The position numbers and the translations under genes are program-made. Shown here piece after piece: positions 1 to 63,549 of a stretch of DNA of 63,549 nt. Origin of the DNA: Eubacteriales bacterium. GTDB lineage: Bacteria; Bacillota; Clostridia; Oscillospirales; CAG-272. Where the stretch lies: the NCBI GenBank assembly GCA_045638385.1, contig JAZUBI010000128.1, positions 1 through 63,549 on the forward strand, written 5' to 3'. Under the pieces are notes generated by a model, which saw only the letters and a list, made by a program, of their open reading frames with translations, was not told where the DNA came from and ran no database searches. Every line of letters begins with the position of its first letter. Positions within the stretch are counted from its first letter, which is position 1.

Positions 1-176
1 GGCGCAAAGAAAAAAGCTTTGCAAAAAAGAAGACGCCACAGGAGAGATTTCGCCGTCTGCGGACGGCGACCAACGCTCCGCGCGTTGGATCGGCGCAAGC
101 CTTTAAAAAGGCTTGACCGAAACTTACACTCGCTTCGCGCCTAAGCCGTGAAGTCCACCGACAAATCAAAATTTTA
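1..176. repeat. Right-hand part of a hairpin-rich intergenic element ending in the terminus CCACCGACAAATCAAAATTT
   Basis: Run of short perfect hairpins (e.g. cgccgtc/gacggcg, ccaacgc/gcgttgg, aagcctt/aaggctt). The terminus at 155-175 matches the termini of the element at 3411-3683. Confidence 0.5.
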
Positions 177-224
177 AAAAAAATGTTCCCGTAGCAGATG
201 TGCGGGAACGGAATGGAGATAAAT

Positions 225-3200
225 ATGGCAAAGAGAACAGACTTGAAGAAGATTTTGATCATCGGCTCGGGACCTATAGTAATAGGTCAGGCCGCAGAGT
301 TTGACTATGCGGGAACGCAGGCGTGTCTCGCGCTTAAGGAGGAGGGCTACGAGGTAGTGCTTGTAAACTCAAATCCTGCGACGATAATGACCGACACCGC
401 GATAGCGGACAAGGTATACATGGAGCCCTTGACGCTTGAATATATTGCAAAAATATTGAGATACGAGCGCCCCGATGCGATCCTTCCCGGAATCGGCGGT
501 CAGACGGGACTCAATCTCGCTATGCAGCTTGAGAAGAAGGGAATCTTGAAGGAGTGCCGCGTTGAGCTTCTCGGAACAAGCTCCGAGAGCATTGAGAGAG
601 CGGAGGACAGAGAGCTCTTCAAGGAGCTTTGCCAGTCGATAGGCGAGCCCACCATACCCTCTGAGATCACCTACTCTATTGAGGAGGCAAAGGAAGCGGC
701 AGAGAGAATCGGATACCCCGTTGTTCTCCGTCCCGCATTCACGCTCGGCGGAACGGGCGGCGGCTTTGCTAACAACGAAGCTGAGCTTTACGAGATCGGT
801 CTTAACGCGTTCAAGCTCTCTCCCGTACATCAGGTTCTTATCGAGAAGAGCGTAAAGGGATATAAGGAAATAGAGTTCGAGGTTATGCGTGACTCCAACG
901 ACCACGCAATCACCATCTGCGGAATGGAGAACATCGACCCTGTTGGAGTTCACACAGGTGACTCTCTCGTTGTCGCTCCTATTATGACTCTTTCCGATGC
1001 GGATATGAAGATGCTCAACGATTCCGCAATAAAGATCATCAAGGAGCTCAAGATCGAGGGTGGATGTAACGTACAGTTTGCGCTTGATCCCCATTCAAGT
1101 CAGTACTACCTTATAGAGGTCAACCCCCGTGTTTCGCGCTCGTCTGCGCTTGCATCTAAGGCATCGGGCTACCCGATCGCTCGCGTGACCGCAAAGATCG
1201 CTGTCGGAATGGCTCTTGAGGACATCAAGATCGCAAACACAAACGCGGCGTTCGAGCCTCAGCTTGACTACGTTATAGCAAAGCTCCCCCGCTTCCCGTT
1301 TGATAAATTCACCACCGCATCCAACCAGCTCGGAACGCAGATGAAGGCTACCGGTGAGGTAATGGGAATAGGATCAAACCTTGAGGAGTGCCTGCTTAAG
1401 GGCATCCGCTCGCTTGAGGTAGGTGTAAACCACATCTATCACCACAAGTTTGACAATATGAGCGACAACGATCTCCGTGCATACATCTCCGAGTTCCGCG
1501 ATGACAACATCTTCGCAATAGCAGAGCTTATCTATCGAGGAGCAACCGTTGAGGAGATCCACGATATAACAAAGATCACCTCCTTCTTCCTTCAGGCGAT
1601 AAAGAACATCGTTGATATGGAGGAGACATTGAAGGCTCACGTATTCGACATTGAAATACTCACCGCGGCAAAGAAGATGGGCTTTTCGGACAGATACGTT
1701 GCAAGAATGTGGAAGTGCTCCGAGCTTGAGGTCTTCAAGTTCCGCAAGGAAAATAAGCTCTTCCCCGTATTCAAGATGGTAGACACCTGCCACACCGGCG
1801 CTTATATTCCGTATTTCTATTCTTCCTACACAGGAGAGAACGCATCTGTTCTCACCGATAAGAAGAAGATCGTTGTTCTCGGCGCAGGTCCTATCCGTAT
1901 AGGTCAGGGCGTTGAGTTCGACTACTCCACCGTACACGCGGTAAGCACTATAAAGAATTCGGGCTACGAGGCTATTATCATCAACAATAACCCCGAGACC
2001 GTATCAACCGATTACACCACGGCGGACAAGCTCTATTTCGAGCCTCTGACTCCCGAGGACGTAATGAATATAATCGAATTTGAAAAGCCCGAGGGCGTTG
2101 TTGCGTCTCTCGGCGGACAGACCGCTATAAACCTCGCTCAGCCTCTCCACGATCTCGGAGTGAAGATAATCGGTACGGATTGCGCCGCTATCGACAGAGC
2201 AGAGAACAGAGATGCGTTCGAGAAGCTCTTAAAGGAGCTTGGAATTCCTCAGCCCGAGGGACGCGCCGTAACCAAGATAGAGGATGGCGTTGCCGCTGCG
2301 GCTAAGGTCGGTTATCCCGTGCTCGTTCGTCCCTCCTTCGTGCTTGGAGGACGCGCTATGCAGATAGTTGCGAACGAGGAGCAGCTCCGCCACTACCTTA
2401 AGACCGCCGTTGAGATCGATGAGGACAAGCCTGTTCTTGTTGACAAGTACATCAGCGGTAAGGAGGTCGAGGTCGATGCGATCTGCGACGGACACGACGT
2501 ATTCGTTCCCGGTATCATGGAGCTTGTTGAGAGAACCGGTATTCACTCGGGTGACTCGATAAGCGTATACCCCACCTTCTCTATCTCTGATAAGGTAAAG
2601 GGAATCATTCTTCAGTACGCAAAGAAGCTCGGACTCGGCATTGGCATCGTAGGTCTTTACAACATACAGTTCATCGTTGACAAGAACGACGAGGTGTTTA
2701 TCATCGAGGTAAACCCGCGCTCGTCAAGAACCGTACCCTTCCTCTCGAAGTCTACGGGATACAGCCTTGCGGACATCGCAACCGAGTGCATACTCGGTAA
2801 GTCCTTAAAGGAGCAGGGAATCTTCACGCTTTATCCCGAGGAGAAGAAGCGCTGGTACGTTAAGGTGCCGGTATTCTCCTTCAACAAGCTCCGCGGACTT
2901 GACGCATACCTCTCTCCCGAGATGAAGTCAACGGGTGAGGCGATAGGCTATGACGACAAGTATTACAGAGCACTCTACAAGGCGCTTCAGGCATCCGGCA
3001 TGCACCTTCAGAATTACGGAACCGTGCTTGCAACCATCGCCGATTGCGATAAGGAGGAGGCACTGCCTCTCATCCGCCGCTTCTACAACCTCGGATTTAA
3101 CATCGAGGCTACTCTCGGAACGGCAACCTTCTTAAAGGAGAACGGAATCAGAACACACGTGCTCGGCAAGATCAGCGAGGGCTCTGACGAGATCGCGGAG

Positions 3201-3398
3201 TCGATCAGACAGGGACACATCGCGTACGTTATCAACACCAGCGATCCCTCCTCTTCGGGAGTTACCCGCGACGGCTTTGAGATCAGAAAGTACGCAACCG
3301 AGAACAACGTGACTATGTTCACCTCTCTTGATACAGTAAGAGTTCTTCTTGACGTTCTTGAGGAGACAACGCTTACTATTTCGACTATTGACGCGTAA
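225..3398 (+). CDS. carB: Carbamoyl-phosphate synthase large subunit
   Basis: 1057 aa from ATG 225 (GGAG about 8 nt upstream; the track ORF starts at an upstream in-frame codon, 198). Duplicated ATP-grasp halves and a C-terminal MGS-like domain, with full-length resemblance to CarB. Confidence 0.95.
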
Positions 3399-3410
3399 TA
3401 GGTTCCGATT

Positions 3411-3683
3411 TTCAAATTTTGATTTGTCGGGGAGTTACAGATGACCAATGCAAGGCTTCCCCCTGGGGGGAAGCTCCCGCGCAGCGGGTGATGAGGGGTT
3501 ATTGCATAAGGGTTTCACCCCTCATCCGTCGGCTACGCCGCCACCTGTCTCGCTGCGGCTCGGGCACATCGCGGCTCTGACAACACACTGTGTTGTCATT
3601 CACTACCGCGATGCCGCTTCGCTACCCCCAGGGGGAAGGCTTGCGTTTGTCCTCTGCAACCCACCGATAAATCAAAATTTGAA
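3411..3683. repeat. 273-bp MITE-like palindromic element
   Basis: Terminal inverted repeats ttcaaattttgatttgtcgg (3411-3430) and ccgataaatcaaaatttgaa (3664-3683). Inner inverted repeat gcaaggcttccccctgggggg (3451-3471) / cccccagggggaaggcttgc (3625-3644), plus further internal hairpins. The 82-aa track ORF inside it is not credible. Confidence 0.65.
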
Positions 3684-3685
3684 GC

Positions 3686-4696
3686 TCATCCGTTAAAGAT
3701 AACTTTTCTTTTTTCAAAATCGAAGCAAAGAACTCTCTTTTCTCTCAGATAGTGATCCGAGTTATCTCCAACTCTTACAAGCTTTAAGAGCTTGAGATTA
3801 GGATCTATACTCACAATATTAAAGCAGTCCTGCGTCTTGGTTCCATCGATCCTCTTTCCGTCGCTCCATCCGTTCCATGTAGTAGCACAAGGAACTATCG
3901 AATTTAAAATTCCCTTCTCTGTAATTCCAAATCCGTCATGATGATCGTGTCCCGCAAGGTGACATATATGCACTCCGCCCGCGTTTACAAAATTCACAAT
4001 ATCATCCTCAAACTCATAGTGCCTGGGCTTGCCGGAAAGTGAAAAATAGTCGTTTATGGTCTGGAACGTCACGCCAAACGACTCTGTTATGTGATCTGTT
4101 TTTTCGTGCATTGCAGTAATTACATACAAGCCCTTCTCGCGCGCGTCATTGAGAAGAACGACAAATTGCCTTCTCTGCTCGTCTATGTCATAATATGGGT
4201 CGAGCACGATCATTCTTATATTTGACTCGGGAAAATCCTTGTAATAGCTCATCGAATATTCGAGATCAAAGAAATTAACGTCCCAATCCTCGATATGATT
4301 AAAAAGAAGCTCATATGGCTTTTGCTTGCCGGTTATGCTCAAAACATGCTCGCTGTCATACGAAAAGGTGTCGTGATTTCCAACGCAGTTATATACGATC
4401 CTCTCTCGATCGATACCCTCCCCGTAAAGGTCGCAATATCTCTCCTGCGAGCCCTCGCAGTAATCTCCCGTGTGGAGCGCAAATGATATGTAATCCTTGT
4501 AATAATTCATGTATTCCATAACTCTGTTCCAGCAATCAAGACGCATGTGTACGTCCGAAAAATGAAGGAACTGAAGCACGGAAAACTTGTCATCAAACTT
4601 CTGATTAAAAAATGATGTTCTCGTGGCTGATGCTTGAATTACAAAGGACTCAACGTCACGGTTGAGCTCAATTATGCTTTTATTTTCTCCGTTCAT
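3686..4696 (-). CDS. Calcineurin-like metallophosphoesterase
   Basis: Ordered motifs HFSDVH (DxH), TGDY (GD), VGNHD (GNHD) and LAGHDHH (GHxH). Confidence 0.8.
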   Translation of the reverse strand: MNGENKSIIELNRDVESFVIQASATRTSFFNQKFDDKFSVLQFLHFSDVHMRLDCWNRVMEYMNYYKDYISFALHTGDYCEGSQERYCDLYGEGIDRERIVYNCVGNHDTFSYDSEHVLSITGKQKPYELLFNHIEDWDVNFFDLEYSMSYYKDFPESNIRMIVLDPYYDIDEQRRQFVVLLNDAREKGLYVITAMHEKTDHITESFGVTFQTINDYFSLSGKPRHYEFEDDIVNFVNAGGVHICHLAGHDHHDGFGITEKGILNSIVPCATTWNGWSDGKRIDGTKTQDCFNIVSIDPNLKLLKLVRVGDNSDHYLREKRVLCFDFEKRKVIFNG

Positions 4697-4782
4697 TTAC
4701 AACACTCCCAAAGGATTGATCTATAGTTGAATTATAACATATAAAAAAAGCCTTGTCAACCGATATTCGACCTTTTCCCCCC

Positions 4783-4811
4783 TTGACAAACAGTTAAAAA
4801 TAATGTATAAT
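4783..4811 (+). promoter_or_regulatory. Sigma-A-type promoter upstream of smpB
   Basis: TTGACA (4783-4788), 17-nt spacer, TATAAT (4806-4811). Confidence 0.6.
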
Positions 4812-4861
4812 GTCTCATGCACCAAAGGCGCAAGTATTTTTTTTGAAGGGAGGCGCTATTC

Positions 4862-5329
4862 GTGGCAGGAAAGACAGGCGGCATAAAAATAGCCGCACAG
4901 AACAAAAAGGCTTATCACGACTATTTCGTAGAAGAAAAATATGAAGCGGGCATCGAGCTTTTCGGTACCGAGGTCAAAAGCATCCGCGCGGGAAGCGTCA
5001 ATCTCAAGGATAGCTACTGCGACGTAAAGGACGGCGAGCTTTTCGTGATCGGAATGCACATAAGTCCATACGAGCACGGAAACATTTATAACCGCGATCC
5101 GCTCAGAAAGCGCAGATTACTCATGCACAAGCGCGAGATAATGAAGCTTCACGGCCTGGTCGCGCAAAAAGGAATGTCGCTTGTTCCCCTTTCGCTCTAT
5201 TTTTCGGGCTCAAGGGTCAAGGTCGAGATCGGTCTGTGTAAGGGTAAGAAGCTCTATGATAAGCGCGACGCGATCGCAAAGCACGACGCCGACCGAGAGA
5301 TCGAAAGAAAGATGAAGGACAAGCTCTGA
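4862..5329 (+). CDS. smpB: SsrA-binding protein
   Basis: 155 aa with GTG start and GGGAGG RBS. N-terminus [21 protein letters not shown] is typical of SmpB, and the gene lies directly upstream of the tmRNA gene. Confidence 0.95.
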
Positions 5330-5411
5330 ATTTCTCAAACTCATCTCATATAACCGTTAAAATTGCTTTTTGCAATATTTAATACTGTGCAGAAATTTTG
5401 TTTTAGGATAT

Positions 5412-5700
5412 GCCGCGCTCGAGGAGCAACGCAGTGTTCGGACAAAATCGAAGTCCAATCTTGGCAATGAATTTTGTTTGAAGACAAGGCGCACCGCAGA
5501 GGGCAAGGCGAAGGCGTAGTTACCTACGTCGAGCCGCGCTCGAGGAGCAACGCAGTATTCGGATAAAGTCGAAGTCCAATCTTGGCAATGAATTTTGTTT
5601 GAAGACAAGGCGCACCGCAGAGGGCAAGGCGAAGGCGTAGTTACCTACGTCGAGCCGCGCTCGAGGAGAAACGCAGTATTCGGACAAAATTCGAAGCCAC
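5412..5700. repeat. 121-bp tandem repeat, about 2.4 copies, abutting the 5' end of ssrA
   Basis: Units start at 5412, 5533 and 5654 (gccgcgctcgaggag...) and are near-identical. The third unit is truncated where the tmRNA begins. It generates the overlapping 83-aa and 60-aa track ORFs. Confidence 0.85.
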
Positions 5701-5701
5701 A

Positions 5702-6097
5702 TGGGTCTGTAAAGGTTTCGACGGGGATTTTGAGGTATGATAAGCGGGTAGAGCCGAGTAATCTCTAAAACTGCTCAAACTTTAAAAAATAAACGACAAC
5801 AATACTGTTGCTATGGCTGCCTAATCGTCGCTCCGTAAGGAGCTGACGAAGGCAGTGCTGTGACCTGCGGGTCACCCGTTCCTCTCGGAAGGACCACGAG
5901 CCGAGACTGAGCGTCATCTGAGTGGTGCACGTGCATCGGCGGTTTACCGTTGAACCGATCACGCATAAAACGGTTGCTCTCACACCGAGCCTGAGTACCG
6001 GCGCGGCGGGGGAAAAGCTCCAATAGATACTCTGCACCCGGAGAAAGTTGTATCAAGAGGTTTTCGGACAGGGGTTCGACTCCCCTCAGATCCACCA
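5702..6097 (+). ncRNA. ssrA: tmRNA (transfer-messenger RNA)
   Basis: 5' GGGTCTG pairs with 3' CAGATCC, including a G3:U70 wobble, followed by ACCA. GGTTTCGACGGGG lies at the 5' side and a T-arm GGGGTTCGACTCCCC at the 3' side. The internal tag frame ends ...NDNNTVAMAA-TAA (5792-5824). Confidence 0.9.
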
Positions 6098-6132
6098 TTC
6101 ATTAACACGTCCAGTGTTAATTTACAAGAATA

Positions 6133-6176
6133 CCCCGACAAAGCAAGCTTTACTTGCCTTGTCGGGGCTTTCTTTG
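6133..6176 (+). terminator. Hairpin + T-tract downstream of ssrA
   Basis: ccccgacaa...ttgtcgggg stem followed by ctttctttg. Confidence 0.6.
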
Positions 6177-6301
6177 TCTTAGGTAGGCGAGCCTAGTCAT
6201 CATAAACTCATACCCTTTTCGATAAGGTTGGAGTCGTCTGTCCAGCCATCATTTTTGAAATTTTTAACAATATAGAATCCAAGTGTCCAATTAAACGATT
6301 A

Positions 6302-6850
6302 TCATGTCTTTTTACATTTCATTTCATGATCGCTTACAGGCTGGATATTTCCAATAACAATTTGATTTTCCGATCCAGGCGTTAGGTCAAACACTCCATC
6401 ATAGTAATATTTTTTTCCAAAAATATCGTGACAGTTGATACGACATGTTTTCAATGTTTCACCATTAACAATATAAAAAATCAAATAAAAATGAGTATCC
6501 TTATCGATCGTTGAACAATTTTCTGGTATGTATGTCTTAGTTTCAGTTGTTATATTGTCAATAAATAAAATACCATTATCAGTATTCTTAAAGCATCCAA
6601 ACACTGTTTTTTTGCTTGTCTCACCTTCACTTCTGCACAAGAGTTTAGGAACACCTTCTACATCACGCAACACGTGTGCCACACTATTAACCAATATGGG
6701 TTTCGCCTTGTCAATTCTCTCAACATTACGCTCTTTTCGATCATGTGCTAATGTAAGATAAACACCAAGCAAAGCCAATAAACCACCAATAAACGCCGAC
6801 GATAATGGCATTATAATATCAGTTACCCAATTAATTTCCACTAAATACAC
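6302..6850 (-). CDS. Hypothetical single-pass membrane protein, co-operonic with the KAP NTPase
   Basis: One N-terminal hydrophobic helix (IIMPLSSAFIGGLLALLGVYLTLA) followed by about 140 aa of soluble, Cys-containing sequence. Starts 34 nt after the KAP stop. The exact start is uncertain (GTG 6850, GTG 6841 or ATG 6811). Confidence 0.6.
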   Translation of the reverse strand: MYLVEINWVTDIIMPLSSAFIGGLLALLGVYLTLAHDRKERNVERIDKAKPILVNSVAHVLRDVEGVPKLLCRSEGETSKKTVFGCFKNTDNGILFIDNITTETKTYIPENCSTIDKDTHFYLIFYIVNGETLKTCRINCHDIFGKKYYYDGVFDLTPGSENQIVIGNIQPVSDHEMKCKKT

Positions 6851-6884
6851 CTCACAATATTCGCATTTTACATATTCTATATTA

Positions 6885-8261
6885 CTATTTTATTGCGCGT
6901 AACAAATCCCAAAATCGTTCAGCATAATCTTCTATTTGATCCATTGAATCACTGCAATTTGAATACCCATCAAAATGGGTTTCCGTAATATGCGCATAAC
7001 ATCCAAGTAAAATTCCCCACAGATCACTAGGAATAATATAGTGTCTGTTTCCTTCGCTATAATAGTATTTCCTTCTTGTTTCATTGCTAAAAGGATAGGA
7101 TATTTGATGTGACATCTTGTCATGTACAAATTGCAATCCAGCAGTAGGTGTTTTTCCAAACAATTCAGAAAAGAAAATACCATTCGCTTTATATGGTAAA
7201 TTTGCTTTTGTATGTTTTAAAACAATCAAAAACAACTCCACGCACATATAGGTCTCATCCATTATTTCATCATCCTCGTTGAGGAGATTGTGTAGCAGAT
7301 GACATTTTTCAATGATCGCTATCTTTTCTCGTGCTTCTATTCCAGTAAAAATGTTTTTTTGAAACTCAATAACATCAACCTGGTCATTTTTTTCAAATTG
7401 ATTAAAGTAATAGCCATGTATTTCCTCGAACTGATCATTGTATGTACCCTCGTCAAGTTCTATTTCAAACTTGATAAACTTAGCAAGATATTTTTGGGTA
7501 TCGACTTTATCGCCGAACATTTTTTGAATTGTGCGTTCAAGCTGAGTCTTATCTACAGCAAGTATAACCTGCATGTTTTCAATTTCATTAAAAACATGGT
7601 GTATTCTTTCCAAAACTTTTATTTGGTATTCAGGAATGCACCTATCGAGTTCATCAACAACAAATATTATTGTTCTTTCCGAAGCAATTTCTTTTATCTC
7701 TTTACGAAGTGTTAATAATGCTTGTTTAAAATCCAAGTATTGATCATAACTATGAGCCTCACACACTCTCGCCGTCGCATTATCACACGCCTCTGATATT
7801 CCATCTGTGATTTCTTTCGGGTTCAGACCAATTTTTGATTCTAGCCATTTCGATCCACCTTCATATAGTTTAGATAATACGAATTTTGCGACACTACGTA
7901 TACGCGCGCGTGCTTCTTCAGAAAAAAGATGTTCTTTGCTGTTTATATCATCCAGCATAGATGATACAATGGCTATTAGCGGTTCTTCATAATAATCGTA
8001 TTCCCAACAATTAAAGTGGAACACATAATATTTATCTGCCGCACGTTCCCCATCTTGTTTAAAAAGCAGTCTTTTCTCGAGTTTATCAAGAACATATGAT
8101 TTCCCTATACCCCAAGAACCACTGATAGCAAAGCAAGCGTTTTTATTGCTGCTAGCAATTAATTCTATAACCCTTTGTATGCGCTGAATATTCTTTTGCC
8201 TATTTAAAAAATCTCCGTCAATAGAAGACTCAACTATACTATCAATAAAAACATCAGACAT
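6885..8261 (-). CDS. KAP-family P-loop NTPase
   Basis: Walker A GSWGIGKSY, FNCWEYDYYEEP (the KAP-typical aW.yD motif) and Walker B IIFVVDELDRC. GGAGGAG RBS. No TM insertions seen. Confidence 0.8.
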   Translation of the reverse strand: MSDVFIDSIVESSIDGDFLNRQKNIQRIQRVIELIASSNKNACFAISGSWGIGKSYVLDKLEKRLLFKQDGERAADKYYVFHFNCWEYDYYEEPLIAIVSSMLDDINSKEHLFSEEARARIRSVAKFVLSKLYEGGSKWLESKIGLNPKEITDGISEACDNATARVCEAHSYDQYLDFKQALLTLRKEIKEIASERTIIFVVDELDRCIPEYQIKVLERIHHVFNEIENMQVILAVDKTQLERTIQKMFGDKVDTQKYLAKFIKFEIELDEGTYNDQFEEIHGYYFNQFEKNDQVDVIEFQKNIFTGIEAREKIAIIEKCHLLHNLLNEDDEIMDETYMCVELFLIVLKHTKANLPYKANGIFFSELFGKTPTAGLQFVHDKMSHQISYPFSNETRRKYYYSEGNRHYIIPSDLWGILLGCYAHITETHFDGYSNCSDSMDQIEDYAERFWDLLRAIK

Positions 8262-8360
8262 ATATACTCCTCCATTATACTACTGATACACATATATACA
8301 TACAAAAATTATATCACATAATTCGATAAAACTCAACCCTCAAAGCAACAATAAATTAGA

Positions 8361-8400
8361 AAAGGAAACAAGCGTCCACGCAGGGACGCTTGTTTCCTTT
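8361..8400. other. 17-bp perfect hairpin between the KAP gene and the 87-aa ORF
   Basis: aaaggaaacaagcgtcc (8361-8377) pairs with ggacgcttgtttccttt (8384-8400). Possible bidirectional terminator or insulator. Confidence 0.5.
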
Positions 8401-8545
8401 ATTATATTAAAAAGTCCATATAAGACATAGAAAAAAGCCCGTTTTAGTCCTCTTTTCAACCACTGTTCCCTTTCACGCTCAAAAATACTAACAAATAATT
8501 AATAGTAGCTCAGCGGTACATCATTAATCATTCAAGGAGGCTGAT

Positions 8546-8809
8546 ATGGCAACTAAAAGGCACAAATGTACACTGGCTAACGCTAATTTCCGTAATATTA
8601 ATCTAAAAATTTACGAACAAATAATTATTGACACAATAAACGAAACTGTACCTGGTAAAGACCCCAAGGTCTATGAAAGCTACTTCTCTACCAAAGCCCT
8701 TAATCAAAGCGAGGCGGTAAAGATCGGCAGAGCCTTAGCTAAGATCAGTGAGCTAAGTGCCTTGGGACAGGAGAAGAAGATATTTAGACTTTTTGACGGT
8801 AAGACCTAA
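8546..8809 (+). CDS. Hypothetical 87-aa protein
   Basis: ATG with AAGGAGG RBS. Convergent with the LRR gene, with abutting stop codons. No recognisable motif. Confidence 0.45.
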   Translation: MATKRHKCTLANANFRNINLKIYEQIIIDTINETVPGKDPKVYESYFSTKALNQSEAVKIGRALAKISELSALGQEKKIFRLFDGKT

Positions 8810-10096
8810 TCACCCACGTTCGATAGCAAATTCAACATATTTGTTTTTCAACGCTTCTGCCGCGCTACTTGGATTAGATAATATGTCTTCGGGTATATTT
8901 GAAAACAGCCCACCGCCAACTTTTTTCCAACCACACGGATTGTCAAAGATAATCTTATCTAAACTGTCGCATTTAAAAAATGTTTTTTTGCCCATACGTT
9001 TCAATCGACTAGGTATTTTTATTTCTCTTAGATTTATATTAAGTCCAAACGCAAAATCTCCTATTTCATTGACACTCTGCGGAATGTTAATGCTTACCAA
9101 ATTGGAACAATCGCCGAATGCAGAATTACCAATACTATTTAGATTATTTGGTAGACAAATATAGTCAAGATTAGTGCAGCTGGAAAATGCACCAATGCCT
9201 ATTGTTGTCACACTATTCGGAATGGTAATATTTGTTAGATTGTGACAATTAGAAAACATCCACCCCTCAATATTTGCAATCCCCTTTCCAATAACAACAT
9301 TTTTTAAATTTTTGCATTGGGAAAATACACTTTCATAAATATGAACGGTGCTATCAGGTATACTAATTCTCTCAAGGCTCGTACACCATGCAAACGCCTC
9401 GCGCCCAATGCTAGTAACTCCCTCTGGGATGTTAATGTTTTTGAGACTTGAACAAAAGAAAAATGCGTTATGTCCAATACTTTTAATGCTATTTGGAAGT
9501 GTTATATCTGTTAGTGTAACGCAATTTGAAAATGCCGATGACTCTATACTATTGCCGCTAGTGATATTGATTGTTCTTAAATTCGATTTTGGCAAGGCAA
9601 ATATAATGCAAGAAGGAATATCTGCAATTTCAATTTGGCAACCACTAAAAATCTCAATACCTAAGCTTGGAGAATCATTTCTAATAGTTACTTTTCTAAG
9701 GCTTGTACAATTTTGGAAACAGTACATACCAATTTCAGAAACACTTTTAGGAATATCTATACTGGATATATTAGTACAATCGGCAAAAGACTTATATCCA
9801 ATTGTTGTTATAGATTCCGCAATCACTATATTGGCTAGTTTTTTACTTTTTTCAAATGCTCTATCTCCAATAGCAGTAACTGGTTTTCCATTGTATTCTG
9901 TCGGAATTGTTATAGATGATGCTTCTTTATTTGCTCCTATTCCAACTACTAGATAACTTTTTCCATCTTCACTCAACTTAAAATTCAGTCCTTCATTTTT
10001 TAATGTATCAGAAAAAACAGTTCCAGCGCATTTTTTGCAATATTTCGAATCAGAATCACATTTTGTCAAGCATTTTACACAATATTTTGCATTCAT
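8810..10096 (-). CDS. Zinc-ribbon + BspA-type leucine-rich-repeat protein (no signal peptide)
   Basis: Start moved to ATG 10096 (AAAGGTGA RBS). N-terminal CxxC...CxxC (CVKC...CKKC), then at least 12 repeats of the ..IP.SV..IG..AF..C..L..I.. type. Confidence 0.8.
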   Translation of the reverse strand: MNAKYCVKCLTKCDSDSKYCKKCAGTVFSDTLKNEGLNFKLSEDGKSYLVVGIGANKEASSITIPTEYNGKPVTAIGDRAFEKSKKLANIVIAESITTIGYKSFADCTNISSIDIPKSVSEIGMYCFQNCTSLRKVTIRNDSPSLGIEIFSGCQIEIADIPSCIIFALPKSNLRTINITSGNSIESSAFSNCVTLTDITLPNSIKSIGHNAFFFCSSLKNINIPEGVTSIGREAFAWCTSLERISIPDSTVHIYESVFSQCKNLKNVVIGKGIANIEGWMFSNCHNLTNITIPNSVTTIGIGAFSSCTNLDYICLPNNLNSIGNSAFGDCSNLVSINIPQSVNEIGDFAFGLNINLREIKIPSRLKRMGKKTFFKCDSLDKIIFDNPCGWKKVGGGLFSNIPEDILSNPSSAAEALKNKYVEFAIERG

Positions 10097-10523
10097 TTCA
10101 TTCACCTTTCTCGTTATCATAGCGCCAATTTTCTTTCTGATTTCGATTATATCATATATTAACAGCATTTTCAATATCATTGTATAAAATAGTTACCGCA
10201 ATTTAAAATGTAGTATTTTACCATAAAATTTAATCATTTTCAACATCATTGAATAAATATTAAGCCTCGATGACATGCAAATGACTGCTTTCCCTCTCCT
10301 CCATCCTCTATTATCGCAAAAAACAAGACTTACAAATGCCAGCTCGCGCTCCATTGCACTGTTTATTAGCGAGTCCGTTGCTTTTTCGCGCTGCTTTCCT
10401 TTTTAAACTTCCCTTTCGCCCCCCCGAAAAGCGGTTTATGGTTTTCCTTGCCATCCTCGGTTTCATAGCCGTTCTATCAAGGCTATCCATATACCCTTTT
10501 TCGTGATACCGAGCAATCACGGG

Positions 10524-10535
10524 TCAGATCCACCA
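10524..10535 (+). repeat. 12-nt copy of the tmRNA 3' terminus (TCAGATCCACCA)
   Basis: Identical to 6086-6097 and followed by an A-run, as at 10846-10857. Confidence 0.6.
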
Positions 10536-10546
10536 AAAAAACAACA

Positions 10547-10857
10547 AGAGAGGCATGAGCCTCTCTTGTTGTTTTTTGCGATATATTTGACGGAGCGAAC
10601 CCCCTACCGCCCCTTGGGGCGGTATTAACGTGCGCTAAACGCGCGAATATCCAAAATACGCCTCGGCGCACGTGTTAGGTTCAGACTCCCCGGCAAAAGG
10701 AGAGAGGCATGAGCCTCTCTTGTTGTTTTTTGCGATATATTTGACGGAGCGAACCCCCTACCGCCCCTTGGAGCGGTATTAACGTGCGCTAAACGCGCGA
10801 ATATCCAAAATACGCCTCGGCGCACGTGTTAGGTTCAGACTCCCCTCAGATCCACCA
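10547..10857 (+). repeat. Two tandem 154-bp units, each ending in a tmRNA T-arm-like GGTTCAGACTCCCC
   Basis: Units start at 10547 and 10701. Each has a terminator-like hairpin (agagaggc/gcctctct + T-run) and ends at 10678-10691 or 10832-10845. The duplicated 62-aa and 66-aa track ORFs are repeat artefacts. Confidence 0.85.
10832..10857 (+). repeat. Direct copy of the ssrA 3' end (att-type repeat)
   Basis: GGTTCAGACTCCCCTCAGATCCACCA versus the functional GGTTCGACTCCCCTCAGATCCACCA (6073-6097). The only difference is one inserted A. Confidence 0.85.
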
Positions 10858-10860
10858 AAA

Positions 10861-10900
10861 AATACTGCAGAAAATGATACATTTTCTGCAGTATTTTTTT
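10861..10900. terminator. Bidirectional rho-independent terminator (probably the original ssrA terminator)
   Basis: 16-bp perfect stem (10861-10876 / 10880-10895), 3-nt loop, A-run before and T-run after. Confidence 0.75.
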
Positions 10901-10902
10901 AT

Positions 10903-11082
10903 CCAAGTCGCAGACTTGGTGTATCATCGCCGCACGAAGTGTGGTGGATATCATCAGCCCCTGCGGGGCTGTATCTCATCACGCGCCAGCGTGTATCTTT
11001 CTGCCACTTGATGATATACAAAACTTCGTTTTGATGATATGCAGTTTCTGCGAAATTGATGATATACAACGGCAAGCCGTTG
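10903..11082. repeat. Motif-hairpin array A (3x TATCATC(A), centre, 3x TGATGATA(T), interleaved with 7 small hairpins)
   Basis: Hairpins include ccaagtc-gca-gacttgg, gcccc-tgc-ggggc, cacgc-gcca-gcgtg, caaaac-ttc-gttttg, gcag-ttt-ctgc and caacgg-caag-ccgttg. The array is homologous to the reverse complement of array B. Confidence 0.8.
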
Positions 11083-11182
11083 ATTTTCATGTTGCTGTGT
11101 GCTGTAATACACTTAAAGAGGTGATATTAGTCATTTTGAACGTATTAACCTGCGCAAATTACACAATACAAAACCCACATTC

Positions 11183-11212
11183 AAAAAAATGAGGGGCGCA
11201 AAACCCCTCATT
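11183..11212 (-). terminator. Terminator of the 11239-14097 operon
   Basis: aatgagggg/cccctcatt stem, with a T-run on the minus strand. Confidence 0.7.
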
Positions 11213-11238
11213 CGTATAAATTTTTTTAAAACGTGCGT

Positions 11239-12249
11239 TTATTTCTTCTCGCGAATCTTCTGCTTCATTGCCATAAGCGAATTGATATTTTCATTATCAC
11301 CGTCAAGAACAAATCCAATCTCAGAATTGGTAACGATAATATCGAACGATACGGTACTGTATTCAAATTTCATCTCACCGTCATTCAAAACATTTCTTTG
11401 AGTATGAGTTGATATATCGCAAATATCCTTGTAGAAAAATTCCTTTGCCCACTCGTCCTGCATATTACAACACATATCAAACACGATTTTATATACGAAA
11501 AGTTGTTCATCAGTGAAATACAAATACGTTACGTGCTGAGTCGATGAATGTATCGTATTATCTTGGTAGTTTTTCACTCTGAGAGAGTAATCATTGATGA
11601 CCTTATTTCGAAGCACGATAGGACGGATTTCCTTGATCTGCTCGGGATCAATGCCCAATCTGTCAAGTCCCATTTGCTCAATGTTCATGCTTTCTATCTT
11701 CTCATCAACAAGCTTTTCATACTCCTCATCTGTCATTACTTTATTAGGAGCATACGAGATTTTAATGCTCCGCTTAAACTGCTCCATAAGATTATTGCTG
11801 ACAGATTTGCATATTATAGCAGCAACTATCGATACGCCTCCAATGACACTCACTGCAATCTCGGATGCTATAATACCAATCACCAATACAAGTATGCCAA
11901 TCCAGAGGAGGACCGTTGAGAGCGTTTTAAGCTTCTTTGCTTTCTTTTTTAATTCAGATTTGCAGATCGTCGTTTTGATGTTTTGTACAACAAAATATTC
12001 CTCAAAAATCTTCTGTTGCTCTTCTGTTCTTTCAATTACTATTTGGTTATCTTCTTGGTAACGGTAATATCCGGATATGACTTTTGTTTTATCCGCATCC
12101 CCGATATTGTCATAAGCCGTGTTTGCTCCCTGCTTTGCTTGGGAGTTTGCTTTTTTTGAAGCTATACTCATTACAATCAAAACAACAAACAAAGCTATAA
12201 AAACTATAGAACCCGGACTTTCAAAAATATACTCAAACAAATTCTCCAT
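11239..12249 (-). CDS. Membrane protein with a C-terminal domain paralogous to ORF 31848-32582
   Basis: N-terminal TM helix and a central double-TM segment. The C-terminal ~165 aa align with the 244-aa protein at 31848-32582 (MT.DEY..., G[IL]D..QI.EI.P..L, YVTY..F...QL..Y, FFY.DI, ...IREKK). Confidence 0.7.
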   Translation of the reverse strand: MENLFEYIFESPGSIVFIALFVVLIVMSIASKKANSQAKQGANTAYDNIGDADKTKVISGYYRYQEDNQIVIERTEEQQKIFEEYFVVQNIKTTICKSELKKKAKKLKTLSTVLLWIGILVLVIGIIASEIAVSVIGGVSIVAAIICKSVSNNLMEQFKRSIKISYAPNKVMTDEEYEKLVDEKIESMNIEQMGLDRLGIDPEQIKEIRPIVLRNKVINDYSLRVKNYQDNTIHSSTQHVTYLYFTDEQLFVYKIVFDMCCNMQDEWAKEFFYKDICDISTHTQRNVLNDGEMKFEYSTVSFDIIVTNSEIGFVLDGDNENINSLMAMKQKIREKK

Positions 12250-12284
12250 GTGCTTTCACCCAAGTCTTTAATTTAAAATTAAAA

Positions 12285-12962
12285 TTAATTCGCCAAAGAT
12301 AGCAACCTGTTTCGCTCGTCCATTGCAAACTGTATCTTGCGCACAAGCTTGCCCGCATCTTCAACGTTGCCGTCCTCAACCGCGATTGCAAGATCACCGA
12401 TCATCATCATGACGTTGTTTTCAATGTCCGTGACGGAGGGGTTAGATCTCGAAGGGCTCGAATGAATAAGATCGTAAATTTTCTCTATCTTGCGTCGAAG
12501 CTCCGCATCGGATGTGCTGTCCATGATAAATTTCGCCTTTGATGAAGCAGTTTTGATAAAGCTTATCTCAGCCGTTCTTCTCTGCTCTTCACCCGCAGTG
12601 CGGTCGTTCGACATAATATTCCACACAAAAACCGCAAGGAATATGCAGAACGGAATCATTTGAATAATGATCGCACCCTTAACTCCGGCAGGAGCCGCGA
12701 ATATGAAAATAAGACCGATGATCAATTCAACAACAAAATAAACAGAGGATATTTGCGCAGTTGTATATCTGTATATGTGCGAGCTCTGCGTTTTCTTTGA
12801 AAAGATGGGATTTGCGATCAATACAAGATACGCCACGTGGATCCATGCATAAGACACCCATACCGACGCGGGATGATTTGCGCCGCCGAGCAAAAAAAAC
12901 ATCACGTTAAAGAGTATCGGGAAGAGAGCATAGAGTATTCCCTTCAAAAACCTTCTTCGCAT
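12285..12962 (-). CDS. Multi-pass membrane protein with a C-terminal helical cytoplasmic tail
   Basis: 4-5 hydrophobic helices followed by about 90 aa of charged helical sequence. Tightly coupled to the flanking genes, with a GAGGTAA RBS overlapping the upstream stop. Confidence 0.65.
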   Translation of the reverse strand: MRRRFLKGILYALFPILFNVMFFLLGGANHPASVWVSYAWIHVAYLVLIANPIFSKKTQSSHIYRYTTAQISSVYFVVELIIGLIFIFAAPAGVKGAIIIQMIPFCIFLAVFVWNIMSNDRTAGEEQRRTAEISFIKTASSKAKFIMDSTSDAELRRKIEKIYDLIHSSPSRSNPSVTDIENNVMMMIGDLAIAVEDGNVEDAGKLVRKIQFAMDERNRLLSLAN

Positions 12963-12972
12963 AGTTTTTACC

Positions 12973-14097
12973 TCACATACGGCTTAAAATTTCAGCCTTC
13001 TTGGCATCATACTCGGACTGCTCTATAAGTCCTGCGTCAAGCATTCTCTTAAGCTTGCCGAGAGTTTCAATAGGATCCTCTGCCGGCGCCGCAGGAGCAG
13101 GAGCCGCCGCAGGAGCGCTTTGAGGATTAGCCATAGGAGCAAACATCTGATTTGCCATATTACCGAACATAGCACCGCTCGCCATGCCCATGCCGAGTCC
13201 TGCGCCCATAACGCCAATGCCGCCTGCATTGGGGTTATTTGCAAGATCCTTCATAATCTCAACAGATTGCTGCTGAGCCCACTTATCACCGAGGATATCC
13301 ATGGTGTCGCGCTGACCTGCAGCCTTTGCCTGAGCCATGCGTCTTTCCTCGAAAGCATTCATGCCAATCTCATCGTATCTTCTTCTGAGCTCATCTTCAT
13401 CAAGATCTATTGCCGCAACAACGAACTTAACGCAACGTAAGCCGTATTCGTCAAGCGTTTCCTGCATGTAGGGCTGGATCATATCCGAAAACTCGTCAAG
13501 ACGCGCATCAATACCCAAAAGCTCGGTATTTGACTCGTTTACCGCTCTTGCGATGATTGATTTGATCTTGCTCTGGAATTCATTTATAAAGTAATCCGAA
13601 AGCTCCTCCTGGAACTGGTAATTTACGTTGCTTCCAACCAATTTTTCAAGGAATTTTGCAGGATTCTCAATAGATACCTTGTAGGATCCTCTGCAGCGGA
13701 GCTTTGTCGCGATACCGAGCATCTTGTCTCTCACCTGGATCGGAGAGTCGGTTCCCCAACGGATCTCAATGCTGTGAGCACTCTTAACAAAGTAAACAAC
13801 ACAGTTAAATGTGCTGATACCGCCGGTAAGGATGTTGCGCAATCTGCTAATAAAGGGATAGTTCTGTGTTGAAAGCTTGTATGTACCGTTTTCAAACACC
13901 TGCTCAATCGTACCACCGTTTACAAAGATCGCCTTTTCTCCGGGCATAACGATAAGCGTGGAGTTAGTGTTAAAATCCTCCTCAGGTTGCTTCCAGATAA
14001 GCATATCTCCCGATCCCGTGTTTTTAATTACATCGGTAAAGTGCTTTTTGCCTTCATGATACGCCGCTTCATTGGGATTTTTCTTAAAAAGTGCCAT
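12973..14097 (-). CDS. SPFH-fold (YdjI/COG4260-like) protein with a C-terminal SHOCT domain
   Basis: Start moved to ATG 14097 (GAAAGGGG RBS). The N-terminal FTDVIKNTGSGDMLIWKQP..STLIV.PGEKAIFVNGG..Y.L.T.NYPF pattern resembles YdjI-type proteins. An Ala/Pro/Gly-rich linker follows, then DPIETLGKLKRMLDAGLIEQSEYDAKKAEIL (SHOCT-like). Confidence 0.75.
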   Translation of the reverse strand: MALFKKNPNEAAYHEGKKHFTDVIKNTGSGDMLIWKQPEEDFNTNSTLIVMPGEKAIFVNGGTIEQVFENGTYKLSTQNYPFISRLRNILTGGISTFNCVVYFVKSAHSIEIRWGTDSPIQVRDKMLGIATKLRCRGSYKVSIENPAKFLEKLVGSNVNYQFQEELSDYFINEFQSKIKSIIARAVNESNTELLGIDARLDEFSDMIQPYMQETLDEYGLRCVKFVVAAIDLDEDELRRRYDEIGMNAFEERRMAQAKAAGQRDTMDILGDKWAQQQSVEIMKDLANNPNAGGIGVMGAGLGMGMASGAMFGNMANQMFAPMANPQSAPAAAPAPAAPAEDPIETLGKLKRMLDAGLIEQSEYDAKKAEILSRM

Positions 14098-14208
14098 ATT
14101 CTGTCCCCTTTCAAAATGTGTTTTTAATTTATATATTCGATCAAAACGTCTTGCGAAGCCCGAGTAAAATGCGACCGAGCGCGACGAATGAATATGATAT
14201 ATACATTC

Positions 14209-14237
14209 ATTATAGCACAGTAGTAGCGACAAAGCAA
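14209..14237 (-). promoter_or_regulatory. Promoter of the SPFH operon
   Basis: On the minus strand TTGCTT, 17 nt, TATAAT, followed by a ~110-nt leader containing a palindrome (gaatgtatatatcatattcattc). Confidence 0.5.
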
Positions 14238-14324
14238 GATTTTTGCGAAAAAAAACGATGTTTTTTCCATCTTTTCTTGCATTTTTTTGAAAATAACAAC
14301 TCATTTCTCGTCTTTATGCAATAC

Positions 14325-14356
14325 AAGAAAAGCGCGCCGACAAACGTCGGCGCGCC
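14325..14356 (-). terminator. Terminator of the glycoside-hydrolase-like gene
   Basis: gcgcgccgac/gtcggcgcgc stem with a T-run on the minus strand. Confidence 0.7.
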
Positions 14357-14362
14357 AAATCT

Positions 14363-16327
14363 TTATTCCTCAATAACTATCAGCTTGTGACCCTTGAAGG
14401 ACTCAACTGTAAACTCTGTGCAACCGTTCTTAACCGAAAATTCAATATTTTCGCCGTCAGGCTTGCTTGAAATAGATCTTGCAGACAAATTCGGGATCCT
14501 GATCTTTATATTTCTGAGCTCAACCGGCTCCTCAACCACCGCGCAGTGACGGCGCTGGATCGGCACCATTCCAAGCAGATGAAGGATCAGAGTGCTTCCG
14601 TCTCTGTAAAGCGTATATCTGCCAAATACGGGCAGACCCTCAATCTCGATCTCGCGATCGTATATCCTCGTCAAGGCATCCTCAAATATCACTCTGCACC
14701 AATAATTGCCGTACTTGTGATACTGATCGCCGAATTCGTGAGCAAAGCAAAGCGCACGCTCCCCAAGAACTATCGCAGGATATTTAGAAGGCTCCTGCTT
14801 GTTGGGTGTGTTTCTATGCGAGCAATAATGCCCCTCTGTTCTTGAAAAATAGGGCTCCCAAAGCTCTGCAAGCACCTCACCCTCCATTTTGAATTTGCGG
14901 GCTGGCTGATACATAAGAATGGGTGACTCGGGAAAATACTCGGCGCACTTATTTTTGTAATCAATGTAATCAACGTCAAGACAAGATGCGCCCATATCGG
15001 CGTATCCGATCATTTCAAGGAGAGAATCCGCGCCCTCGGGCTTTCCGAAAATAACTACCTTGCCACCCTTTTTGTAAAACTCGCAAAGAGCCTTTCCCTG
15101 CTCATCCGAAAGAATAGCCGTGCTCGGTAATATCACGCAATCAAGCTCATTTAATATATCCGTGTTCACAACAATGCGGTAATCTATGTGAGAATCGGAC
15201 AAGAGCTTTGCATAGCCCTCGCGAGACGAATAGCTCTTGGCAGGCATAACACCCAAACGGGAATTTGTCTGTCCGCGCTCCATATATTCCTCAATAGATT
15301 CAACGTATTTGTATGCCCTACCGATTATTTTGTAGGTGTCCTCATTCATAAGTCCCGACGGATGGAGCTGATCTCCGATATCGCATCTGACTCCGTAAGC
15401 CGCCATAGCCGCGCACTCCTGAAGAAGCGCGTCGGGATGCTTGAATCCTCCGAATTCACCCCAATCGGTGTGGAATTTTCCTGTCATTCCGTAAACGACC
15501 TTACCGGTCTCGCGGAAGAACTTGCTTCTGTTGACAATAGCATCGTAGCCCTCGGGCGAGCTTGATGCGAGATTCTCCATTTCAAAATGCGTGGAAAATT
15601 CCCAATATTCGGGAAGATCGATAGAAGCTCCGCCGGAATTAAAGAATATCGTGCAATCGGGGCGCTTTGCAAGCGTTATTTCCTTGAGCGCGCCGAAAAG
15701 CTCCTTCTTTTTGGCAACCGTGTACGCAACCGCGCCCTGATAATCGTCGGCATATCCGCGCTTTGCCATCTCAGCCTTACAGCTTGCGCAGGAGCAAGGA
15801 ATATTGAGCGCCATTATGTCAAAAAAGAGTCCGTCAACGTCGTAGCTGTCAAGCACCTCACGCGCAAGCTCCTTGATGTGCTCGCCGTACTCTCCCGACA
15901 TGCACATATAAGGCCATGTGCATTCGGGCTTTTTTGTTTCAGGAGCACCGGGCGTGTAGCCGTCAACGCCTCCGTTATGAGTATACGCAGGCTTGCCCGT
16001 TGTAATGCTCCTCGCCTGCCATTCGGGATGACGTATCGCATCTGATGCGCTCCACGCGCCCGTAATGTATGCTACAACGCGTATACCCGCCTCGCGGCAA
16101 GCCTTTATCTGCTCACCCATAAGATCAAATTTGAGCTGCGGGTGCATAACGCCTATCTTAGTGGGATAGTAACACCATCCGTGATGGCATTTCGCAAAAA
16201 CGACGATAGAATTTACCGCCGCATCCTTCAAGGTCTGTTTAAACTGCTCCTTATCAAAGCTCTCGCCCACAGCCAAGAGCTCGGAGGTGTGAAAATCAAG
16301 ATGAATATGTCTTGCGTGCTTAGTCAT
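14363..16327 (-). CDS. Putative glycoside hydrolase (GHL6 / GH42-like TIM barrel + trimerisation-like domain)
   Basis: 654 aa. The N-terminal HLDFHTS...VVFAKCHHGWCYYPT pattern is recalled from 'hypothetical glycosyl hydrolase 6' type proteins. Family assignment is not verified. Confidence 0.6.
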   Translation of the reverse strand: MTKHARHIHLDFHTSELLAVGESFDKEQFKQTLKDAAVNSIVVFAKCHHGWCYYPTKIGVMHPQLKFDLMGEQIKACREAGIRVVAYITGAWSASDAIRHPEWQARSITTGKPAYTHNGGVDGYTPGAPETKKPECTWPYMCMSGEYGEHIKELAREVLDSYDVDGLFFDIMALNIPCSCASCKAEMAKRGYADDYQGAVAYTVAKKKELFGALKEITLAKRPDCTIFFNSGGASIDLPEYWEFSTHFEMENLASSSPEGYDAIVNRSKFFRETGKVVYGMTGKFHTDWGEFGGFKHPDALLQECAAMAAYGVRCDIGDQLHPSGLMNEDTYKIIGRAYKYVESIEEYMERGQTNSRLGVMPAKSYSSREGYAKLLSDSHIDYRIVVNTDILNELDCVILPSTAILSDEQGKALCEFYKKGGKVVIFGKPEGADSLLEMIGYADMGASCLDVDYIDYKNKCAEYFPESPILMYQPARKFKMEGEVLAELWEPYFSRTEGHYCSHRNTPNKQEPSKYPAIVLGERALCFAHEFGDQYHKYGNYWCRVIFEDALTRIYDREIEIEGLPVFGRYTLYRDGSTLILHLLGMVPIQRRHCAVVEEPVELRNIKIRIPNLSARSISSKPDGENIEFSVKNGCTEFTVESFKGHKLIVIEE

Positions 16328-16415
16328 AATTTCTCCGTTCCGTCAAAACAAATTTAATACACTATGATACTATTGTAACACAAATCATCTTGAATTTCAA
16401 CACCAAATCCGCAAT

Positions 16416-16727
16416 TTAAAAAGGAATTTGTATTCCTCCGGCAAATATCGCCCCCACCGCGGCAGAGCAAAGTGCGGCAACGATGTATCCGAGCACCGCG
16501 TAAATGCGCTTAAGTGGAGACTCTTCAAGCCTTGTGACCTTGGCATCGATCTTATCCACCTGCTCCGCCACTCCCTTTTGCTGAGTCGCAAGCACCTCAA
16601 GCGCAGTTACCATCTTATGCAAAAGCTCGCCGTTCTTCTCAAGCTCGTCTATTCTGTGAGAATTGGATTTGCATCTCTGCGTGTTCTCGGCGATCGCCTT
16701 TATCATATCCTCGTTATTCAATCTCAC
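16416..16727 (-). CDS. XhlA-like phage lysis-associated membrane protein
   Basis: 103 aa: a coiled-coil N-terminal part plus a single C-terminal TM helix (YIVAALCSAAVGAIFAGG), as in XhlA-type proteins. Confidence 0.55.
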   Translation of the reverse strand: MRLNNEDMIKAIAENTQRCKSNSHRIDELEKNGELLHKMVTALEVLATQQKGVAEQVDKIDAKVTRLEESPLKRIYAVLGYIVAALCSAAVGAIFAGGIQIPF

Positions 16728-16896
16728 AATCCTCCTTCATTTTTTCAAGATAGACCTCCTCGCCTATCTCGTACCATCCCTCGCCCTCGTCACCCGATGC
16801 GAGATATACAGTCTTGCAATAATTCTTACCGTCAGTAAGTGCGTGTCCCTCACTCGCTGTAAGCTTTACTGTATTAGTTAAAATTTCTTTTTTCAT
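16714..16896 (-). CDS. Small phage-associated hypothetical protein
   Basis: 60 aa, overlapping the downstream XhlA-like gene by 14 nt, within a phage-like gene string. Confidence 0.4.
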   Translation of the reverse strand: MKKEILTNTVKLTASEGHALTDGKNYCKTVYLASGDEGEGWYEIGEEVYLEKMKEDCEIE

Positions 16897-16905
16897 GTTT
16901 CCTCC

Positions 16906-17721
16906 TTACGAAAGCTGTATTTGCCATCCTGCAGGCTTATTTTCCGTAACATATGAATCCCAATCATCGGGAAAAGCCGCATTTACTGCCGCCGAAGATA
17001 AAGTCAAGGTCTTTCCGCTCACATTGCTTGACAAATGAGTTATTATACTCTCAATGCTTGCCCTTGTAAGCTTAGGACTAAGTCGAAAACTAAAGCTTAA
17101 GCCTATTTCGCCCTCAAAAGTGACATCTCGAAGCTCAGGGCAATTACCGAACGCATCGGCAGATGAAGCATTTGCATTAATGCTTATGATAATTTTTCGT
17201 ATGGTTTTAAGGGATGTACATCCCGAAAATGTACCATTTAATGCACCTGAAGCTGTGCAACTGGACATATCTAACGGCGGAATTACCGTCAGCGTGCTTT
17301 GTGAAAAGGCATTATTTAAGTTAGTTACCCCACTTGTATCCAAAACGACACCGCACTCATTTAAACGCCCCTCTAAATCTGTTATACCGCAAAATCTAAA
17401 TAAAGCGCTTGCATCACCCTTTGGTGCTATGTCATGTTTAGGATAGAAAGTATTGTCATTCCACGAGGCGTCATAAAAAGCTCTTGTCCACTCTTTTCGA
17501 GTTGGTGTTTGGAACGCATCCCAAAACGCTTTACACTCGTCCCTCCTACCGTCGTCGTATCCGTCATGCTGACCCGAATCGTAGCCCCCGTCATATCCGT
17601 CTTGAAAGCCTTCTCTGTGACCCACGGTGTATCCGGAATTGTATACCTTTTCAACGTTTTCCGTGGCTTCCTCCATAAGACCCACTATCTCCTCAAGGCT
17701 TACGTTTTTCTTCTCGCTCAT
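16906..17721 (-). CDS. Phage tail-fibre / receptor-binding-like protein
   Basis: 271 aa. Gly/Asp/Tyr-rich N-terminal segment and LRR-like C-terminal part. Translationally coupled (4-nt overlap) to the BppU-like gene. Confidence 0.5.
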   Translation of the reverse strand: MSEKKNVSLEEIVGLMEEATENVEKVYNSGYTVGHREGFQDGYDGGYDSGQHDGYDDGRRDECKAFWDAFQTPTRKEWTRAFYDASWNDNTFYPKHDIAPKGDASALFRFCGITDLEGRLNECGVVLDTSGVTNLNNAFSQSTLTVIPPLDMSSCTASGALNGTFSGCTSLKTIRKIIISINANASSADAFGNCPELRDVTFEGEIGLSFSFRLSPKLTRASIESIITHLSSNVSGKTLTLSSAAVNAAFPDDWDSYVTENKPAGWQIQLS

Positions 17722-18425
17722 ACCTTACCCGCCTCCTCGATGTATCTCTCCTGAAGCATTATAAGAAAGCCGAGTGAGTTTTTCAAGGTTTCTGTGATCT
17801 CGATTCGCTGATTTTCATTTGCCACACGCGCCTCCTCTGCTCTCTGACGAGCCAATTCATTCTCAGCTCGCTCAAGCTCACGAGCCTCTCTTTCCCCTTC
17901 AGCATCGGCACGCGCAGACTCTGCTCCGGCTCTTTCGGATTCCTTTTGCGCTCTCTCGTTTTCTGCGGTTCTTCTCTGGGTCTCCTGATTCTTGAACTGC
18001 GCCACAGCGCTGATCAGATCATCAAAAAAAGAATGCGTCTTATCACTCTCGGCAATATCTCCGCCTATGTAAAGCCCCTCCTCAACGCTTACCGTAAAAG
18101 AGTTGCTCGTAAGCCTTTTTTTATCTCCGTCAAAAAGCGACACGGAAAATTTCACATCGCCGGCCACCTCAAAGGGCCAACGCCCCGCAACGTATCTTAC
18201 ACATCCGTCGTCGGTGATATCAGCAATGTATCCCGCGCGCTCCCCGTCCGCGCGACATACGTTTATAGTTGCAAATCCCGATTGCTCCACGGGATAAGGC
18301 ACACCGTCCTCAAAAAGCGATATAATAAATTCTCGCGAATTAAAATCCGCCTCGCTTGCAAAAATCACGCGCGTATTGCCTTTTCTCGTGAAATCAAGCG
18401 AGATCCTTCTTGTTACATCTTTCAT
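17718..18425 (-). CDS. Phage baseplate-upper-protein (BppU) N-domain-like protein with a coiled-coil tail
   Basis: The N-terminal ~120 aa resemble the BppU/DUF2479 Ig-like module (ISLDFTRKGN...FIISLFEDG.PY). The C-terminal part is an E/R/A-rich coiled coil. Confidence 0.5.
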   Translation of the reverse strand: MKDVTRRISLDFTRKGNTRVIFASEADFNSREFIISLFEDGVPYPVEQSGFATINVCRADGERAGYIADITDDGCVRYVAGRWPFEVAGDVKFSVSLFDGDKKRLTSNSFTVSVEEGLYIGGDIAESDKTHSFFDDLISAVAQFKNQETQRRTAENERAQKESERAGAESARADAEGEREARELERAENELARQRAEEARVANENQRIEITETLKNSLGFLIMLQERYIEEAGKV

Positions 18426-18574
18426 TTTTCTATTTTCCTTTCTATATTTTTCTTTTCAGCACAGCGCTCCCCAAGGTCACATTCTCCCCATATATGAAAC
18501 CGGCAAGCCCTGATCTGTGCTTCTGCTTGCCGGTATAATTATAATACATTTGTTCTATTTTGTAAACCTCATAA

Positions 18575-18610
18575 AACGAAAAAAGGCTGTTCCCGTTGGA
18601 ACAGCCTTTG
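18575..18610 (-). terminator. Terminator of the lipoprotein gene
   Basis: aaaggctgttcc/ggaacagccttt stem with a T-run on the minus strand. Confidence 0.7.
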
Positions 18611-18622
18611 ATATTCTTTTAA

Positions 18623-20038
18623 TTATTCAGCATCAACCGCCTCAACAGCAGTAATGTGAGTGTTGACACCGTTGTACCAGTAAACAAAGCCGGTAATATC
18701 AACAACGTCTCCTACCTGGAGGTCTGCGAACGCCTTGTAAAGCTCTGTGTCAGGTCCTGTGAGGTAACGCTCTACGCAGAAGCTGAATGTATTTTCACCC
18801 TGAGTTACGGTTACGTAAATATCATCGCCGGGCTCGCCGTTCTTGTACTCGATAGCAGTGATAGTGAGTCCTCTGAATACGGCAAGTCTGTTCTGATACT
18901 TTATAAGCTCTGCCTCGTTAGCAAGGTCAGCGGTAAGATCGATGGGAGCAGCAATGTAAGGAGCGGCATTCTCAACGAATGTAAAGGTAGCGTCAACTAT
19001 CTCAACCTCGCCTGCCCAGGCGCTCTTGTAGCCGGTGATTCTGATCTTTGTTCCGGGAACGAGCTTAGCCGCATCCTCCTCGGAGCAAGCCATCTCGTAT
19101 GCGTAGTATCCGCCGTCAACATCCTGGAGGTAAACAGTGATCTTGTTATCCCACCAAGACTGAGTTGCCTGAACGTATGCCTCGACAACAACGGGAGCAT
19201 CCAATGCGGCAAGGTCATACTCGCCGTAGGTTGTGTAATCGCAAGGAGCAACAGCGGTAATGTGAGTGTTAACTCCGTTGTACCAGTAAACGAATCCGGT
19301 AATATTTACCTTATCGCCTGCCTTAAGGTCAGCAAATGCCTTGTAAACATCGGTCTCGGGACCTGTGAGGTAGCGCTCTACGCAGAAGCTGAACTCCTGT
19401 CCTGCATAGCTTACAGTAACGTAAATGTCGTCACCGGGCTCGCCGTTCTTGTACTCAATATTCGCGATAGTGAGTCCCTTGAATACAGCAAGCTGGTTCT
19501 GATATGTTATAAGAGCATCGGCATCTACAAGAATTGCGGAAAGGTCGATAGGCTCTGCAACGTAAGGCTCGGCATCCTCAACGAATGTAAAGGTCGCGTC
19601 AATTATCTCAACCTCGCCTGCCCACTCTGCCTTGTATCCGGAAACTCTGATCTTTGTTCCGGGAACGAGCTTAGCCGCATCCTCCTCGGAGCAAGCCATC
19701 TCGTATGCGAAATATGCTCCGTCCTCATCCTGGAGGTAAACAGTGATCTTGTTATCCCACCAAGACTGGGTTGCCTGAACGTAAGCCTCGATAACGACAG
19801 CCTCCTCAAGCTCAGCGGCAACAAACTCATCGTATGTCATCGCAGCGTCAGGCTCTACTGTGCTGCCACCGGTCTCGCCCTCAGTTTCGCCCTGAGACTC
19901 GCTCTCAGACGTGCTCTCAGACGTGCTCTCAGTCTTGCTCTCTTTTTCCTTCTCGTCATCATCCTTGTCTGCGGTGTTGCAGGCAACTAAAGAAAGAACA
20001 AGAACAAGCGCAAAAAACAATGCCAAAAACTTTTTCAT
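18623..20038 (-). CDS. Lipoprotein with two tandem ~200-aa repeats
   Basis: Start moved to ATG 20038 (GGAG RBS). Signal peptide with lipobox LSLVAC, an S/E/T-rich linker, then two near-identical halves with a nucleotide period of about 600 bp. Confidence 0.75.
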   Translation of the reverse strand: MKKFLALFFALVLVLSLVACNTADKDDDEKEKESKTESTSESTSESESQGETEGETGGSTVEPDAAMTYDEFVAAELEEAVVIEAYVQATQSWWDNKITVYLQDEDGAYFAYEMACSEEDAAKLVPGTKIRVSGYKAEWAGEVEIIDATFTFVEDAEPYVAEPIDLSAILVDADALITYQNQLAVFKGLTIANIEYKNGEPGDDIYVTVSYAGQEFSFCVERYLTGPETDVYKAFADLKAGDKVNITGFVYWYNGVNTHITAVAPCDYTTYGEYDLAALDAPVVVEAYVQATQSWWDNKITVYLQDVDGGYYAYEMACSEEDAAKLVPGTKIRITGYKSAWAGEVEIVDATFTFVENAAPYIAAPIDLTADLANEAELIKYQNRLAVFRGLTITAIEYKNGEPGDDIYVTVTQGENTFSFCVERYLTGPDTELYKAFADLQVGDVVDITGFVYWYNGVNTHITAVEAVDAE

Positions 20039-20280
20039 ATTTTTTCTCCTTTTCATTTCGGGAAAACCCGTTTTCTCACTTTGTATTATACACAAGAAAA
20101 TAAAAAATGTCAATAACAAACGTCATTTTTCCTTAAAATTCATTACAAAAGCAATAATTGACGTGATTTTTCTGCCCTATTATGTATAAAAGACCGAAGA
20201 GAAAATCTCCCTTCGGTCTCCGACTGCCGAAAAAGCGGTTAGACAGCAAGGGACTTCAAAATAGAAATACAGAATACATA

Positions 20281-20323
20281 AAAAGAATAAGCACAAGGCA
20301 AACATCGAGAATGCCTTGTGCTT
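20281..20323 (-). terminator. Terminator of the ABC transporter operon
   Basis: aagcacaaggca/tgccttgtgctt stem with a T-run on the minus strand. Confidence 0.7.
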
Positions 20324-20360
20324 TCTTACTTTTTCGAAGTCTCAATAAATTGATATCCGG

Positions 20361-21839
20361 TCAATTTACGGGCTTTGCCATGTCAAGCTTGAAGAGCGCC
20401 CACATATCGTTGTAAAGCTTTTCGATAAACGCGCTGTCAACGGTCTGTCCCCTTCTCTTTGCCTTTGTGACCTCCTCGATAAGCTGTCCTGCGGCATCTC
20501 TCAAGGAAGCAGATCCCGAGAATACGGGAGTTGTAAATGTGTACTGTACGTTGTCGATCAAAAGCTTGGATGCGGCGATCTTTATGTCGTAATACTTGTC
20601 ATTGTCCTCACCTGCGCGTGAGAGATAGTCCTGATACTCTGCGCTCTGCTGAGCCTTTGTAGTCACGGGAACGTAGCCCTCTGTCTGCGCATAATCTATC
20701 TGCACGTCGTTCGTGAGCAGATACTGTACGAAGAACCAGGATGCGATTACCTTCTGAGGATCCTCGTTATTGAAAATACAAACGCTGGGGCCCTGCGAGA
20801 TCATCTTGGGGTTTGCGGTGTCAAACTGCGGCACCGTCATAACAACGGTCTCGAAATCAACGAGGTTTGATTCGTCAATATCAACCAAAGGCGCATCCGA
20901 GCCTATCCATGTAGCGCCGGCGGTAGAATCTATCGCAAAAATGCACTGTCCGGCATTGAAATAGTTTCCGGGGTAGCTTGAGATCTTGAATGTAGAGAAT
21001 GCGCGGGATTCCGCATGCTCCGCGATCTCGTAGAGCAGATCTCGGGTCGTATTGTTAAAGAGTCCGATCTCGGCGTTATCTGTCGAATATCCGGCATTCT
21101 TCTGCGCAAGCATCTGGATCATCATGTTGTCTGTCGACTTGTAGATAAAGGGGATCATAACGTTCTGACCGTTCACCTTAAATGTGCCGTCAGAATCTTT
21201 AGCCATTGCCGCCTCGCTGACCTCCCATATAAAGTCCCAAGTCAGAGTCTCGGGGAGAGTGTATCCAAGAGCCTCGACGTAATCCTTATTGATGTAGCAA
21301 GCCTCGGTAGATCTCATAAACGGCAAGGCATACTGCTTGCCCGCAATCTGTCCCTCTTTAAGGAACTGATCAATTATCTCTTCCTTCTTAACTCCGTCAA
21401 ATCTGATCTCGGAGCCTCCGAGTCCGTAGCGGCTGTCCGCCATAAGCTCATCCATGGCAACAACGATGTTGGTGCCTGTAAGATAGGTGGCAATGTGGTC
21501 GGGGTAGCTTATGCACACGTTAGGAGTAGAATTGGTCTGAATATTTGTGATTACGTCGTTGTAAATATCGCCGTAGTTACTGTAAAACTTGACCTTTACA
21601 GTTATATTCGGGTAAAGCTTCTCGAAATCTGCAATAGCCTTATTGTATATGTCTCTTTGGTTCTGATTGTTGTCATTTTTCGCCCAAAAAGTAATCTCAA
21701 CGGGGCTGTCGTAATCAAAGGTCTCGATCTTAAACTCCTCAAGCTTCTTTCCCTTGCCGTGGCAGGAAACAAGCATAAAGGAAGAGACACACAGTACAAA
21801 TACAAGAGCCAAGGACAAAAGCTTTTTCCAATTTCTCAT
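20361..21839 (-). CDS. ABC transporter extracellular solute-binding lipoprotein (carbohydrate, CUT1-type)
   Basis: 492 aa, signal peptide with lipobox MLVSC. Follows two MalFG-type permease genes with a 4-nt overlap. Confidence 0.8.
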   Translation of the reverse strand: MRNWKKLLSLALVFVLCVSSFMLVSCHGKGKKLEEFKIETFDYDSPVEITFWAKNDNNQNQRDIYNKAIADFEKLYPNITVKVKFYSNYGDIYNDVITNIQTNSTPNVCISYPDHIATYLTGTNIVVAMDELMADSRYGLGGSEIRFDGVKKEEIIDQFLKEGQIAGKQYALPFMRSTEACYINKDYVEALGYTLPETLTWDFIWEVSEAAMAKDSDGTFKVNGQNVMIPFIYKSTDNMMIQMLAQKNAGYSTDNAEIGLFNNTTRDLLYEIAEHAESRAFSTFKISSYPGNYFNAGQCIFAIDSTAGATWIGSDAPLVDIDESNLVDFETVVMTVPQFDTANPKMISQGPSVCIFNNEDPQKVIASWFFVQYLLTNDVQIDYAQTEGYVPVTTKAQQSAEYQDYLSRAGEDNDKYYDIKIAASKLLIDNVQYTFTTPVFSGSASLRDAAGQLIEEVTKAKRRGQTVDSAFIEKLYNDMWALFKLDMAKPVN

Positions 21840-22723
21840 CCTTTAGTACCTCCTCTGGAAACACCTTCCATGATCTTTTTTCTGAAAATAATGAAAATAA
21901 TTATAAGCGGCGCGGAAATAGCTGTTACAGCCGCCATCATCGCAGGGATGTTTTCGCGTCCGAATCCGCTCTCTCTTATCGTTTGGATACCGTTTGATAC
22001 AAGGAAATATCTCTCGTCATCGGTAATAAGATTGGGCCAGATATAAGAATTCCAGCACTCAATAGCCTTAAGAATAACAACGGTTATGATCGTCGGCTTG
22101 CAGATCGGCACAACGACCTTGAAAAGAAACTTAAGATCGTTCGTTCCGTCGACCTTGGACGCAAGATAGAGCTCATCGGGTATCTGCGCGAAATTTTCCT
22201 TCAAAAGGTAGATATAAAATATCGAGGCAACGCTCGGAAGTATAAGTCCCATAAAGGTATTTTCAAGTCCGAGATGCTGCTTTACCGTAACGAAATTCGT
22301 AATTATAACAAGCTCGCCCGGTATCATCATAAGCGAAAGGAGGAGGGTAAATGCGAGATTCTTGCCCTTGAAATTCAGCCTTGCAAAGGCGAAAGCCGCC
22401 AATATCGAGACGATCAGCATTATAGCAGTGGTAGCGACCGTATATATCAAGGTGTTGAGGAAATAGTCCGACATCGGCGCCATCTCAAACGCGACCTTGT
22501 AGTTTTCAAAGGTCGGCGCCGTTGTAAAGAGCTTTGGCGTCATCTCGGCGTTGTATGCTCCGAAATCCTTTACGGATGTCAGTATCATATAGTAGAACGG
22601 GAAAAGAACCACCAGCGCCCAGAATGAGAGCATAACGTATATAAATCCCTTTCCGATCCCGCCGAAGATCCTCGAGCGCTTCTCTGCCGCCAAAAGCGTG
22701 CCGCTTGCATTATTGTTCTTCAT
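21836..22723 (-). CDS. Carbohydrate ABC transporter permease (MalG-like)
   Basis: 6 TM helices and an EAA-loop region LASKVDGTNDLKFLFKVVVP. Confidence 0.85.
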   Translation of the reverse strand: MKNNNASGTLLAAEKRSRIFGGIGKGFIYVMLSFWALVVLFPFYYMILTSVKDFGAYNAEMTPKLFTTAPTFENYKVAFEMAPMSDYFLNTLIYTVATTAIMLIVSILAAFAFARLNFKGKNLAFTLLLSLMMIPGELVIITNFVTVKQHLGLENTFMGLILPSVASIFYIYLLKENFAQIPDELYLASKVDGTNDLKFLFKVVVPICKPTIITVVILKAIECWNSYIWPNLITDDERYFLVSNGIQTIRESGFGRENIPAMMAAVTAISAPLIIIFIIFRKKIMEGVSRGGTKG

Positions 22724-22739
22724 ATCAAAGCACCCCCCA

Positions 22740-23633
22740 TCAATAATGAACGTGCTTCTTGCTGACCATAAGATTTATACAGGTAATGGTCAGAACAATG
22801 AAGAAGAGTATGACCGCCGCGGCAGAAGCATACGACGGATATCCGCCGCCCGCAAAGAGCACATCGTAGATATATCCTACGATGGTGTTCATTCCCGCAA
22901 CGTTAAGATTCGTTCCGAACAGCGCAACAGAGTCGCTGTATGCCTTAAACGCGCCGATAAATCCGGTAATCACGAGATAGGAGATCATGGGAGAGATCAT
23001 AGGAAGAGTGATCCTCCAAAACATTCTTCCCTTGCCCGTTCCGTCTATCCTCGCCGCGTCGTAATAGGTCTTATTTACAGAAGCCAAAGCACCTGTAAGT
23101 ATCAGTATCTTAAAGGGCAAAACCACCCAGATCGTATAAAAGCAAAGGATAAACATCTTCGCCCAATAAGGACCGTCAATAAAGTCAACCGTCCGCCCGC
23201 CAAAGGTGTTTATAAGCAGATTAACCATTCCGTCGGTATATTCGGTAGGCTTGAACAGTATCATAAATACCATACCGACAGCCAATGTGTTGGTAACGTA
23301 AGGCAGAAAATATATGGTCTGGAAAAGCTTGCGAAGCCACTTGATGGACGAAAGCCCAAGCGAGATAACAAGCGCGATTCCGGTTGAAAGCGGAACTGTT
23401 ATTGCAACGAGTATCAAGGTATTTTTGATCGCCTGCTTGAAATAAGGATCCTTGAGCACGGTTTCATAGTTTCCGAATCCGACTCCGGTCGCTTCCTGCG
23501 AGACGAAATTAAAATCCTCCTCAAAGGAGTATATGAAAACGTCTATTAAGGGATAGACCAAAAACACGCCGATAAAAATGAACGCGGGCAATAAATAAAG
23601 CCAGCCCTTAAGATTGTTTTTCTCCATCCTCAT
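22740..23633 (-). CDS. Carbohydrate ABC transporter permease (MalF-like)
   Basis: 6 TM helices and an EAA-loop region DAARIDGTGKGRMFWRITLPM. Confidence 0.85.
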   Translation of the reverse strand: MRMEKNNLKGWLYLLPAFIFIGVFLVYPLIDVFIYSFEEDFNFVSQEATGVGFGNYETVLKDPYFKQAIKNTLILVAITVPLSTGIALVISLGLSSIKWLRKLFQTIYFLPYVTNTLAVGMVFMILFKPTEYTDGMVNLLINTFGGRTVDFIDGPYWAKMFILCFYTIWVVLPFKILILTGALASVNKTYYDAARIDGTGKGRMFWRITLPMISPMISYLVITGFIGAFKAYSDSVALFGTNLNVAGMNTIVGYIYDVLFAGGGYPSYASAAAVILFFIVLTITCINLMVSKKHVHY

Positions 23634-23722
23634 GCCTCCTTCGTTTTTTTTTGCACTCTAATATGATTATACTACATAAACACCGATTTGTAAAGGATTT
23701 ACTCAAAATTTTACCTTTTAAA

Positions 23723-24421
23723 TCACACGTTTTTCGGCAAATCGGTCTTAAGAGAGCCAAGATGGCTCACAATGCTTGTTTTTATAGCCTTCAGAGTGCC
23801 GTCAAACTCAAAAATCGATACCGAAGCATTGCTCACCCAGCTCTCGCGCCCCATCTCAAGAGGATCAAGTCCCCTCGCCGCCGCGCAAGCGGCTCTTATA
23901 GGAGTTGCGTGCGTAACTATTACGACCGCTCCCCCGTCATGCTTCACGGCAATATTCCTTATCGCGCCGAGCACTCTCTTTGAAAGCTCAGCAACGCTCT
24001 CACCGCCCGTGCATCTCGCGCGTCCAATGTCGTTTTTCCAAACTCCGTATTCAACGGGATATTTCTCGTCGATCTCAACAAAGGGCATCATCTCCCAATC
24101 CCCGGCATATATCTCGCGGAAGTCCTCGCATTTTTCAATTTCAAGCGAAAGAGCCTTTGCTATCGGGATCGCAGTGTCGTATGCGCGCTTGAGATCGCTT
24201 GCATAAATAGCGTCAATATCCGAAATACCGTAATCCCATATCTTCTCGGTTCTTTCCTCTCCGAGAGCACTGCAGGGCGACCAGACCCGGAAAAACTCAC
24301 CGCACAGCCTCGCCTGCTCAAGACCGATATCGGTCAGGCTTATGTTGCTCTGTCCGGTGAAAACCTTTGCAAGATTCGCCTCACTGAATCCGTGTCTTAC
24401 CATAATTATCTTTGTGCTCAT
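23723..24421 (-). CDS. Histidine phosphatase (phosphoglycerate-mutase family)
   Basis: Start moved to ATG 24421 (GGGGGA RBS). RHG motif IIMVRHGFSEAN and a C-terminal VIVTHATPIRA histidine motif. Confidence 0.8.
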   Translation of the reverse strand: MSTKIIMVRHGFSEANLAKVFTGQSNISLTDIGLEQARLCGEFFRVWSPCSALGEERTEKIWDYGISDIDAIYASDLKRAYDTAIPIAKALSLEIEKCEDFREIYAGDWEMMPFVEIDEKYPVEYGVWKNDIGRARCTGGESVAELSKRVLGAIRNIAVKHDGGAVVIVTHATPIRAACAAARGLDPLEMGRESWVSNASVSIFEFDGTLKAIKTSIVSHLGSLKTDLPKNV

Positions 24422-24576
24422 AAGAAATCCCCCAAAAATGGACATTATGCGTGTATTATAGCATATTTTTGACTTCAATGTCAAGTTTTAGAAGCACAAA
24501 AAAGCAAATTATTGCAAGTGTAAAGGATAAAAGCCCAAAAAGTCATCTTGTAAGGCGTATAAAATATGAAAAACTG

Positions 24577-24605
24577 TTGACTCTGCGCGCGTGTTATGAT
24601 ATAAT
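24577..24605 (+). promoter_or_regulatory. Promoter of cysE
   Basis: TTGACT (24577-24582), 17 nt, TATAAT (24600-24605). Confidence 0.6.
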
Positions 24606-24648
24606 TATAACGTACATGTGTTTTTTCAGCCCAATTCGGAGGTGTACC

Positions 24649-25398
24649 ATGGCAAGCGCAAATTTTACAGACAACATAGCCGATCTTATCGTCAAAATAG
24701 CAAAATCATCACCTGTCCGCACAATATGCAACATTAAGGATGAAATCAGTACCGATATAGCTGCAATCAGACAGAGAGACCCCGCCGCAAAAAGCGACGT
24801 GGAGGTATTGCTCCTCTATTCGGGACTCCACGCGATCCTCGCGTACAGAGTCTCGCATAAGCTCTACCTCGGCGGTCATACATTCTCCGCAAGGGCGGTG
24901 AGCCAGACCGCAAGATTCTTCACCGGAATAGAGATACATCCGGGTGCCACCATCGGCAAGGGGCTTGTGATCGACCACGGCGCAGGCGTCGTTATCGGAG
25001 AGACCACCGAGATCGGTGACAACTGCACACTCTATCAGGGTGTGACACTCGGAGGAACGGGAAAGGACGTCGGAAAGCGTCACCCCACACTCGGAAATAA
25101 CGTCCTTGTAGGCGCGGGAGCAAAGGTTCTCGGCCCTATCGTGATAGACGACAACAGCAAGATCGCCGCAAACGCGGTCGTTCTTAAGGACATCCCCGAA
25201 AACAGCACCGCAGTCGGTATCCCCGCGCGCATCGCGCGTCAGGGCGGCCGCCGCGTTGATGACCTCGACCAGATCCATATTCCCGACCCCATATCGCAGG
25301 AAATAAACAAGCTCGAGCAGAAGATAGATGCGCTCACCCGTGAGCTTGAGGCTCTGAAGGCATCCCCAAAAAACAAGACGAAAAAGGAATCAAAGTAA
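24649..25398 (+). CDS. cysE: Serine O-acetyltransferase
   Basis: Start moved to ATG 24649 (GGAGG RBS). SAT N-terminal helical region plus hexapeptide repeats (GATIGKGLVIDHGAGVVIGETTEIGDNCTLYQGVTLGG). Confidence 0.9.
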   Translation: MASANFTDNIADLIVKIAKSSPVRTICNIKDEISTDIAAIRQRDPAAKSDVEVLLLYSGLHAILAYRVSHKLYLGGHTFSARAVSQTARFFTGIEIHPGATIGKGLVIDHGAGVVIGETTEIGDNCTLYQGVTLGGTGKDVGKRHPTLGNNVLVGAGAKVLGPIVIDDNSKIAANAVVLKDIPENSTAVGIPARIARQGGRRVDDLDQIHIPDPISQEINKLEQKIDALTRELEALKASPKNKTKKESK

Positions 25399-25399
25399 T

Positions 25400-26302
25400 A
25401 TGAATTATATTCTTTTCAATCCTAAATCCAATAGCGAGAATAACGATCTTAATATAATTCCCGGCAAAGAGGAGCTTGATCGCCTCGGCGTAAAGCAGAT
25501 AAGCCTGCTCGACGTCAACGTAAGAGATTTCTGCGCCTCACTCGTTGAGGGGGACAGAGTTCTTATCTGCGGAGGCGACGGAACACTCCATCACTTCGCA
25601 AATAACACTCGCGGAATAGCCTTCCCCTGCCCCGTCTTTCTTGTCCGTTCCGGAACCGGAAACGATTTTCTTAACGATATAGGTCAGACCGGCAACGAGG
25701 ATCTTGTTGACATCCGAGAATACATAAACGAGCTTCCCACGGTAGAAATTGACGGCGAGGAGCGTTGCTTTATCAACGGAGTCGGCATGGGAATGGACGG
25801 AGAGGTATGCAGCAAGGTCGAGCAATATAAACAGCGCACCGGCAAAAAGGCAAGCTATAAGCTTATAGCTTTAAAGCTTTTGGCATACAAATATAAGCAC
25901 CCCTCCGCTACCGTCACGGTAGACGGAGTTGAGCATCACTTTGACGACGTTTGGATGGCGACCGCTATGCACGGTAGCTTCTTCGGCGGCGGAATGATGA
26001 TCGCCCCCACGCAGGACAGAAAGAGCGGCAAGCTCAGCGTAATGGTGATGCACGGCGGATCAAGAGCCAAAATACTCTCGATATTCCCCTCGGTCTACAA
26101 GGGCAAGCACATAAAGCACACCGACATCGTAACTATATTCGAGTGCGATGAGGTCACAGTATCCTACAACGGCGTATCGCTCGCATTCCAGGCGGACGGC
26201 GAAACGAAGCCCGCGATCTACACCTATACCGCGCGCTCTGTCAGCTCGCTCAAAAAAGCAAAGACAGAAAGCGCCGAGGAAACCCTCACACCCTCAATCT
26301 GA
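25400..26302 (+). CDS. Diacylglycerol-kinase-like lipid kinase (YegS/BmrU family)
   Basis: GGDGT motif (ICGGDGTLHHF) and the downstream GTGNDF motif. Confidence 0.8.
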   Translation: MNYILFNPKSNSENNDLNIIPGKEELDRLGVKQISLLDVNVRDFCASLVEGDRVLICGGDGTLHHFANNTRGIAFPCPVFLVRSGTGNDFLNDIGQTGNEDLVDIREYINELPTVEIDGEERCFINGVGMGMDGEVCSKVEQYKQRTGKKASYKLIALKLLAYKYKHPSATVTVDGVEHHFDDVWMATAMHGSFFGGGMMIAPTQDRKSGKLSVMVMHGGSRAKILSIFPSVYKGKHIKHTDIVTIFECDEVTVSYNGVSLAFQADGETKPAIYTYTARSVSSLKKAKTESAEETLTPSI

Positions 26303-26323
26303 AATTAACCGTTGGTGATAAAA

Positions 26324-27154
26324 ATGGATCAAAACACTCAAATAATAAATCCGAGCGCGATTCCCACCGATGACGTGCTTTTCATAGCCTTGGAGCTTGG
26401 AGAGCACATACTCAGAAGCGGCGGCGAAATAACCCGCGCAGAGGATACCATAACGAGAATTTGCAAGGCATACGGAGCCACGCACGTTGACGTCACCGCG
26501 ATCTTCTCAATGATAGTCCTCACGGTCGATTTCAACGAATCAAGAAGAACCTGCACGCGCAGATTAAAAAGCTCAACCTCAACGAATCTTAACCGACTTG
26601 CAAAGCTCAACGAGCTCTCACGCAGTATTTGCGCAGACCGCCCGGAAAAGGCCGAGGTCGTAAAAAGAATGTCGGAGATCGTTTCCGAAACCGTCATAAA
26701 ATTACCTATATTCGTCATAGGCAGCGTGCTTGCCGCGCTCGGATTCGCAATTTTTTTCAGCGATCTTACAAACGGATTTTCGGGGAACGTTATCCTCAGT
26801 ATGATCGCGAACGCTCTGCTCTCCGGCTTCATCGCACTCCCTCTCTGCTTCTTTAGCATTTGGATGGATAAGCTCCATACAAATCCCATAGTTTCAAAAT
26901 TCGCAGTCTGTCTTGTCGGAGGAGTCGCCGCTCTGCTTTTAGGGCGCGCATTTCCGATCTGCAGCGCAAATATAATAATGATAGGCAACATAATGAACTT
27001 CATTCCGGGAGTTGCAATGACAAACGCATTCCGCGACCTTTTCGGAGGAGAAATAATGTCGGGTCTTTTTAGACTTTGCTCTGTCATAATCGACGCTATC
27101 GTAATAGCGGCAGGTTATGCGGTCGCCATACTGATTTTCGGAGGTGTCGCATAA
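26324..27154 (+). CDS. Threonine/serine exporter family protein (ThrE/YjjP-like)
   Basis: N-terminal L.LGE.ILRSGGEITRAEDTI.RI pattern followed by a multi-TM domain. Start taken at ATG 26324. Confidence 0.75.
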   Translation: MDQNTQIINPSAIPTDDVLFIALELGEHILRSGGEITRAEDTITRICKAYGATHVDVTAIFSMIVLTVDFNESRRTCTRRLKSSTSTNLNRLAKLNELSRSICADRPEKAEVVKRMSEIVSETVIKLPIFVIGSVLAALGFAIFFSDLTNGFSGNVILSMIANALLSGFIALPLCFFSIWMDKLHTNPIVSKFAVCLVGGVAALLLGRAFPICSANIIMIGNIMNFIPGVAMTNAFRDLFGGEIMSGLFRLCSVIIDAIVIAAGYAVAILIFGGVA

Positions 27155-27630
27155 TGAATGAACTGATCAGAATCGCCATAGTATTAACTGCAGGCATTAT
27201 AGGCTCGGTGGGATTCGCCCTCCTTTTCGGGGTAGCGAAAAAGCATTTTCTCTTCGCGCTTCTCTCCGCCGTGATCTCCTGCCTCGCCTTTGAGCTTGTC
27301 GCTCTGCTTGGATGGGGACTTTTCCTCTCCTCCTTTATAGGCGCAGGACTTGCCGCCGCATATTCGGACATTATGGCACACAAAATAAAAACTCCTGCTA
27401 CGGTAATGATAATAATCGGTATGATCCCCCTCGTTCCCGGAGCAAGACTCTATTACACCATGCTCGGAATAGTTCAGGACGACATGGTTATGTTTTCACA
27501 AAACGGTGAGTCCGCGCTCCTGATAGCCGCGGGAATCGCCGTAGGAATCATCGCAGTCACCGCAACCTCCCGCCCGATCAACGCAAGGATCAGCGAGAGC
27601 AAACAGCAAAAACTTAAAAGCAAAGGATAA
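27154..27630 (+). CDS. Threonine/serine exporter family protein (YjjB-like small subunit)
   Basis: 158 aa with 4-5 TM helices. The start overlaps the upstream stop (TAATG), the usual YjjP-YjjB arrangement. Confidence 0.7.
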   Translation: MNELIRIAIVLTAGIIGSVGFALLFGVAKKHFLFALLSAVISCLAFELVALLGWGLFLSSFIGAGLAAAYSDIMAHKIKTPATVMIIIGMIPLVPGARLYYTMLGIVQDDMVMFSQNGESALLIAAGIAVGIIAVTATSRPINARISESKQQKLKSKG

Positions 27631-27642
27631 AAGGTAACAAAA

Positions 27643-28884
27643 ATGTCAACTTTAAAGGGAAACGCAATCGTAGGACAGTCGGGCGGACCGACAACGGCAA
27701 TAAACGCAACGCTCGCAGGCGTTATCAAGGGCGCAATGCAGTCCGAGCTTATAGATAAGGTATACGGTATGAAGAACGGTATCGACGGACTTTTGGCAGA
27801 TACCGTAATATGCCTCAATCCCTACTTTGAGGACGAAAAGAGCTACGAAACGCTTAAGCGCACACCCGCGGCGGCTCTCGGCTCGTGCAGAAAGAAGCTC
27901 CCGACAGAAAGCGATTCAAAATATAAGCAGACCTTTGAAAAGATCATCGAGGAGTTCAAAAAGTACGACATAAGATATTTCTTCTATATCGGCGGCAACG
28001 ATTCAATGGATACCGTTGCAAAGCTCTCAAAGTATACAAGCGAGTGCGGATATGAGGTAAGAGTTATCGGAGTACCCAAAACCATCGATAACGACCTCCT
28101 CGGAACAGACCACACCCCCGGCTTCGGCTCCGCGGCAAAGTACATCTCCGTTGTAATGCAGGAGATCCTCCGCGACACGGCTGTTTATACCGTAAAGGCA
28201 GTAACCGTGGTTGAGATAATGGGACGTGATGCAGGCTGGCTCACAGCTTCAAGCGAGGTCGGCAGACTCACAGGACTCCCCTCCCCCGATCTTGTCTATC
28301 TCCCCGAGAGAGCATTTGATATGGACGAGTTCTTCGCAGACCTCAAAAAGATACTTTCGGAAAAGCCCAACGTAGTAGTTGCCGTATCCGAGGGACTTCA
28401 GTTTGCAGACGGAAGATTCGTCGGTGAGAGCACACAGGGCGGCGCAGTCGATGCGTTCGGTCATAAATATCTCGCAGGAACAGGAAAGGCGCTTGAGCTT
28501 GCGATCAAGGAAAAGCTCGGTATCAAGGTTCGCTCGATAGAGCTCAACCTTCCCCAGCGTTGCGCTTCTCACATCGCTTCTCTTTGCGACATCGAGGAGT
28601 CGTTCGGCGTCGGTAAGGCGGCTGTTTGCGCCGCAGAGCAGGGTGTCAGCCGCGAGATGATGGTAATACTCCGCAACGACGATAAGGGCGAGCCCTATTC
28701 ATCGGTTTACGGACACATGGACATCGATCTTATCGCAAACCGCACAAAGTTCGTGCCCAAGCACTTTATAAACGAGCGCGGAAACCATGTAACAGACGAG
28801 TGCCTGCGCTACATACTCCCCCTCATCGAGGGCGAGTGCTACCCCGAATACAAGAACGGACTTCCCGTGTTCTTCGCATTTTAA
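27643..28884 (+). CDS. pfp: 6-phosphofructokinase, probably pyrophosphate-dependent
   Basis: 413 aa with QSGGPTTAINA, GGNDS, PKTIDND and MGRDAGWL motifs. The length and the GGPT variant resemble clostridial PPi-PFKs. Confidence 0.8.
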   Translation: MSTLKGNAIVGQSGGPTTAINATLAGVIKGAMQSELIDKVYGMKNGIDGLLADTVICLNPYFEDEKSYETLKRTPAAALGSCRKKLPTESDSKYKQTFEKIIEEFKKYDIRYFFYIGGNDSMDTVAKLSKYTSECGYEVRVIGVPKTIDNDLLGTDHTPGFGSAAKYISVVMQEILRDTAVYTVKAVTVVEIMGRDAGWLTASSEVGRLTGLPSPDLVYLPERAFDMDEFFADLKKILSEKPNVVVAVSEGLQFADGRFVGESTQGGAVDAFGHKYLAGTGKALELAIKEKLGIKVRSIELNLPQRCASHIASLCDIEESFGVGKAAVCAAEQGVSREMMVILRNDDKGEPYSSVYGHMDIDLIANRTKFVPKHFINERGNHVTDECLRYILPLIEGECYPEYKNGLPVFFAF

Positions 28885-28917
28885 GCGAGATCTGAAATAA
28901 CAAAAAGGCAGTAAAAC

Positions 28918-30276
28918 ATGAAAATTGGATTTATATCTCTCGGCTGTCCGAAAAACCAGCTCGACACCGAGGTAATGCTCCATGAGGTCGCCTCCAAAGG
29001 GCATGAAATAACCCCCGAGGAGACCGACGCGGACATAGTAATAATCAACACCTGCGGATTTATCGAATCCGCAAAAAAGGAAGCGATCGATAACATACTC
29101 GATATCGCTTGGCTCAAAAAGCACCATACACTCAAAGGACTTATAGTCACCGGCTGTATGGCGGAGAGATACGGCAAGGAGATACTCGAGGAATTCCCCG
29201 AGGTAGACGCCGTGCTTGGAGTCGGAAGCATCCATAACATATGCGACGCGGTAGATCACGTTATCGCCAACATCGGCAAGAAGCGCAGGCGTAACGATCC
29301 CGATTGCAGATATTTCTCGCACGAGGATAAGGATACCGTAAGACTCGGCGGCGACAGAATACTCACCACCCCCGACTATGCCGCTTACCTCAAAATAAGC
29401 GAGGGCTGTGATAACCGCTGTACCTATTGCGCGATCCCCGACATCCGCGGCAAATTCCGCTCTCGTCCTATGGAGGATCTTATAAAGGAAGCAAAGGAGC
29501 TCGACTCACTCGGAGTCAAGGAGCTTACCGTCATCGCGCAGGATACGACAAGATACGGAATCGACCTTTACGGCGAATACTGTCTTGATAAGCTTCTCCG
29601 CAGGATCACCGAGGAAACAAGCATCCCGTGGATACGTGTCCTCTATTGCTACCCCGACAAGATCACCGACGGTCTTATCGAGGAAATGAAGAATAATCCG
29701 AGAATACTTCACTATATCGATCTCCCCCTCCAGCATATCAGCGACAGTGTCCTCCGCAGAATGAACAGACACGGAAAGAGTCAGGAAATACGCGAGGTGC
29801 TCTCAAAGCTCCGCCGCGAGATCCCCGACATAGTCATCCGCACAACCTTCATCGTCGGATTTCCCGGCGAGACCGAGGAGGACTTCGAGGAGCTCTGCGA
29901 ATTTGTCAAGGAGCAGAAATTTGCCCGCGCAGGAGTGTTTACCTACTCGCGCGAGGAAGGCACTCCCGCCTATGACTTCGAGGATCAGATCGACGAGCAG
30001 GTGAAGCAGGACAGAATGGATATTCTCATGCGCACACAGCTCCACATCAGCGACGAGGCAAACAAGGCGAAAAAGGGCTCAATAGTCACCGTTATCTGCG
30101 AGGACTACGACCCTGTAAGCGAATATCACTTCGGTCGAAGCGAGGCAGATGCCCCCGAGATCGACGGTAAGGTGTTTTTCAAATCCGACACAAGGATCGC
30201 CCCCGGCAGCTTTGTAAAGGTAAAGGTGCGCAGTGTTACAGATTATGACCTCTGCGGCTTCGCAATGAAGCAATAA
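28918..30276 (+). CDS. rimO: Ribosomal protein S12 methylthiotransferase
   Basis: MTTase N-domain (GCPKN, NTCGF), radical-SAM CDNRCTYC and a C-terminal TRAM domain. The rimO-pgsA gene order is conserved. Confidence 0.8.
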   Translation: MKIGFISLGCPKNQLDTEVMLHEVASKGHEITPEETDADIVIINTCGFIESAKKEAIDNILDIAWLKKHHTLKGLIVTGCMAERYGKEILEEFPEVDAVLGVGSIHNICDAVDHVIANIGKKRRRNDPDCRYFSHEDKDTVRLGGDRILTTPDYAAYLKISEGCDNRCTYCAIPDIRGKFRSRPMEDLIKEAKELDSLGVKELTVIAQDTTRYGIDLYGEYCLDKLLRRITEETSIPWIRVLYCYPDKITDGLIEEMKNNPRILHYIDLPLQHISDSVLRRMNRHGKSQEIREVLSKLRREIPDIVIRTTFIVGFPGETEEDFEELCEFVKEQKFARAGVFTYSREEGTPAYDFEDQIDEQVKQDRMDILMRTQLHISDEANKAKKGSIVTVICEDYDPVSEYHFGRSEADAPEIDGKVFFKSDTRIAPGSFVKVKVRSVTDYDLCGFAMKQ

Positions 30277-30304
30277 GTATATTATAAAGGAAAGGATCCG
30301 CATC

Positions 30305-30937
30305 ATGAGCAAAATGAATCTTCCTAATAAACTGACGGTCATCCGTCTTATAATGGTCCCGATCTTTATGGTCGTAATGCTCCTGCCCACGTTCGTACAG
30401 TTTGGCAAGCTGACCGATAATATTCTCACCGTTGTAGGTGTGCTCCTTTTTATAGTGGCTTCATTAACCGATATGCTTGACGGCAAGATAGCAAGAAAAC
30501 ATAATCTCGTCACCGATTTCGGCAAGTTTATGGATCCCCTTGCGGATAAATTCATGGTAATCGGCGCAATGCTCTGCATTTTCTATACAAATTCCGTAAA
30601 AGGAAGCAGAGAGGTAGCAACGCTTTATTTCTTCACACTCATCGTGGTCATATTCCGCGAGCTTGCGGTAACCTCTATAAGACTTGTGGCAAGCTCATCA
30701 AGCGGTGTCGTCATAGCGGCGAACTGGATGGGCAAGGTCAAAACGGTAACTCAGATAGTTGCGGTCTGCGCCGCTATCATAGAGCCTATGCTCTGGTCGG
30801 CGTTCAATGTAGGCGGCTTTGTCGCAAGCTTCCCGCCCATTACCTTTGTAACCACGGTCGTAACGGTATACCTCACTATCCACTCCGGTTTGAATTATAT
30901 AATCGGAGCTTGGAAATACCTTGACCCGCAGAAATAA
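30305..30937 (+). CDS. pgsA: CDP-diacylglycerol--glycerol-3-phosphate 3-phosphatidyltransferase
   Basis: CDP-alcohol phosphatidyltransferase motif DMLDGKIARKHNLVTDFGKFMDPLADK, with multiple TM helices. Confidence 0.9.
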   Translation: MSKMNLPNKLTVIRLIMVPIFMVVMLLPTFVQFGKLTDNILTVVGVLLFIVASLTDMLDGKIARKHNLVTDFGKFMDPLADKFMVIGAMLCIFYTNSVKGSREVATLYFFTLIVVIFRELAVTSIRLVASSSSGVVIAANWMGKVKTVTQIVAVCAAIIEPMLWSAFNVGGFVASFPPITFVTTVVTVYLTIHSGLNYIIGAWKYLDPQK

Positions 30938-31099
30938 TATAAAATATAAAAAGAAAACAAAAATGCTTACGGTTCTATGTTTTGTGCGATTCCGTAAGCA
31001 TTTTTTGTTTAAAAATCATCGCATTATTCGCAAAATATGGAATATCAGCGACCAAAAGGACAAAATACGCCATTTTTTCACCTTTTTTCCTAAAAACCC

Positions 31100-31128
31100 T
31101 TGACATTGAGGAAAAGCAGTGCTAAAAT
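31100..31128 (+). promoter_or_regulatory. Promoter of the 31202-32582 bicistron
   Basis: TTGACA (31100-31105), 17 nt, TAAAAT (31123-31128). Confidence 0.6.
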
Positions 31129-31201
31129 GGATTTAGTATACATTGTTGCATATGTGTTTCTAAGTGTAATCTTATGCTTAACAGTACTATTGGAGGTTAT
31201 T

Positions 31202-31795
31202 ATGGCAACCCAAGTTGTAGACATCACCTGCCCCGGTTGCGGAGCGGCAGTAACAGTAAATCAGAAGAAGTGTGAATGGTGCTCAAGACCTATTACCATC
31301 CGCACGTTCAATGACATGTCCTCCCTCAACCCTCTTATGCTGAACAAGTACGCAAGCTCGTACAAAAAGCAGCTTCAGGAGCAACCGGACAGCACTGCGC
31401 TCAATTCCTCTATCGCAATGTGCTATCTTAAGCTTAAAATGTATAATGAAGCTTTTGAATCGTTTATGAAAGCAATTCAGGATAATTTTGACGATGCGGA
31501 TGTGTATTTCTATGCAGCCATTTGCGCTCTTAAGGGTAAGAAAGCATTTTTGCAGTCCCGTCCCGAGATAGACAAGGCGCTCGAGCTTCTCAACGCCGCT
31601 ATAATGATCGAGCCCAAGGGAATTTACTATTACTACATGGCATATATTAAATACGACTATTTCAAGCGTAAATTCTTAAATACCACACCTAATTATAAGG
31701 ATTGTCTTGCAAACGCATCCTCTCTCGGATATTCGGATGCAGACGTTGCCGAGCTCTACTCTATTCTCGGAGTTGATCCGGTAGCAATGAACTAA
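31202..31795 (+). CDS. Zinc-ribbon + TPR-like repeat protein
   Basis: Start moved to ATG 31202 (GGAGG RBS). CPGC...CEWC zinc ribbon followed by helical repeats with a TPR-like A/Y/L pattern. Confidence 0.65.
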   Translation: MATQVVDITCPGCGAAVTVNQKKCEWCSRPITIRTFNDMSSLNPLMLNKYASSYKKQLQEQPDSTALNSSIAMCYLKLKMYNEAFESFMKAIQDNFDDADVYFYAAICALKGKKAFLQSRPEIDKALELLNAAIMIEPKGIYYYYMAYIKYDYFKRKFLNTTPNYKDCLANASSLGYSDADVAELYSILGVDPVAMN

Positions 31796-31847
31796 TTTTA
31801 AACCCAAAAATCTAATATAAAAAATATAAAATTTGGAGGAACCAAAA

Positions 31848-32582
31848 ATGGCATTCAATCTTTTCAAAAAGAACAACAGCAGCGAAGCATTTTATGCAGC
31901 ACTCAGAAAGACCATGCAGAACGGCAAAAGCAAGGATCAGTGCGCTTGCATCGATTTCCTTGTAAGACCTATCGACCTCTTCAAGAACAAGAAGGGTTGT
32001 CTTAAGGGCAAGGGCTGTCTCAAAAACGGTGCAATGACCATGGACGAGTACATTGAGTACGTACAGAAGACCGTATCCGACCTCGATCTCAAGCAGCGTG
32101 CGCTCAACAAGATCGGTCTTGACGAGTCCCAGATCAGCGAGATCCCCCCTGTAATCCTCAGCGGATTTAATCTCAGAGGCGACGACGTTTACCTTCAGGG
32201 CGAGGCGGTTGACGAGAACACCTTCCGTTATGTAAGTAACATCTACTACGTTACCTACATATTCTTCTCTGCAACTCAGCTCTACACCTACAGCTACACT
32301 TTGGACACCATCAGCGATAACGTAATCGAGTTCACAAGAGACTTCTTCTACACCGACATCACATGCATCACAACTGAGCATGAGGTTGAGGAGCGTATCC
32401 TTCCCATTAAGGGCAAGGGATGCATCCCGAAGATGAAGTACGTTCACGCTAACAGAGAGTGGGATACTCTTAAGATCGTTGTTCCTAACGATTACTACTC
32501 CTTCACATCCAGAACCACCGAGACCATTGAGCAGAGCATCCAGGCTGCTAAGGCAATGATCCGTGAAAAGAAGGGTCTTTAA
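31848..32582 (+). CDS. Hypothetical protein, paralogue of the C-terminal domain of ORF 11239-12249
   Basis: Start at ATG 31848 (GGAGGA RBS). No TM helices. The conserved blocks shared with 11239-12249 are listed under that feature. A beta-rich region with FFYTDI is reminiscent of bacterial PH-like domains (unverified). Confidence 0.65.
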   Translation: MAFNLFKKNNSSEAFYAALRKTMQNGKSKDQCACIDFLVRPIDLFKNKKGCLKGKGCLKNGAMTMDEYIEYVQKTVSDLDLKQRALNKIGLDESQISEIPPVILSGFNLRGDDVYLQGEAVDENTFRYVSNIYYVTYIFFSATQLYTYSYTLDTISDNVIEFTRDFFYTDITCITTEHEVEERILPIKGKGCIPKMKYVHANREWDTLKIVVPNDYYSFTSRTTETIEQSIQAAKAMIREKKGL

Positions 32583-32614
32583 TCAATTTATTAATTGATA
32601 TCCTTTAAAGCAAA

Positions 32615-32655
32615 ACGGCTTATCTCACTTTATGTGAGATAAGCCGTATAATTTA
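32615..32655 (+). terminator. Terminator of the 31202-32582 bicistron
   Basis: 14-bp stem acggcttatctcac/gtgagataagccgt. Confidence 0.65.
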
Positions 32656-32680
32656 AAATTCAAGGTGAAATATTGCATAT

Positions 32681-33118
32681 ATGAAAAACGATGACATTAT
32701 TGTAGCGGCGGATGCGGGGTATGTCACCGATAAGAAAACCGACGAATTTGTCCCAAATAATCCTCTAAGACGCCCTAAAATAAATTATGTAAAACCGATA
32801 ATCGCGCTTCTCGTCTACATTTTGCAATTTGTGGGACTGCTTTTCATCCCATATGGCAAAGCGTGGATATGCGTTATCGTGCTTGTCGCATACAGCGCAG
32901 TATATTTTCTTTTCATAGCGAAGCGCGCGATAATCTGGGCGGTGCATGTATATCAGAACAAAGCACCTGACGAGGTTCGCCTCCGTTGTACGATGGAGCC
33001 GAGCTGCTCGGAATATATGATTCTTGCAGTTCAGAAATACGGAGTATTCAAGGGAGTGTATAAGGGAATACACAGACTTAAGCGTTGCGGTGACGAAAGC
33101 GGAATTGATTACCCATAA
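32681..33118 (+). CDS. YidD-domain (membrane protein insertion efficiency factor-like) protein with an N-terminal TM extension
   Basis: The C-terminal C.MEPSCSEYMILAVQKYGVFKGVYKGIHRLKRC matches the YidD signature (PTCS.Y...A....G...G.....R..RC). It is preceded by two TM helices. Confidence 0.6.
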   Translation: MKNDDIIVAADAGYVTDKKTDEFVPNNPLRRPKINYVKPIIALLVYILQFVGLLFIPYGKAWICVIVLVAYSAVYFLFIAKRAIIWAVHVYQNKAPDEVRLRCTMEPSCSEYMILAVQKYGVFKGVYKGIHRLKRCGDESGIDYP

Positions 33119-33185
33119 AATAACGGAGAGATGATTATCCCCCCGTTATTTTTTTATTTAAATATAATATCAATAATAGCGGCAT

Positions 33186-34841
33186 TCACGCCTTTTCTAT
33201 TGAAATATGAATCTGCACAGATCCGTTTCCAATCGCATATAATGCCCTATAATGACCGTTGCGCGTGCAACCGATCTTGCCCGTGTCCTTGATCTGACCG
33301 CTCGTCAAATATTCGCATTTATATCCGTGATAATTTATCTCAGCTCTTATTCCGTCGCAAGCTATCTCGGTATGCTCCTCTCCGTCAAAATCAAATACAG
33401 GAAGCATCAAAGCAACCTCACCATCTCCCGAAACGGTGATGTCAATTCCGTCGCAGGATGTCTTGACCCGAAGCTCCAGCCTCTCTCCGTCAAGCTCGCA
33501 GGCAAGAGCCGCAAAAGCAATATTATCACTTGCCGAGCAAGAGATCACCTCATACTCTCCGCGCGTTTTAAAGATCGGCTCACCGCTCTTTATCATTCCT
33601 GCGGCAAGGGAGACGTCACAGCAATCCTCTCTGTCAACGAAATATATGGGAGTAGCCGTTCCCGCGCAGGATAAGCAGATCTCGCTCGGCGCGCCTCGCT
33701 TGTGTATCCTGCAAACACCGCTCGCATCGTGGTCCGGATTTGCATTCGTATCTATCTGTACGCTGTAATCTCCGGAGCGCAAAAAAGTCATATGAAAATC
33801 ATCCGACAGCATAAAGGCATCGGCATTGGTAAAGGGCTCGCCCTCAGCCTCTATCTCACAATCGCAAAAGATCCTCGCCCAGTTGAGAAATGATGCCGCG
33901 GTTATCATATATTTGTTGAAATATCCGTATCCGTCGCATCCGTATTTGCTCTCAAGCGGAAAACGGTTTTTAACGTGATGAATGGGCTCTTTTGAGAGTC
34001 CGCGCTCAATAACCGCCAAAGCATCGGAAGCCGCCCTCTTGAATTTCGAGGCAAGAGGCAAATTGCCCTCTTTCTTGTGTCTCGCCGCCTCAAACTCAAA
34101 TATAACGGCAAGATGCGCCTCGTTGTGATAAAACTGATTTGATCTTCCTCCGCTCGCTATCTCACCCGTGGCAGATTGCATCCTCAGCGAAATAAGACCC
34201 GCGCGGCGCAAGCATTTGTCTATAAGGTCACGATATTTTCCGTCATATCCGTAATATAAAAGTATCGAGAAAAGCACTCTTGAAACGTTATCATAGACAA
34301 CCGGCGCGTGTGCCGCCGCATCACGGTACATAAGATTTTCATCAAGATGAACGACCTGCGTCGCAAGCTGCATATCGATAAAATCCATATCAAGGGGGCA
34401 AAGTCCGCGCTTCATTCGCAAAAACTCACCGGTAGCCGAGAAAAGCACCCAGTTATATGCAAGCTGATCGGGAGATTTTGCAACCTCGTTGTAAATTATC
34501 GGCTTTTTAAGATCCTCGCGCCAGGCGTTGACAATGCACTTGTCAACGATTTCCTTTTCACAAATAAGATCGATGCAGGCAATAATCTCCTGAACTGAAA
34601 AATCATTCGCCGCGCGATCGGTCGACATGTGCGCACAGCAAAAGCTCATCATTTCAATAAATCTTCCGTAAAGCTCCTGCTTTCTGCCGTGAGCAAGCAT
34701 CGTGCCTATATTAACAGTAAGCCTTGCAAAACCGTGCTCTGTCAGTCCGTCACGCTTTACCTCGTCGAAATATTCGTCTATCTGCCGATAGCTGTAAGCC
34801 TCCAGAGCGCGTTCCATAACTATAAGATAGCGAGATCTCAT
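33186..34841 (-). CDS. Hypothetical 551-aa protein, last gene of the oxidoreductase operon
   Basis: Start taken at ATG 34841 (GGGGGA 9 nt upstream; alternative ATG 34850). Helical N-terminal half and beta-rich C-terminal half. A polysaccharide-lyase/heparinase-like fold is only a guess. Confidence 0.55.
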   Translation of the reverse strand: MRSRYLIVMERALEAYSYRQIDEYFDEVKRDGLTEHGFARLTVNIGTMLAHGRKQELYGRFIEMMSFCCAHMSTDRAANDFSVQEIIACIDLICEKEIVDKCIVNAWREDLKKPIIYNEVAKSPDQLAYNWVLFSATGEFLRMKRGLCPLDMDFIDMQLATQVVHLDENLMYRDAAAHAPVVYDNVSRVLFSILLYYGYDGKYRDLIDKCLRRAGLISLRMQSATGEIASGGRSNQFYHNEAHLAVIFEFEAARHKKEGNLPLASKFKRAASDALAVIERGLSKEPIHHVKNRFPLESKYGCDGYGYFNKYMITAASFLNWARIFCDCEIEAEGEPFTNADAFMLSDDFHMTFLRSGDYSVQIDTNANPDHDASGVCRIHKRGAPSEICLSCAGTATPIYFVDREDCCDVSLAAGMIKSGEPIFKTRGEYEVISCSASDNIAFAALACELDGERLELRVKTSCDGIDITVSGDGEVALMLPVFDFDGEEHTEIACDGIRAEINYHGYKCEYLTSGQIKDTGKIGCTRNGHYRALYAIGNGSVQIHISIEKA

Positions 34842-34842
34842 A

Positions 34843-36714
34843 TCAGCCATTCCCCCATTTTGCTCTGTACTTACCCCAAACGCTCTCAAACCAAAGATCT
34901 CTCTCGGGCAGCGGCTTGATGGCAACCGCACTAACACATTCTCCGTCAAGCACAACTGCGTATCCGCGCCCCTCCGAGTTTTCGGGGATAGGCTCTCTTT
35001 GCATAAAGTCGCCGCCCGAAAGAACGTAAGCCGAGCCGCGCGAGCCGTATTTTTTCGCAGAGAAAAGCATAGATCTCGCAACCGCTCCCTGCATTTTGAT
35101 TATATCAAGATTTTTGAGCAGTGTCGGGATCTCGGTAACACGGCTCCACTTGTTTTTATCCTCAAATGAGTCAAGATCAGACTCGATCTCACAAAGCGCG
35201 CTCTCCATAACGCCAATATCGCGCAAAAACGCAAACGCGCGGCTCATCCTCTTGGCATATGTCTCTCTCATATCCCGAACGGTCGAGCAATCGGCTTGTG
35301 TTCTTGCAATAATGCCGTCAATGCACGAAATCGCCTCACCGAGTATCTCCTCAAAGCGCTCCGATACAGAATTATCAGCCACAGAAGCTATATGCTCTGC
35401 CGCCCTCATACTGCCGACCTGGCAGGAATTGAGCGCACTGCCGCCCGGACGGAAAATACCAAGGCTTCCTGCCGCTTCTCCCGCACAATAAAGTCCCCTT
35501 ACGTTGGTCTGCCAATCCGAATCGATCCTCACACCGCCGTTGTTGTGCTGTGCGCACACCGCAATTTTCAACGGCTCGCGCGCAATGTCAATGCCGTGAT
35601 CGGCGTAAAGCGAAATAGCTCCGGGATTCATTTTGCGAAGTCTCTCAATAGGCAGAGGAACAAGAGCATCTGAGTTCTTCAAATATGTATAGCTAACATT
35701 GTCAAGCGATCCAAAGCCGTCCTCAAGTCCGCTCGGCTCGCGAGTGAAATCCATGTAAACGTCGCGACCCAAAATAACGCTCTCGCGGTAAACGAGAAGA
35801 TCGATATAAGACGAGCCGTAGATCTTGCGCACGTCAAAGGGCCATTCGTATCCCTTCAAGAAGATATTTTTGAGCATTTCCGAATCATTCTCAAAAAACT
35901 CTCTCAAAAATTCGCGCTCAACACCGCTCTTATCGACCGAAATATATCTCGGCAATACCTGCTGATAGGTGCCCGATACGTTCCAGCGGAATTTTGTAGA
36001 CGCAAGACCGTATTGCCACTCGGAAAGATTCGAGAACTTCGCTCCGGCATCAAGCGCCAAGGAGGAATTTCCGGTGTGAGAGGTAGGATAAACGCTGTCG
36101 TAATATATCGCGGCAGGGCCGCCCGTGCAAAGAATGACGTAAGGCGTGCGTATCGCAATATATTCAAGCTTATCTGTGCTTGCGCGGTCAATGCACAAAA
36201 GACCGGTCACTTTCCCATCGTCAACAAGTATCCTGACCGCCTGCGCCCTGTCAAGCACGCATATTCCCTTTCTTGTGACCTCGCGCTCAAGCACCTCGGT
36301 CATCTTCTTTGAGGTGTAAGGACCTATTGAGGTCGCGCGACAGTAGGGATCGTGATCTGTCTTATATCCAACGTATTCGCCGTACTCGTTGGTCGGAAAA
36401 CGCACACCTAAATTTGCAAGCTTCAAAAAGCTGCGCACAGAGCCCGCGGCCTCGCACATAGCAACGTCGCCGTCCATAGCTCCTCCCGAAAACAGGGTTT
36501 CCGCCATAGCTCTCACGCTGTCGCCCGCATCGCCCGCCAATGACATCTTATAGTAGGTCTGCTTGTCGCTTCCCGTGTTTCGTGACGTGCCCGCATTTAC
36601 CGCCTCGGTCACAATAGCAATGCTTTTAACTCCAAGATCATAAAGCCAGTCCGCAGAGTTGTAGCCCGCGCATCCCGTGCCTATAATGACCGCGTCAAAA
36701 TCATATTTTCTCAT
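34843..36714 (-). CDS. FAD-dependent oxidoreductase (fumarate reductase / aspartate oxidase flavoprotein-like)
   Basis: Start moved to ATG 36714 (GGAG RBS). N-terminal dinucleotide fold DAVIIGTGCAGYNSA and a C-terminal FAD-closing motif GLYCAGEAAG. Confidence 0.8.
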   Translation of the reverse strand: MRKYDFDAVIIGTGCAGYNSADWLYDLGVKSIAIVTEAVNAGTSRNTGSDKQTYYKMSLAGDAGDSVRAMAETLFSGGAMDGDVAMCEAAGSVRSFLKLANLGVRFPTNEYGEYVGYKTDHDPYCRATSIGPYTSKKMTEVLEREVTRKGICVLDRAQAVRILVDDGKVTGLLCIDRASTDKLEYIAIRTPYVILCTGGPAAIYYDSVYPTSHTGNSSLALDAGAKFSNLSEWQYGLASTKFRWNVSGTYQQVLPRYISVDKSGVEREFLREFFENDSEMLKNIFLKGYEWPFDVRKIYGSSYIDLLVYRESVILGRDVYMDFTREPSGLEDGFGSLDNVSYTYLKNSDALVPLPIERLRKMNPGAISLYADHGIDIAREPLKIAVCAQHNNGGVRIDSDWQTNVRGLYCAGEAAGSLGIFRPGGSALNSCQVGSMRAAEHIASVADNSVSERFEEILGEAISCIDGIIARTQADCSTVRDMRETYAKRMSRAFAFLRDIGVMESALCEIESDLDSFEDKNKWSRVTEIPTLLKNLDIIKMQGAVARSMLFSAKKYGSRGSAYVLSGGDFMQREPIPENSEGRGYAVVLDGECVSAVAIKPLPERDLWFESVWGKYRAKWGNG

Positions 36715-36728
36715 ATCCACTCCAAAAA

Positions 36729-37463
36729 TCAAAGTCGTCTTATATGGAATCCGCCGTCCGCATTCAAAACCGTACCGGTTCCGAAATCAAGGAGTCCGCT
36801 TGCCGCCGCGATAACGCAGTTTGCAACGTCCTCGGGAGTTCCCCAACGCTTTATGGGCGTGATTCCCTCGGATATCAGCTTGTCGTATTTCGCACTGACC
36901 ACCTCGGTCATAGGTGTTTTTATAATACCGGGTCTTACCTCAAATACCGGAATACCGTACTCCGCAAGCTTGTCCGCGAAAAGGAGCGTGGTCATAGAGA
37001 CTCCCGCCTTTGAAATACAGTATTCGCCACGGCTGGTCGATGACGTGTAGCTTGAATTTGAAGCGATATTGACGATTCTCGGCGTGTAATCGCAAAGCCC
37101 CTTACCCTGACACTCTATCATCGCGTTAGCAAATGCCTGGCACATAAAAAACGTACCCTTCGTATTGATACCGACAACTCTGTCAAAGCTCTCCTCGGTC
37201 GTCTCAAGCACGTCAAGGCGCACCTTGCACGCAACGCCCGCATTGTTGACAAGGAGATCGATGCGTCCGTACTTCTCAAGCACGAATTTAACAAGCGCGC
37301 TCCTATCCTCCGCCCTTGAAATGTCGCATTTGCAATATACCTCGCCATCCATCTCGGCGTGAACGTCGGAATAAACAACCTCATATCCCGCATTTTTAAG
37401 TCCGTCCGCGATTCCCTTGCCTATTCCCTGATAAGCTCCCGTAACAACTGCTATTTTCTTCAT
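36729..37463 (-). CDS. Short-chain dehydrogenase/reductase
   Basis: TGAYQGIGKG, NNAG and the catalytic YCISK (YxxxK). Confidence 0.9.
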   Translation of the reverse strand: MKKIAVVTGAYQGIGKGIADGLKNAGYEVVYSDVHAEMDGEVYCKCDISRAEDRSALVKFVLEKYGRIDLLVNNAGVACKVRLDVLETTEESFDRVVGINTKGTFFMCQAFANAMIECQGKGLCDYTPRIVNIASNSSYTSSTSRGEYCISKAGVSMTTLLFADKLAEYGIPVFEVRPGIIKTPMTEVVSAKYDKLISEGITPIKRWGTPEDVANCVIAAASGLLDFGTGTVLNADGGFHIRRL

Positions 37464-38689
37464 TTTACCTTTTCTCCGTACAATTTTTTATAGTAATCGT
37501 TGAACATCGCGCATCCGGCAACGCATTTTGCTCTCATGAGCGCCGTGCATCGCGAGCAGGAAGCGCAGGTTTTCCTCGGATCAAATTCTCCGTCCTTCCA
37601 ATCTCTGTAAAACATAGGATAAGCAAGCCACTCTCTGCCAAATCCGACAATGTCGCATATGCCGTCCGAAAGCTGTGCCTCCGCCCTCTCGATAAGATCC
37701 TCTCTGTAATAGGAGAGGCCCGACCCGATAAGCACAAGGCTCGGGAATTTCTCCTTAATATGCCTCTCAACCGTAATAAATCGCTCAAGCCCCACGTCGG
37801 GCTCCTCGGGCGGCGTGTACGCGCCCTTTCTGAAGGGACGGTTGACGTGCGAATTGTAATAGGGGTTTCCGATAGTAACGTTTACAAGCGAGATACCAAG
37901 CTCCATTATCTTCTCAATAAGCATGTCGGGCTCACGAAGATCAAGCTCGTTTTTGTCGGTCGTGCCGAATCCGTAAGGATAAGGCATCATGTCCGAAATG
38001 CCAAGCCTCGTCACGACAAGGAAATCCGCAGGAACCGCCGCCTTTACCGCGCGTATCGCATCAAGATAAAGCCTTGTTCTGTTCTCAAAGCTGCCGCCGT
38101 ATCTTCCGCTCCTTGTAAAGGAGGAAAGAAGCTCCTGCATAAGGTAGCCGTGGCAGGATTTAATATCAACTCCGTCAAAGCCTGCCTCAATCGCAAGCCG
38201 TGCCGAGTGAACGTATTTTTCGGGGAGCGTGTCTATGTACTCATCGCTCACAATGCATTCGTCACTGACAGGGCGAGTCGCCTCGTATATCGGATGTCGG
38301 TAGGCTATCATGGGAGAAATGCTCTGCCTGCCCGAATGAGTCAGCTGAAGAATAAAGATAGGCTTAACACCGCACTCGTCAAGCGCGATCTGCCTAAGAT
38401 TTGCAATAAAGCTCTTAAAAGCTCCAACGTTTTCACTCGTGAGCATCATCTGCCTTGGGGTCGTGCGCCCCTCGGGACAAACCGCGCAAGCCTCAACCCA
38501 GATAAGTCCCGCGCCACTGCGCGCGGCAGAGTGATATTTTGCAACCGTCAGCTCGCTCGGCGTGCCGTCGGTGTTGCAATCGCATCCCTCCATAGGCTGA
38601 AAACAAACACGGTTTTCAAATTTTTTACCCGAAAATACAAGCGGTAAATTTAATAAATACTCCAAACCATTACCTCCCGCCGCGATCAA
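37460..38689 (-). CDS. NADH:flavin oxidoreductase (Old Yellow Enzyme family) with a C-terminal Cys cluster
   Basis: FENRVCFQPMEG and LQLTHSGRQ motifs, C-terminal CASCSRC...C..GC. The likely true start is TTG 38665, after the GGGAGG RBS. Confidence 0.8.
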   Translation of the reverse strand: MIAAGGNGLEYLLNLPLVFSGKKFENRVCFQPMEGCDCNTDGTPSELTVAKYHSAARSGAGLIWVEACAVCPEGRTTPRQMMLTSENVGAFKSFIANLRQIALDECGVKPIFILQLTHSGRQSISPMIAYRHPIYEATRPVSDECIVSDEYIDTLPEKYVHSARLAIEAGFDGVDIKSCHGYLMQELLSSFTRSGRYGGSFENRTRLYLDAIRAVKAAVPADFLVVTRLGISDMMPYPYGFGTTDKNELDLREPDMLIEKIMELGISLVNVTIGNPYYNSHVNRPFRKGAYTPPEEPDVGLERFITVERHIKEKFPSLVLIGSGLSYYREDLIERAEAQLSDGICDIVGFGREWLAYPMFYRDWKDGEFDPRKTCASCSRCTALMRAKCVAGCAMFNDYYKKLYGEKVK

Positions 38690-38807
38690 TGCCCCGCGAC
38701 CTTATGATTTGATTTTACCATATAAAAAAAGTAATTTCAATATCTTTTTTTGTTTTCAATATTGCTTTTTTTGCAAAGGTGTGCTATAATCAAAAAAAAT
38801 TGATGAA

Positions 38808-39596
38808 ATGAGAGCGCAAATGAAGCTTTTTATGAAAACCGAAAAATTTGACCTCGGATATTCGGAGGGCGACACAAATAACGCCACCCTTCGCGAAAAT
38901 CATTGCCATATCCGATTCGAGCTCATATCGGTAATGAGCGGAAGCATAGATATTATGGTCGAGGGACGCACCTACCGTTGCTCAAAGGGTGAGAGCGCGG
39001 TCATCGCGCCGCTGACCTATCATAGCGTCACAGTAACGAATAATAGCGAATATAAACGAATAACCGCGCTTTTCGATGCCTCTGTCCTGCCCGAAGCGAT
39101 AGCGAAAAGGCTCGCAGACGAATCAAGCGAAGCGCCAATATTCCACCATAGCTCCTTCTACTCTCTTTCAGAGGATCTTATGCGCGTGATAACGGGAGGA
39201 GACGGCGAGAATTATTCTCCCCTTGCAGATGCGATAGCAATAAAAATGCTCTATACCTGCGCAGACGGAAAACACGCAAAGCAAAGCGAGGATGCCAAAT
39301 CAAGCGAAGGACTGCTTGAGCGCGTGATACGCTATATAGACGCAAACATCGAGAAGAAGCTCACGCTTGACGGGATCGCGCAAGCGCATTTCATCTCCCG
39401 CTCCTCGCTCTGCCATATTTTTTCGGAGCGCATGCAGATCTCGCCAAAGCAGTACATCATACAAAAGAAGATGGCATACGCCTCAATGCTCATGGCGAAC
39501 GGCGCCTCCGCCACCCACGCCGCCCGCACCGTGGGATATGATAATTACAGCAATTTTTACCGAATGTACAAAAAAGCAAATATAAAAGAAGACTGA
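38808..39596 (+). CDS. AraC-family transcriptional regulator, divergent from the oxidoreductase operon
   Basis: N-terminal cupin-like domain and a C-terminal double HTH (LTLDGIAQAHFISRSSLCHIF...ISPKQYI). Confidence 0.8.
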   Translation: MRAQMKLFMKTEKFDLGYSEGDTNNATLRENHCHIRFELISVMSGSIDIMVEGRTYRCSKGESAVIAPLTYHSVTVTNNSEYKRITALFDASVLPEAIAKRLADESSEAPIFHHSSFYSLSEDLMRVITGGDGENYSPLADAIAIKMLYTCADGKHAKQSEDAKSSEGLLERVIRYIDANIEKKLTLDGIAQAHFISRSSLCHIFSERMQISPKQYIIQKKMAYASMLMANGASATHAARTVGYDNYSNFYRMYKKANIKED

Positions 39597-39764
39597 TAAG
39601 GCTCCCTTTCCCCACAGAAAGATAATTTCCGATTGAGACATAAATCCGGCCGAAAGTACAAAAACAAATTTAAATTTAAAATCTTTAAAATAGGTATTGA
39701 TTTTTTGTTATAATTGTGATATAATAATCTGGTCGTTAAAATAACCGCTAAATTCTACCGAGAG

Positions 39765-39793
39765 TAATCATATACGGAGAGATATCGAAGTGG
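39765..39793 (+). repeat. 29-nt duplicate of the tRNA-Ser 5' flank plus its first 18 nt
   Basis: taatcatatacggagagatatcgaagtgg is identical at 39765-39793 and 39954-39982, separated by a 160-nt hairpin-rich insert. Confidence 0.85.
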
Positions 39794-39964
39794 GGACGTT
39801 TGCGAGCGCTGCCTGTGGCAGATCAAGCGAGCAATAAGGAGTGGCAGCGGTCGAAATTTTGTGAGCTCAGCGAGCAAAAAATTTCGGGCACCGCAACAGG
39901 ACATAACGGGCGCCCCGCAAGATAAATTACAAAAATTAGACTCTATTGGAGTTTAATCATATAC

Positions 39965-40053
39965 GGAGAGATATCGAAGTGGTCATAACGGGGCTGACTC
40001 GAAATCAGTTTGTGCGCAAGCACACGAGGGTTCGAATCCCTCTCTCTCCGCCA
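39965..40053 (+). tRNA. tRNA-Ser (anticodon CGA)
   Basis: Acceptor GGAGAGA/TCTCTCC, anticodon loop CTCGAAA, long variable arm, T-arm GAGGGTTCGAATCCCTC and an encoded CCA. Confidence 0.9.
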
Positions 40054-40055
40054 AT

Positions 40056-40089
40056 GCAAAAAGGGATGCTGTGTGCATCCCTTTTCTGC
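40056..40089 (+). terminator. tRNA-Ser terminator
   Basis: aaagggatgc/gcatcccttt stem followed by tctgc. Confidence 0.65.
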
Positions 40090-40146
40090 GTTGTGGGGGG
40101 AGAGGGTAAGGAGAACTCGATCTCCAAGGCGCAAGGCTTGGAATTA

Positions 40147-40208
40147 GGTTCAGAATCCCTCTCTCTCCGCCAATGCAAAAAGGGATGCTGCAAGCATCCC
40201 TTTTCTGC
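40147..40208 (+). repeat. Duplicate of the tRNA-Ser 3' end plus its terminator
   Basis: GGTTCAGAATCCCTCTCTCTCCGCCA plus a terminator copy. It differs from the gene (40029-40089) by an inserted A in the T-loop and by loop changes in the terminator. Confidence 0.85.
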
Positions 40209-40431
40209 ATTCCGGGGAAAGGGTAAGGAGCACTCTCTTTCCGCCTCAAAAGCCTAAATTGAATTTTGCGTTCGGTATATTTATTTTAAAAATATAAGCG
40301 CACAGCAAAATTGTATTATTTTTTCTTGCGTTTTTAATAATCTTTGCAATTTGTAACACATTTGTAACGTATCACATGTTATAATAACATCACATAAGAC
40401 ATCTTTTCAGAAAGGATTGAGAAACACAAAT

Positions 40432-41406
40432 ATGTCATACACAAACATTTTAAACGAACTCAGCCAAAAAAACCGTTTCGAATACAAACACAAAGCCATC
40501 TATAAACAAGTAAAACAGGCTATGAAAAAGCAAGGCGAATTGCGTGAACAAGCCTTGCGAGAGGTTCTTAAATCCTCTTTCCGCAAGGAAGCAGAGCGAT
40601 ATGAGCCCATGCGTCAAAAGCTTGTTTCAGATCTGTATGATTTAGATGGAAATGAAGCATACCAAGCTGATATGGCAATAAGAGGTATGGCAAGACCCGC
40701 GCAGTTCCTTGAACAGTTTGCCGAGATTGTCGGAGCTATGGCAAAGGATATCGACGCAACCTATACCCCCCGGAACATGCTTGGCTTGACCGCACAAGAC
40801 GCAAAAAATCTCGTCGGACATCAGCTTAATAGCTACACCCTCTTAGATGAAACAATGTATTCCTTTAAGAAATACGGTTATGAAGAGGCGCACAGAACAA
40901 TTGAAACCATAAGAGTAGATTCTCTTACCGGAGAAACCCGTGACTACGCCACCACCGATGACGAGCACAAAGCGGGCATGCACGACACCTATATGCGCAA
41001 GGAGGCGGTTAAAAAGGAGCTTAAAGACAACGGATTCTTCTGGAGATTGATCCACCGCTCCGAGGTAAAACAAATGCGCAACTATATTAAAGCTGCCGAA
41101 GACGCTCTCAAAGAGGTAAAATATACCAAGCAAGCCGCTAAGGAAGCAGAGTACGCATTCTCAAAATCCGCTGCAATAGAAACAGAATACGAAAAAGCAT
41201 ATAACTTCATTGACGATATCTACAAGAAACAGTTGGCTAACGAAAACCTTCCCAATATGGCTGACGGAGAATTGGTCCAACCAACTGAAAATAAAGATCA
41301 ACATGAGAAAGTGGATCTCACCGACGAGTTTAAGGAAGATAAGAAAATTCAAAAATCCGAAATGGTTCCGGACGCTCCCGAAACACACAAGGATTTAAAC
41401 ATATAA
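40432..41406 (+). CDS. Hypothetical 324-aa charged, helical protein
   Basis: ATG 40432. K/E-rich with no recognisable motif. Lies in an AT-rich patch next to the tRNA-Ser duplications. Confidence 0.55.
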   Translation: MSYTNILNELSQKNRFEYKHKAIYKQVKQAMKKQGELREQALREVLKSSFRKEAERYEPMRQKLVSDLYDLDGNEAYQADMAIRGMARPAQFLEQFAEIVGAMAKDIDATYTPRNMLGLTAQDAKNLVGHQLNSYTLLDETMYSFKKYGYEEAHRTIETIRVDSLTGETRDYATTDDEHKAGMHDTYMRKEAVKKELKDNGFFWRLIHRSEVKQMRNYIKAAEDALKEVKYTKQAAKEAEYAFSKSAAIETEYEKAYNFIDDIYKKQLANENLPNMADGELVQPTENKDQHEKVDLTDEFKEDKKIQKSEMVPDAPETHKDLNI

Positions 41407-41633
41407 TTTTTTAAATCCTCGAACGTTAGTAAATACATCAATAAAATTCATTGCAATAGGTGTTCAGAAGTCTTTTAAAAACAGTGAATCACGTGTCAAA
41501 TCTAAAATGCTTGCTTGTAAAAAATTTTTCCCTACCGTAGAGATTGAAAAAATTCAAATACGAGGTTGCGTTTTCATCCACTCCGTGGTATAATATAGCT
41601 TAGTAAAAACACAATTCGGAGCAAACTCACATC

Positions 41634-42659
41634 ATGAACACAAAATTAAAAGACAAAGGATTATTTATATTGGGCATAGTCATCTGCTTTGCGGTGGCTG
41701 CACTGTCAATCCTTGTTGAAAGCCTCATCCCCGGAGAGATACTCGGCGCATCTATAATCGCATTGTTTATGGGTACTGCCATCAACAGCTTTTTCCACCC
41801 TAAATGGATAAAGCCCTCTCTCAAATTCACATCCAAAAAAATCCTGAAGGTGGCAATTATACTTTTAGGCGCATCTCTCTCAATCAAAACTATCATGTCG
41901 GTTGGCAAGATGACCTTTTTCGTAATGATTTTCACCTTCGCCGTCTGCTTTGGAGGAGGATACTTCATCCGAAAGATATTCAAGCTTAATTGGAAGCTTA
42001 GTAACCTGATATCCGCAGGCACGGGAATTTGCGGAGGCTCAGCCGTGGCGGCGATCGCCCCCGTAATTGACGCGGAGGATAAGGATATCGCCTTTGCAAT
42101 GTCATCTACATTCATTTTCGACATGGTAATGGTTGCCCTGTATCCCATCATGGGACGTGCAATGCAAATGGCAGACATCGCATACGGTATATGGGCAGGA
42201 ACAAGCGTAAATGACACCGCCAGTGTCGTAGCCTCGGGATATGCCTTTTCTGAAGCCGCAGGCGACTTTGCAACAATGGTCAAGCTTACACGAACTATCG
42301 CAATAATCCCCACTGTTCTGGTATTCGCATATATAGGAATGCGTATGAAGCATAAGGAGCAGAAGGCAGTCGAGGGCGAAAAAAAGGTCAAATTGGTCAA
42401 GATAATTCCCTGGTTCATCGGTGGATTCTTGCTTTTGGCTGTACTGAACAGCGTTGGATTCATTCCTGCTGTGGCATCTTCAATATTTAAAAGCACAAGC
42501 AAATTTCTTATGGTGAGCGCATTGGCTGCGATTGGATTGAATACAAGTCTCATCGACTTTAAAAACGCAGGCCTCCGACCAATGTTTTACGGAATTACAA
42601 TCGATACACTGGTAACACTCACCGCGCTGATCGTAATAATTTGCATGGGATTAATGTGA
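41634..42659 (+). CDS. YeiH/UPF0324-family membrane protein (putative sulfate exporter family transporter)
   Basis: 341 aa with about 10 TM helices. Overall pattern resembles YeiH-type proteins. Confidence 0.75.
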   Translation: MNTKLKDKGLFILGIVICFAVAALSILVESLIPGEILGASIIALFMGTAINSFFHPKWIKPSLKFTSKKILKVAIILLGASLSIKTIMSVGKMTFFVMIFTFAVCFGGGYFIRKIFKLNWKLSNLISAGTGICGGSAVAAIAPVIDAEDKDIAFAMSSTFIFDMVMVALYPIMGRAMQMADIAYGIWAGTSVNDTASVVASGYAFSEAAGDFATMVKLTRTIAIIPTVLVFAYIGMRMKHKEQKAVEGEKKVKLVKIIPWFIGGFLLLAVLNSVGFIPAVASSIFKSTSKFLMVSALAAIGLNTSLIDFKNAGLRPMFYGITIDTLVTLTALIVIICMGLM

Positions 42660-42757
42660 TTATCCTACCGTTAAAAAAGCTTCAATTATCGTATTATGCC
42701 TTTTTTAAGAAGGTATTAAAAAAGACCGCCTCAATCAGAAGCGGTCTTACTTATTCA

Positions 42758-43966
42758 TCAGAACGCAAACTGGAATACGCAGAATGCCGCGTATACGCCG
42801 AGTAGCGTTATTCCCTGCCAGCGCGAAAGCTTTCCGCGGATAAGCGCAGGAATCGTCATAAGAGCCATTACAGCAAACATTACAGGAATATCTACGACGA
42901 GTGAAGCATTCATTCCCTGAACTACCTTCTCCGAGGGAACTGCGAAGGGAGAAATCGTAACCGCGGCACCGCTTACAAGCACGAGATTGAAGATATTAGC
43001 ACCGATAATGTTACCGAGCGAGAGTGCGCTGTGACCCTTTGCAAGAGCAGTAACAGCGGTTACAAGCTCAGGCAAGGATGTTCCGAGAGCAACAAAGGTA
43101 AGCGCGATAACCGAGCTGGGAACGCCAACCTTTTCAGCGATGATCGTACCGTTGTCAACAAGCAGAGTCGCGCCAATAGCAATTACAGCCGCACCGAGAA
43201 TAAGGAACAAAACGTTCGAATTAAGGATGCCCAATCCCTTGCGCGCAATAGTCTTTGCAATACCGATAGCAAGGAAAATTGCACCGAGCACGGCATTGAG
43301 ATAGAATCCAACAAACGCCATAAAGTCAGAAACGTCTGTCAAAAGTCCGCCTGCGGAAATCACGTTAATTACCCATACCGCAAGAAGACCGACACCAACG
43401 AGAAGGAATCCAACAAAGTCTCCGATAGAGCTCTGATTCTCTTCCTCAACCTCGTTCTCAAGAGCCTCTGCAACGACCTCGCCCGTGATCTCTTCCTTAG
43501 GCTTTCTGTCTCTGAATGCCTGAATGATAAGAACGGTCATGTAAGCCGCAAAGCCGCAAAGAAGAACGATGCCGACTAAGCGCGAGAACTCACCGAAGAA
43601 ATAGGAAACGAAGGCATAGAAAGCAGCCGCGCAGAAGAAAGCAATAACGGGGAAACGAAGCGATTTCTTGTCAACCTTGGACGGACGGATCGCGATAGTC
43701 AAAGCCGCAATAAGCGACGTATTGCAAATGATAGAGCCGATAGCGTTACCGTAGGCCATTGCGCCGTTGCCTTGCATAGCGCCGGTAGCGGACACCATTA
43801 CCTCAGGCAGGGTCGTACCGATAGAAACAACGGTAGCACCTATAAGGATTTCGGGAATGTGGAAGCGATGAGCAATGCCTGTCGCTCCGTCAACGAACCA
43901 GTCACCACCCTTAATAAGGAGGATAAGACCGATCGAGAATAAAATAATTGGAATCAAAAGCTCCAT
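42758..43966 (-). CDS. Ca2+/Na+ antiporter (CaCA family, YrbG-like)
   Basis: Two alpha-repeat motifs, GTTLPE and GTSLPEL, in the N- and C-terminal halves. Confidence 0.85.
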   Translation of the reverse strand: MELLIPIILFSIGLILLIKGGDWFVDGATGIAHRFHIPEILIGATVVSIGTTLPEVMVSATGAMQGNGAMAYGNAIGSIICNTSLIAALTIAIRPSKVDKKSLRFPVIAFFCAAAFYAFVSYFFGEFSRLVGIVLLCGFAAYMTVLIIQAFRDRKPKEEITGEVVAEALENEVEEENQSSIGDFVGFLLVGVGLLAVWVINVISAGGLLTDVSDFMAFVGFYLNAVLGAIFLAIGIAKTIARKGLGILNSNVLFLILGAAVIAIGATLLVDNGTIIAEKVGVPSSVIALTFVALGTSLPELVTAVTALAKGHSALSLGNIIGANIFNLVLVSGAAVTISPFAVPSEKVVQGMNASLVVDIPVMFAVMALMTIPALIRGKLSRWQGITLLGVYAAFCVFQFAF

Positions 43967-44163
43967 AACTGTCTCCTTTCAAAAAGAGAAAAAATCATAC
44001 AGACGATATTATATCATAAAATATATGTAGTGTCAAGGGCATTCGGAGCGAATACGAGCAAAAGATAAAGAAAAATATTTTTTCTTTTGTGCAATATTTT
44101 GCCATTCCACCTTGACAAAACGCGCTTTGTGTGTTATCATATCAAATGGTAATAATAAACCAC

Positions 44164-44252
44164 GCCGGAATGGCGGAATAGGCAGACGCCCGGGACTTAA
44201 AATCCCGTGGTACGAAAGTACCGTGCCGGTTCGAGACCGGCTTCCGGCACCA
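44164..44252 (+). tRNA. tRNA-Leu (anticodon TAA)
   Basis: Acceptor GCCGGAA/TTCCGGC, anticodon loop CTTAAAA, long variable arm, T-arm GCCGGTTCGAGACCGGC and an encoded CCA. Confidence 0.9.
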
Positions 44253-44253
44253 T

Positions 44254-44292
44254 AATGAGAGAGGGGTTCGCATCGCGAACCCCTCTCTCATT
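44254..44292 (+). terminator. tRNA-Leu terminator
   Basis: About 17-bp stem aatgagagaggggttcg / cgaacccctctctcatt. Confidence 0.7.
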
Positions 44293-44299
44293 ATGCTCC

Positions 44300-44580
44300 C
44301 GACCCCACCGTCGCTGAACCGCTCGCGCAAAGCGCGATCAATGTGCGCCAAAATCACCCAAAACCTAAACCAACATCGGCGCACATGTTCGGTTCAGAGA
44401 CCGGCGGTCTCCACCTCCCTGAAAACCCCTCAAACCGCTCGCGCAAAGCGCGATCAATGTGCGCCAAAATCGCTCCAAATCCAAAACAAACCTCGGCGCA
44501 CATGTTCGGTTCAGAGACTGGCTTTCCCTCTCCGCTATTTTGCTACCGAACTTCCCGTCGCTGAACCGCTCCCCTAAGCC
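44300..44580 (+). repeat. About 116-bp tandem units (2+ copies), each ending in a tRNA-Leu T-arm-like GGTTCAGAGAC(C/T)GG
   Basis: Units start at 44317 and 44433 (aaccgctcgcgcaaagcgcgatcaatgtgcgcc...). T-arm-like ends lie at 44391-44404 and 44508-44521. Confidence 0.8.
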
Positions 44581-44801
44581 TTCTCTTGTGAGAGAAGGTG
44601 TCGGCGTAGCCGACGGATGAGTAGAATACGCCACCGTGTCTACCGTTAATCACGCGTGAGCACAAATGTCTCCACCCAATCTCCGTACTCTTCCCTTTTC
44701 ACGTTACTTTCCCTCAACAGCAAGTAAAGCCAACACGCTTTCCTCGCCCGGCAATAAATTAAGGTTGCTTAACATAATTAAGCAACCTTAATTTATTTAT
44801 A

Positions 44802-45650
44802 TCACTCCTCAGCCCCAATACCCTCAAAAATCGGGCATTCGCCAAGCTCGTGAGCCTTGTCAAGCGACTCTCGGCTCCTAACCGTCCAAACAAATTTGGG
44901 CGTCTTGTATAGCCTTGTTGTCACCCTTACAAAGAATGACTCCCTGTATCTTTCATCGTACGCAATGAAATTCGGCTTGCAAAGGAAGTTCAGCGCCATA
45001 AGCGTGACCGCCACGTTGATAACGTCGGCTTTTCTCTTCTCCTTTATCGCATTAGTATAAAGCAATCCGCAAAAAACATCGGGAAAAAGCTTTCTCATCT
45101 GCTTTACAAGCAAGGGATTGAAGGATTCTATGCAAAAGCTTCCGTCATATTTTGAAAGGATCTCCGCAACCTTTGGACAGAGCGAGGTGTCAAAGCTCTC
45201 GCCCTTCAATTCAACAAGTATCGGCACACGACCGCCAACAAGCTCAAGCACCTCTTTAAAGGTAGGTATTCTCTGCTCCGTGCCGCCGAGCCTCAGCTTA
45301 ATGAGCTCTAAGGAATCCAGCTCGCAAAGCTTTTTGTCAACCCCGGTCATTCGTGTCAGAGTGTAATCATGGAAAACCATGACCTCTCCGTCCTTCGATA
45401 GCTGAACGTCGAGCTCGATTCCGTGTCCTGCCATGCATGCAAGCTCAAAAGCCTCAAGGGAGTTTTCGGGGACACTGCTTCCGTGAAGCCCCCTGTGCGC
45501 GTAGTCACAGATCAGAGCCTTATCCGCGCACGCTCTGCCGCTCGGACGAACGAGCACCAAAAGATATACGAGAAAAAGAATAAGCGCAAGCGAGAGAAGC
45601 GAGCCGAATATTATCAATAAAGCAATAACTATCCCGGGCATATCAATCAT
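44802..45650 (-). CDS. Glycerophosphodiester phosphodiesterase (membrane-anchored)
   Basis: N-terminal TM helix, then AHRGL...PENSLEAF and GIELDV motifs. Confidence 0.85.
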   Translation of the reverse strand: MIDMPGIVIALLIIFGSLLSLALILFLVYLLVLVRPSGRACADKALICDYAHRGLHGSSVPENSLEAFELACMAGHGIELDVQLSKDGEVMVFHDYTLTRMTGVDKKLCELDSLELIKLRLGGTEQRIPTFKEVLELVGGRVPILVELKGESFDTSLCPKVAEILSKYDGSFCIESFNPLLVKQMRKLFPDVFCGLLYTNAIKEKRKADVINVAVTLMALNFLCKPNFIAYDERYRESFFVRVTTRLYKTPKFVWTVRSRESLDKAHELGECPIFEGIGAEE

Positions 45651-47034
45651 CTACGTCAAGGCTCTCAAGAGCGCTCTTTTTAGGCATCGGTTTAGCATCT
45701 CCGTGCTTAACGAAGAGCATCGTAACAAAGGAAAGCGCAACGAATACGGTACCGAACGAGAAGAACATCAATCTCATACCAAAGGCATCGTAAAGCGCTC
45801 CCGAAAGAATAGGAGCAACTATCTGCGCCGACATAGAAGCGGTATAATAATATCCGGTGTATTTGCCAACGTCTCCGCCCCTCGCAAGCTCAACCACCAT
45901 CGGGAATGAGTTTACGTTAATGGTAGCCCAGCCGATTCCGGCGAGAATAAAGACGGGATACATAACGAATTCGGGCGTGGTCGACTCAATAAAGTTTCCG
46001 ATAAAGAATGCGGACGCAAGCAGGATAACACCGGCGAGAATAGTCTTTCTTCGTCCGATCCTTGAAGCGATTATTCCAACGGGAATATAGGTCACAACCG
46101 CCGCCGCCTGAGCAATAATAAGCGTCAGATTGAAATCAAAATGCAGCTCGTTTGTCGCGTATACCGAATATTTGCTTGTAATCGAGTTGTAGCCGATATA
46201 CCAAAGCGCAACCGAAGCAAGTATCAAAAGCAAGGATGCAAGCTCGCCTTTGGAGAGCTTTTTCTTATCTCCGCCGTCCTCCTGAATCTCATCCGAAAGC
46301 CCAAGTCGAACGGTGTCCGCCTCCATCTCCTCTGCCCACTGCTTTTCCTTAACGCTGATCATAAATATAACAAGTCCGGTCAGCATTATTGCAACGACGG
46401 CGATAACGTAAGGCGTGTACTGCATATAGTGATCCTTCGAGGTCGCGAAAATAATACCGAGGCCCAAAACGAGAATACCACCCGCAGTTCCCATAAGATT
46501 GATTATAGCATTTCCCTTTGAACGTAAGGGCTTTACCGTCACGTCAGGCATAAGCGCGACCGCAGGAGAGCGGAAGGTAGCCATAGCGATAAGCACCACG
46601 AGCAAGGTTCCGATAAATCCGATCAAGGGGAGCGGATTTTCGATTGTAAGCCTTAGCGCAAGCTCAACCGCCGCATCGGTTTGCTCAGCCGCGGCAAGCT
46701 CGGGAGCGCCCGCACTGATAACGTTTGCGAGCTGATAATTGTCAACAAACGTGAGCGCAATAAAGGCAATGACGGCAACTATAGTTCCGAAAAACACAAA
46801 CGGAGTTCTTCTGCCGTATCTCGTGTTGATCTTGTCGGAAAGCGCACCGAATATGGGGAGCAGGAACACCGCAAGCACGTTGTCGATCGACATGACCGCG
46901 CCCGAGGCTGTCTGCGGCAAACCGAAATGGTTTGTAAGGATCAGCGGAACAATCGCGTCATAAGCCTGCCAAAAGGCAGAGATCAGAAAGAATGCAAATC
47001 CGACAAGTATCGTGCGTTTATAATTTAGTTTCAT
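45643..47034 (-). CDS. MFS/GPH-type transporter
   Basis: 463 aa with about 12 TM helices and a central hydrophilic loop. 8-nt overlap with the downstream GDPD gene. Confidence 0.8.
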   Translation of the reverse strand: MKLNYKRTILVGFAFFLISAFWQAYDAIVPLILTNHFGLPQTASGAVMSIDNVLAVFLLPIFGALSDKINTRYGRRTPFVFFGTIVAVIAFIALTFVDNYQLANVISAGAPELAAAEQTDAAVELALRLTIENPLPLIGFIGTLLVVLIAMATFRSPAVALMPDVTVKPLRSKGNAIINLMGTAGGILVLGLGIIFATSKDHYMQYTPYVIAVVAIMLTGLVIFMISVKEKQWAEEMEADTVRLGLSDEIQEDGGDKKKLSKGELASLLLILASVALWYIGYNSITSKYSVYATNELHFDFNLTLIIAQAAAVVTYIPVGIIASRIGRRKTILAGVILLASAFFIGNFIESTTPEFVMYPVFILAGIGWATINVNSFPMVVELARGGDVGKYTGYYYTASMSAQIVAPILSGALYDAFGMRLMFFSFGTVFVALSFVTMLFVKHGDAKPMPKKSALESLDVDD

Positions 47035-47056
47035 ATAAAATCCTCTGCGTTATCTT

Positions 47057-48481
47057 TTATAAGTTAAAGTATTTATCGTATTCCGCGGGATGAGGGATCT
47101 TCGAGAGCTCGGAGCACTCTGCCCTCTTGGTCTTTATAAAGCCGGCAATAAGCTCCTCGGGGAAAACGCCGTCAGCTGTGAGGTAAGCGTGATCAGCCTC
47201 AAGCGCGTCAAGCGCGCCCTCAAGCGACGTGGGAAGACCCTTTAGCTTTGCCTTTTCCTCCTCGGGAAGATGGAAGAGATTGAAGTCGTAAGGACCCCAG
47301 CCCTCTGCATGGGGATCGATCTTGTTCTTGATTCCGTCAAGTCCCGCCATAAGGATAGCCGCATAGCAGAAATAGGGATTGCAGGTCGCATCGGGGTTGC
47401 GAAGCTCAAAGCGGCGCTTCTCGGGGCTCTTTGCATATGCGGGGATTCTGATAACCGCGCTTCTGTTCGAGGTAGCGTAGCCAACGGTAACAGGCGCTTC
47501 AAATCCGGGAACAAGTCTCTTAAAGGAGTTTGTCGAGGGATTGGTGAGAGCGCAAAGAGAGGCGATGTGCTTCAAAAGTCCGCCCATAAAGTAGTGCGCA
47601 GTCTCTGAAAGATGAGCATATCCGTTGTCGTCCGAGAAAACGGGCTGACCGTCCTTCAAAAGAAGCATGTGAACGTGCATTCCGCTTCCCGCCTCGCCGT
47701 AGATGGGCTTGGGCATAAAGGTAGCGGTCTTGTTGTACTTGAGGGCGGTGTTGTGAATGATGTACTTGATCATCATCGTCGCGTCAGCCATGTGAACGAC
47801 CTCGCCAAGCTGAGGCTCGATCTCAAACTGACCCGATGCAGCAACCTCGGGGTGATGGTAGTTTATCTCAATGCCCGCGTCAAGCATGTGCATGCACATC
47901 TCGCTGCGACACTCGTAGGAAATATCAAAGGGCTTTGCAATGTGGTAATTCTTCTGCTTGGAAACGACCACGCCAAGACCCTCTGTCGCGCTGTTCCAAT
48001 AGGACTGCTTAGCGTCTATCGTCGCGCTGACCTCGTTTCCGCTGACGTTCCAGCCCGCGCGGTCGAAGAGATAGAACTCAAATTCGGGGAGAATGAGCAT
48101 AGTATCTGCAACACCGCTCTTTTTCATAGAGTCAACGGCGGCCTTGATAATGTTTCGGGGATACTGAGGCAAGGGACGGTTTTCGGGCGTATCGATTATC
48201 ATCGCGTTACCCGTCATAGAAAGCGTGGGGATGGTGCAGAAGGGATCGATAACCGCAGTGTCGGGATCGGGAATAAACACCATGTCGCTCTTCTCTACCA
48301 CCGCGTAGCCGTAGTTAGAGGCATCGAAGCCGATACCGCTCTTCATGGTGTCCTCGGAGAAATTCTTTGCGGGAATAGTCACGTGACGGTATTGACCGTT
48401 AATGTCAACCATCTTAAAGTCAACCATTTCAATATTTTTCTCTCTTATAATGTTGAGAATATCACTTACTGTCTTGCTCAT
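47057..48481 (-). CDS. glnA: Glutamine synthetase
   Basis: 474 aa. N-terminal beta-grasp region (VDFKMVDINGQYRHVTIP) and a catalytic domain with GSGMHVHMLL and NPYF motifs. Confidence 0.9.
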   Translation of the reverse strand: MSKTVSDILNIIREKNIEMVDFKMVDINGQYRHVTIPAKNFSEDTMKSGIGFDASNYGYAVVEKSDMVFIPDPDTAVIDPFCTIPTLSMTGNAMIIDTPENRPLPQYPRNIIKAAVDSMKKSGVADTMLILPEFEFYLFDRAGWNVSGNEVSATIDAKQSYWNSATEGLGVVVSKQKNYHIAKPFDISYECRSEMCMHMLDAGIEINYHHPEVAASGQFEIEPQLGEVVHMADATMMIKYIIHNTALKYNKTATFMPKPIYGEAGSGMHVHMLLLKDGQPVFSDDNGYAHLSETAHYFMGGLLKHIASLCALTNPSTNSFKRLVPGFEAPVTVGYATSNRSAVIRIPAYAKSPEKRRFELRNPDATCNPYFCYAAILMAGLDGIKNKIDPHAEGWGPYDFNLFHLPEEEKAKLKGLPTSLEGALDALEADHAYLTADGVFPEELIAGFIKTKRAECSELSKIPHPAEYDKYFNL

Positions 48482-48828
48482 TGTCGTCTCCTTTTTAATA
48501 TTTTAGAGTTTTACAGTATTATCATACACTATTTTCCGTAAAATTTCAAGAGGAATACAGTTTTTATTTCTTTTCACATCGATTTTTCCGCAAAACCGCC
48601 AAAAAGGACACCTCTCGGTGTCCTTTGGCGTATAATTATACTACTTCAAATACGGTATCCTTCAATCCAAGCACTGCATAACCCTATCTCCGTACGGAGC
48701 AGTCGCCCAGAATAACGAGAATAAACCCGCAAAACGCACAGCTTCTCAGAATTTTCATTGCCACAGCTTCCTATTTTTTACCCCTAAAGATCTATTTTGA
48801 AAATTACATCTTCAAAATTTCAACCCGA

Positions 48829-50748
48829 TCACTCAGCTATCGTCGCAGCCGATCGCCATGTATACGGACTTATTGTCTTTACGTCCTTTCCGGCATTACC
48901 TCCGCCGAAGAAATCACCAACGGTGGCAACGCCGATGTAAGTACCGTCCGCATACCAAACGCCGTCCGATCCGCGGCTGACTATCTGCTGATAAACCATG
49001 ATCTCATCGCCGGTCCTTGCATCCTCTATATCCTCGGCGTAATACATATAGATCCTCATCCTGCTTTTCTGATATGCGGGATCGGGATCCACTTCAAATA
49101 TAAAGTGAAGATTCTTCGTCAGCTTTGCGTTCGCATAGGATGCGATCGCGGACATAGTGCCTCCCGATACGCTGTTGACACTGCAATGTAGGATCGGCGC
49201 ATCCTCCTTAGGACGCTTGCCCGACGTCAGGGACGCCATAACCGCGTTGTAGATAACGTTGCTGTTGTTAAGACAGTTGTTACTATCGGAAAGTAACGCC
49301 TCAACAAGTCCAAGAAAATCGCTGTGAGCCTCATCAGAGGGATAGGTCGCCTTTTCCCATCCACCGTAAAGCATCATATCTGATGTAGGGAAATCGGTAT
49401 CAAGGTTCCATCCAACCGTACATTCCTCGTCAGTGTACCAACCGATAAAGGTATATCCGTTTTTAGTAGGAGTCGTAGGTACAGGGATAAGCGTTCCCTC
49501 CTCCACGGTAACAGTGCTGTTGCCGGTACCGTTGTTCGGATTGAAGGTTATCGTATACTTAGGCGGCGCTAATTCCCAGCCTCCGTAGAGGACCGTGTGG
49601 TATTCCACCTTGTTTGCCTCAAAGTTCCATGCCACAGTGCAGGCCTCGTCAGTGTACCATCCGATGAAAATGTAGCCATCCTTAACCGGAACTGAAGGTC
49701 TCGGAATAAATTCGCCTGTCAGAACAACAATAGTCGTGTCAGGCTCGCCGTTGTTCGGCTTGAAAGTAATATCGCAGTCGGGCGGAACGGGTGGAACGTA
49801 AATTTCCCATCCACCGTAAAGCACTGTGTTCGCATTTACCTTGTCAATGTCAAAGTTCCACGGAGCAGTGCAAGCACTGTCCGTATACCAACCGATAAAC
49901 GTGTACCCATCCATGACCGGCGTGGTAGGAGGCGTCAGCAACGAGCCTGCAGTAACTACCGCAGTGTAATTGGCATCACCGTTATTGGGTCTGAAGCTTA
50001 CGCTGTATGACGCAGTAACACTCTTCTCCCAGCCGCCGTAAAGCGTCATGCTGCCGCTCACTCGGTCGATCTCAAAGTTCCATACAGATGTACACGATTC
50101 GTCCGTATACCAACCCGTAAAGGTGTATCCGTACCTTGTCGGAGTCTCGGGTCTCGGAACAAAATCATTCGCGTGAACCTTAAAGGTTTCATCCGACTTG
50201 CCGTTGTTGTATTGCAGAGTAATATCGTATTCATCATTGCCGGGAAGAATCTCCGTACCGGTCTTTTTGATGAAATTAAACTGCAAAACATAATTTTCCG
50301 CAGTAACGTTTTTCGGAACCTTTATCGTGACGTTGCAGGAAAGCGTACCGCCCTTGGATGAAATCTCGTCAAGACGTGTAATTCCGCTCACCTCATACGT
50401 AATATCCGTTCCAGAATAGATGCCATCCAAATTTGCCTCAGAGCCGTCTATTACGCGATCAAAAATATATATCGTATCAGATATATTTACAAAATCGACA
50501 GTAAAGGTCGCATTTCCTTCACCGCTAACGCTGACAAACAATGTCGTTCCGTTTATGTTGCTGACCGCGCATCCCGCACTACTGCCGGGAGTCACGTCGG
50601 TGATGTAAACGTCGGGCATAGAAGGCGGAGTCGCGAGAGCCGAGCCGGAGATTGACAGATTTCCCGTCACCACGGCGTAGCCGATGCAAATAAAGATGCA
50701 CGATGCAAGAATAAATCCGCAAAATGCGATTTTTCTGAAAACCTTCAT
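48829..50748 (-). CDS. Cell-surface protein with four Listeria-Bacteroides (Flg_new-type) repeats and an unknown C-terminal domain
   Basis: Start moved to ATG 50748 (GGGAG RBS). N-terminal signal/anchor, four copies of GY.F.GWYTDE.CT..WNF......LYGGWE, and about 170 aa of unassigned C-terminus. Confidence 0.75.
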   Translation of the reverse strand: MKVFRKIAFCGFILASCIFICIGYAVVTGNLSISGSALATPPSMPDVYITDVTPGSSAGCAVSNINGTTLFVSVSGEGNATFTVDFVNISDTIYIFDRVIDGSEANLDGIYSGTDITYEVSGITRLDEISSKGGTLSCNVTIKVPKNVTAENYVLQFNFIKKTGTEILPGNDEYDITLQYNNGKSDETFKVHANDFVPRPETPTRYGYTFTGWYTDESCTSVWNFEIDRVSGSMTLYGGWEKSVTASYSVSFRPNNGDANYTAVVTAGSLLTPPTTPVMDGYTFIGWYTDSACTAPWNFDIDKVNANTVLYGGWEIYVPPVPPDCDITFKPNNGEPDTTIVVLTGEFIPRPSVPVKDGYIFIGWYTDEACTVAWNFEANKVEYHTVLYGGWELAPPKYTITFNPNNGTGNSTVTVEEGTLIPVPTTPTKNGYTFIGWYTDEECTVGWNLDTDFPTSDMMLYGGWEKATYPSDEAHSDFLGLVEALLSDSNNCLNNSNVIYNAVMASLTSGKRPKEDAPILHCSVNSVSGGTMSAIASYANAKLTKNLHFIFEVDPDPAYQKSRMRIYMYYAEDIEDARTGDEIMVYQQIVSRGSDGVWYADGTYIGVATVGDFFGGGNAGKDVKTISPYTWRSAATIAE

Positions 50749-50872
50749 CGCACCCACTCCCTTCCTTCTCATTTTCGACTTCATTATACACCACAATGAA
50801 AATAATTGCAATATTTTTCGAAAAATTATTTATAACTACAATAAATATAAAAATACTCCAAGACAATCTCCC

Positions 50873-51001
50873 TTCATCACACCGCCCATTGAGTTTGACG
50901 AAAAACTGTGGCACGCCGTGGTCGATAAAGTTACCGTCTACAGCGACGATCGCTTGGTGTATTCGCTGAAAGACGGCAGCGAGATAACGGTTATGCTTTG
51001 A
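50873..51001 (+). pseudogene. C-terminal remnant of a large serine recombinase
   Basis: ...FDEKLWHAVVDKVTVYSDDRLVYSLKDGSEITV resembles the conserved C-terminal tail of clostridial large serine recombinases. There is no upstream catalytic domain. Confidence 0.5.
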
Positions 51002-51063
51002 TGAGAATAGAAAAGTCCCCGAATAGCACCAAGGGCGATGCTGTTCGGGGATTTGCTTATAGT

Positions 51064-51240
51064 TTACGTTTTGTCGTTATCGCGGCTATTCCAATACTCA
51101 TCATTATTGGGATTGCATTGATTGGAATGGTTGTCATTGTTGGCTTGATATGCAGAGTTGTTCGGATTGTTTTGGTTTGCATAGTGATCAAGCTGTGCCT
51201 GAGAGTGGGTATGTCCCGATACTCCGTGACCTTTTTCCAT
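51064..51240 (-). CDS. Unannotated 58-aa Asn/His-rich micro-protein (below the ORF-track cut-off)
   Basis: ATG 51240 lies 8 nt after GGAGG and 15 nt after the NTase stop. Sequence MEKGHGVSGHTHSQAQLDHYANQNNPNNSAYQANNDNHSNQCNPNNDEYWNSRDNDKT, with 14 Asn and two NPNN motifs. Confidence 0.45.
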   Translation of the reverse strand: MEKGHGVSGHTHSQAQLDHYANQNNPNNSAYQANNDNHSNQCNPNNDEYWNSRDNDKT

Positions 51241-51255
51241 AGTGTAGTCCTCCTT

Positions 51256-51888
51256 TCAGATCGTTTTGTAGACCTGATTTACTGCCTCCACATAAACCAC
51301 AAACGATGGGTGATCTCTATCTCCACGGCGGAGGTAGAGATTTTTCAGCTCTTCGTATGTATCTCTGACTTCATTCCACATCCCAAGCTTTTTTAGCTTT
51401 TCAGCTTTTGTCCTTACATTTTTGGATGAAGGTACTTCGCACCAATTGTAAGTTCCGTACCGCTTGTTGTGAATCAATCGGCACAGGTTACCTTGGCTGT
51501 TCTTTCCCAAGATGGCTATATCAAATTTGAATTCAACAGTTGACGTATGGTTGAGGTAGAGATAAGAAGAGACTACGGAGGTAGAATCATGTCCATCGGA
51601 GAACCAAGTTTTACCTACAATCTTGTTGAGTGATGAAATAACCAAGTTTTTGAGTTTGCCCAAGTCATTCCAATATAATTCGGGCATACTGATAATTACG
51701 AGATTATAATCTAAGTCGAAGGGACCTGATCCATCTCGCATTACCATATTTCTCGCTCCGCTGCCCACCAATACAAATTGTGTATTTATCTCATATTTCT
51801 CTAATAACAAATCTCTAAGGTCTGTGAGAATTTCCGAACAGTAGCTGCGGTAAGGTTTGATTTCAGCATCATTAACGAATTCGTACAT
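51256..51888 (-). CDS. Pol-beta-superfamily nucleotidyltransferase (minimal, SMODS/CD-NTase-like spacing)
   Basis: VGSGARN (G-S motif), then GPFDLDYNLVI ([DE]x[DE]), then EFKFDIAIL (third acidic residue). 210 aa with a helical C-terminus. Confidence 0.6.
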   Translation of the reverse strand: MYEFVNDAEIKPYRSYCSEILTDLRDLLLEKYEINTQFVLVGSGARNMVMRDGSGPFDLDYNLVIISMPELYWNDLGKLKNLVISSLNKIVGKTWFSDGHDSTSVVSSYLYLNHTSTVEFKFDIAILGKNSQGNLCRLIHNKRYGTYNWCEVPSSKNVRTKAEKLKKLGMWNEVRDTYEELKNLYLRRGDRDHPSFVVYVEAVNQVYKTI

Positions 51889-51950
51889 AATCTTTTTCTC
51901 CTATTCTTTCCCCTAACCGACCATTTAACTGTGCACCGTTAAATCATATT

Positions 51951-51978
51951 AGTATACTCTTTTTTTGAAAATTGTCAA
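51951..51978 (-). promoter_or_regulatory. Promoter of the NTase/micro-ORF module
   Basis: On the minus strand TTGACA (51973-51978), 16 nt, TATACT (51951-51956). Confidence 0.55.
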
Positions 51979-52209
51979 TAGGTTTTTGAAAAATAATTAT
52001 TTTTTTATTCCTTGAACGATTGAACCCTCAAACGTACAAAATCCGCCGCTTCTGTCTTTATAGGGCAGAGGATGGCGGATTTATCGTTTATAAAAGAAAA
52101 AACACCCTCAAAACCGCCGAAATGAGCGGTTTAAGGGCGAAAATGAGGCATTTTCCGTATATAAAGCAAAATCCCATAGCCGAAATTGTATCGACTATGG
52201 AATCTTTTT

Positions 52210-52263
52210 TGTGTAAGGGCTATAAAAAAGATATTTTTGCCGTTTTGCTTACGGGATTTGAAC
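52210..52263 (-). repeat. Repeat R, copy 1
   Basis: tgtgtaagggctataaaaaagatatttttgccgttttgcttacgggatttgaac. The reverse complement begins GTTCAAATCCC, the tRNA-fMet T-loop core. Confidence 0.85.
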
Positions 52264-52276
52264 TCTCGAACTCAAT

Positions 52277-52438
52277 CACGGCAAAGCCGTGTATATCATC
52301 AATGCGCAGCATTGTATATCACCAAAACGAAGTTTTGCATATCATCAAGCCGCAGAAATACACGCTAATGCGTGATGATATACACCTTCGGTGATGATAT
52401 GCGCCTAACAGCGATGATATACCAAGCCTGCGGCTTGG
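52277..52438. repeat. Motif-hairpin array B (diverged reverse-complement copy of array A)
   Basis: 3x TATCATCA-type and 3x ATGATATA-type motifs interleaved with hairpins cacggc-aaa-gccgtg, atgc-gca-gcat, aaaac-gaa-gtttt, cacgc-taat-gcgtg, cacc-ttc-ggtg and ccaagcc-tgc-ggcttgg. Confidence 0.8.
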
Positions 52439-52483
52439 ATAAACAAAAAGAGAACTTTTGGTAGACAAAAGTTCTCTTTTTGT

Positions 52484-52538
52484 TGTGTAAGGGCTATAAA
52501 AAAGATATTTTTGCCGTTTTGCTTACGGGATTTGAACC
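52484..52538 (-). repeat. Repeat R, copy 2
   Basis: Same 55-bp sequence as R1. Ends 6 nt from the stop of ORF 52545-52943 and is followed on the minus strand by the hairpin at 52446-52481. Confidence 0.85.
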
Positions 52539-52544
52539 TAACGG

Positions 52545-52943
52545 TTAAATCTCTTTAAAGCGTGCTTCTGACATAACGTTTATGTAATTTTCATCATATT
52601 GATGTATTGAGTGAAACACTCCTTCATCAAGACCCGTGATACAGTTCGGCTTGCCTTTTACGACAAAAATTCTTATGCAATCCTTTGCCGGAGAAAGGCT
52701 AATAAGCGGTTCGGAGATTCCATATATTCTACCTACAATACGAGGTAAAACGGGAAACTGCTCCCACTCTATTGTATTGTTTTTGCAATGAATAATGGAA
52801 TATTTATTAGCGCGTTTCCTTGTAAAATAGATCTCGTAGTTTTTATCTTCCAGTGCGAACTTTACAAGTCCGATTTTATCCATAAACCAATCGCTTTTAG
52901 ATTGATCTTTAAATTTCTCATAAGAAGTATAGATTTTACCCAT
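52545..52943 (-). CDS. Hypothetical 132-aa protein
   Basis: Start moved to ATG 52943 (AAGGAG RBS). 8-nt overlap with the upstream four-helix-bundle gene. No recognisable motif. Confidence 0.55.
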   Translation of the reverse strand: MGKIYTSYEKFKDQSKSDWFMDKIGLVKFALEDKNYEIYFTRKRANKYSIIHCKNNTIEWEQFPVLPRIVGRIYGISEPLISLSPAKDCIRIFVVKGKPNCITGLDEGVFHSIHQYDENYINVMSEARFKEI

Positions 52944-53121
52944 TGTTTTTCTCCTTTGCGGTCTTGCAAGATGCAATTAGCATAACACGAATAGAAGCGC
53001 ATTTATCTGACAGAATTTTATATTGCTGACTTTCAATGTAATTTGTTCTGTGTAAAAGCTCAAGCCAATAGCCTGTCTCGCTTGATTCTTTGAGTGCTAT
53101 TTCAAGCTTGGATTCTGCCAT
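52936..53121 (-). CDS. Short four-helix-bundle protein (23S rRNA-IVS / Avd family, C-terminal-half length)
   Basis: 61 aa. SSETGYWLELL...YI...QY..L...C..I..ML matches the C-terminal helices of the PF05635-type family. It has its own promoter and RBS. Confidence 0.5.
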   Translation of the reverse strand: MAESKLEIALKESSETGYWLELLHRTNYIESQQYKILSDKCASIRVMLIASCKTAKEKNNG

Positions 53122-53144
53122 AGTAGCACCTCTCTTTCACCCAT

Positions 53145-53173
53145 ATTATAGCATAAATTTGGGAATTTGTAAA
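53145..53173 (-). promoter_or_regulatory. Promoter of the four-helix-bundle/132-aa module
   Basis: On the minus strand TTTACA (53168-53173), 17 nt, TATAAT (53145-53150). The -35 lies 2 nt from the edge of array C. Confidence 0.6.
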
Positions 53174-53175
53174 GA

Positions 53176-53349
53176 GTGATGTTTGCCCTTATGGGCAAGT
53201 GATGTTGTGCTATCGCACAGTGATGTATTGATGTCTGCGACTCAAAGTGATGTTATGTGTTCCTTCCTCACGCGCCGCAGCGCACATCACAAGGCAAAGC
53301 CGTCATCACGCACGAAGTGCGCATCACGTTCCGCTTGCGGAACACATCG
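53176..53349. repeat. Motif-hairpin array C (4x GTGATGT, centre, 4x (A)CATCAC, interleaved with small hairpins)
   Basis: GTGATGT at 53176, 53199, 53220 and 53247. ACATCAC-type motifs at 53284, 53303, 53321 and a degenerate one at 53344. Hairpins include ttgccc/gggcaa, tgtgc/gcaca, gcgc/gcgc, gcac/gtgc and gttccg/cggaac. Confidence 0.8.
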
Positions 53350-53391
53350 TTCCAAAAACGAAAAAGCAGTCCATAGGACTGCTTTCGTTTT

Positions 53392-53446
53392 TGTGTAAGG
53401 GCTATAAAAAAGATATTTTTGTCGTTTTGCTTACGGGATTTGAACC
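53392..53446 (-). repeat. Repeat R, copy 3
   Basis: Same 55-bp sequence (one G/C difference). Ends 12 nt from the RloB-like stop and is followed on the minus strand by the hairpin at 53358-53392. Confidence 0.85.
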
Positions 53447-53458
53447 TAGCGAATACCA

Positions 53459-54145
53459 TTAAATATATTTGCTTTTAATATCATCAGGGAGATATTTCGC
53501 AAGTTCTTGAACCAACAAATGAACCTTGGTGGCAGGAACAGATTGAGTATCGGTTTTCCCTCTGAAAGCATCTAACTGCCTTTGCGCATACACAATTGCT
53601 TTCTTTGGGTCTCCTTTTTCTGTCATAATTCCAAACAATTCTTCATTGTTTTTTTCGTATCTAGTCCAGCCCAGTTCTTTGAATTTTCTATGTAAGAATT
53701 TTCTATAGTCTTTCCTGTCATTGTCTGATGTATAATTTGCAAAATTTAAGATAAACCAATATTCAATACACTGATTAGACCATGCACAATGATACGTAAC
53801 TTTATTCTGTTGTCCATTTAATATTTCTGCTCTTTGTGATACAGCATTAAAGTCTTGTGTTGGAAAACTATCTTTATCATATACACACCAAATTTGCGCA
53901 CCATTTATATTGTTTTGTTTCACATACTCTTCTGCATAATAAATGACACGTAATGTTTCAGCTCCAACACCTTCAATGTGTATATGAACAAGATTTTTGT
54001 ATATGGGATTGTTTTTTATGGCTTTTTCAAATCCTTTAAAATACAGTGGTTCTGTTTGCTCTCCTTCACAAAACACATATATTCTTTCTAACGGATTTAA
54101 ATGGTCAATTTCTCTTTTCTTTTTTCGATTTTTCGCACTTGCCAT
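53459..54145 (-). CDS. RloB-family protein (AbiLii-like)
   Basis: The N-terminal RIYVFCEGEQTEPLYFKGF matches the RloB signature (..CEGe.TE..YF). The start overlaps the ATPase stop (TAATG). Confidence 0.75.
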   Translation of the reverse strand: MASAKNRKKKREIDHLNPLERIYVFCEGEQTEPLYFKGFEKAIKNNPIYKNLVHIHIEGVGAETLRVIYYAEEYVKQNNINGAQIWCVYDKDSFPTQDFNAVSQRAEILNGQQNKVTYHCAWSNQCIEYWFILNFANYTSDNDRKDYRKFLHRKFKELGWTRYEKNNEELFGIMTEKGDPKKAIVYAQRQLDAFRGKTDTQSVPATKVHLLVQELAKYLPDDIKSKYI

Positions 54146-55362
54146 TAATACTCACCCCAATCTATAAATCTTCTTAAATAGGGGTCTGCACCGTATCTTC
54201 CTTCTAAATAACGTTTATCGTACTTAGCATCCTTTCTTTCTGCTTTTCCATCATCATTCTTGAATTCCACAAGCGAATACAGTTTAGCTGCTTTGTTTTC
54301 CCCTTTAGCTATAAACCATATTTCATCTCTTCTGAATACATCGTTATTCATGGTTGAAAGATCATGTGATGTGAATATTAACTGTGCACCTTTTTGATTA
54401 GATTCTTTGTTGCTGAACAGTTCAATAATATACTTTAACAAAATGGGGTGAATTTTTGCATCTAATTCGTCAATAACCAATGTTCCTCCAGAAAGCAAAG
54501 TACTAGCAATGCGAGGTAATATTCCAAAAATCTTTATTGTTCCATTAGACTCCTCGCTAAGCTCTAATTCGTAACTATTCTTATCAATAGTATGCGTGGT
54601 ATAAACTCTAATATTATCCTCTGTTTCTTCCACTCTATAATCGGATATATCGATATCCATTTCCATTAACATCTTGAGAATTAACGATTTTATTTTACTT
54701 GATTCTGTAACTCCTATTCGAGAATCGGTATCAGGATTACCATAGTTAATAAAGTCAATACTATTTTCCAACCAATTAACGATATCTTTCACGGTAGCAT
54801 TTCTTCCATGCGTAATTCCTAAGAAGGAAAGCAAGGGGAGATTATCGGATATGCCACTACAATTGTACCCTTTAAAAGAATTTTTTAACTCAATAATCGA
54901 ACCTTTTCTAGTAAACATGGTTGAGTAGGAGCTGCTTGAAATAGACTTTTTATACAACTCCTCATTAACTATTTTATCTTTTAGAATCGATATAATATAT
55001 TGATATTCACATTTTTCAGTTCTAAAGAATAATTCAAATTCAGTCGGTTGATTTATTGTATCTTTGGAAAATTTAAATGGTTTTATAAGAGCACCGCCAT
55101 TTCGTTTGGCACACTCCGTATTATCACATCCAACCGCGCATATAGGTTTCATTATTTTGCTACAGATGCTATATAGCGCATTTAAAACAGTAGACTTACC
55201 AGACCCATTGGGTCCATAAATTACTCCAAGTGGTAAAAATTTTTCTCCATCTGAATCCACTATCAAACTTTCATTATGTTCTGTTATATTAGTAGCTTGC
55301 ATATCAAAAGTGATTTCTTCTTTTAAACATTGAAAGTTTTTAACTGAGAATTGGCAAAGCAT
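54145..55362 (-). CDS. AAA/ABC-type ATPase (AAA_15/AAA_21, AbiLi/RloA-like)
   Basis: Start moved to ATG 55362 (GGAGG RBS). FSVKNFQCL...YGPNGSGKST Walker A, LVIDELDAKIHP Walker B and a FTSHD motif. Confidence 0.8.
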   Translation of the reverse strand: MLCQFSVKNFQCLKEEITFDMQATNITEHNESLIVDSDGEKFLPLGVIYGPNGSGKSTVLNALYSICSKIMKPICAVGCDNTECAKRNGGALIKPFKFSKDTINQPTEFELFFRTEKCEYQYIISILKDKIVNEELYKKSISSSSYSTMFTRKGSIIELKNSFKGYNCSGISDNLPLLSFLGITHGRNATVKDIVNWLENSIDFINYGNPDTDSRIGVTESSKIKSLILKMLMEMDIDISDYRVEETEDNIRVYTTHTIDKNSYELELSEESNGTIKIFGILPRIASTLLSGGTLVIDELDAKIHPILLKYIIELFSNKESNQKGAQLIFTSHDLSTMNNDVFRRDEIWFIAKGENKAAKLYSLVEFKNDDGKAERKDAKYDKRYLEGRYGADPYLRRFIDWGEY

Positions 55363-55573
55363 TGCAATTACCTCCAATTTAATAATTGTTTTATGTTATT
55401 ATAACTCAAACCTCGGCTAGTTATTCATGTTTGTGAGATTTTTTCTCACTATCATTATACTATACTTCGAGCTGTTTTGCAAGTGTTTTTTGCAAAAAAA
55501 TATTTATTTACAAATAATCATTATCTGTTCTTATATATTTTCATGATATAATTTTCACAAGGAGGATTGTATC

Positions 55574-55752
55574 ATGAAATCAAAATTTACTCAAGAAAAA
55601 AACAAATGATTTTAGATCGCTACATATCGAAATCCGAGTCGCCTACAAGTATAATCAAATCCGTCGGTATTTCAAAAAGTACCTTTTACAAGTGGCTATC
55701 CCTGCCCAAAACTCACGTTTGTGGCAGGTGGCGTGAATTTTTTGTTCCCTAA
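55574..55752 (+). pseudogene. Frameshifted, truncated IS3-family transposase OrfA (HTH) fragment
   Basis: ATG 55574 after GGAGG gives MKSKFTQEK and then stops. A 1-nt shift in the A7 run restores ...KQMILDRYISKSESPTSIIKSVGISKSTFYKWL. No OrfB/DDE part follows. Confidence 0.5.
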
Positions 55753-56127
55753 GAGGTAATGACCCCCATTTTTCACTAACAGTGAATAGCCACGTTAAAG
55801 AGTTTTTCCTTAACAAACGAATCGTACTGTTCGGGATCCTCATTCCACTGGGATACAAGTGGGTATATCCAGCTTTCATAAATAGGCAGGTTTTTCACAA
55901 CCCACCGTCCGAGTCTTCCGTCCGTCTTCTGAGAGGGCAAAAATAGCCTGAAAAAGAGCAAATTTGATTATCACCGACAAAATCACCGTCCAAAAAGAAA
56001 GGAAAAGACAGGCATAGATCGGCAATAGTACAAAGCTTATGAAAGAGCTTGAAAACTGAAAAACATCAAAAAAAGCCCTAAAAAGGGCAAAAAAAGAGCC
56101 TTGATACCGAAATATCAAGGCTTTTTT

Positions 56128-56167
56128 TGGTTGCGGGGAGAGGCAAACAAGTATCCCTCCGGGTTAT
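56128..56167 (-). repeat. Decayed copy of the tRNA-fMet 3' half
   Basis: The minus strand reads ATAACCCGGAGG...CCCCGCAACCA, so the anticodon-stem 3' strand and acceptor end are conserved while the T-arm has diverged. It lies about 220 bp downstream of the real gene. Confidence 0.7.
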
Positions 56168-56352
56168 CGCTACGCGCCGCCGCAGGCGCATAGTCGTCTT
56201 TTCGCTTCGCAAAGCTCGCTCAAATACTCCTTGCTTTGTGCGGTCTCACTGCGCGAAAATAGCACACCGTGCTGTTTTCGCTTGTTCGCCCAACGAGCTA
56301 CGCTCGTCGGCTATAACCCGAAGGGCAAAAGATACAGATGCGCTTCAGTAAG

Positions 56353-56390
56353 CAAAAAAACAAGGTAGGACGATGTCCTACCTTGTCTTT
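56353..56390 (-). terminator. tRNA-fMet terminator
   Basis: caaggtaggac/gtcctaccttg stem with a T-run on the minus strand. Confidence 0.7.
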
Positions 56391-56469
<79 letters not shown>

Positions 56470-56680
56470 ATATTATGCGCTTTTGAGTATCTCTCATCTG
56501 CGTGCATTATATTATATCACATTTAAACACCCTTGTCAACCCCTTTTATAAAAAAATTCACAAAATCTTTTCTACACCCCTCGACACCGTTCCCTATCCG
56601 CCTCTCGATCCCTTTTATCACATACAAAAAGCAACAGATCCCCCGAAAAAGCGTTCGGGGGATAATTTTATATTTACGTC

Positions 56681-57376
56681 TCATTTTCCGATCTCGGACT
56701 CCATCCTCAAAGCCGTAGCCTTCACAGAACGGAGCGGAAAGCCCGTTCCAAGCACGGTTTTCCCAATGTATTTTGGAAATTCACCCAAAACAAGGCTCGA
56801 CGTCATGCCCGCAGTATCAAACCAAAGATTTTCACTGTCTCGGCAAAGATCATAAACACCCTCTGCCTCATTTTCCTTAAGATAGCATAAAACGACCTTA
56901 ATATCGGGCGCAGACCGCACGAAATCGGCAAGCTCCTTGACGGTGGGAATTTCGGGGGTGATCATATGCGTCATTCTCTCGTCGGTCATTCTCGCGTTGA
57001 TAAAAATCGGAATATTCCTTTCGCCGGCATACCTTTTCACAAGCTCCAGCCCACCATGCTCAAGCGAGTAGCCCTGATAGCCCGGCACAAGACGAATACC
57101 TCTTACGTCAAACTCATCAAAGCACCTTTTCAGCGCGTGCTCATAGCACTGAACGGTAGGATTCGGGATAACGGTGTGAAAATATCCGCTATTCCCTATC
57201 ATTCTGCCAAGCTCCTCCTCGGCCTCGTAAAAATCGTTATAAAATATTGATTGGAGAGAGCTTACGTAACCGTGATCAATGCCGCATGCCGCATGCTCCT
57301 CAATAAGCGACCCAAGATCCGCGTTATCAAGTCTGTAAAATGGCCAATTACCCACAAAGCAATTATGATCCGTCAT
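56681..57376 (-). CDS. Amidohydrolase-related protein
   Basis: 231 aa, 4-nt overlap with the upstream amidohydrolase gene. TIM-barrel-like pattern without an N-terminal HxH. Confidence 0.55.
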   Translation of the reverse strand: MTDHNCFVGNWPFYRLDNADLGSLIEEHAACGIDHGYVSSLQSIFYNDFYEAEEELGRMIGNSGYFHTVIPNPTVQCYEHALKRCFDEFDVRGIRLVPGYQGYSLEHGGLELVKRYAGERNIPIFINARMTDERMTHMITPEIPTVKELADFVRSAPDIKVVLCYLKENEAEGVYDLCRDSENLWFDTAGMTSSLVLGEFPKYIGKTVLGTGFPLRSVKATALRMESEIGK

Positions 57377-58134
57377 ATTCCCTCACCTCCAAAGCCTTTA
57401 AATAAGGTAAGCGAGTTTTTGTAAAGTATTTTTTTCTTCGCTTCATCGCAAACACGGGCATCAAGCACCTTTCCGTACGGGATAGCAAAGGAGCATCCGG
57501 TCATATCCGACCCAAAAAGCACTCTGTCCTCTCCGAGGTGGTGCACCGCATATTCGACCTCTCCTCTGCGAGCAGTCGATCCGCTCACGTCAACGTAAAC
57601 GTTTTTAAGGTCACGAATACACTCAACACCCTCATAGCAATTTCCGTCCACGTGCGCCATTATAATATCAAGCTCCGGATATCGAAGCGCAAGCGCGCGT
57701 ATATTCGTTGCCGTGCTTTCGTTTGCGACCTGCCCCCGGCTCTTCTTGAACGAATGGATAAGCAAGGGCTTGCCGTACCCGATAAGCGCCTCGGCAAGGT
57801 AATCCACCTTTGGCGAATCGCATTTTTCGCTCACCCAGATCTTTGCGCCGATCATACCGTAATCCTCGATTCCACGTTTCAGGGTCGGGAGCGAATTGTC
57901 ATGCTCCGGACTCAGATAAACGTAGCCGCTGACACACTCGGGGTGCTCCTTCGTAAAAAGATAGACCTCACGATTCATGCTGTCGATCTCGTCCACGCTT
58001 GGGAAAAATCCCTTCAGCGCGCTGACACAAATTCGATCGATGCAGTACAGCTCAATATTTTTGAGCAATATCTGCTTTTCGCGCTCAATACCGCCCGCAA
58101 CGAAGATATGCGCATGCATATCTATAAGCTTCAT
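57373..58134 (-). CDS. Metal-dependent amidohydrolase (amidohydrolase_2/TatD-like)
   Basis: N-terminal IDMHAHIF (HxH), later conserved His (IMAHVDG) and Asp (FGSDM). Confidence 0.7.
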   Translation of the reverse strand: MKLIDMHAHIFVAGGIEREKQILLKNIELYCIDRICVSALKGFFPSVDEIDSMNREVYLFTKEHPECVSGYVYLSPEHDNSLPTLKRGIEDYGMIGAKIWVSEKCDSPKVDYLAEALIGYGKPLLIHSFKKSRGQVANESTATNIRALALRYPELDIIMAHVDGNCYEGVECIRDLKNVYVDVSGSTARRGEVEYAVHHLGEDRVLFGSDMTGCSFAIPYGKVLDARVCDEAKKKILYKNSLTLFKGFGGEGI

Positions 58135-58158
58135 TCTAAATTCCTCTTTTCAGATGCT

Positions 58159-59196
58159 TCAAAGGTCAATAGGCTTGCCGCTCTCACTCGACTCATAGAT
58201 AGCAAGAATGGTCTCAACGCTGCGCTTGCCGTCCTCAAAGCCGATGGATGGCTCGCCGCCCTCCCTTATTGCGCGGATCATATCCGCTATCTGCCTTCTG
58301 TGATTCTTGTAGGAGATATTTTCGGGCGAACTGAAGCCGCCCTTTACACCCTTTTCGGAGGAATATAGCAACTCCTCGGGAACAGTACACCCCTTAACGT
58401 CCCATCTTTTTATCTTGTCCTCAATAATAGTCGCAGAGCCAAGCGTTCCGTTTATATCGATAACACGGGGGTATCCGGGACTGACCGAGGTCGTGCCGTG
58501 TACCGTTCCCATAGCACCGCTCGCGTATTCAACGTAGGCGATCGCCGTGTCCTCGACCTCTATGTTGTGCACCTCGGTCTTGACACGTCCGAAAACGCGC
58601 GTAACAGGTCCCGCAAGGTAATTTATAAGGTCGATTCCGTGAATACCCTGATTCATAAGAGCTCCGCCGCCGTCCATAGCGCGTGTTCCGCGCCAGTTGC
58701 TCGATCTGTAATACTCGGGCGTGCGGTAGTATTTCATACTGATGTCAGCAATAAGTATCTTGCCGAACACACCGTCGTCGATAGCCTTTTTCACGAACTG
58801 AATAGCAGGGCTGAAGCGATGCTGTGATATGACCGCAAGCTTTACAGAGTATTTTTTGCAGGCATCCGCAATATCCGCCAACTGCTCGCGAGTGATAGCA
58901 AGGGGCTTTTCAACGATAAGATGCTTTCCTGCCGCTGCCGCCCGGACCGCCAAAGCGGAATGTAAGCCGCTCGGAGTGCAGATTGACACGATGTCAATTT
59001 CGGGCGAGGCAAGCATTTCCTCATACGTATCAAATATTTGTGCATCGAATTCTGAGGTAAAGCGCTCTGCCGCCTCCTTGCGGTCGGAGTAAACTCCCAC
59101 AAGCCTCGCCTCATCAAGATCCGAGATCGCGTGAGCGTGAAAATAGGAGATCATACCGCAACCGACTATGCCGATACCAAACCTTCTGTCTTTCAT
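58159..59196 (-). CDS. Gfo/Idh/MocA-family oxidoreductase
   Basis: Start moved to ATG 59196. Rossmann motif FGIGIVGCGMIS and the EKP motif (LIVEKPLA). Confidence 0.85.
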   Translation of the reverse strand: MKDRRFGIGIVGCGMISYFHAHAISDLDEARLVGVYSDRKEAAERFTSEFDAQIFDTYEEMLASPEIDIVSICTPSGLHSALAVRAAAAGKHLIVEKPLAITREQLADIADACKKYSVKLAVISQHRFSPAIQFVKKAIDDGVFGKILIADISMKYYRTPEYYRSSNWRGTRAMDGGGALMNQGIHGIDLINYLAGPVTRVFGRVKTEVHNIEVEDTAIAYVEYASGAMGTVHGTTSVSPGYPRVIDINGTLGSATIIEDKIKRWDVKGCTVPEELLYSSEKGVKGGFSSPENISYKNHRRQIADMIRAIREGGEPSIGFEDGKRSVETILAIYESSESGKPIDL

Positions 59197-59218
59197 TTTA
59201 TCTATACCTCTCAATCCT

Positions 59219-60214
59219 TCAGGCAAGCTTTGCAAGCTCGTCAAGATTTACCTCGGTACGCATTTTTTCGTTATTGAAAAGTCTCTCGCACTCCTCACAA
59301 ACGTGAAGAGCAATTCTCTTAAGTCCGTTTGAAACGGTGCCCGCAACGTGGGGAGTGAGAACAACGTTAGGCAAGCTCCTGAGTCTGTTGTCAACCACAG
59401 GAGGCTCGGGATTGGTTACGTCAATGCAAGCAAAGATCCTTCCCTTTTCAAGCTCCTCGATAAGCTCCTCCTCGTTTATTATAGTGCCGCGAGCGGTGTT
59501 GATAAGCACCGCGCCGTCCTTCATCAAAGCAAGATTAGACTTGTTGATCATGTTATCGGTAGCAGGGATAGCAGGCGCGTGGATCGACACAATGTCGCAC
59601 TCGGACATAAGCGTGTCAAGCTCTACCTTCTCAGCTCCGATCTCCTTTATCTGCTCTGCCGACAGCGTGGGGTCATACATCAAAACGTCAACGTGGAAAT
59701 TCTGCAACAGCTTTACCATATGTCTTCCAACGTATCCTCCGCTGATAACACCGACCTTAATATCGTAGAAGTCCTTGACTATCTCAAGACGGTTCTCATT
59801 CCAGCGACCCTCCGCCGTCTCTCTGCCAAGCTGATAAAATCCCTTGCAAGCGGAGATAGCAAATCCTAAAGCCGACTCTGCAACACCCTCGCCTATCGCA
59901 ACGGCGGAGTTGGTGATTCTGATCTTTCTCTCAACAAACTCGGGTGAGATGATGGGCTTGATCGATCCCGCGGCGTGAATGACCGCCTTAAGATCAGGGC
60001 AAGCTTTCAGTATCTTCTCACCGATCACGGGAGAATCCCAGGTGGTTACAATGACCTCCGAGCCCTTCACGAAATCGATAACGTATTCCTCATCCGAGAA
60101 ATCCTCTCTGTCGTAAATAAAGAGCTCGCCCTGCTCGGAGAGCCTCTTAAAATATTTCTCACCAAAGAGCTTGTCCTTGTAGTATGTGTTTACCAAAAGT
60201 GTAATTTTTCTCAT
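59219..60214 (-). CDS. D-isomer-specific 2-hydroxyacid dehydrogenase
   Basis: NAD motif GVISGGYVGRHMVKLL, with a catalytic RG...E...H pattern (TARGTII, TPHVAG). Confidence 0.85.
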   Translation of the reverse strand: MRKITLLVNTYYKDKLFGEKYFKRLSEQGELFIYDREDFSDEEYVIDFVKGSEVIVTTWDSPVIGEKILKACPDLKAVIHAAGSIKPIISPEFVERKIRITNSAVAIGEGVAESALGFAISACKGFYQLGRETAEGRWNENRLEIVKDFYDIKVGVISGGYVGRHMVKLLQNFHVDVLMYDPTLSAEQIKEIGAEKVELDTLMSECDIVSIHAPAIPATDNMINKSNLALMKDGAVLINTARGTIINEEELIEELEKGRIFACIDVTNPEPPVVDNRLRSLPNVVLTPHVAGTVSNGLKRIALHVCEECERLFNNEKMRTEVNLDELAKLA

Positions 60215-60215
60215 C

Positions 60216-61505
60216 TTAATTACCTCCCAAATTTTTGTAATAATCGGAATCTCTGTAGATTCCGCCGCTTATCTTATAAAATTCGTCATCAAGCGAATAC
60301 ACACCTCTTATAGGATCAGATAGTGCCGCCTTGCCGTAAAGCGGATGATATGTCTTCATTTTGTCCCAATTTATGTAGTTCTGAGCCCCGTTAGACTCAA
60401 AAATTCCGATATTCACTCCGGGGAAAGGCGAAATTCTTGCGGCAATGTTCTTGTTGATGTCAACCATGTACGGATTTACCGTAAGGTCGGCGCAGAAGCA
60501 ATGCACTCCTCTTTTTCCCGCCTCGTTTATTATAAGCAGGGTCTCGGATACCGTTTTCGCTATCGGCTTGAGCGCCAGAGCGCGGTAGCCTTGATCAAGC
60601 CTTCTCACCGTCGTTTCAAGCGAATATGCCGACTCATCCGCCGCGACAAGCGTCGGAATATCCGAAACGTCGGCAGAATTTTCCTCATCAAACGGCTCTT
60701 CAAGAATGACTATACTGTCGAGCGCCCCTATCCTGTCCGCATGATCAAGCAGTCGCATCAAGCGATCCTTCGTGTCATATCTGCCGTTCGCATCAAGATA
60801 ATATACGCACCTGCCGCTGTCGGTATAGGGCGTGCTGAAATTGCTCATAACGCCGTGAACCTCGGATAAGCGCGCCTTGTCCCACTCAAGCATCGAGTCA
60901 AGGTCTCCGTCTCCGCAAGGATTCGAGCCCACCTTTATCTTCATAAAGAAGCTGCCGTTTTCCGCCGCGCATCTTATCTCCTCCGCAGACGTCTTATAGC
61001 CTATAAGCGGTATCGAATATATCTGCTTCTGCCTGCCCGAAAGGTATTTACCCGTCTCACCGTCAACCAAAAGCGATATATCCTCTTCACCTCTCTCCTT
61101 CGAATAAAGCTGCCAGAGCGCATTATCAACCGCCACCAACGCATTAAGAGCGAAGGGGGGGCGGAGGTGGGGATTTTGTGTTATTTGCTTTGCATAGGCG
61201 TAGGCTTTATCAAAAATTGTCATTGTGGCCTCGATCGGGGTTGCAAATTCTCTGCCGCGAAGCAAATTTAACGCATACTCGCTGACGCGGTACATAAACA
61301 TATTGCCTTCCCTCTCGCTGTACCCGGAAAAGATGGCTTCATCTGCCCAGAGCACGCTCTGCACGCCTACTCCGATGCCCTCGTGATCCTCGCCCTTTAT
61401 CCTGACTACGACCTGCCAGAGCTCCGAAAGATAGCCTCCCTTGAAGCCAAACGGCTTTAACAGCGGCTCGACCTCGTAGGTGATTGAAGTATCAAGTATC
61501 TTCAT
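60216..61505 (-). CDS. Enolase-superfamily enzyme (mandelate racemase / muconate lactonising family)
   Basis: KxK (FMKIKVG) and metal ligands in order (YLDANG, ILEEPF, AADES), followed by the LKP lysine region. Confidence 0.75.
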   Translation of the reverse strand: MKILDTSITYEVEPLLKPFGFKGGYLSELWQVVVRIKGEDHEGIGVGVQSVLWADEAIFSGYSEREGNMFMYRVSEYALNLLRGREFATPIEATMTIFDKAYAYAKQITQNPHLRPPFALNALVAVDNALWQLYSKERGEEDISLLVDGETGKYLSGRQKQIYSIPLIGYKTSAEEIRCAAENGSFFMKIKVGSNPCGDGDLDSMLEWDKARLSEVHGVMSNFSTPYTDSGRCVYYLDANGRYDTKDRLMRLLDHADRIGALDSIVILEEPFDEENSADVSDIPTLVAADESAYSLETTVRRLDQGYRALALKPIAKTVSETLLIINEAGKRGVHCFCADLTVNPYMVDINKNIAARISPFPGVNIGIFESNGAQNYINWDKMKTYHPLYGKAALSDPIRGVYSLDDEFYKISGGIYRDSDYYKNLGGN

Positions 61506-61509
61506 TTTA

Positions 61510-62454
61510 TCAGTCCTTATATATCTTGCTTGCCTTTGAGCCGTAATCTATCTCAAACGCATAGCCGTCAAAGCCGTCGCTCTCGTCGAGCATATCAGCC
61601 GTGACCTCTGCCCCCGCAAGGCTGTCACGAGATTTCTTCAGGCAGAGCATAGCCTCACTCGAGTTTATAAGCCAATCAACGCTTACAAGCGCGCTCTCCT
61701 CCAGGCTTAACTGCTTTTCGATCTCTTGAAGCATCGGGGTATAGAGATCCGCCGTACCCACTGCCAAATAATGGACTCCCTTTGTGGTCATAACGGTCAC
61801 GCGGAAGGGGTACCAGGAGCCGTGCGTTACGCTGAACGTTCCCTGCACTCCGTTCTCAAAGTTTACAAAAAATGTTTCTGTATGCTTGCCTCCAACGTCC
61901 GATGCGCCAACGTATCTACCGCTCTTAAACTTAGCTCCCGCAAGGGTTGTGATGCCCTCCATTGCGTGAATTGCGTAGTTGAACTCGTCAAGACCGCAGG
62001 TGCAATAAATTGACATTACCTCGCCTCGCTCCTCTACGTCAAGGGCGAGAAAATCAAGTATTTCCTTGCAGTAGCGAAGCGATGAGCCGCCGTATATCTT
62101 AGCACCCGACTCGGAGAGTGCGCGGAGTCTATTTATATCCTTTACAGTACCTACTACGGGCTTATCGATGAATACGGGCTTTTTCGCCTTTATAAAGGGC
62201 ATTGCCTGATCGAGATGCTTTTCCCAGTTGCAGGATTGGACAAATCCAATGTCGACCTTATCCACCATTTCCTCAATGTTTTCAACCCTTCCTGCAAGTC
62301 CGAAGCGCTTTACGAACCAATCCGCCTCATCGTCTCCGCGGAAGCTGTTTTTTGCGATATAGTGGTACTGCATATCCGCAACACCGTTTTCAAAGCGCTG
62401 GGCGAATGCCAAGGGGTGAGAAACGTCTATACTAACGCCGCCGATTTTAAACAT
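61510..62454 (-). CDS. Gfo/Idh/MocA-like oxidoreductase with a degenerate dinucleotide motif
   Basis: FIDKPV (EKP-like) motif and a C-terminal alpha/beta domain. There is no canonical GxGxxG at the N-terminus. Confidence 0.55.
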   Translation of the reverse strand: MFKIGGVSIDVSHPLAFAQRFENGVADMQYHYIAKNSFRGDDEADWFVKRFGLAGRVENIEEMVDKVDIGFVQSCNWEKHLDQAMPFIKAKKPVFIDKPVVGTVKDINRLRALSESGAKIYGGSSLRYCKEILDFLALDVEERGEVMSIYCTCGLDEFNYAIHAMEGITTLAGAKFKSGRYVGASDVGGKHTETFFVNFENGVQGTFSVTHGSWYPFRVTVMTTKGVHYLAVGTADLYTPMLQEIEKQLSLEESALVSVDWLINSSEAMLCLKKSRDSLAGAEVTADMLDESDGFDGYAFEIDYGSKASKIYKD

Positions 62455-62616
62455 AATAGTATTTTCCTTTCCGAAAAAACAAATTTTTTACAATTACAGT
62501 ATAGCACATATTTTTCCTCGTGTATTTGCATAAAATTGGTTTTTCTTTGCAAAAAATAAAGTCGAATTACGAATAATTCGACTTTTTAACGATTTTTAAC
62601 GCATTATTTTTCACTT

Positions 62617-63408
62617 TTAAATACGGTTTAATACCTTGTAGACGGTCGGAGAGACCCCAACGTCACGCGAGAAGGAATTTGAGAAGTGATGCACGCTCTT
62701 GAACCCGAGCATATCGGATATTTGAGTTATATTTTTATCCGAATAGGTCAAGAGCTCCTTTGCCTTATCCATTTTGATTAGTCTTGCGTATTTCATAGGC
62801 GTAAATCCGACTACCGATTTAAAGCGCTTCAGAAAATATGTTTTTTCGAGAAATACCTCGTTGGCAAGCTCGTCAAGCGTGATCTCGTCCTCAAGATGCG
62901 CGTGCATATAAAGCACAGCCTTGAGTATCTTATCATCCCCGAAGATGACCTCCTCATAAGCGCCCTTTCCCTTTGCACAGCGCCTTAAATGGATGAATAT
63001 CTCGGACATATTGTGCTCGATTATGTCAAGATAAAACTCCTTTTTCTCATAAAGCTCGCGGCGAATGCTTTTGAGTATTGAATAGACCGGAGTTTCCTCG
63101 ACGTTTATCTCCCCCGCGCGTCTTGAAAGAAAGGTTGAAAGCTCCTTGTCCGCAAGCTCGAATTTGATCTCCAGCAATATCATCTTACCGTGACCGGATG
63201 AGGAAAACTCGTGCGTTTTTCCGGGCGGAGTGATATAAAAGCAGCCCTTTCTCAGCGGAATCTCATTGCCGTCCAGCACCATTCTTCCAGAGCCGTCCAC
63301 AACGTAAAAGCAATGAAAAAAATTATGCGAGTGCGAAACACCTTCATTTTGTTGATACGTGAGTATCTCACACCAAAGCAGATTTATCTTACGTTCTTCC
63401 ATATTCAC
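62617..63408 (-). CDS. AraC-family transcriptional regulator (cupin + HTH)
   Basis: N-terminal cupin (HSHNFFHCFYVVDG) and a C-terminal AraC HTH (ITLDELANEVFLEKTYFLKRFK...GFTPMKY). Confidence 0.85.
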   Translation of the reverse strand: MNMEERKINLLWCEILTYQQNEGVSHSHNFFHCFYVVDGSGRMVLDGNEIPLRKGCFYITPPGKTHEFSSSGHGKMILLEIKFELADKELSTFLSRRAGEINVEETPVYSILKSIRRELYEKKEFYLDIIEHNMSEIFIHLRRCAKGKGAYEEVIFGDDKILKAVLYMHAHLEDEITLDELANEVFLEKTYFLKRFKSVVGFTPMKYARLIKMDKAKELLTYSDKNITQISDMLGFKSVHHFSNSFSRDVGVSPTVYKVLNRI

Positions 63409-63549
63409 ATCCTCCCTTCAAAAGTCTCTTTAGGTGATTATATCACATACTTTTAAATTTTGCAACACCAAGATAAAAAGAATTGTAACAGGTATTGAAA
63501 ACACCTCATCAGTCACCTACGGTGACAGCTTCTCCTCAAGGAGAAGCCT

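Follow-up and report, generated by a model that had tools for sequence, protein, structure and literature searches.

Since 2010 Rfam has carried Gut-1 (RF01706), an "RNA" without an explanation that has been seen in gut metagenomes alone; it is modelled there as a one-armed small RNA (Rfam type sRNA). It was described as a motif of gut origin with three short hairpins and a repeated 7-nt linker, GUGAAAU or GUGAUAU (Weinberg et al. 2010, PMC2864571). The 23S rRNA intervening sequences (IVS) of Coxiella and Leptospira carry a PF05635 (S23p) four-helix-bundle gene between inverted repeats and are tied to a stable-RNA gene; they count as selfish elements whose way of moving is not known (PMC4990558). 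The Avd accessory protein of diversity-generating retroelements belongs to the same family; it is a basic four-helix bundle that forms oligomers and acts together with a structured nucleic acid (PMC6182149). REP/BIME sequences and REPINs, which go with RAYT transposases, are extragenic and built of hairpin units in which a conserved single-stranded head stands 5' of each stem; the units occur in both orientations, and the elements lie after terminators and are read as single-stranded DNA. Pneumococcal BOX and Neisseria Correia elements are small, self-folding, modular intergenic elements with a variable number of units that can supply promoters to neighbouring genes (PMC3184786). Iteron and operator arrays (plasmid rep and par) consist of short identical sites, direct and inverted, at or overlapping the -35 box of the adjacent gene.

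The hairpin arrays A, B and C examined here lie in a 63,549-nt stretch of a Eubacteriales genome (the window) and resemble each of these systems in some features. The original prediction was that their pattern matches neither CRISPR nor REP/BIME nor an integron attC site. The pattern does have a precedent, as the arrays have the same architecture as Gut-1: three short hairpins with a repeated linker of about 7 nt are present in the window arrays (cmscan and seed alignment), although the linker sequence differs. Gut-1 is also their sole Rfam resemblance, at 23 to 35 bits and thus below the gathering score of 50. Array C gave matches of 34.9 bits (53174-53258, plus strand) and 23.1 bits (53279-53352, minus strand) and array B one of 26.9 bits (52351-52425, plus strand), and no match to array A was found up to E = 10 in the Rfam covariance-model scan. 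Like the arrays, the Gut-1 seed sequences run from a tRNA 3' end through a terminator, the motif and a centre to an inverted second arm, and they also show pairing between the first hairpin and the centre. Array C has the arm polarity of Gut-1, whereas arrays A and B differ from it in their linkers (TGATGATAT and TATCATC) and in their reversed arm order. The tRNA linkage of Gut-1, its second arm, its DNA-type loops and its PF05635 neighbour were not part of its description.

The other systems also differ from the arrays. Unlike the 23S rRNA IVS, which lie inside a 23S rRNA helix and are removed by RNase III, the arrays lie downstream of tRNA or tmRNA genes, past the terminators and outside the mature RNA, and have their own promoter and several hairpins in place of a single long stem. 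In contrast to Avd systems, no reverse transcriptase, template repeat or variable repeat was seen near the arrays. REP/BIME sequences share the general features named above, but the head here is (G)TATATCATC(A) and not of the GTAG type. The stems (4 to 8 bp) are also much shorter than in REP/BIME, which are imperfect palindromes of about 20 to 40 nt, and differ between units, the blocks are arranged as three direct and three inverted rather than alternating, and the arrays occupy a fixed site behind tRNA/tmRNA genes with no Y1 transposase seen nearby. BOX and Correia elements are unrelated in sequence and have no known counterpart to the tRNA-terminator specificity, the DNA mini-hairpin loops or the linked protein gene. 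The spacers of iteron and operator arrays, unlike those here, are not conserved palindromes. The exclusion of CRISPR and of integron attC sites was borne out. A CRISPR array has identical repeats of at least 23 nt, unique non-palindromic spacers and cas genes; here the constant part measures only 9 to 12 nt, the two arms are inverted, and the spacers are palindromic and conserved between species. The R''-L''/L'-R' core sites (GTTRRRY) with extrahelical bases that mark an attC site beside intI and attI are absent from the sequences of A and B, and no integrase is linked to the arrays.

Architecture of arrays A and B

Arrays A and B share a common layout: the first hairpin, hp0, is followed by three units of TATCATC plus hairpin, a centre, three units of GATGATAT plus hairpin and a terminal GATT. 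This layout was found where it had been predicted, with the bounds widened slightly to 10901-11085 for A and 52274-52440 for B. Array A (plus strand) begins with ATCC and hp0 (ccaagtc-gca-gacttgg; 10903-10919), whose 5' arm plus loop is also complementary, with one mismatch, to the centre segment (ctgccacttg; 11001-11010). Its left arm (10920-10993) has TATCATC linkers at 10922-10928 and 10949-10955 and TATCTCATC at 10972-10980, with hairpins at 10930-10944 (GAA loop), 10956-10970 and 10980-10993 (GCCA loop). The right arm (11008-11085) has TGATGATAT linkers at 11009, 11032 and 11057 and hairpins at 11019-11033, 11042-11058 and 11067-11082, and ends in TTGATT (11080-11085), a -35-like hexamer. 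Array B (minus strand) is made up of hp0 (52422-52438), a left arm (52351-52421) with three exact TATCATC linkers and a right arm (52274-52348) with TGATGATAT, TGGTGATAT and TGATGATAT. It is flanked by 64-nt repeats and stands alone, without a downstream gene.

The three TATCATC-type left linkers and three GATGATAT-type right linkers that had been claimed are present in both arrays. Exact TGATGATAT occurs nine times in the window, eight of them inside A and B, against about 0.5 expected by arithmetic; with at most one mismatch there are 41 matches, compared to 20 ± 4.8 in shuffles. The single-stranded DNA folding z-scores are -6.1 for array A and -7.0 for array B. Array A and the reverse complement of array B align end to end at 70% identity. 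The examples given earlier hold: one compensated pair, T-A in A and C-G in B, separates the hp0 hairpins, only the loop of the third left hairpin differs (gcca in A, atta in B), and the first right hairpin is identical. The other stems differ yet fully pair, but several of these supposed compensatory changes are swapped hairpin variants and not point covariation between two copies. The description of A and B as diverged copies likewise stands only in that they belong to the same element family: they are not copies of each other but two members of a large family. The identity between A and B (70%) is similar to the median between genomes (67%), and each has closer relatives (77%) in other species.

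Distribution and covariation of the array family

A pattern scan detected the array at more than 120 loci, nearly all in metagenome-assembled genomes of gut Oscillospirales/Clostridia, so further copies, whose absence had been named as a ground for refutation, do exist in many other genomes. The array appears to be a discrete, non-coding module of about 165 to 240 bp that is widespread in gut Oscillospirales. Each half-array is a row of three to six units, placed on opposite strands in the two halves. The unit is a constant 9- to 12-nt linker (5'-GTATATCATCA) followed by a short, perfect Watson-Crick hairpin whose loop reads C-GNA-G or C-GNNA-G on the linker-sense strand. The linker families are TATCATC, GTGATG/ATGATG, GTGAAAT/GTGATAT and GATTCCATAC. 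The linkers lie 19 to 27 nt apart, and with such variable intervals they cannot be in helical phase on plain duplex DNA. A covariance model (R1) trained on right arms only detected the untrained left arms on the opposite strand with 49.7 bits (E = 7.5e-7) and, for array A on the minus strand, 48.3 bits (E = 1.3e-6), indicating that the left arm is an inverted homolog of the right arm (E ~1e-6).

The covariation of the local and the hp0-centre pairings was assessed across 48 arrays against 500 shuffles. In the local hairpins, 96.8% of cells were paired, compared to 83.2% in shuffles, and both sides had changed in 158 cells, compared to 53. The long-range pairing of the hp0 5' arm with the centre, an alternative to hp0, was intact in 99.4% of cells, compared to 77.6%. 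None of the 500 shuffles reached the observed value in any of these comparisons. True covariation is therefore demonstrated at the family level, beyond the A/B pair, and the proposed selection on the constant motif and on intrastrand pairing is supported. Which hairpin stands at a given array position is conserved between bacterial families. Pairs of arrays with 91 to 98% identity come from different species and have differing flanks (L022/L044, L051/L058b, L115/L117, and L007/L074), and their ends, at ATCC and TTGATT, are sharp.

Genomic position of the arrays

Upstream of the arrays comes a tRNA or tmRNA gene with its CCA end, or a displaced or mimicked tRNA 3' end, and then a bidirectional terminator; downstream, the arrays abut the -35 box of a sigma-70-type promoter. 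In 32 of the 64 scorable arrays the gene directly upstream encodes a tRNA or tmRNA, of 14 kinds in all, and most of the remainder follow 3' fragments ending in CCA. The adjoining terminators have UUCG or GNRA loops, and the position and orientation of the arrays relative to the tRNA terminator are fixed. TTGATT-N17-TATAAT is present in about 20 of 66 arrays, with the last linker often supplying the -35 box, and one promoter-plus-RBS type follows an array in all eight of its copies in the fetched loci. No conserved promoter reading into the array was found, and to the right of GATT, where an antisense promoter would lie, the sequence is not conserved. In major gut Clostridia the array recurs as a landmark in the variable regions behind tRNA genes, which gather defence and accessory genes.

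In the window, array A is separated from the tmRNA gene (5703-6097, plus strand; ARAGORN and Rfam) by an inserted island (6098-10837) that displaced it by 4.7 kb; in related genomes (L013, L060, and L249) the tmRNA gene, terminator and array-A-type module are adjacent. Direct repeats of the tmRNA 3' end are found at 6078-6097, 10524-10540 and 10838-10857. The island carries a KAP NTPase (PDC-S20) and a BspA-type LRR protein (Pfam, PADLOC) and has two 154-nt mini-units at its end. The displaced tmRNA 3'-end copy at 10838-10857 (plus strand; GACTCCCCTCAGATCCACCA, repeat family D10, aligned with L249) directly precedes the bidirectional intrinsic terminator of array A (10857-10899, plus strand; inverted repeat I3), which has an A-run, a 20-nt perfect stem and a T-run and whose sequence also follows the tmRNA in L249. 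Array B is preceded by a bidirectional terminator of its own (52442-52484, minus strand; an inverted repeat as well), whose hairpin also follows tRNA-Glu, tRNA-Leu and tRNA-Tyr genes in L003, L010 and L019. A 64-nt repeat (family D1, 89 to 95% identity) takes the place of the tRNA 3' end near array B; copy 2 of 3 is at 52206-52269 (minus strand), with further copies at 52480-52543 and 53388-53451. The repeat includes a T-loop-like GTTCAAATCC, its ACA end directly precedes a terminator, and homologous modules follow arrays in L012, L013 and L084. A look for strain variants of the window turned up no record of the protein beside array A, and SmpB only on contigs of about 1 kb.

Association with PF05635 genes

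The usual downstream gene, reported here for the first time, encodes a small four-helix-bundle protein of PF05635 (23S-rRNA-IVS/Avd-like). When look-ups started from the protein, seven of seven showed a stable-RNA gene or terminator, the array, a promoter and the PF05635 gene. In the 120 loci there are 11 PF05635-like ORFs, of which 9 to 10 are the first gene after the array and 7 start 47 to 64 nt past the last linker. About 90% of the arrays from the DNA pattern scan have other genes, which are diverse accessory genes, or none downstream; any protein partner must therefore act in trans. In the protein-first look-ups the linker type tracks the protein subfamily: subfamily 1 always has TATCATC/GATGATAT linkers, and subfamily 2, which is 44% identical to it, has [G/A]TGATG/CATCA[C/T]. 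The closest solved relative is 2RLD, with five chains in the entry. PF05635/S23p proteins are numerous, a single subfamily amounting to 3746 clusters, and no role is known for them outside diversity-generating retroelements.

Array C (53170-53345, minus strand) shares the architecture of A and B, with GTGATG/CATCAC linkers and the opposite arm polarity, and arrays of its type precede close PF05635 homologs in L239-L243. It is abutted by a promoter (53145-53173, minus strand) composed of TTTACA, a 17-nt spacer and a TG-extended TATAAT, with 11 of 12 consensus matches. The downstream ORF (52936-53121, minus strand) is a truncated PF05635 (23S_rRNA_IVP) gene (Pfam E = 1.5e-9) that covers profile positions 60-105 of 106; its homologs are 107-aa proteins. 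Array A is followed by a putative promoter/RBS remnant of a lost PF05635 gene (11086-11129, plus strand), with a degenerate -10 box, TGTAAT, at 11103-11108 and AAAGAGGTG at 11115-11123. In L249 the tmRNA and the same terminator are followed by an array like A and by a PF05635 gene, and the likeness to the window stops at the ATG of that gene. Array B has no PF05635 ORF. On this reading, array A would be an orphan that has lost its PF05635 gene, C would retain a fragment of one, and B would be a solo array.

Probable folding as DNA and a proposed role for the array

The original prediction allowed for selection on RNA or on single-stranded DNA, and of the two DNA is better supported by the near absence of G-T pairs, the type and polarity of the loops and the position between terminator and promoter. 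The stems contain 2524 Watson-Crick pairs and only 9 G-T and 9 A-C pairs, and are thus 99% Watson-Crick. Loop polarity flips at the array centre: C-GN(N)A-G loops outnumber C-TN(N)C-G loops by 63 to 0 in hp0 and by 83 to 5 in the left arm, whereas in the right arm the counts are 0 and 152. The loops fit the DNA mini-hairpin motifs GCGNAGC and GCGNNAGC (PMC13037366, PMC3201870). These Watson-Crick stems, polarity-flipping loops and the terminator-to-promoter position favor a DNA-level element, and judged from these sequence features the array probably acts as folded DNA rather than RNA.

Our preferred explanation is that the array is a DNA module of the gap between tRNA/tmRNA terminator and promoter, that in its complete form this promoter drives a PF05635 gene, and that it serves as a folded-DNA protein site. 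We put the probability of this explanation as a whole, the DNA mechanism included, at roughly 45%. On an exposed strand or in supercoiled duplex, the hairpins would fold out and leave the constant linkers lined up as a candidate multivalent site for a sequence-specific oligomeric protein, for which the PF05635 protein of the neighbouring gene is the best candidate. Binding at or beside the -35 box could then control the promoter that abuts the array, and the array may also mark a unit that passes from one tRNA/tmRNA flank to another and from species to species. Several points temper this proposal. Hairpins with stems of 4 to 8 bp are not readily extruded from duplex DNA, and a strand is exposed as single-stranded DNA only for a short time. 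The match between linkers and subfamilies could be plain co-inheritance of two lineages. To our knowledge, PF05635 proteins are not known as sequence-specific DNA binders, and Avd binds nucleic acids non-specifically.

A further proposal, which we regard as rather doubtful, is that the array is the folded-DNA recognition site of the adjacent oligomeric PF05635 protein and that the two form a self-propagating pair homing to the 3' flanks of stable-RNA genes. Its targets would be tRNA/tmRNA genes here and 23S rRNA in the classical intervening sequences, and solo arrays such as A and B would be non-autonomous copies. If true, this would be the first function for PF05635/S23p proteins outside diversity-generating retroelements, and the orphan "Gut-1 RNA" would be re-read as a DNA element. 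Gut-1 and PF05635 are now tied at a defined address (tRNA/tmRNA terminator, array, promoter, gene), which offers a pair of partners open to direct test; TATCATC and [G/A]TGATG linkers form its two natural classes of specificity, and each class has its own protein subfamily.

Alternative explanations

A structured non-coding RNA, as Rfam has it for Gut-1, would be transcribed from one or both strands, with its hairpins presenting single-stranded linkers to an RNA-binding protein; the UGAUGAUAU or UAUCAUC linkers might act as a sponge or regulatory RNA, or left-right linker pairing might give a branched rod. Gut-1, whose architecture and sub-threshold matches the arrays share, was rated as likely RNA by Weinberg et al. 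(PMC2864571) and classed as RNA by the Rfam curators on the basis of covariation, which is strong in the arrays as well. A reverse-strand reading of the array would run into a bidirectional terminator at its end, and one-armed arrays lie in possible 5' leaders just upstream of the ribosome-binding sites of ordinary genes (L014, L052, and L083). The rare non-Watson-Crick pairs lean to G-T on the TATCATC-reading strand (12 versus 2), but G-T makes up only about 0.4% of stem pairs, whereas several percent would be expected in a selected RNA. Triloops dominate, and most tetraloops starting with G are GNNA with a pyrimidine at position 3 and not GNRA. Because of the polarity flip, any single transcript would combine a "right" half with a "wrong" one. 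In the sense direction a terminator precedes the array and the promoter only follows it, and in the other direction the unconserved sequence right of GATT leaves no conserved antisense promoter. Related arrays do occur in metatranscriptome contigs, but these are of low depth and carry no strand information, and no run represented this organism well. We therefore consider an RNA unlikely.

A second alternative is a purely selfish MITE, REPIN or BIME-like repeat that serves some transposase; the arms would be composite terminal inverted repeats or REP-like heads, the safe site past tRNA terminators would be preferred, and the link to PF05635 and the promoter would be incidental hitch-hiking. The arrays are small, non-coding, two-armed and strongly self-folding, with three to six units per arm. 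Terminal inverted repeats are present, as are near-identical copies with sharp ends in unrelated contexts and species. Three arrays lie within the 63-kb window, and several 8-kb loci carry two. HUH Y1 enzymes read REP and IS200/IS605 ends through a conserved single-stranded head 5' of a hairpin, and the array linker resembles such a head. However, no consistent target-site duplication was seen: the left flank is always the terminator T-run and the right flank starts with T, or with TT in about 75%, with no longer duplication. Searching the joined left and right flanks against the loci, a small data set, gave no spanning match and thus no empty site. All-against-all clustering of 881 flank ORFs and motif scans revealed no recurring transposase or recombinase gene within 8 kb, and a motif scan of 120 flanks of 8 kb found no Y1-like ORF (RAYT). 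The fixed position and orientation, the conservation of hairpin identity by position, which suggests function, and the joining to PF05635 genes with matching linker types in the seven protein-first look-ups also argue against this explanation, which we hold to be quite unlikely. A recombination site, either a tyrosine-integrase arm-type array with tRNA T-loop targeting or an attC-like boundary of stacked promoter-bearing cassettes, was seriously weighed. The window is rich in tRNA/tmRNA 3'-end duplications, array B forms a 274-bp unit between two 64-nt repeats, and in L036 a tRNA-Arg, terminator, array and cargo are followed by a 19-nt tRNA 3'-end repeat and a second terminator and array. Successive arrays follow one another in the same orientation at intervals of 0.8 to 1.6 kb, each interval holding one gene, and the downstream genes are diverse accessory genes. 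Arm-type sites of an attP are expected within the integrated element, between direct repeats of the tRNA 3' end and together with an integrase; arrays are found inside repeat-bounded units (B and L036) but also on the chromosomal side of an island (A and L057). In L057 the tRNA and the array are separated by a genuine integrase island, whose own arm-type sites are plain TTTCTAACA direct repeats. That single integrase belongs to an ordinary island beside the array and not around it, and none is linked to the arrays. Mini-insertions at tmRNA, tRNA-Ser and tRNA-Leu in the window share a junction between TTAG and GTTCAGA without any array, and crossovers map to the T-loop and not to the array, making a recombination site very unlikely. 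Finally, the likeness of A and B could be a product of chance or of a recent local duplication with unstructured differences, for which only their location within one 63-kb window speaks. This is refuted by the more than 120 loci elsewhere, the shuffle tests of covariation, the covariance-model E-values and the fact that A is no closer to B than to arrays in other species, so that its likelihood is close to nil.

Other candidates were also set aside. No array was seen inverted, as would be expected of an invertible segment bounded by the hp0/centre repeat, and Frpo-like single-stranded promoters, Fur or DnaA boxes, Tn7-like ends and K-turns (C/D box) were a poor fit on inspection. A plasmid or phage origin was rejected, since blastn of array A against plasmid and phage collections gave no match and among 110 pattern matches on viral contigs there was only one true array, which lies at a contig end beside a tRNA.

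Structure of the arrays and selection on pairing

Arrays A (10901-11085, plus strand) and B (52274-52440, minus strand) both open with ATCC and a first hairpin, hp0 (ccaagYc-gca-gRcttgg). TATCATC, each time with a short hairpin behind it, then occurs three times; past the centre, TGATGATAT follows in the same manner, again in triplicate, and GATT closes the array. The original prediction had described this layout and an end-to-end alignment of the two arrays; the layout is present in both sequences, and the alignment holds at 70% identity. The long-range pairing it had envisaged also appears when the full arrays are folded as single-stranded DNA, with local hairpins and left-right linker pairing predicted in both (folding z-scores of -6.1 for A and -7.0 for B). 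Exact TGATGATAT occurs nine times in the window, eight of them inside A and B, and allowing up to one mismatch gives 41 matches, compared to 20 ± 4.8 in shuffles. When a covariance model was built from the right arms alone (the half-arrays on one side of the centre), both left arms, which had not been used in training, were recovered on the other strand with 49.7 and 48.3 bits (E of about 1e-6). Nothing else in the window was recovered beyond the A/B half-arrays, so that the number of half-arrays with this linker type is exactly four. The same build, with GTGATG/CATCAC linkers, is seen in a third array, C (53170-53345, minus strand).

A pattern scan of species-representative genomes yielded at least 120 loci among the matches listed. 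The carriers among these are almost all Acutalibacteraceae, Oscillospiraceae, and other Clostridia metagenome-assembled genomes from ruminant and other animal guts, and the listed loci also hold linker families besides the A/B type. In an alignment of 48 arrays, the linkers were invariant and the hairpins were position specific. For the local hairpins, 96.8% of cells were paired versus 83.2% in shuffled data, with both sides changed in 158 versus 53; for the hp0 5' arm with the centre, the values were 99.4% versus 77.6% and 71 versus 33, and none of 500 shuffles was as high in either case. Local-hairpin pairing fell to 20 to 37% when the 3' partners were slid by 1 to 3 columns. An alignment-free test of right-arm hairpins gave 91 to 97.5% Watson-Crick pairing, versus 71 to 83% after 3' halves were swapped between arrays. 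The arrays are shown to be real and selected both for pairing and for linker sequence. A and B did not arise by one recent duplication: at 70% identity, they are no closer than random pairs from different genomes (median, 67%), and relatives closer to each of them occur in other species (77%).

Relation to Gut-1

In a relaxed Rfam scan, the only meaningful likeness was to Gut-1 (RF01706); the arms of array C reached 34.9 and 23.1 bits and one arm of B reached 26.9 bits, compared to a gathering score of 50. The Gut-1 consensus has three units of GUGAAAU and a hairpin. Its published seed alignment runs from a tRNA 3' end with CCA through a terminator, three GUGAUAU-hairpin units, and a centre to three or four hairpin-AUAUCAC units, and in the seeds the first hairpin pairs with the centre as it does in the window arrays. 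Because the layout is alike and the scores lie below 50, the window arrays are sister variants of Gut-1 and nonmembers by Rfam's criterion. These comparisons show that the arrays are part of a widespread Gut-1-like class.

Position between terminators and promoters

Upstream and downstream were assigned with the arrays oriented by hp0. Upstream of the array, an A-run, a stem, and a T-run form a bidirectional terminator, which is preceded by a complete tRNA or tmRNA gene (14 kinds) with a CCA end in 32 of 64 scorable arrays; in most others, it lies behind a displaced tRNA/tmRNA 3' fragment or a short ACA-ending module. At three loci (L013, L060, and L249), terminator and array come directly after the tmRNA gene. 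At the other end, the terminal TTGAT and the next T serve as a -35 hexamer 17 nt from TATAAT in about 20 of 66 arrays, and array C adjoins the promoter TTTACA-17-TGnTATAAT. The arrays are therefore shown to sit between the terminators of stable RNA genes and a promoter, and because of this placement the array in the sense direction is a gap that is not expected to be transcribed. One promoter-plus-RBS type occurs in eight copies in the loci; an array is fused to each copy, and the ORFs behind them are unrelated. This piece, TTGATT..cgcttttatgcTATAATacacccaaggcggtg, was seen in L007, L032, L074, L078, L081, L088, L092, and L110 with a different ORF after each, and array and promoter together behave like a portable expression platform.

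Association with PF05635 genes

Array C is followed by an ORF fragment from a PF05635 (23S_rRNA_IVP) four-helix-bundle protein, of which it represents the C-terminal half. Among the 881 ORFs in the 120 loci listed, 11 are PF05635-like; for 9 or 10 of these, no other gene lies between array and ORF, and in 7 the start is 47 to 64 nt past the last linker. Protein-first look-ups gave an array-gene unit in seven of seven cases, with the linker type agreeing with the protein subfamily. In subfamily 2, which comprises homologs of the window fragment, P0003 (tRNA-Glu upstream) and P0011 (terminator only, with no RNA gene upstream) have GTGATG/CATCAC linkers, and P0046 (tRNA-Lys; 79% identical to P0003) has ATGATG/CATCAT. 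In subfamily 1, P0133 (tRNA-Lys), P0237 (tmRNA), P0222 (tRNA-Val), and P0125 (tRNA-Gln) all have TATCATC/GATGATAT. The two subfamilies share 44% identity, and subfamily 1 comprised 3746 clusters in the search. Arrays and PF05635 genes are thus shown to be coupled, with agreement between linker type and subfamily. The L249 locus, which encodes P0237, shares its terminator and hp0 with array A, and its promoter and RBS align with window positions 11086-11129. The likeness ends at the ATG, indicating that array A has lost its PF05635 gene. Among relatives with a solved structure, 2RLD (an entry of five chains) is the nearest, and the diversity-generating-retroelement (DGR) protein Avd belongs to the same family (PMC6182149).

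Proposed function and alternatives

The stems contain 2524 Watson-Crick, 9 G-T, and 9 A-C pairs, a G-T frequency far below that expected for selected RNAs. Triloops are the commonest loop class, and C-G-closed loops are GNA or GNNA on the strand reading 5'-TATCATC-hairpin. The ratio of C-GN(N)A-G to C-TN(N)C-G loops is 63 to 0 in hp0, 83 to 5 in left arms, and 0 to 152 in right arms, the last being GN(N)A on the bottom strand. These loops match GCGNAGC and GCGNNAGC, which are DNA mini-hairpin motifs (PMC13037366, PMC3201870). G-starting tetraloops in the arms are GTCA, GTTA, and GCCA, which are not of the RNA GNRA type because of the pyrimidine at position 3, and GAAA occurs mainly in hp0; in contrast, the adjoining terminators, which act as RNA, have UUCG and GNRA loops. 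The loop polarity flips at the centre, so that each strand carries one "proper" half, and in C-type and Gut-1-type arrays, the halves diverge rather than converge, suggesting that the two halves work independently, one on each strand. The almost purely Watson-Crick stems, the loop type, the contrast to the terminators, and the polarity flip all point to DNA. Among the rare non-Watson-Crick pairs, G-T is favoured on the GNA strand (12 versus 2), which fits a single-strand function. A role of the array as RNA appears unlikely on this evidence. Gut-1 was found in human-gut sequences and rated as likely RNA, with no more said (PMC2864571). Transcript evidence is weak: none of the sequencing runs searched had this organism well represented, and related arrays occur in metatranscriptome contigs, at low depth and with no strand information.

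Our tentative reading, to which we assign a probability of about 0.45, is that the array works as folded DNA, single stranded or extruded, and would present its linkers to an oligomeric protein, for which the PF05635 product is the best candidate. Binding would act on the adjoining promoter and might also influence how the unit spreads. That the array is instead a purely selfish repeat is quite unlikely in our estimate. PF05635 ORFs also occur in 23S rRNA intervening sequences, and these sequences are regarded as selfish elements (PMC4990558). Arrays 91 to 98% identical are found in different species with differing flanks. In the pairs L051/L058b and L115/L117, identity runs from the T-run|ATCC junction to TTGAT|T; in L022/L044, the terminator is included as well, together with about 85 nt of promoter and leader, and identity ends before unrelated ORFs. 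Terminator variants, hp0 types, and promoters also occur in shuffled combinations from array to array. This is evidence for the array being a discrete module. A function as a recombination site is, in our estimate, very unlikely. The array loci yielded no target duplication, no empty site, and no linked enzyme, and arrays were absent from the phage and plasmid collections searched and effectively absent from viral contigs. Some repeat-bounded units do bear arrays, namely those with array B and with the array of L036. Integrases of the ordinary tRNA-targeting kind act around the arrays without needing them. At L057, the terminator and array native to tRNA-Pro have been displaced by an ordinary island (1590-5730, about 4 kb) integrated in this gene. 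The island encodes a phage-type integrase (PF00589), contains a repeat of the tRNA 3' half of about 50 nt, and has TTTCTAACA arm-type direct repeats at its two ends. The mini-insertions at the tmRNA, tRNA-Ser, and tRNA-Leu genes of the window share a TTAG|GTTCAGA junction and contain no array.

Neighbouring features and related arrays

The tmRNA gene ends at 6097, where a low-GC island (6098-10837) is inserted into its 3' end. The island encodes a KAP-family NTPase (PADLOC PDC-S20; 6885-8261, minus strand), a BspA-type leucine-rich-repeat protein (8810-10180, minus strand), and a 182-amino-acid ORF without a known family and holds two 154-nt mini-units. The insertion duplicated the tmRNA 3' end, and the last copy (10838-10857) bears the terminator and array A. 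Directly upstream of the tmRNA gene is a 121-nt tandem repeat (5412-5696; 2.3 copies, 95% matches). The gene-free mini-insertions, of about 115 to 155 nt, lie at 10524-10857 (behind the tmRNA gene, as a tandem pair of 154-nt units with 99% identity), 40054-40175 (tRNA-Ser), and 44290-44520 (tRNA-Leu). Each has a copy of the host 3' end and a terminator, ending ...TTAG|GTTCAGA, and a single T-loop-targeting integrase family appears to have left them as "attP-only" remnants.

Three copies of a 64-nt module are present (52206-52269, 52480-52543, and 53388-53451; 89 to 95% identity), with a T-loop-like GGTTCAAATCC and an ACA end directly before a terminator, in the place occupied elsewhere by a tRNA 3' end. 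Homologues lie behind arrays in L012, L013, and L084, and the module may mark cassette ends. Directly upstream of the first module and array C is a defence pair (53459-55377, minus strand), an AAA_21 ATPase (PADLOC AbiLi, E of 4e-84) and an RloB-like protein (AbiLii, E of 5e-25). At 56124-56391 (minus strand), tRNA-Met and a terminator are followed by about 250 nt that are rich in hairpins and contain AGCGAAAA/TTTTCGC motifs, behind which 20 nt of the tRNA-Met 3' end are repeated (56124-56143); this segment is possibly a further type of array or else a mini-insertion.

In L001 and L043, the linkers switch within one locus from GATGATAT to GATTCCATAC units, suggesting that further linker families exist. 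One-armed direct arrays with three to nine GATGATAT-hairpin units are found at a distance from tRNA genes in L014 (4323-4375), L052 (826-1029), and L083 (588-762), and also in L050, L053, L073, and L107; some lie directly 5' of the RBS of ordinary genes, such as an aminoacyl-tRNA-synthetase-like gene in L014. Hairpin-less two-armed arrays (for example, four TTCACT, a spacer, and four AGTGAA, or repeats of ATTCAT and then of ATGAAT) lie directly behind tRNA terminators in L030, L082 (tRNA-Tyr), L036 and L028 (second site), and L065 (tRNA-Gly), with the same position and symmetry as the hairpin arrays.

What the first reader, a model, noticed from the sequence alone, without database searches (positions are those of the whole stretch)
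52210..53446. Cassette-like island architecture: 55-bp repeat R (x3) sharing the tRNA-fMet T-loop core
Seen:
- Reading the minus strand away from tRNA-fMet, each cargo module is followed within 6-12 nt of its stop codon by the same 55-bp sequence.
- That sequence begins GGTTCAAATCCC, identical to the T-loop/T-stem of the adjacent tRNA-fMet.
- It is followed by a variable hairpin and then a motif-hairpin array (after R2 and R3) or further hairpins (after R1).
- The same order (t(m)RNA 3' end copy, hairpin, array) occurs at ssrA (10832-11082).

Inference: these may be scars of serial site-specific integrations whose crossover lies in the T-loop. Alternatively they are an integron-like accumulation of cargo cassettes by one element family whose tRNA-proximal end consists of R, hairpin, array and promoter. 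No intact recombinase remains, only the serine-recombinase tail at 50873-51001.
Basis: partly seen in the sequence, partly recalled or inferred. Interest (0 to 1): 0.62.

Follow-up and report, generated by a model that had tools for sequence, protein, structure and literature searches.

The report
End site of stacked tRNA-side cassettes
The three 54-base repeats are copies of a conserved end-piece that closes each of several small mobile gene cassettes (here mostly phage-defence genes) stacked directly behind a tRNA gene in an uncultured gut Clostridia bacterium, a pile-up probably built by large serine recombinases; the kind of structure is known, but this site seems undescribed.

Summary
R occurs three times (52210-52263, 52484-52537, 53392-53445; 0, 0 and 1 mismatch), and nowhere else in this genome.

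R is not a local scar. R-like sequences occur in 146 of 400 genomes of the same family and on more than 119 contigs of uncultured gut Clostridia. Where a tRNA or tmRNA gene lies upstream it is always co-directional (42 of 42; 23 tRNA-fMet, 16 other kinds). R always sits at the far end of variable cargo.

R has two conserved blocks, GTTCAAATCcc.taagcA and AAAATATCTTTTTTATAG, at fixed spacing around a hypervariable 8-9 nt. It has no conserved fold.

Large serine recombinase genes, often three in tandem, abut R in about 10 loci. An empty-site comparison (G424 against G418) places the insert between a tRNA's CCA end and its native terminator, so R belongs to the element.

Each R in the window is followed by sequence that elsewhere directly follows a tRNA-fMet CCA. 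The window therefore holds a stack of recombinase-less cassettes, each ending in R.

His cassette-accumulation idea is, with the register shifted.

Earlier notes of this scan describe the same element family on other genomes. I rate it a new variant of SCC/CIME-type tandem accretion.

The parts
56392..56469 (-). tRNA-fMet (anticodon CAT), the anchor of the stack. Its T-arm reads GGAGGTTCAAATCC followed by a run of C.
   Evidence: ARAGORN; Rfam tRNA, 50.7 bits
56144..56391 (-). Small non-coding insert of about 250 bp (hairpin plus decayed tRNA-fMet-like pieces). It separates the tRNA from its displaced original 3' end.
   Evidence: Reading. Homologous to L045 and L144 over 56476-56156. Inserts of the same type are seen in L065, L095 and L107.
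56128..56143 (-). Displaced copy of the tRNA-fMet acceptor 3' end (CCTCTCCCCGCAACCA)
   Evidence: Sequence
56060..56127 (-). Terminator AAAAAAGCCTTGATATTTCGGTATCAAGGCTCTTTTTTT. It is a remnant of the conserved 'LE(B)' left end; hairpin H and the inverted R' are missing here.
   Evidence: Compared with the LE(B) blocks
55541..55700 (.). Remnant of an IS3-family insertion sequence, which is intact in the near-identical AbiL cassette of L064 and L065
53459..55377 (-). Cargo of cassette 3: the AbiL defence pair, AbiLi (54145-55377; AAA_21/AAA_15) and AbiLii/RloB (53459-54145)
   Evidence: Pfam and PADLOC. 98.7-99.1% identical on other contigs.
53392..53446 (-). R3, the right (tRNA-distal) end site of cassette 3
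53145..53391 (-). Left end of cassette 2: terminator hairpin (53362-53386), Gut-1-like array C and promoter (53173-53145)
   Evidence: In L053, L135, L148, L160 and L172 the same block starts exactly at a tRNA CCA.
52545..53121 (-). Cargo of cassette 2: a 61-aa fragment of a four-helix-bundle (23S_rRNA_IVP) protein and a 143-aa protein of unknown family
   Evidence: Pfam. The gene's 3' end adjoining R has counterparts in L047, L049 and L053 (84.7-88.1% over about 100 nt that span the gene end and R).
52484..52538 (-). R2, the right end site of cassette 2
52265..52483 (-). Cassette 1 without cargo: hairpin (52445-52480) and array B (52290-52440)
   Evidence: Array B plus R1 is 95.5% identical to L095 (behind tRNA-fMet) and 97.5% identical to L107 (behind tRNA-Pro(cgg)).
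52210..52264 (-). R1, the right end site of cassette 1
51996..52209 (-). Hairpin block that elsewhere directly follows a tRNA-fMet CCA. It is either the native downstream region or the left end of an older unit.
   Evidence: Terminator at 52206-52168. Homologous to L156 136-321 and to L069 and L049.
51064..51888 (-). Further module (210-aa and 58-aa ORFs, promoter at 51978-51951) that is not closed by an R. Whether it belongs to the stack is uncertain.
50873..51001 (+). C-terminal remnant of a large serine recombinase, in the opposite orientation to the R copies
   Evidence: BLASTP against the R-adjacent recombinase of L044: 29% identity over 38 aa, E = 1e-4

Best explanation
**What R is.** R is the conserved right-hand (tRNA-distal) terminal site of a family of integrative elements of uncultured gut Clostridia. 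These elements insert between the CCA end of a tRNA or tmRNA gene and its terminator.

**Autonomous and stripped members.** Autonomous members carry one to three large serine recombinase (LSR) genes immediately inside R. Most members, including all three in this window, are stripped-down cassettes. They keep a left end, a promoter, cargo and R.

**Left ends.** There are two types. One is a terminator hairpin plus a Gut-1-like hairpin array. The other is the block 'LE(B)': hairpin H, a terminator and an inverted R'.

**Proposed mechanism (inferred).** In the circular form R would abut the element's left end, and that junction would be attP. Recombination with 'tRNA 3' end | downstream sequence' would place the element directly after CCA. 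Its own left-end hairpin would then become the new tRNA terminator. Repeating this step, or recombining with the tRNA|left-end junction of a resident element, stacks cassettes head to tail. Each seam then reads cargo - R - hairpin of the next cassette.

**Shown.** The distribution, orientation and anatomy of R; that R belongs to the element; the CCA/terminator insertion point; the adjacency of LSR genes; the exchange of identical cargo-plus-R units between unrelated contexts.

**Inferred.** That the LSR is the enzyme, that the crossover lies at the outer end of R, and that the cassettes are mobilised in trans.
For: - **Distribution.** R-like matches occur in 146 of 400 genomes and 57 of 97 genera of the family, and on more than 119 contigs of gut or rumen Clostridia MAGs.
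- **Orientation.** In all 42 loci with an upstream tRNA or tmRNA, that gene is co-directional with R. The distance is 131-6644 nt. 23 are tRNA-fMet and the rest are 15 other tRNA species plus tmRNA.
- **Anatomy.** 126 unique copies share two conserved blocks at a spacing fixed in 104 of 126. There is no conserved fold on either strand.
- **Recombinase.** LSR ORFs are the largest cluster near R: 20 ORFs in 10 loci, all on the cargo side and all co-oriented, with triplets in L044, L098, L136 and L167. They carry the Resolvase, Recombinase and Zn_ribbon_recom domains.
- **Empty site.** In G424 the tRNA-Thr CCA abuts a terminator hairpin. In G418 the same hairpin (flank 94% identical) abuts the outer end of R, with three LSR genes just inside. 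The G418 tRNA-Thr is followed by a different hairpin.
- **R is never unoccupied.** The motif ATATCTTTTTTATAG occurs only inside R (126 unique copies) or inside hairpin H next to a tRNA end (15). No 'empty' R-outer site was found in 401 genomes.
- **Mobile unit ends at R.** 32 locus pairs share the cargo next to R (78-100% identity), yet none shares the 200 nt beyond R (49-62%). This includes the AbiL cassette of this window, which is 98.7-99.1% identical on five other contigs.
- **What follows each R.** The left-end block after R3 starts exactly at a tRNA CCA in L053, L135, L148, L160 and L172. The blocks after R2 and R1 behave the same way.
- **Tandem accretion.** In 11 of 48 loci the sequence after R duplicates the sequence after the tRNA CCA.
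Against: - No intact recombinase lies in this window. The only LSR remnant points the other way.
- No excised circle or attP-like junction (R joined to a left end) was found, neither in the fetched loci nor in the JGI metagenome scan. R is absent from IMG/VR.
- In 11 of 17 pairs whose cargo is at least 92% identical, the 8-9-nt spacer is replaced as a block. That implies a second breakpoint inside R, which a crossover only at R's outer end does not explain.
- The T-arm-like block lies about 45-54 nt from the proposed crossover. That is farther than a typical LSR half-site reaches.
- The left and right ends of the G418 insert are on different contigs, so it is not proven that they belong to one element.
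Confidence: 0.6

Rival explanations
1. Serial integrations by an integrase whose crossover lies in the T-loop core GGTTCAAATCCC. Each R would be the displaced or element-supplied '3' end' after the core, so the units would run from core to core.
For: - 12-13 nt of identity with the tRNA-fMet T-arm.
- A breakpoint between the T-arm-like block and the spacer is seen in many pairs with near-identical cargo.
- Small inserts of a true T-loop-crossover type do exist at the same tRNAs (56144-56391; L065, L095, L107).
Against: - Past the core, R is not a tRNA 3' end, so joining it to a tRNA 5' part would destroy the tRNA. No tRNA-5'-part joined to R was seen among 126 copies.
- The GTTCAAATC block is the same behind tRNAs whose T-loops differ.
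- Left-end blocks begin at the hairpin, after either CCA or R, and not at the core.
- The empty-site junction is at CCA|terminator.
Confidence: 0.13
2. R is a portable homology anchor. Cargo would be exchanged by ordinary homologous recombination between the conserved tRNA gene(s) on one side and the two conserved blocks of R on the other. No dedicated site-specific step at R would be needed.
For: - Two conserved blocks of about 20-26 nt, with breakpoints seen on either side of the spacer.
- The same cargo is found at tRNA-fMet loci of different species.
Against: - The blocks are at or below the usual minimum length for efficient RecA recombination (general knowledge).
- It does not explain why R is conserved at fixed spacing across 57 genera.
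- It does not explain why LSR genes abut R.
- It does not explain how the same array-plus-R unit moved from tRNA-fMet to tRNA-Pro(cgg).
Confidence: 0.1
3. R is a cis-acting 3'-UTR or terminator-associated RNA element of the cargo transcripts, for example a T-arm mimic that affects mRNA stability. It would be conserved for that role and not for recombination.
For: - R lies between the stop codon and an intrinsic terminator.
- It is co-oriented with the cargo genes.
- It has a T-loop-like motif.
Against: - No conserved secondary structure on either strand in 104 aligned copies.
- No Rfam match.
- R1 and its counterparts in L095 and L107 follow an array with no gene.
- R coincides with the boundary of the mobile unit.
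- An inverted copy R' sits at the other end of many elements.
Confidence: 0.07
4. R and R' are terminal inverted repeats of a cut-and-paste (DDE-type) transposon family that homes to tRNA 3' ends. The serine recombinases would be passengers.
For: - R(+) begins TGTG.
- In about 13 loci the cargo is flanked by inverted R'/R copies.
Against: - No linked DDE transposase. The only rve genes are IS3 copies inserted in the cargo.
- No target-site duplication of fixed length. The duplications after R span from about 35-45 nt (L180, L075) through about 75 nt (L095) to about 270 nt (L065).
- Many elements have an array-type left end with no R'.
Confidence: 0.05

Closest known systems
SCC/SCCmec composite islands at rlmH (orfX) in staphylococci, moved by the CcrAB/CcrC large serine recombinases (from my own knowledge; also named in scan note e1-3344522)
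   Same: - Elements insert at the 3' end of a conserved gene without destroying it.
- They stack head to tail.
- Each seam is marked by a repeated site.
- Many units lack recombinase genes and are thought to be mobilised in trans.
- The cargo is accessory or defence genes.
   Different: - The target here is the CCA/terminator boundary of many different tRNA and tmRNA genes.
- The seam site is a 54-nt bipartite sequence with a T-arm-like block and a hypervariable spacer.
- Left ends carry hairpin arrays.
- Units can be as small as about 245 bp with no gene.
- No Ccr orthology was tested.
CIMEs and site-specific tandem accretion of ICE/IME elements (ICESt1/ICESt3 and streptococcal IMEs; review PMC5704250)
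   Same: [quoted passage not shown]
   Different: In that review every listed IME at a tRNA 3' end uses a tyrosine integrase and sits inside the gene's 3' end. IMEs with serine recombinases are described there as mostly disrupting dispensable genes. Here the linked enzyme is an LSR and the tRNA is left untouched.
Tycheposons of Prochlorococcus (bioRxiv 10.1101/2020.12.28.424599; listed, details from my own knowledge)
   Same: tRNA- and tmRNA-anchored islands built from serial integrations, with cargo modules and degraded elements in tandem. Some use large serine recombinases.
   Different: Their seams are partial copies of the target tRNA itself. Here the seam is a family-wide site that is not the local tRNA's 3' end. 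The hosts are unrelated.
Integrons (attC-bounded cassettes)
   Same: Promoter-poor or single-gene cassettes, each closed by a recombination site at its 3' end and accumulated in one orientation at a fixed platform.
   Different: There is no integron-type tyrosine integrase and no attI. R has no conserved hairpin, whereas attC works as a folded single strand. Most cassettes here bring their own promoter.
Classical tRNA-integrating genomic islands and prophages with tyrosine integrases
   Same: tRNA and tmRNA genes serve as anchors, and islands pile up behind them.
   Different: Those leave direct repeats of the tRNA's own 3' segment, and the crossover lies inside the gene. R is not such a repeat, and the junction lies after CCA.

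Membership tests
Large-serine-recombinase integrative elements (SCC-like or Tn4451-like) | A recombinase with Resolvase, Recombinase and zinc-ribbon domains encoded at one end of the element, next to its att site | tested here: met
   Met in relatives: 10 loci, with the stop codon 0-100 nt from R. Not met in the window itself, where only a 38-aa remnant lies on the other strand.
Large-serine-recombinase integrative elements (SCC-like or Tn4451-like) | A defined attB, shown by comparing an empty site with an occupied one | tested here: met
   G424 (empty) against G418 (occupied) at tRNA-Thr(ggt): the junction lies at CCA|terminator hairpin. This is one case only, and the two ends of the insert are on different contigs.
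Large-serine-recombinase integrative elements (SCC-like or Tn4451-like) | A circular excised form with an attP junction, and a crossover at a central dinucleotide | tested here: inconclusive
   No R|left-end junction was found outside chromosomal stacks in the fetched loci or in JGI metagenomes.
CIME / tandem accretion | Recombinase-less units that keep both end sites and lie in tandem at the target of a related autonomous element | tested here: met
   Three units in the window each end in R. The same ends occur on LSR-bearing elements. In 11 of 48 loci the post-CCA sequence is duplicated after R.
Integron cassette array | An IntI-type tyrosine integrase with attI, and attC sites that fold into conserved imperfect hairpins | tested here: not met
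   No tyrosine recombinase appears among the annotated recurrent ORF clusters near R. R has a consensus fold energy of 0.
tRNA-gene island made by a tyrosine integrase (T-loop or anticodon-loop crossover) | Direct repeats that reproduce the target tRNA's own 3' segment at the island's distal end | tested here: not met
   R shares only the T-loop motif with tRNA-fMet and continues GTAAGC.... The same block occurs behind 16 other tRNA/tmRNA kinds.
Described RNA family (Rfam 15) | A score at or above the family's gathering threshold | tested here: not met
   No match covers R. The neighbouring arrays reach 34.9 bits against Gut-1, below the threshold of 50.
TIR transposon / MITE | Terminal inverted repeats, a fixed-length target-site duplication and a cognate transposase | tested here: not met
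   Inverted R'/R pairs exist in about 13 loci. There is no fixed-length duplication and no linked transposase.

The most novel reading that the evidence does not exclude
R is more than an end site: it is a portable landing pad. Each cassette would bring along a pseudo-tRNA end, made of a T-arm-like block, a fixed-length 8-9-nt exchangeable spacer and a CCA-like ...ACA|AAAA edge. The recombinase would treat this like a real tRNA end. Cassettes could then be added, swapped (R x R) or excised at any seam by an enzyme supplied in trans. That would amount to an integron-like cassette platform run by large serine recombinases, with the hypervariable spacer acting as a compatibility code.
Probability: 0.2. 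Interest if true: 0.8.

Novelty: new variant of a known kind. Interest (0 to 1): 0.58.

Why it matters
- **A search handle.** These cassettes carry phage-defence and toxin-antitoxin genes: AbiL here, and type I restriction-modification and barnase/barstar pairs elsewhere. They sit in very abundant but uncultured gut and rumen Clostridia. A 54-nt site that marks the end of every cassette gives a simple, sequence-based way to harvest this variable gene pool from metagenomes.
- **Likely cause of assembly breaks.** The sequence after R often repeats the sequence after the tRNA. That probably accounts for the many R copies lying within about 30-300 nt of a contig end.
- **A possible new recombinase class.** If the linked enzymes are confirmed, this would be a family of large serine recombinases that insert DNA precisely at the CCA end of many tRNA genes without damaging them. 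The IME review I consulted assigns that target class to tyrosine integrases. Such recombinases are of practical interest as site-specific integration tools.

Tried and rejected
1. **R as the displaced 3' end of some other tRNA.** None of the 40 tRNA/tmRNA genes of this genome ends with TTCAAATCCCGTAAGC.
2. **R-outer as the host half of a palindromic attB.** No 'empty' site was found in 401 family genomes or in the fetched loci.
3. **attP formed by two T-arm-like halves.** Not found in the loci or in IMG/VR.
4. **attP as R-outer joined to hairpin H.** Not found in the loci. The JGI metagenome scan returned only unrelated AT-rich palindromes.
5. **R as a structured RNA.** No consensus fold on either strand and no Rfam match.
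6. **R as a promoter.** No sigma-70-like site of note lies within R.
7. **The spacer as a copy of the local tRNA's acceptor end.** Rejected on inspecting L082, L112 and L139.
8. **Spacers homogenised within a genome as a rule.** Not so: co-resident R copies differ in L079, L099, L173 and L063. The window's three identical spacers are therefore a local feature.
9. **Comparing strains of this species.** The exact-protein look-ups for the host gene and for the 143-aa cargo found nothing. Genus relatives are too diverged at the DNA level.
Full report
**1. The observation**

The 54-nt sequence TGTGTAAGGGCTATAAAAAAGATATTTTTGCCGTTTTGCTTACGGGATTTGAAC occurs on the + strand at 52210-52263, 52484-52537 and 53392-53445. 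The copies carry 0, 0 and 1 mismatch, and shuffles give none. These are the only copies in the whole MAG, which has 2.59 Mb in 229 contigs and is 79.6% complete.

tRNA-fMet lies at 56392-56469 on the minus strand. Read on that strand, R2 and R3 start (A)GGTTCAAATCCC, which is identical to the tRNA's T-arm. R1 starts GAGTTCAAATCCC.

R3 begins 12 nt after the stop codon of the second gene of an AbiL defence pair (AbiLi 54145-55377, AbiLii/RloB 53459-54145). R2 begins 6 nt after the stop codon of a 143-aa ORF, which follows a 61-aa four-helix-bundle (23S_rRNA_IVP) fragment. R1 follows a hairpin array with no gene.

Each R is followed by a hairpin. After R3 and R2 comes an array that weakly resembles Rfam Gut-1. 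The parallel at ssrA is real, but the copy there is the gene's own displaced 3' end.

**2. R is a family-wide site, not a local scar**

A 61-nt query finds R-like sequence in 146 of 400 sampled genomes of the same family, spread over 57 of 97 genera. All were uncultured gut or rumen Clostridia labelled Oscillospiraceae, Ruminococcus, Faecousia, Scatosoma, Timburyella and others.

In those 119 stretches, every one of the 42 loci with a tRNA or tmRNA upstream of R has it in the same direction, 131-6644 nt away. Of these, 23 are tRNA-fMet (usually the tRNA-Leu(taa)-tRNA-fMet pair). The rest are 15 other tRNA species and tmRNA.

The 126 unique copies give this consensus: GTTCAAATCcc.taagcA, then 8-9 variable nt, then AAAATATCTTTTTTATAGccctt..ACAaaaa. 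The spacing is identical in 104 of 126. RNAalifold finds no consensus structure on either strand, and Rfam has nothing for R. A bipartite, unstructured, spacing-constrained sequence points to a protein-binding DNA site.

**3. What lies on each side of R**

On the tRNA side of R the sequence is variable cargo. ORF clustering over about 140 loci shows no cluster present in more than 10 loci. The annotated ones include type I restriction-modification subunits, barnase/barstar-like pairs, four-helix-bundle proteins and IS3 transposases.

The largest cluster is large serine recombinases: 20 ORFs in 10 loci, all on the cargo side and all running toward R. Tandem triplets occur in L044, L098, L136 and L167. 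They have the full Resolvase, Recombinase and zinc-ribbon architecture. Shorter recombinase fragments abut R in other loci, for example L142. That suggests a decay series leading to recombinase-less cassettes.

**4. Where the insert sits**

G424 and G418 share a flank that is 94% identical. In G424 a tRNA-Thr(ggt) gene ends ...GCAGCTCCA and is followed at once by the hairpin AAAATAAAAGCAC...GTGCTTTTATTTTT. In G418 the same hairpin is preceded by the outer end of R (...TATAGTGAATAGAC), with three recombinase genes just inside. The G418 tRNA-Thr lies on another contig and is followed by a different hairpin. The insert therefore lies between CCA and the native terminator, the tRNA stays intact, and R belongs to the insert.

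Two further results agree:
- The motif ATATCTTTTTTATAG is found only inside R, or inside a small hairpin H that directly follows some tRNAs.
- A search for an unoccupied R-outer half-site found none in 401 genomes.

**5. The unit that moves**

Thirty-two pairs of loci share the 192 nt of cargo next to R at 78-100% identity. None of them shares the 200 nt beyond R, where identity is 49-62%.

The AbiL cassette of this window is 98.7-99.1% identical to five metagenome contigs from other organisms. The homology ends at the outer edge of R3, at 53388-53390. On one of these contigs the cassette also lies behind a tRNA-Leu-tRNA-fMet pair whose tRNA is only 85% identical, which indicates transfer between species.

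The cargo-less unit 'array B + R1' (52447-52203) is 95.5% identical to a unit behind tRNA-fMet in L095. It is 97.5% identical to one behind tRNA-Pro(cgg) in L107.

Conversely, the block after R3 (hairpin, array C, promoter) starts at exactly the same base in other genomes. This holds whether it is preceded by a tRNA-fMet CCA (L053, L135, L148, L160), by another tRNA's CCA (L172), by a displaced tRNA end (L069, L177), or, as here, by R. The blocks after R2 and R1 likewise follow a tRNA end elsewhere.

The register is therefore [hairpin - array - promoter - cargo - R]. The window reads as follows:
- tRNA-fMet;
- a small later insert (56144-56391) and the displaced tRNA end (56128-56143);
- cassette 3: an LE(B) remnant, an IS3 remnant, AbiL and R3;
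- cassette 2: hairpin, array C, four-helix-bundle fragment, 143-aa gene and R2;
- cassette 1: hairpin, array B and R1;
- a hairpin block that elsewhere directly follows tRNA-fMet.

**6. A second type of left end**

In about 13 loci, behind several different tRNAs, the CCA is followed by a conserved block of about 140 nt. I call it LE(B). It consists of:
- hairpin H (GGGCTATAAAAAAGATATAGCC), whose stem changes in a compensated way to GGGCGAT/ATCGCC or GACAAT/ATTGTC;
- a conserved terminator (AAAAGCCTTGATTTTTCAAGGCTTTTTT);
- a spacer;
- an inverted, slightly shortened copy of R, called R'.

The cargo in these loci is thus bracketed by inverted R'/R copies. In G418 a tRNA-Leu-like 3' fragment followed by H, a terminator and an R'-like sequence lies about 49 kb from the R that adjoins the recombinase genes. 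The tRNA-Thr comparison above, however, suggests that the outermost left end of that insert lies on another contig, so this block may belong to a nested or older unit. In the window only the terminator of LE(B) survives, at 56060-56127.

**7. Mechanism**

The simplest account is site-specific recombination by the R-adjacent serine recombinases. The partners would be an element junction (R next to the element's own left end) and the tRNA-end/terminator boundary.

One further observation supports this. In 11 of 48 loci the 50-90 nt or more after R duplicate the sequence after the tRNA CCA of the same locus. That is the expected product if a circular copy recombines with the tRNA|left-end junction of a resident copy, which is tandem accretion. 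The duplication also probably explains why so many R hits lie within about 30-300 nt of a contig end.

Several points remain unexplained:
- In 11 of 17 pairs whose cargo is at least 92% identical, the 8-9-nt spacer differs as a block. Examples are AAACGACAA here against CTCCCCCGA and CTCGCTCG in the otherwise 99-100% identical AbiL cassettes. There is thus a second breakpoint, between the T-arm-like block and the spacer. R x R exchange, or recombination within the conserved blocks, could produce it.
- The role of the T-arm-like block is not shown. It is invariant across different tRNA hosts. It therefore looks like a fossil or mimic of the commonest target, tRNA-fMet, rather than a copy of the neighbouring gene.

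**8. Comparison with known systems and novelty**

The architecture works like SCC composite islands and like CIME/ICE accretion. Recombinase-less units that keep their end sites are stacked at the 3' end of a conserved gene.

The IME review I consulted lists only tyrosine integrases for tRNA 3'-end IMEs. It describes serine-recombinase IMEs as mostly disrupting dispensable genes, and it describes CIME accretion.

Integron membership fails: there is no IntI and R has no fold. The classical tRNA-island definition also fails, because R is not the tRNA's own 3' segment.

Earlier notes of this scan describe the same family on other genomes. Note e1-3705210 reports serine-recombinase mobilisable elements inserting exactly at the CCA end of many tRNAs. 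Note e1-3344522 draws the SCC-like analogy. I reached the CCA-end insertion and the recombinase link independently here.

What this window adds:
- the R consensus with its fixed-length hypervariable spacer;
- the two left-end types, including the inverted R';
- the empty-site junction;
- the duplication of the post-CCA sequence after R.

I found no paper describing R or this element family, but the literature search was limited.

**9. Verdict**

The feature is real, conserved and informative. I classify it as a new variant of a known kind, namely tandem accretion of integrative elements run by serine recombinases. The enzymology is open, and one feature, the block-replaced spacer, remains unexplained.

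Noticed in passing
window 56128-56391: An insert of about 250 bp (terminator hairpin plus decayed, partly palindromic tRNA-fMet-like pieces) separates tRNA-fMet from a displaced copy of its own 3' end (CCTCTCCCCGCAACCA at 56128-56143). Inserts of the same type in L065, L095 and L107 begin, right after the hairpin, with an inverted copy of the local tRNA's 3' half. The tRNA 3' half, the hairpin and the inverted half together form a long palindrome.
   Followed up: partly
window 56392-56420: The tRNA-fMet has a run of ten C after the T-loop, and its T-stem carries an A.C mismatch (GGAGG against CCCCC). This could be a homopolymer assembly error, or a 3' part supplied by the small insert. A second tRNA-Leu(taa)-tRNA-fMet pair lies on contig C18 (31364-31543).
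   Followed up: no
window 44164-44252 and 56392-56469: tRNA-Leu(taa) (+) and tRNA-fMet (-) are convergent and 12 kb apart. In nearly all relatives the two genes are adjacent and co-directional. This suggests an inversion of the tRNA-fMet gene together with its island, possibly caused by a recombinase.
   Followed up: no
R copies in 126 loci; window 52510-52518, 52236-52244 and 53418-53426: The 8-9 nt between the two conserved blocks of R are hypervariable but of fixed length. They fall into two broad classes, AAAACGGCA-like and ACTCCCCCG-like. They are replaced as a block between cassettes that are otherwise 99% identical. The window's three copies have practically the same spacer, whereas co-resident copies in other genomes differ.
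   Followed up: partly
L045, L050, L054, L082, L093, L139, G418:C1 about 83877: Hairpin H directly after the CCA of several tRNAs has an invariant loop region (ATAAAAAAGATAT) and a stem that changes by compensated substitutions (GGGCTAT/ATAGCC, GGGCGAT/ATCGCC, GACAAT/ATTGTC). The outer block of R equals one arm plus the loop of H, in the opposite orientation.
   Followed up: partly
L065, L135, L097, L156, L095, L111, L059 and others: The sequence after R repeats the sequence after the tRNA CCA of the same locus. The repeat is at least 50 nt in most of these loci and reaches about 270 nt in L065. This is a likely cause of the many contig breaks seen about 30-300 nt beyond R in MAG assemblies.
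   Followed up: partly
L044 8071-12120; L098 2814-6878; L136 4417-7997; L167 121-3606: Three consecutive serine-recombinase genes (about 520, 310 and 545 aa) lie next to R. In L044, the only triplet scanned against Pfam, the middle ORF shows just the 'Recombinase' domain.
   Followed up: partly
window 5412-5690: Two full tandem copies of a 121-nt unit, plus the first 37 nt of a third, lie immediately upstream of the tmRNA gene (5703-6097).
   Followed up: no
window 10547-10845, 40027-40217 and 44290-44571: Tandem small units behind ssrA, tRNA-Ser(cga) and tRNA-Leu(taa) each end in a copy of the gene's 3' end that reads GGTTCAGA instead of GGTTCGA. This matches scan note e1-5147783. The same signature appears in inverted pseudo-tRNA halves elsewhere (GGTTCAGATCC in L065).
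   Followed up: no
window 10903-11082: The array behind ssrA starts with the same words (TATCCAAGYCGCAGRCTTGG) as array B at 52440. No R closes the unit at ssrA, so not every array-type element ends in R.
   Followed up: no

What the first reader, a model, noticed from the sequence alone, without database searches (positions are those of the whole stretch)
53145..53349. Array C uses an ATCAC-type heptad and abuts the -35 of a cargo promoter: possible operator array
Seen:
- Four GTGATGT motifs, then four (A)CATCAC motifs, each separated by a different short hairpin.
- The array ends 2 nt from the TTTACA -35 of a perfect 17-nt-spaced promoter driving the four-helix-bundle/132-aa module.
- The sequence after array A (TTGATT, 17 nt, TGTAAT, then AAAGAGGTGA) resembles this promoter/RBS region, but there the downstream gene has been lost.

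Established: the RHH repressor Omega of pSM19035-type plasmids binds arrays of the heptad (A/T)ATCAC(A/T) in direct and inverted orientation.

Inference: the arrays may be multi-site operators for a small repressor controlling the cargo of a mobile element. Unlike Omega operators, however, the heptads here are spaced by structured inserts, which is unusual.
Basis: partly seen in the sequence, partly recalled or inferred. Interest (0 to 1): 0.62.

Follow-up and report, generated by a model that had tools for sequence, protein, structure and literature searches.

The report
Hairpin-linker array before four-helix-bundle gene
The string of repeated 7-letter words and small hairpins is real. It is a diverged copy of the catalogued but unexplained "Gut-1" repeat of gut Clostridia, and it sits between a terminator and the promoter of a small four-helix-bundle protein gene that is probably its partner, so it is not an Omega-type operator.

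Summary
There are four exact GTGATGT words, then four inverted (A)CATCAC-type words. Different mini-hairpins lie between them, and the array ends 2 nt from a near-consensus promoter.

Array C is a below-threshold relative of Rfam's orphan Gut-1 motif (34.9 bits; cut-off 50). The same genome holds about 15 such arrays with three different linker words. GTGATRT arrays occur in 59 of 201 genomes of the family.

The usual layout is tRNA or tRNA-like fragment, then terminator, mirror-image array, promoter, gene.

The gene most often linked to the arrays is a PF05635 four-helix-bundle (4HB) protein:
- 50 of 59 array-bearing genomes have one, against 59 of 142 others.
- 15 of 32 such genes have an array just upstream.
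- The linker words track the 4HB clades.

In this copy the 4HB gene carries a 57-codon in-frame deletion. An intact paralogue lies on another contig.

Loop polarity (130 to 1) and wobble asymmetry (13 to 4) point to hairpins folding on opposite strands in the two arms. That favours DNA over a single RNA.

No Omega repressor gene was found. The heptads are not contiguous, and some arrays lack any promoter.

I read the linkers as 4HB recognition words. This is inferred, not shown.

The scan has reported the same element on other genomes.

The parts
53145..53173 (-). Promoter of the cassette: -35 TTTACA (53173-53168), 17-nt spacer, TG-extended -10 TATAAT (ends at 53145)
   Evidence: 11 of 12 consensus positions. 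Homologous promoters and leaders stand before other cassettes.
53176..53253 (.). Promoter-proximal arm: four exact GTGATGT linkers (ACATCAC on the gene's strand) with three different hairpins between them
   Evidence: Rfam Gut-1 hit 53174-53258 +, 34.9 bits. The linkers are invariant in nine homologues.
53254..53283 (.). Centre of the array: the conserved word ATGTGTTCC, then hairpin GCGC-CGCA-GCGC (53272-53283)
   Evidence: ATGTGTTCC is complementary to GGAACACAT at the far end of the array; this is unexplained.
53284..53349 (.). Terminator-proximal arm: ACATCAC, CATCAC, CATCAC and ACATCG with three hairpins (53293-53301, 53310-53321, 53328-53343)
   Evidence: Gut-1 hit 53279-53352 on the - strand, 23.1 bits. 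These linkers vary among homologues without compensation.
53352..53392 (.). Two-way intrinsic terminator behind which the array is lodged
   Evidence: stems at 53362-53386 on both strands. Nearly the same terminator follows tRNA-Met in G200.
53388..53451 (-). Repeat R3, which starts with the tRNA T-loop-like word GGTTCAAATCC; further copies lie at 52206 and 52480
   Evidence: family D2, 89-95% identity.
52936..53121 (-). 61-aa remnant of a PF05635 four-helix-bundle gene, carrying a 57-codon in-frame internal deletion
   Evidence: profile positions 60-105 of 106. (78% and 76% identity to full-length relatives, one 57-residue gap). The intact paralogue on C18 is shown.
52545..52943 (-). 132-aa ORF that overlaps the end of the 4HB remnant; no family match
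52270..52435 (.). Array B: a gene-less array of the second linker type (TATATCATCA then TGATGATATA), lying between R2 plus terminator and R1
10900..11080 (.). Array A: same linker type as array B, behind a terminator, followed by the decayed leader of a lost 4HB gene

Best explanation
Array C is the non-coding head of a small cassette lodged behind a transcription terminator. Here that terminator follows repeat R3; in another genus it follows tRNA-Met directly.

The array is a diverged member of the Gut-1 type of repeat. AT-rich 7-nt linker words are held apart by GC-rich mini-hairpins. The hairpin sequences are free to change but their pairing is kept. The units form two mirror-image arms.

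Proposed mechanism:
- The linkers are recognition words for the cassette's own small four-helix-bundle protein (PF05635, a family whose solved relative crystallised with five chains).
- The hairpins are spacers that form when the region is single-stranded or extruded. Each arm folds on a different DNA strand.
- Because the complex would sit against the -35 box, it would also set the activity of the cassette promoter.
- The same protein-array pairing would account for the many gene-less arrays with the same linker word in a genome.

In this copy the protein gene is crippled by an in-frame deletion. Any binding would have to come from the intact paralogue on contig C18.

Shown: the array, its family, its syntax, the hairpin covariation, the loop polarity, and the statistical and positional link to 4HB genes.
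Inferred: that 4HB binds the linkers, that the folded form is DNA, and any effect on the promoter or on mobility.
For: Family and copy number:
- Gut-1 hits on both arms of array C, 34.9 and 23.1 bits.
- Relatives with the same layout pass Rfam's cut-off, at 50.8-62.3 bits.
- Weinberg's own seed alignment shows the second, mirror arm in its flanks.
- About 15 arrays of three linker types lie in this genome.
- GTGATRT arrays occur in 59 of 201 family genomes, with almost no hits for the reversed control pattern.

Syntax:
- The order tRNA or tRNA-like fragment, terminator, array, promoter, gene recurs.
- 7 of 15 arrays lie within 275 nt of one of only 39 tRNA genes.

Link to 4HB:
- 50 of 59 array-positive genomes have PF05635, against 59 of 142 array-negative ones.
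- 15 of 32 4HB genes have an array within 450 nt upstream, against 2 arrays in about 75 kb elsewhere in the same loci.
- Linker words track 4HB clades.
- All three genomes with a 4HB at least 79% identical to the GCTAAAT-cassette protein carry 12-50 GCTAAAT pattern hits.
- G093 has one 4HB gene but at least 15 near-identical arrays.

Linkers are words, not helices:
- In nine homologues, 10 hairpin pairs show compensatory changes.
- Linker-to-linker pairs show none, and about 8 are broken.

Folded strand:
- Loops are c(GNA)g 61 and c(GNNA)g 69, against mirror forms 1 and 0.
- Enclosed mismatches are A.C 13 against G.T 4.

Protein: PDB 2RLD is the closest solved relative, with five chains in the entry.
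Against: - No binding or expression data exist.
- The link between linker word and 4HB clade could be plain co-inheritance of one cassette.
- 9 of 59 array-positive genomes show no PF05635 gene. G174 has 13 GCTAAAT pattern hits and no 4HB gene.
- This genome has linker-type-D arrays without a matching 4HB gene.
- About half of the sampled 4HB genes have no array upstream.
- Most arrays here precede other cargo genes.
- In two cassettes (L345, L348) the array runs straight into the ribosome-binding site. There it must lie in the mRNA leader, which favours an RNA role in those cases.
- Stems of 4-7 bp are short for spontaneous extrusion from duplex DNA.
- PF05635 proteins have no demonstrated sequence-specific binding.
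Confidence: 0.5

Rival explanations
1. Duplex operator array. A small repressor, RHH/Omega-like or other, binds the heptads cooperatively on double-stranded DNA and represses the cassette promoter. On this view the hairpin-forming spacers are incidental.
For: - The array abuts the -35 box.
- The same juxtaposition recurs in many cassettes.
- Promoter-proximal linkers are the best conserved.
- Words in direct and inverted orientation are natural for duplex-binding dimers.
- The ATCAC core resembles the Omega heptad (my own knowledge).
Against: - No PF07764 gene was found.
- The heptads are not contiguous.
- Start-to-start spacing (23, 21, 27 nt) varies with hairpin length, so helical phase is not kept.
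- Spacers keep their pairing by compensatory change.
- Loops are strongly strand-polar, 130 to 1. Duplex binding does not predict this.
- Some arrays lack any promoter.
Confidence: 0.2
2. Non-coding RNA, as Rfam files Gut-1. The array would be transcribed, by read-through from the tRNA or R terminator or from its own promoter, and would act as a structured sRNA or leader, perhaps bound by the 4HB protein.
For: - Rfam classes Gut-1 as an sRNA candidate with covariation.
- The folds are strongly stable.
- In L345 and L348 the array lies directly before the ribosome-binding site, so it must be in the mRNA leader.
- Avd, a relative of 4HB, works with an RNA in diversity-generating retroelements (my own knowledge).
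Against: - Array C lies upstream of its cassette's promoter and downstream of a strong two-way terminator.
- Loop polarity flips between the arms, so no single transcript carries both arms in the favoured polarity.
- Triloops are as common as tetraloops, and GNNA is not enriched for GNRA. That fits stable DNA mini-hairpins better than RNA.
- Orientation relative to neighbouring genes differs between linker types.
Confidence: 0.15
3. Selfish or merely structural repeat with no dedicated protein. On this view it is a palindromic DNA that lodges at terminators and spreads by recombination or slippage. It would be tolerated, or used as a terminator or insulator pad between cassettes, and its link to 4HB would reflect a shared landing site.
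For: - Near-identical copies break contigs in G093 and sit inside split terminators.
- Module duplications occur inside arrays (L357; G108).
- Many arrays have no 4HB gene nearby.
- Both 4HB cassettes and arrays favour the 3' flanks of tRNA genes.
Against: - The linker words are conserved across genera while the hairpins turn over.
- Linker type matches 4HB clade.
- The loop polarity rule implies selection on one strand relative to the word.
Confidence: 0.12
4. Stack of four-way junctions. The linkers of the two arms would pair with each other in one strand, giving a rod of serial junctions that serves as a structure-specific recombination site, in the manner of an integron attC.
For: - The minimum-free-energy folds of both strands give exactly this nested structure.
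- The two arms have similar numbers of linkers.
- Cassettes are bounded by arrays.
Against: - Linker-to-linker pairs never co-vary, and they break when linkers change.
- One-arm arrays are common.
- In C40 the variant linkers are out of register.
- No integrase gene lies beside the arrays examined.
- Y1 transposase is only weakly associated (30 of 59 against 54 of 142) and is missing from array-rich genomes.
Confidence: 0.03

Closest known systems
Gut-1 RNA motif (Rfam RF01706; Weinberg et al. 2010, PMC2864571)
   Same: - Three or more small, covarying hairpins separated by a conserved heptamer (GUGAAAU or GUGAUAU).
- Found in gut Clostridia.
- Intergenic, often behind a terminator or tRNA.
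- Each arm of array C aligns to the full model.
- Relatives with identical layout pass the cut-off.
   Different: - Array C scores 34.9 bits, below the cut-off of 50, because its linker is GUGAUGU.
- The Rfam model covers one arm only. The mirror arm, the promoter, the 4HB gene and the terminator lodging are not part of the description.
- Rfam treats the motif as an sRNA, whereas loop polarity here argues for folding on both DNA strands.
Omega (RHH) repressor operators of pSM19035/inc18 plasmids
   Same: Repeated 7-nt words with an ATCAC core, in direct and inverted orientation, upstream of promoters of a mobile element.
   Different: - Omega heptads are contiguous; these start 21-27 nt apart, with structured inserts between them.
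- The first position here is C.
- No Omega-family gene is present in this genome.
REP/REPIN elements with their RAYT transposase; BIMEs of enterobacteria
   Same: - Short palindromic units with a fixed flanking word.
- Arranged in inverted sets.
- Scattered in many copies in intergenic regions near terminators.
- One linked single-copy protein gene per repeat family.
   Different: - REP hairpins are conserved in sequence; here only the linker is conserved and every hairpin differs.
- The linked gene is a four-helix-bundle protein with no known catalytic site, not a Y1 (HUH-type) transposase. Y1 genes show only weak association.
PF05635 proteins: 23S rRNA intervening-sequence protein and Avd of diversity-generating retroelements (PDB 2RLD is the closest solved relative)
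   Same: - The cassette gene belongs to this family.
- Family members lie inside or beside structured nucleic-acid elements inserted at helix tips.
- Avd binds nucleic acid together with a partner enzyme (my own knowledge).
   Different: - There is no reverse transcriptase and no rRNA context here.
- A link to heptad/hairpin arrays is not described in any paper I could find.
Integron attC sites
   Same: - Cassette-bounding sites in which structure is conserved rather than sequence.
- Thought to act as folded single-stranded DNA.
   Different: - No RYYYAAC/GTTRRRY core boxes were seen by eye; no scan was run.
- No IntI gene lies beside the arrays.
- The cassettes carry their own promoters.
- The site is a multi-hairpin array rather than one imperfect hairpin.

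Membership tests
Gut-1 RNA motif (RF01706) | Covariance-model score at or above Rfam's gathering cut-off (50 bits) | tested here: not met
   Array C scores 34.9 bits (53174-53258 +) and 23.1 bits (53279-53352 -). GTGATAT-type relatives score 50.8-62.3 bits.
Gut-1 RNA motif (RF01706) | Three small hairpins with covariation, separated by a conserved heptamer | tested here: met
   Full-length alignment to model positions 1-77. Ten hairpin pairs show compensatory changes in nine homologues.
Gut-1 RNA motif (RF01706) | Occurs in gut bacteria or gut metagenomes | tested here: met
   Pattern hits lie in MAGs of Acutalibacteraceae, Oscillospiraceae, Ruminococcus, Christensenellaceae and Lachnospiraceae from human and ruminant gut.
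Gut-1 RNA motif (RF01706) | Acts as an RNA (is transcribed) | not testable with these tools
Loop polarity argues against a single functional transcript.
Omega-type (inc18) heptad operator | Heptad 5'-(A/T)ATCAC(A/T)-3' | tested here: not met
   The word is ACATCAC(T), with C at the first position of the core heptad. GTGATAT-type relatives would fit.
Omega-type (inc18) heptad operator | Heptads are contiguous, in runs of 7-10 | tested here: not met
   Starts lie 23, 21 and 27 nt apart, with hairpins between them.
Omega-type (inc18) heptad operator | An Omega/RHH repressor gene (PF07764) is present | tested here: not met
   No match at E <= 0.1 in the genome, which is 80% complete.
REPIN/RAYT system | The hairpin sequence itself is conserved among copies | tested here: not met
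   172 and then 352-550 distinct spacers were found. Only the linker is conserved.
REPIN/RAYT system | Linked to a Y1 (HUH-type) transposase gene | tested here: not met
   PF01797 is present in 30 of 59 array-positive and 54 of 142 array-negative genomes. Array-rich G018, G079 and G147 lack it.
PF05635 four-helix-bundle protein (the 61-aa ORF) | Pfam score above the cut-off | tested here: met
   38.5 bits against a cut-off of 33.8.
PF05635 four-helix-bundle protein (the 61-aa ORF) | Complete domain with four helices | tested here: not met
   Only profile positions 60-105 of 106 are covered. There is a 57-residue internal gap against full-length relatives.
Integron attC | R''/R' core boxes and a neighbouring IntI integrase | not tested
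   No such boxes were seen on reading the sequence. No systematic scan or IntI search was run.

The most novel reading that the evidence does not exclude
The arrays and the small four-helix-bundle protein may form a previously unrecognised two-part genetic element of gut Clostridia. On this reading:
- A ring-forming helical-bundle protein reads a row of single-stranded linker words displayed between DNA mini-hairpins.
- Each protein clade has its own word.
- The pairing controls the cassette promoter.
- The pairing also drives the copying of gene-less arrays into the 3' flanks of terminators and tRNA genes. That would be a repeat-and-keeper relationship like REPIN/RAYT, but without a known transposase fold.
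Probability: 0.25. Interest if true: 0.8.

Novelty: new variant of a known kind. Interest (0 to 1): 0.55.

Why it matters
Gut-1 and the PF05635 "23S rRNA intervening-sequence" proteins are both widespread orphans. Gut-1 has been catalogued since 2010 with no function, and I found no later paper on it.

Placing them in one cassette, with linker words that follow the protein clades, gives each a concrete and cheaply testable partner.

It also suggests a way in which a small helical-bundle protein could read repeated words on folded single-stranded DNA.

If the pairing also underlies spread, it would describe a new kind of repeat-and-keeper element. Such an element would shape tRNA-linked islands and terminator regions in abundant uncultured gut bacteria.

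For this particular locus the result is more modest. Array C is a decayed copy whose own protein gene is broken.

Tried and rejected
1. Omega/RHH repressor. No PF07764 gene was found, and the heptads are neither contiguous nor of the right word.
2. RAYT-like Y1 transposase as the mobiliser. The association is weak (30 of 59 against 54 of 142), and array-rich genomes lack it.
3. Phage origin. Of about 120 pattern hits in viral contigs, only one (L135) was a true array, at the edge of a prophage fragment.
4. Linker-to-linker pairing (a stack of four-way junctions). The folding programs predict it, but there is no covariation and pairs break when linkers vary.
5. A clean empty site for the G093 element. 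The orthologous site in G161 holds a different, partly inverted remnant, so the ends and any target duplication stay unclear.
6. RNA evidence.
7. Literature. Nothing on Gut-1 beyond the 2010 catalogue and one structure-prediction benchmark.
A2 and the real C18 protein replace it.
9. Two of the 17 "adjacent arrays" flagged by my generic detector (L336, L339) turned out on reading to be coding-sequence repeats. The count used is therefore 15 of 32.

Full report
**The observation**

Array C is as described. Exact GTGATGT lies at 53176, 53199, 53220 and 53247 on the + strand. It is followed by ACATCAC (53284-53290), CATCAC (53304-53309), CATCAC (53322-53327) and an imperfect ACATCG (53344-53349). 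The window holds 13 copies of the heptad on both strands, against 5.4 +/- 2.1 expected, and four of them fall within 78 nt.

Every spacer is a different small hairpin. Both strands fold far better than shuffled controls (z -5.9 and -6.8). The - strand promoter (TTTACA, 17 nt, TG-extended TATAAT; 11 of 12 consensus positions) starts 2 nt from the first heptad. It drives a 61-aa ORF that matches PF05635 and an overlapping 132-aa ORF with no family match.

**What it belongs to**

A permissive Rfam scan aligns each arm, end to end, to the Gut-1 motif (RF01706). The scores are 34.9 bits for 53174-53258 (+) and 23.1 bits for 53279-53352 (-), against a cut-off of 50.

Gut-1 is a 2010 bioinformatic candidate ncRNA described as "human gut only", with no function assigned. 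I found no later work on it. The raw seed alignment shows that the published examples also carry the mirror arm in their flanks, and that one sits behind a tRNA and its terminator. The Rfam model is therefore half of the real unit. Relatives with a GTGATAT linker and the same layout pass the cut-off at 50.8-62.3 bits.

The window's genome is a 2.6-Mb MAG, 80% complete. It has about 15 arrays of three linker types:
- GTGATGT then ACATCAC: array C and a copy after ddl on contig C40
- GATGAAAT then ATTTCAT, two copies

In 201 genomes of the same family, GTGATRT arms occur in 59 genomes and 46 of 97 genera, with up to 68 pattern hits per genome. The reversed control pattern gives almost none. Named records with the pattern are MAGs of Acutalibacteraceae, Oscillospiraceae, Ruminococcus, Christensenellaceae and Lachnospiraceae from human and ruminant gut.

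**Syntax**

In this genome and across genera the usual order is: tRNA (or a tRNA-like fragment such as repeat R), terminator, arm 1, centre, arm 2, promoter, gene.
- Seven of 15 arrays lie within 275 nt of one of only 39 tRNA genes.
- Homology among type-A copies begins right after the terminator's T-run and ends at GTGATT. The terminators themselves are unrelated.
- In G200, a different genus, an array-C homologue with nearly the same terminator lies directly behind tRNA-Met.
- In a congeneric genome (G139), a 76%-identical array sits behind another tRNA and precedes a different gene.
- In G093, one array element occurs in at least 15 near-identical copies. It breaks contigs and lies inside split terminators between convergent genes, so arrays can multiply and do not need a promoter.

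**The linked gene**

The three PF05635 genes of this genome are:
- the 61-aa remnant beside array C
- a full-length gene beside a type-A array on C10
- a full-length paralogue on C18, whose upstream array is reduced to one GTGATG

The 61-aa ORF equals a full-length protein minus 57 internal residues. The join falls at a repeated SKL, and the rest is 76-78% identical to relatives.

Across the family, 50 of 59 array-positive genomes have PF05635, against 59 of 142 array-negative ones. Kinship inflates such counts, so this is a lead rather than a test statistic. A detector that knows nothing about the linker word finds an array within 450 nt upstream of 15 of 32 4HB genes, after I removed two false calls by eye. 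It finds only two arrays elsewhere in the same loci.

The linker words differ between cassettes and follow the protein clades:
- AGCTAAAT with the "NRTGY" clade
- GTGATAT with "FETGY"
- TGAAG-type words with "KTNY"
- (A/G)TGATGT with "RTNYI...IASCKTAKE", the clade of array C's remnant and of the C18 protein

GCTAAAT arrays occur in 10 of 201 genomes. All three genomes with a 4HB at least 79% identical to the GCTAAAT-cassette protein carry 12-50 pattern hits.

Exceptions exist. G174 has such arrays but no PF05635 hit, and 9 of 59 GTGATRT-positive genomes have none.

The closest solved structure is 2RLD, an uncharacterised protein with five chains in the entry.

**How the array is built to work**

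In nine homologues of array C from seven genomes, ten hairpin base pairs show compensatory changes. The linker-to-linker pairs that folding programs predict never co-vary, and they break when a linker changes. The linkers therefore behave as conserved words, not as helices. The promoter-proximal linkers are invariant, whereas the terminator-proximal ones decay.

The hairpin loops obey a polarity rule relative to the word. Read on the ATCAC-type strand, they are c(GNA)g (61) and c(GNNA)g (69), against 1 and 0 for the mirror forms (first seen). Enclosed mismatches are A.C 13 against G.T 4 on the opposite strand. Both signals say the folded strand is the ATCAC-reading one.

That strand is a different DNA strand in the two arms, so no single transcript has both arms in the favoured polarity. 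From my own knowledge (Hirao; Yoshizawa 1997; Nakano 2002), triloops closed by C-G with a G...A loop are the classic extra-stable DNA mini-hairpins. Among the tetraloops, GNRA is not preferred over other GNNA loops. I therefore favour folded DNA over RNA.

Two cassettes (L345, L348) place the array directly before the ribosome-binding site, which would put it in the mRNA. An RNA role is not excluded.

The tie between array and promoter is real and recurrent, so "operator-like" is a fair description of one likely role. The Omega model fails on three tested features: the word, contiguity, and presence of the protein. The structured spacers are the core of the element, not an oddity.

A Y1/RAYT-type mobiliser is not supported. 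Phages rarely carry the arrays.

The most economical working model is that the four-helix-bundle protein reads the linker words on folded single strands. That would set promoter activity and perhaps underlie the spread of gene-less arrays. Array C is a decayed copy that could only be served in trans by the C18 paralogue. None of this binding has been shown.

**Relation to earlier scan notes**

Earlier notes on other genomes, and on arrays A and B of this window, reached the same family assignment and the same candidate partner.

**Limits**

The genomes are draft MAGs. Genome counts are not phylogenetically independent. The origin of repeat R and the exact ends of the mobile unit remain open.

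Noticed in passing
window 52936-53121 (-); G000 contig C18:2906-3256 (L330:1468-1818 -): The 61-aa four-helix-bundle ORF is a 57-codon in-frame deletion derivative. The join lies at a repeated SKL, and it keeps its promoter, ribosome-binding site and start codon. An intact 116-aa paralogue with the same N-terminus (MAESKL) lies on C18. There the upstream array has shrunk to a single GTGATG.
   Followed up: yes
window 53352-53451 and 56392-56469; L380 (G200:C58:83400-84000): In G200 the terminator that follows array C's homologue belongs to tRNA-Met itself. In the window, repeat R3 and about 3 kb (an AAA_21 ATPase and an RloB-like pair) lie between tRNA-Met and that terminator, and the shared sequence resumes at GATTTGAACC. 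The 45 nt of R after the T-loop word are not the 3' end of tRNA-Met, so the origin of R is unexplained.
   Followed up: partly
L246 (Faecousia sp. MAG JAZNYV010000101.1) 3733-3791 and 7321-7379: Two single arms carry the same hairpins in mirror image (GTGATAT then ATATCAC) and flank a 3.5-kb operon of nucleoside phosphorylases, an amidohydrolase and an RluA-like gene. Either the operon was inserted into the centre of an array, or it is bracketed by inverted arms.
   Followed up: partly
G093 (L168-L197), e.g. G093:C16:4400-4760: A roughly 330-nt element containing a GTGATAT array occurs in at least 15 near-identical copies. Many lie at contig ends. It sits between the two halves of intrinsic terminators after convergent genes, and its ends look like inverted repeats (GCAGCCCCATGGGG...AGCGG). 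The orthologous site in G161 holds a different, partly inverted remnant.
   Followed up: partly
L264 2495-2620; also L223, L268, L275: Some arrays have a single arm: four GTGATAT words and four hairpins, with no mirror arm. They end in GTTGTGGA(T/A)A. In L264 this reads TGTGGATAA, a perfect DnaA-box sequence.
   Followed up: no
L345 and L348 (G194:C76, G188:C73): In these four-helix-bundle cassettes the last linker word runs straight into the ribosome-binding site, leaving no room for a promoter. There the array must be part of the mRNA leader.
   Followed up: no
G000 contig C106:1-520 (L047): A RAYT-like Y1 transposase gene is preceded by two tandem copies of an approximately 86-nt unit. The hairpin in that unit (GGGAGGTGCTTGCTCCTCCC) is the reverse complement of a segment inside the gene.
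   Followed up: no
G000 C55:3153-3370 and C151:303-480: Two arrays carry a third linker word (GATGAAAT then ATTTCAT), the one closest to the original Gut-1 consensus. No matching four-helix-bundle gene was found in this 80%-complete genome.
   Followed up: partly
window 53254-53262 and 53339-53349, and the same positions in alignment A3: A conserved word at the array centre (GATGTGTTCC in the homologues, ATGTGTTCC in array C) is complementary to the conserved end (GGAACACATCG). That end also forms the last local hairpin. These are two mutually exclusive pairings whose meaning is unknown.
   Followed up: no
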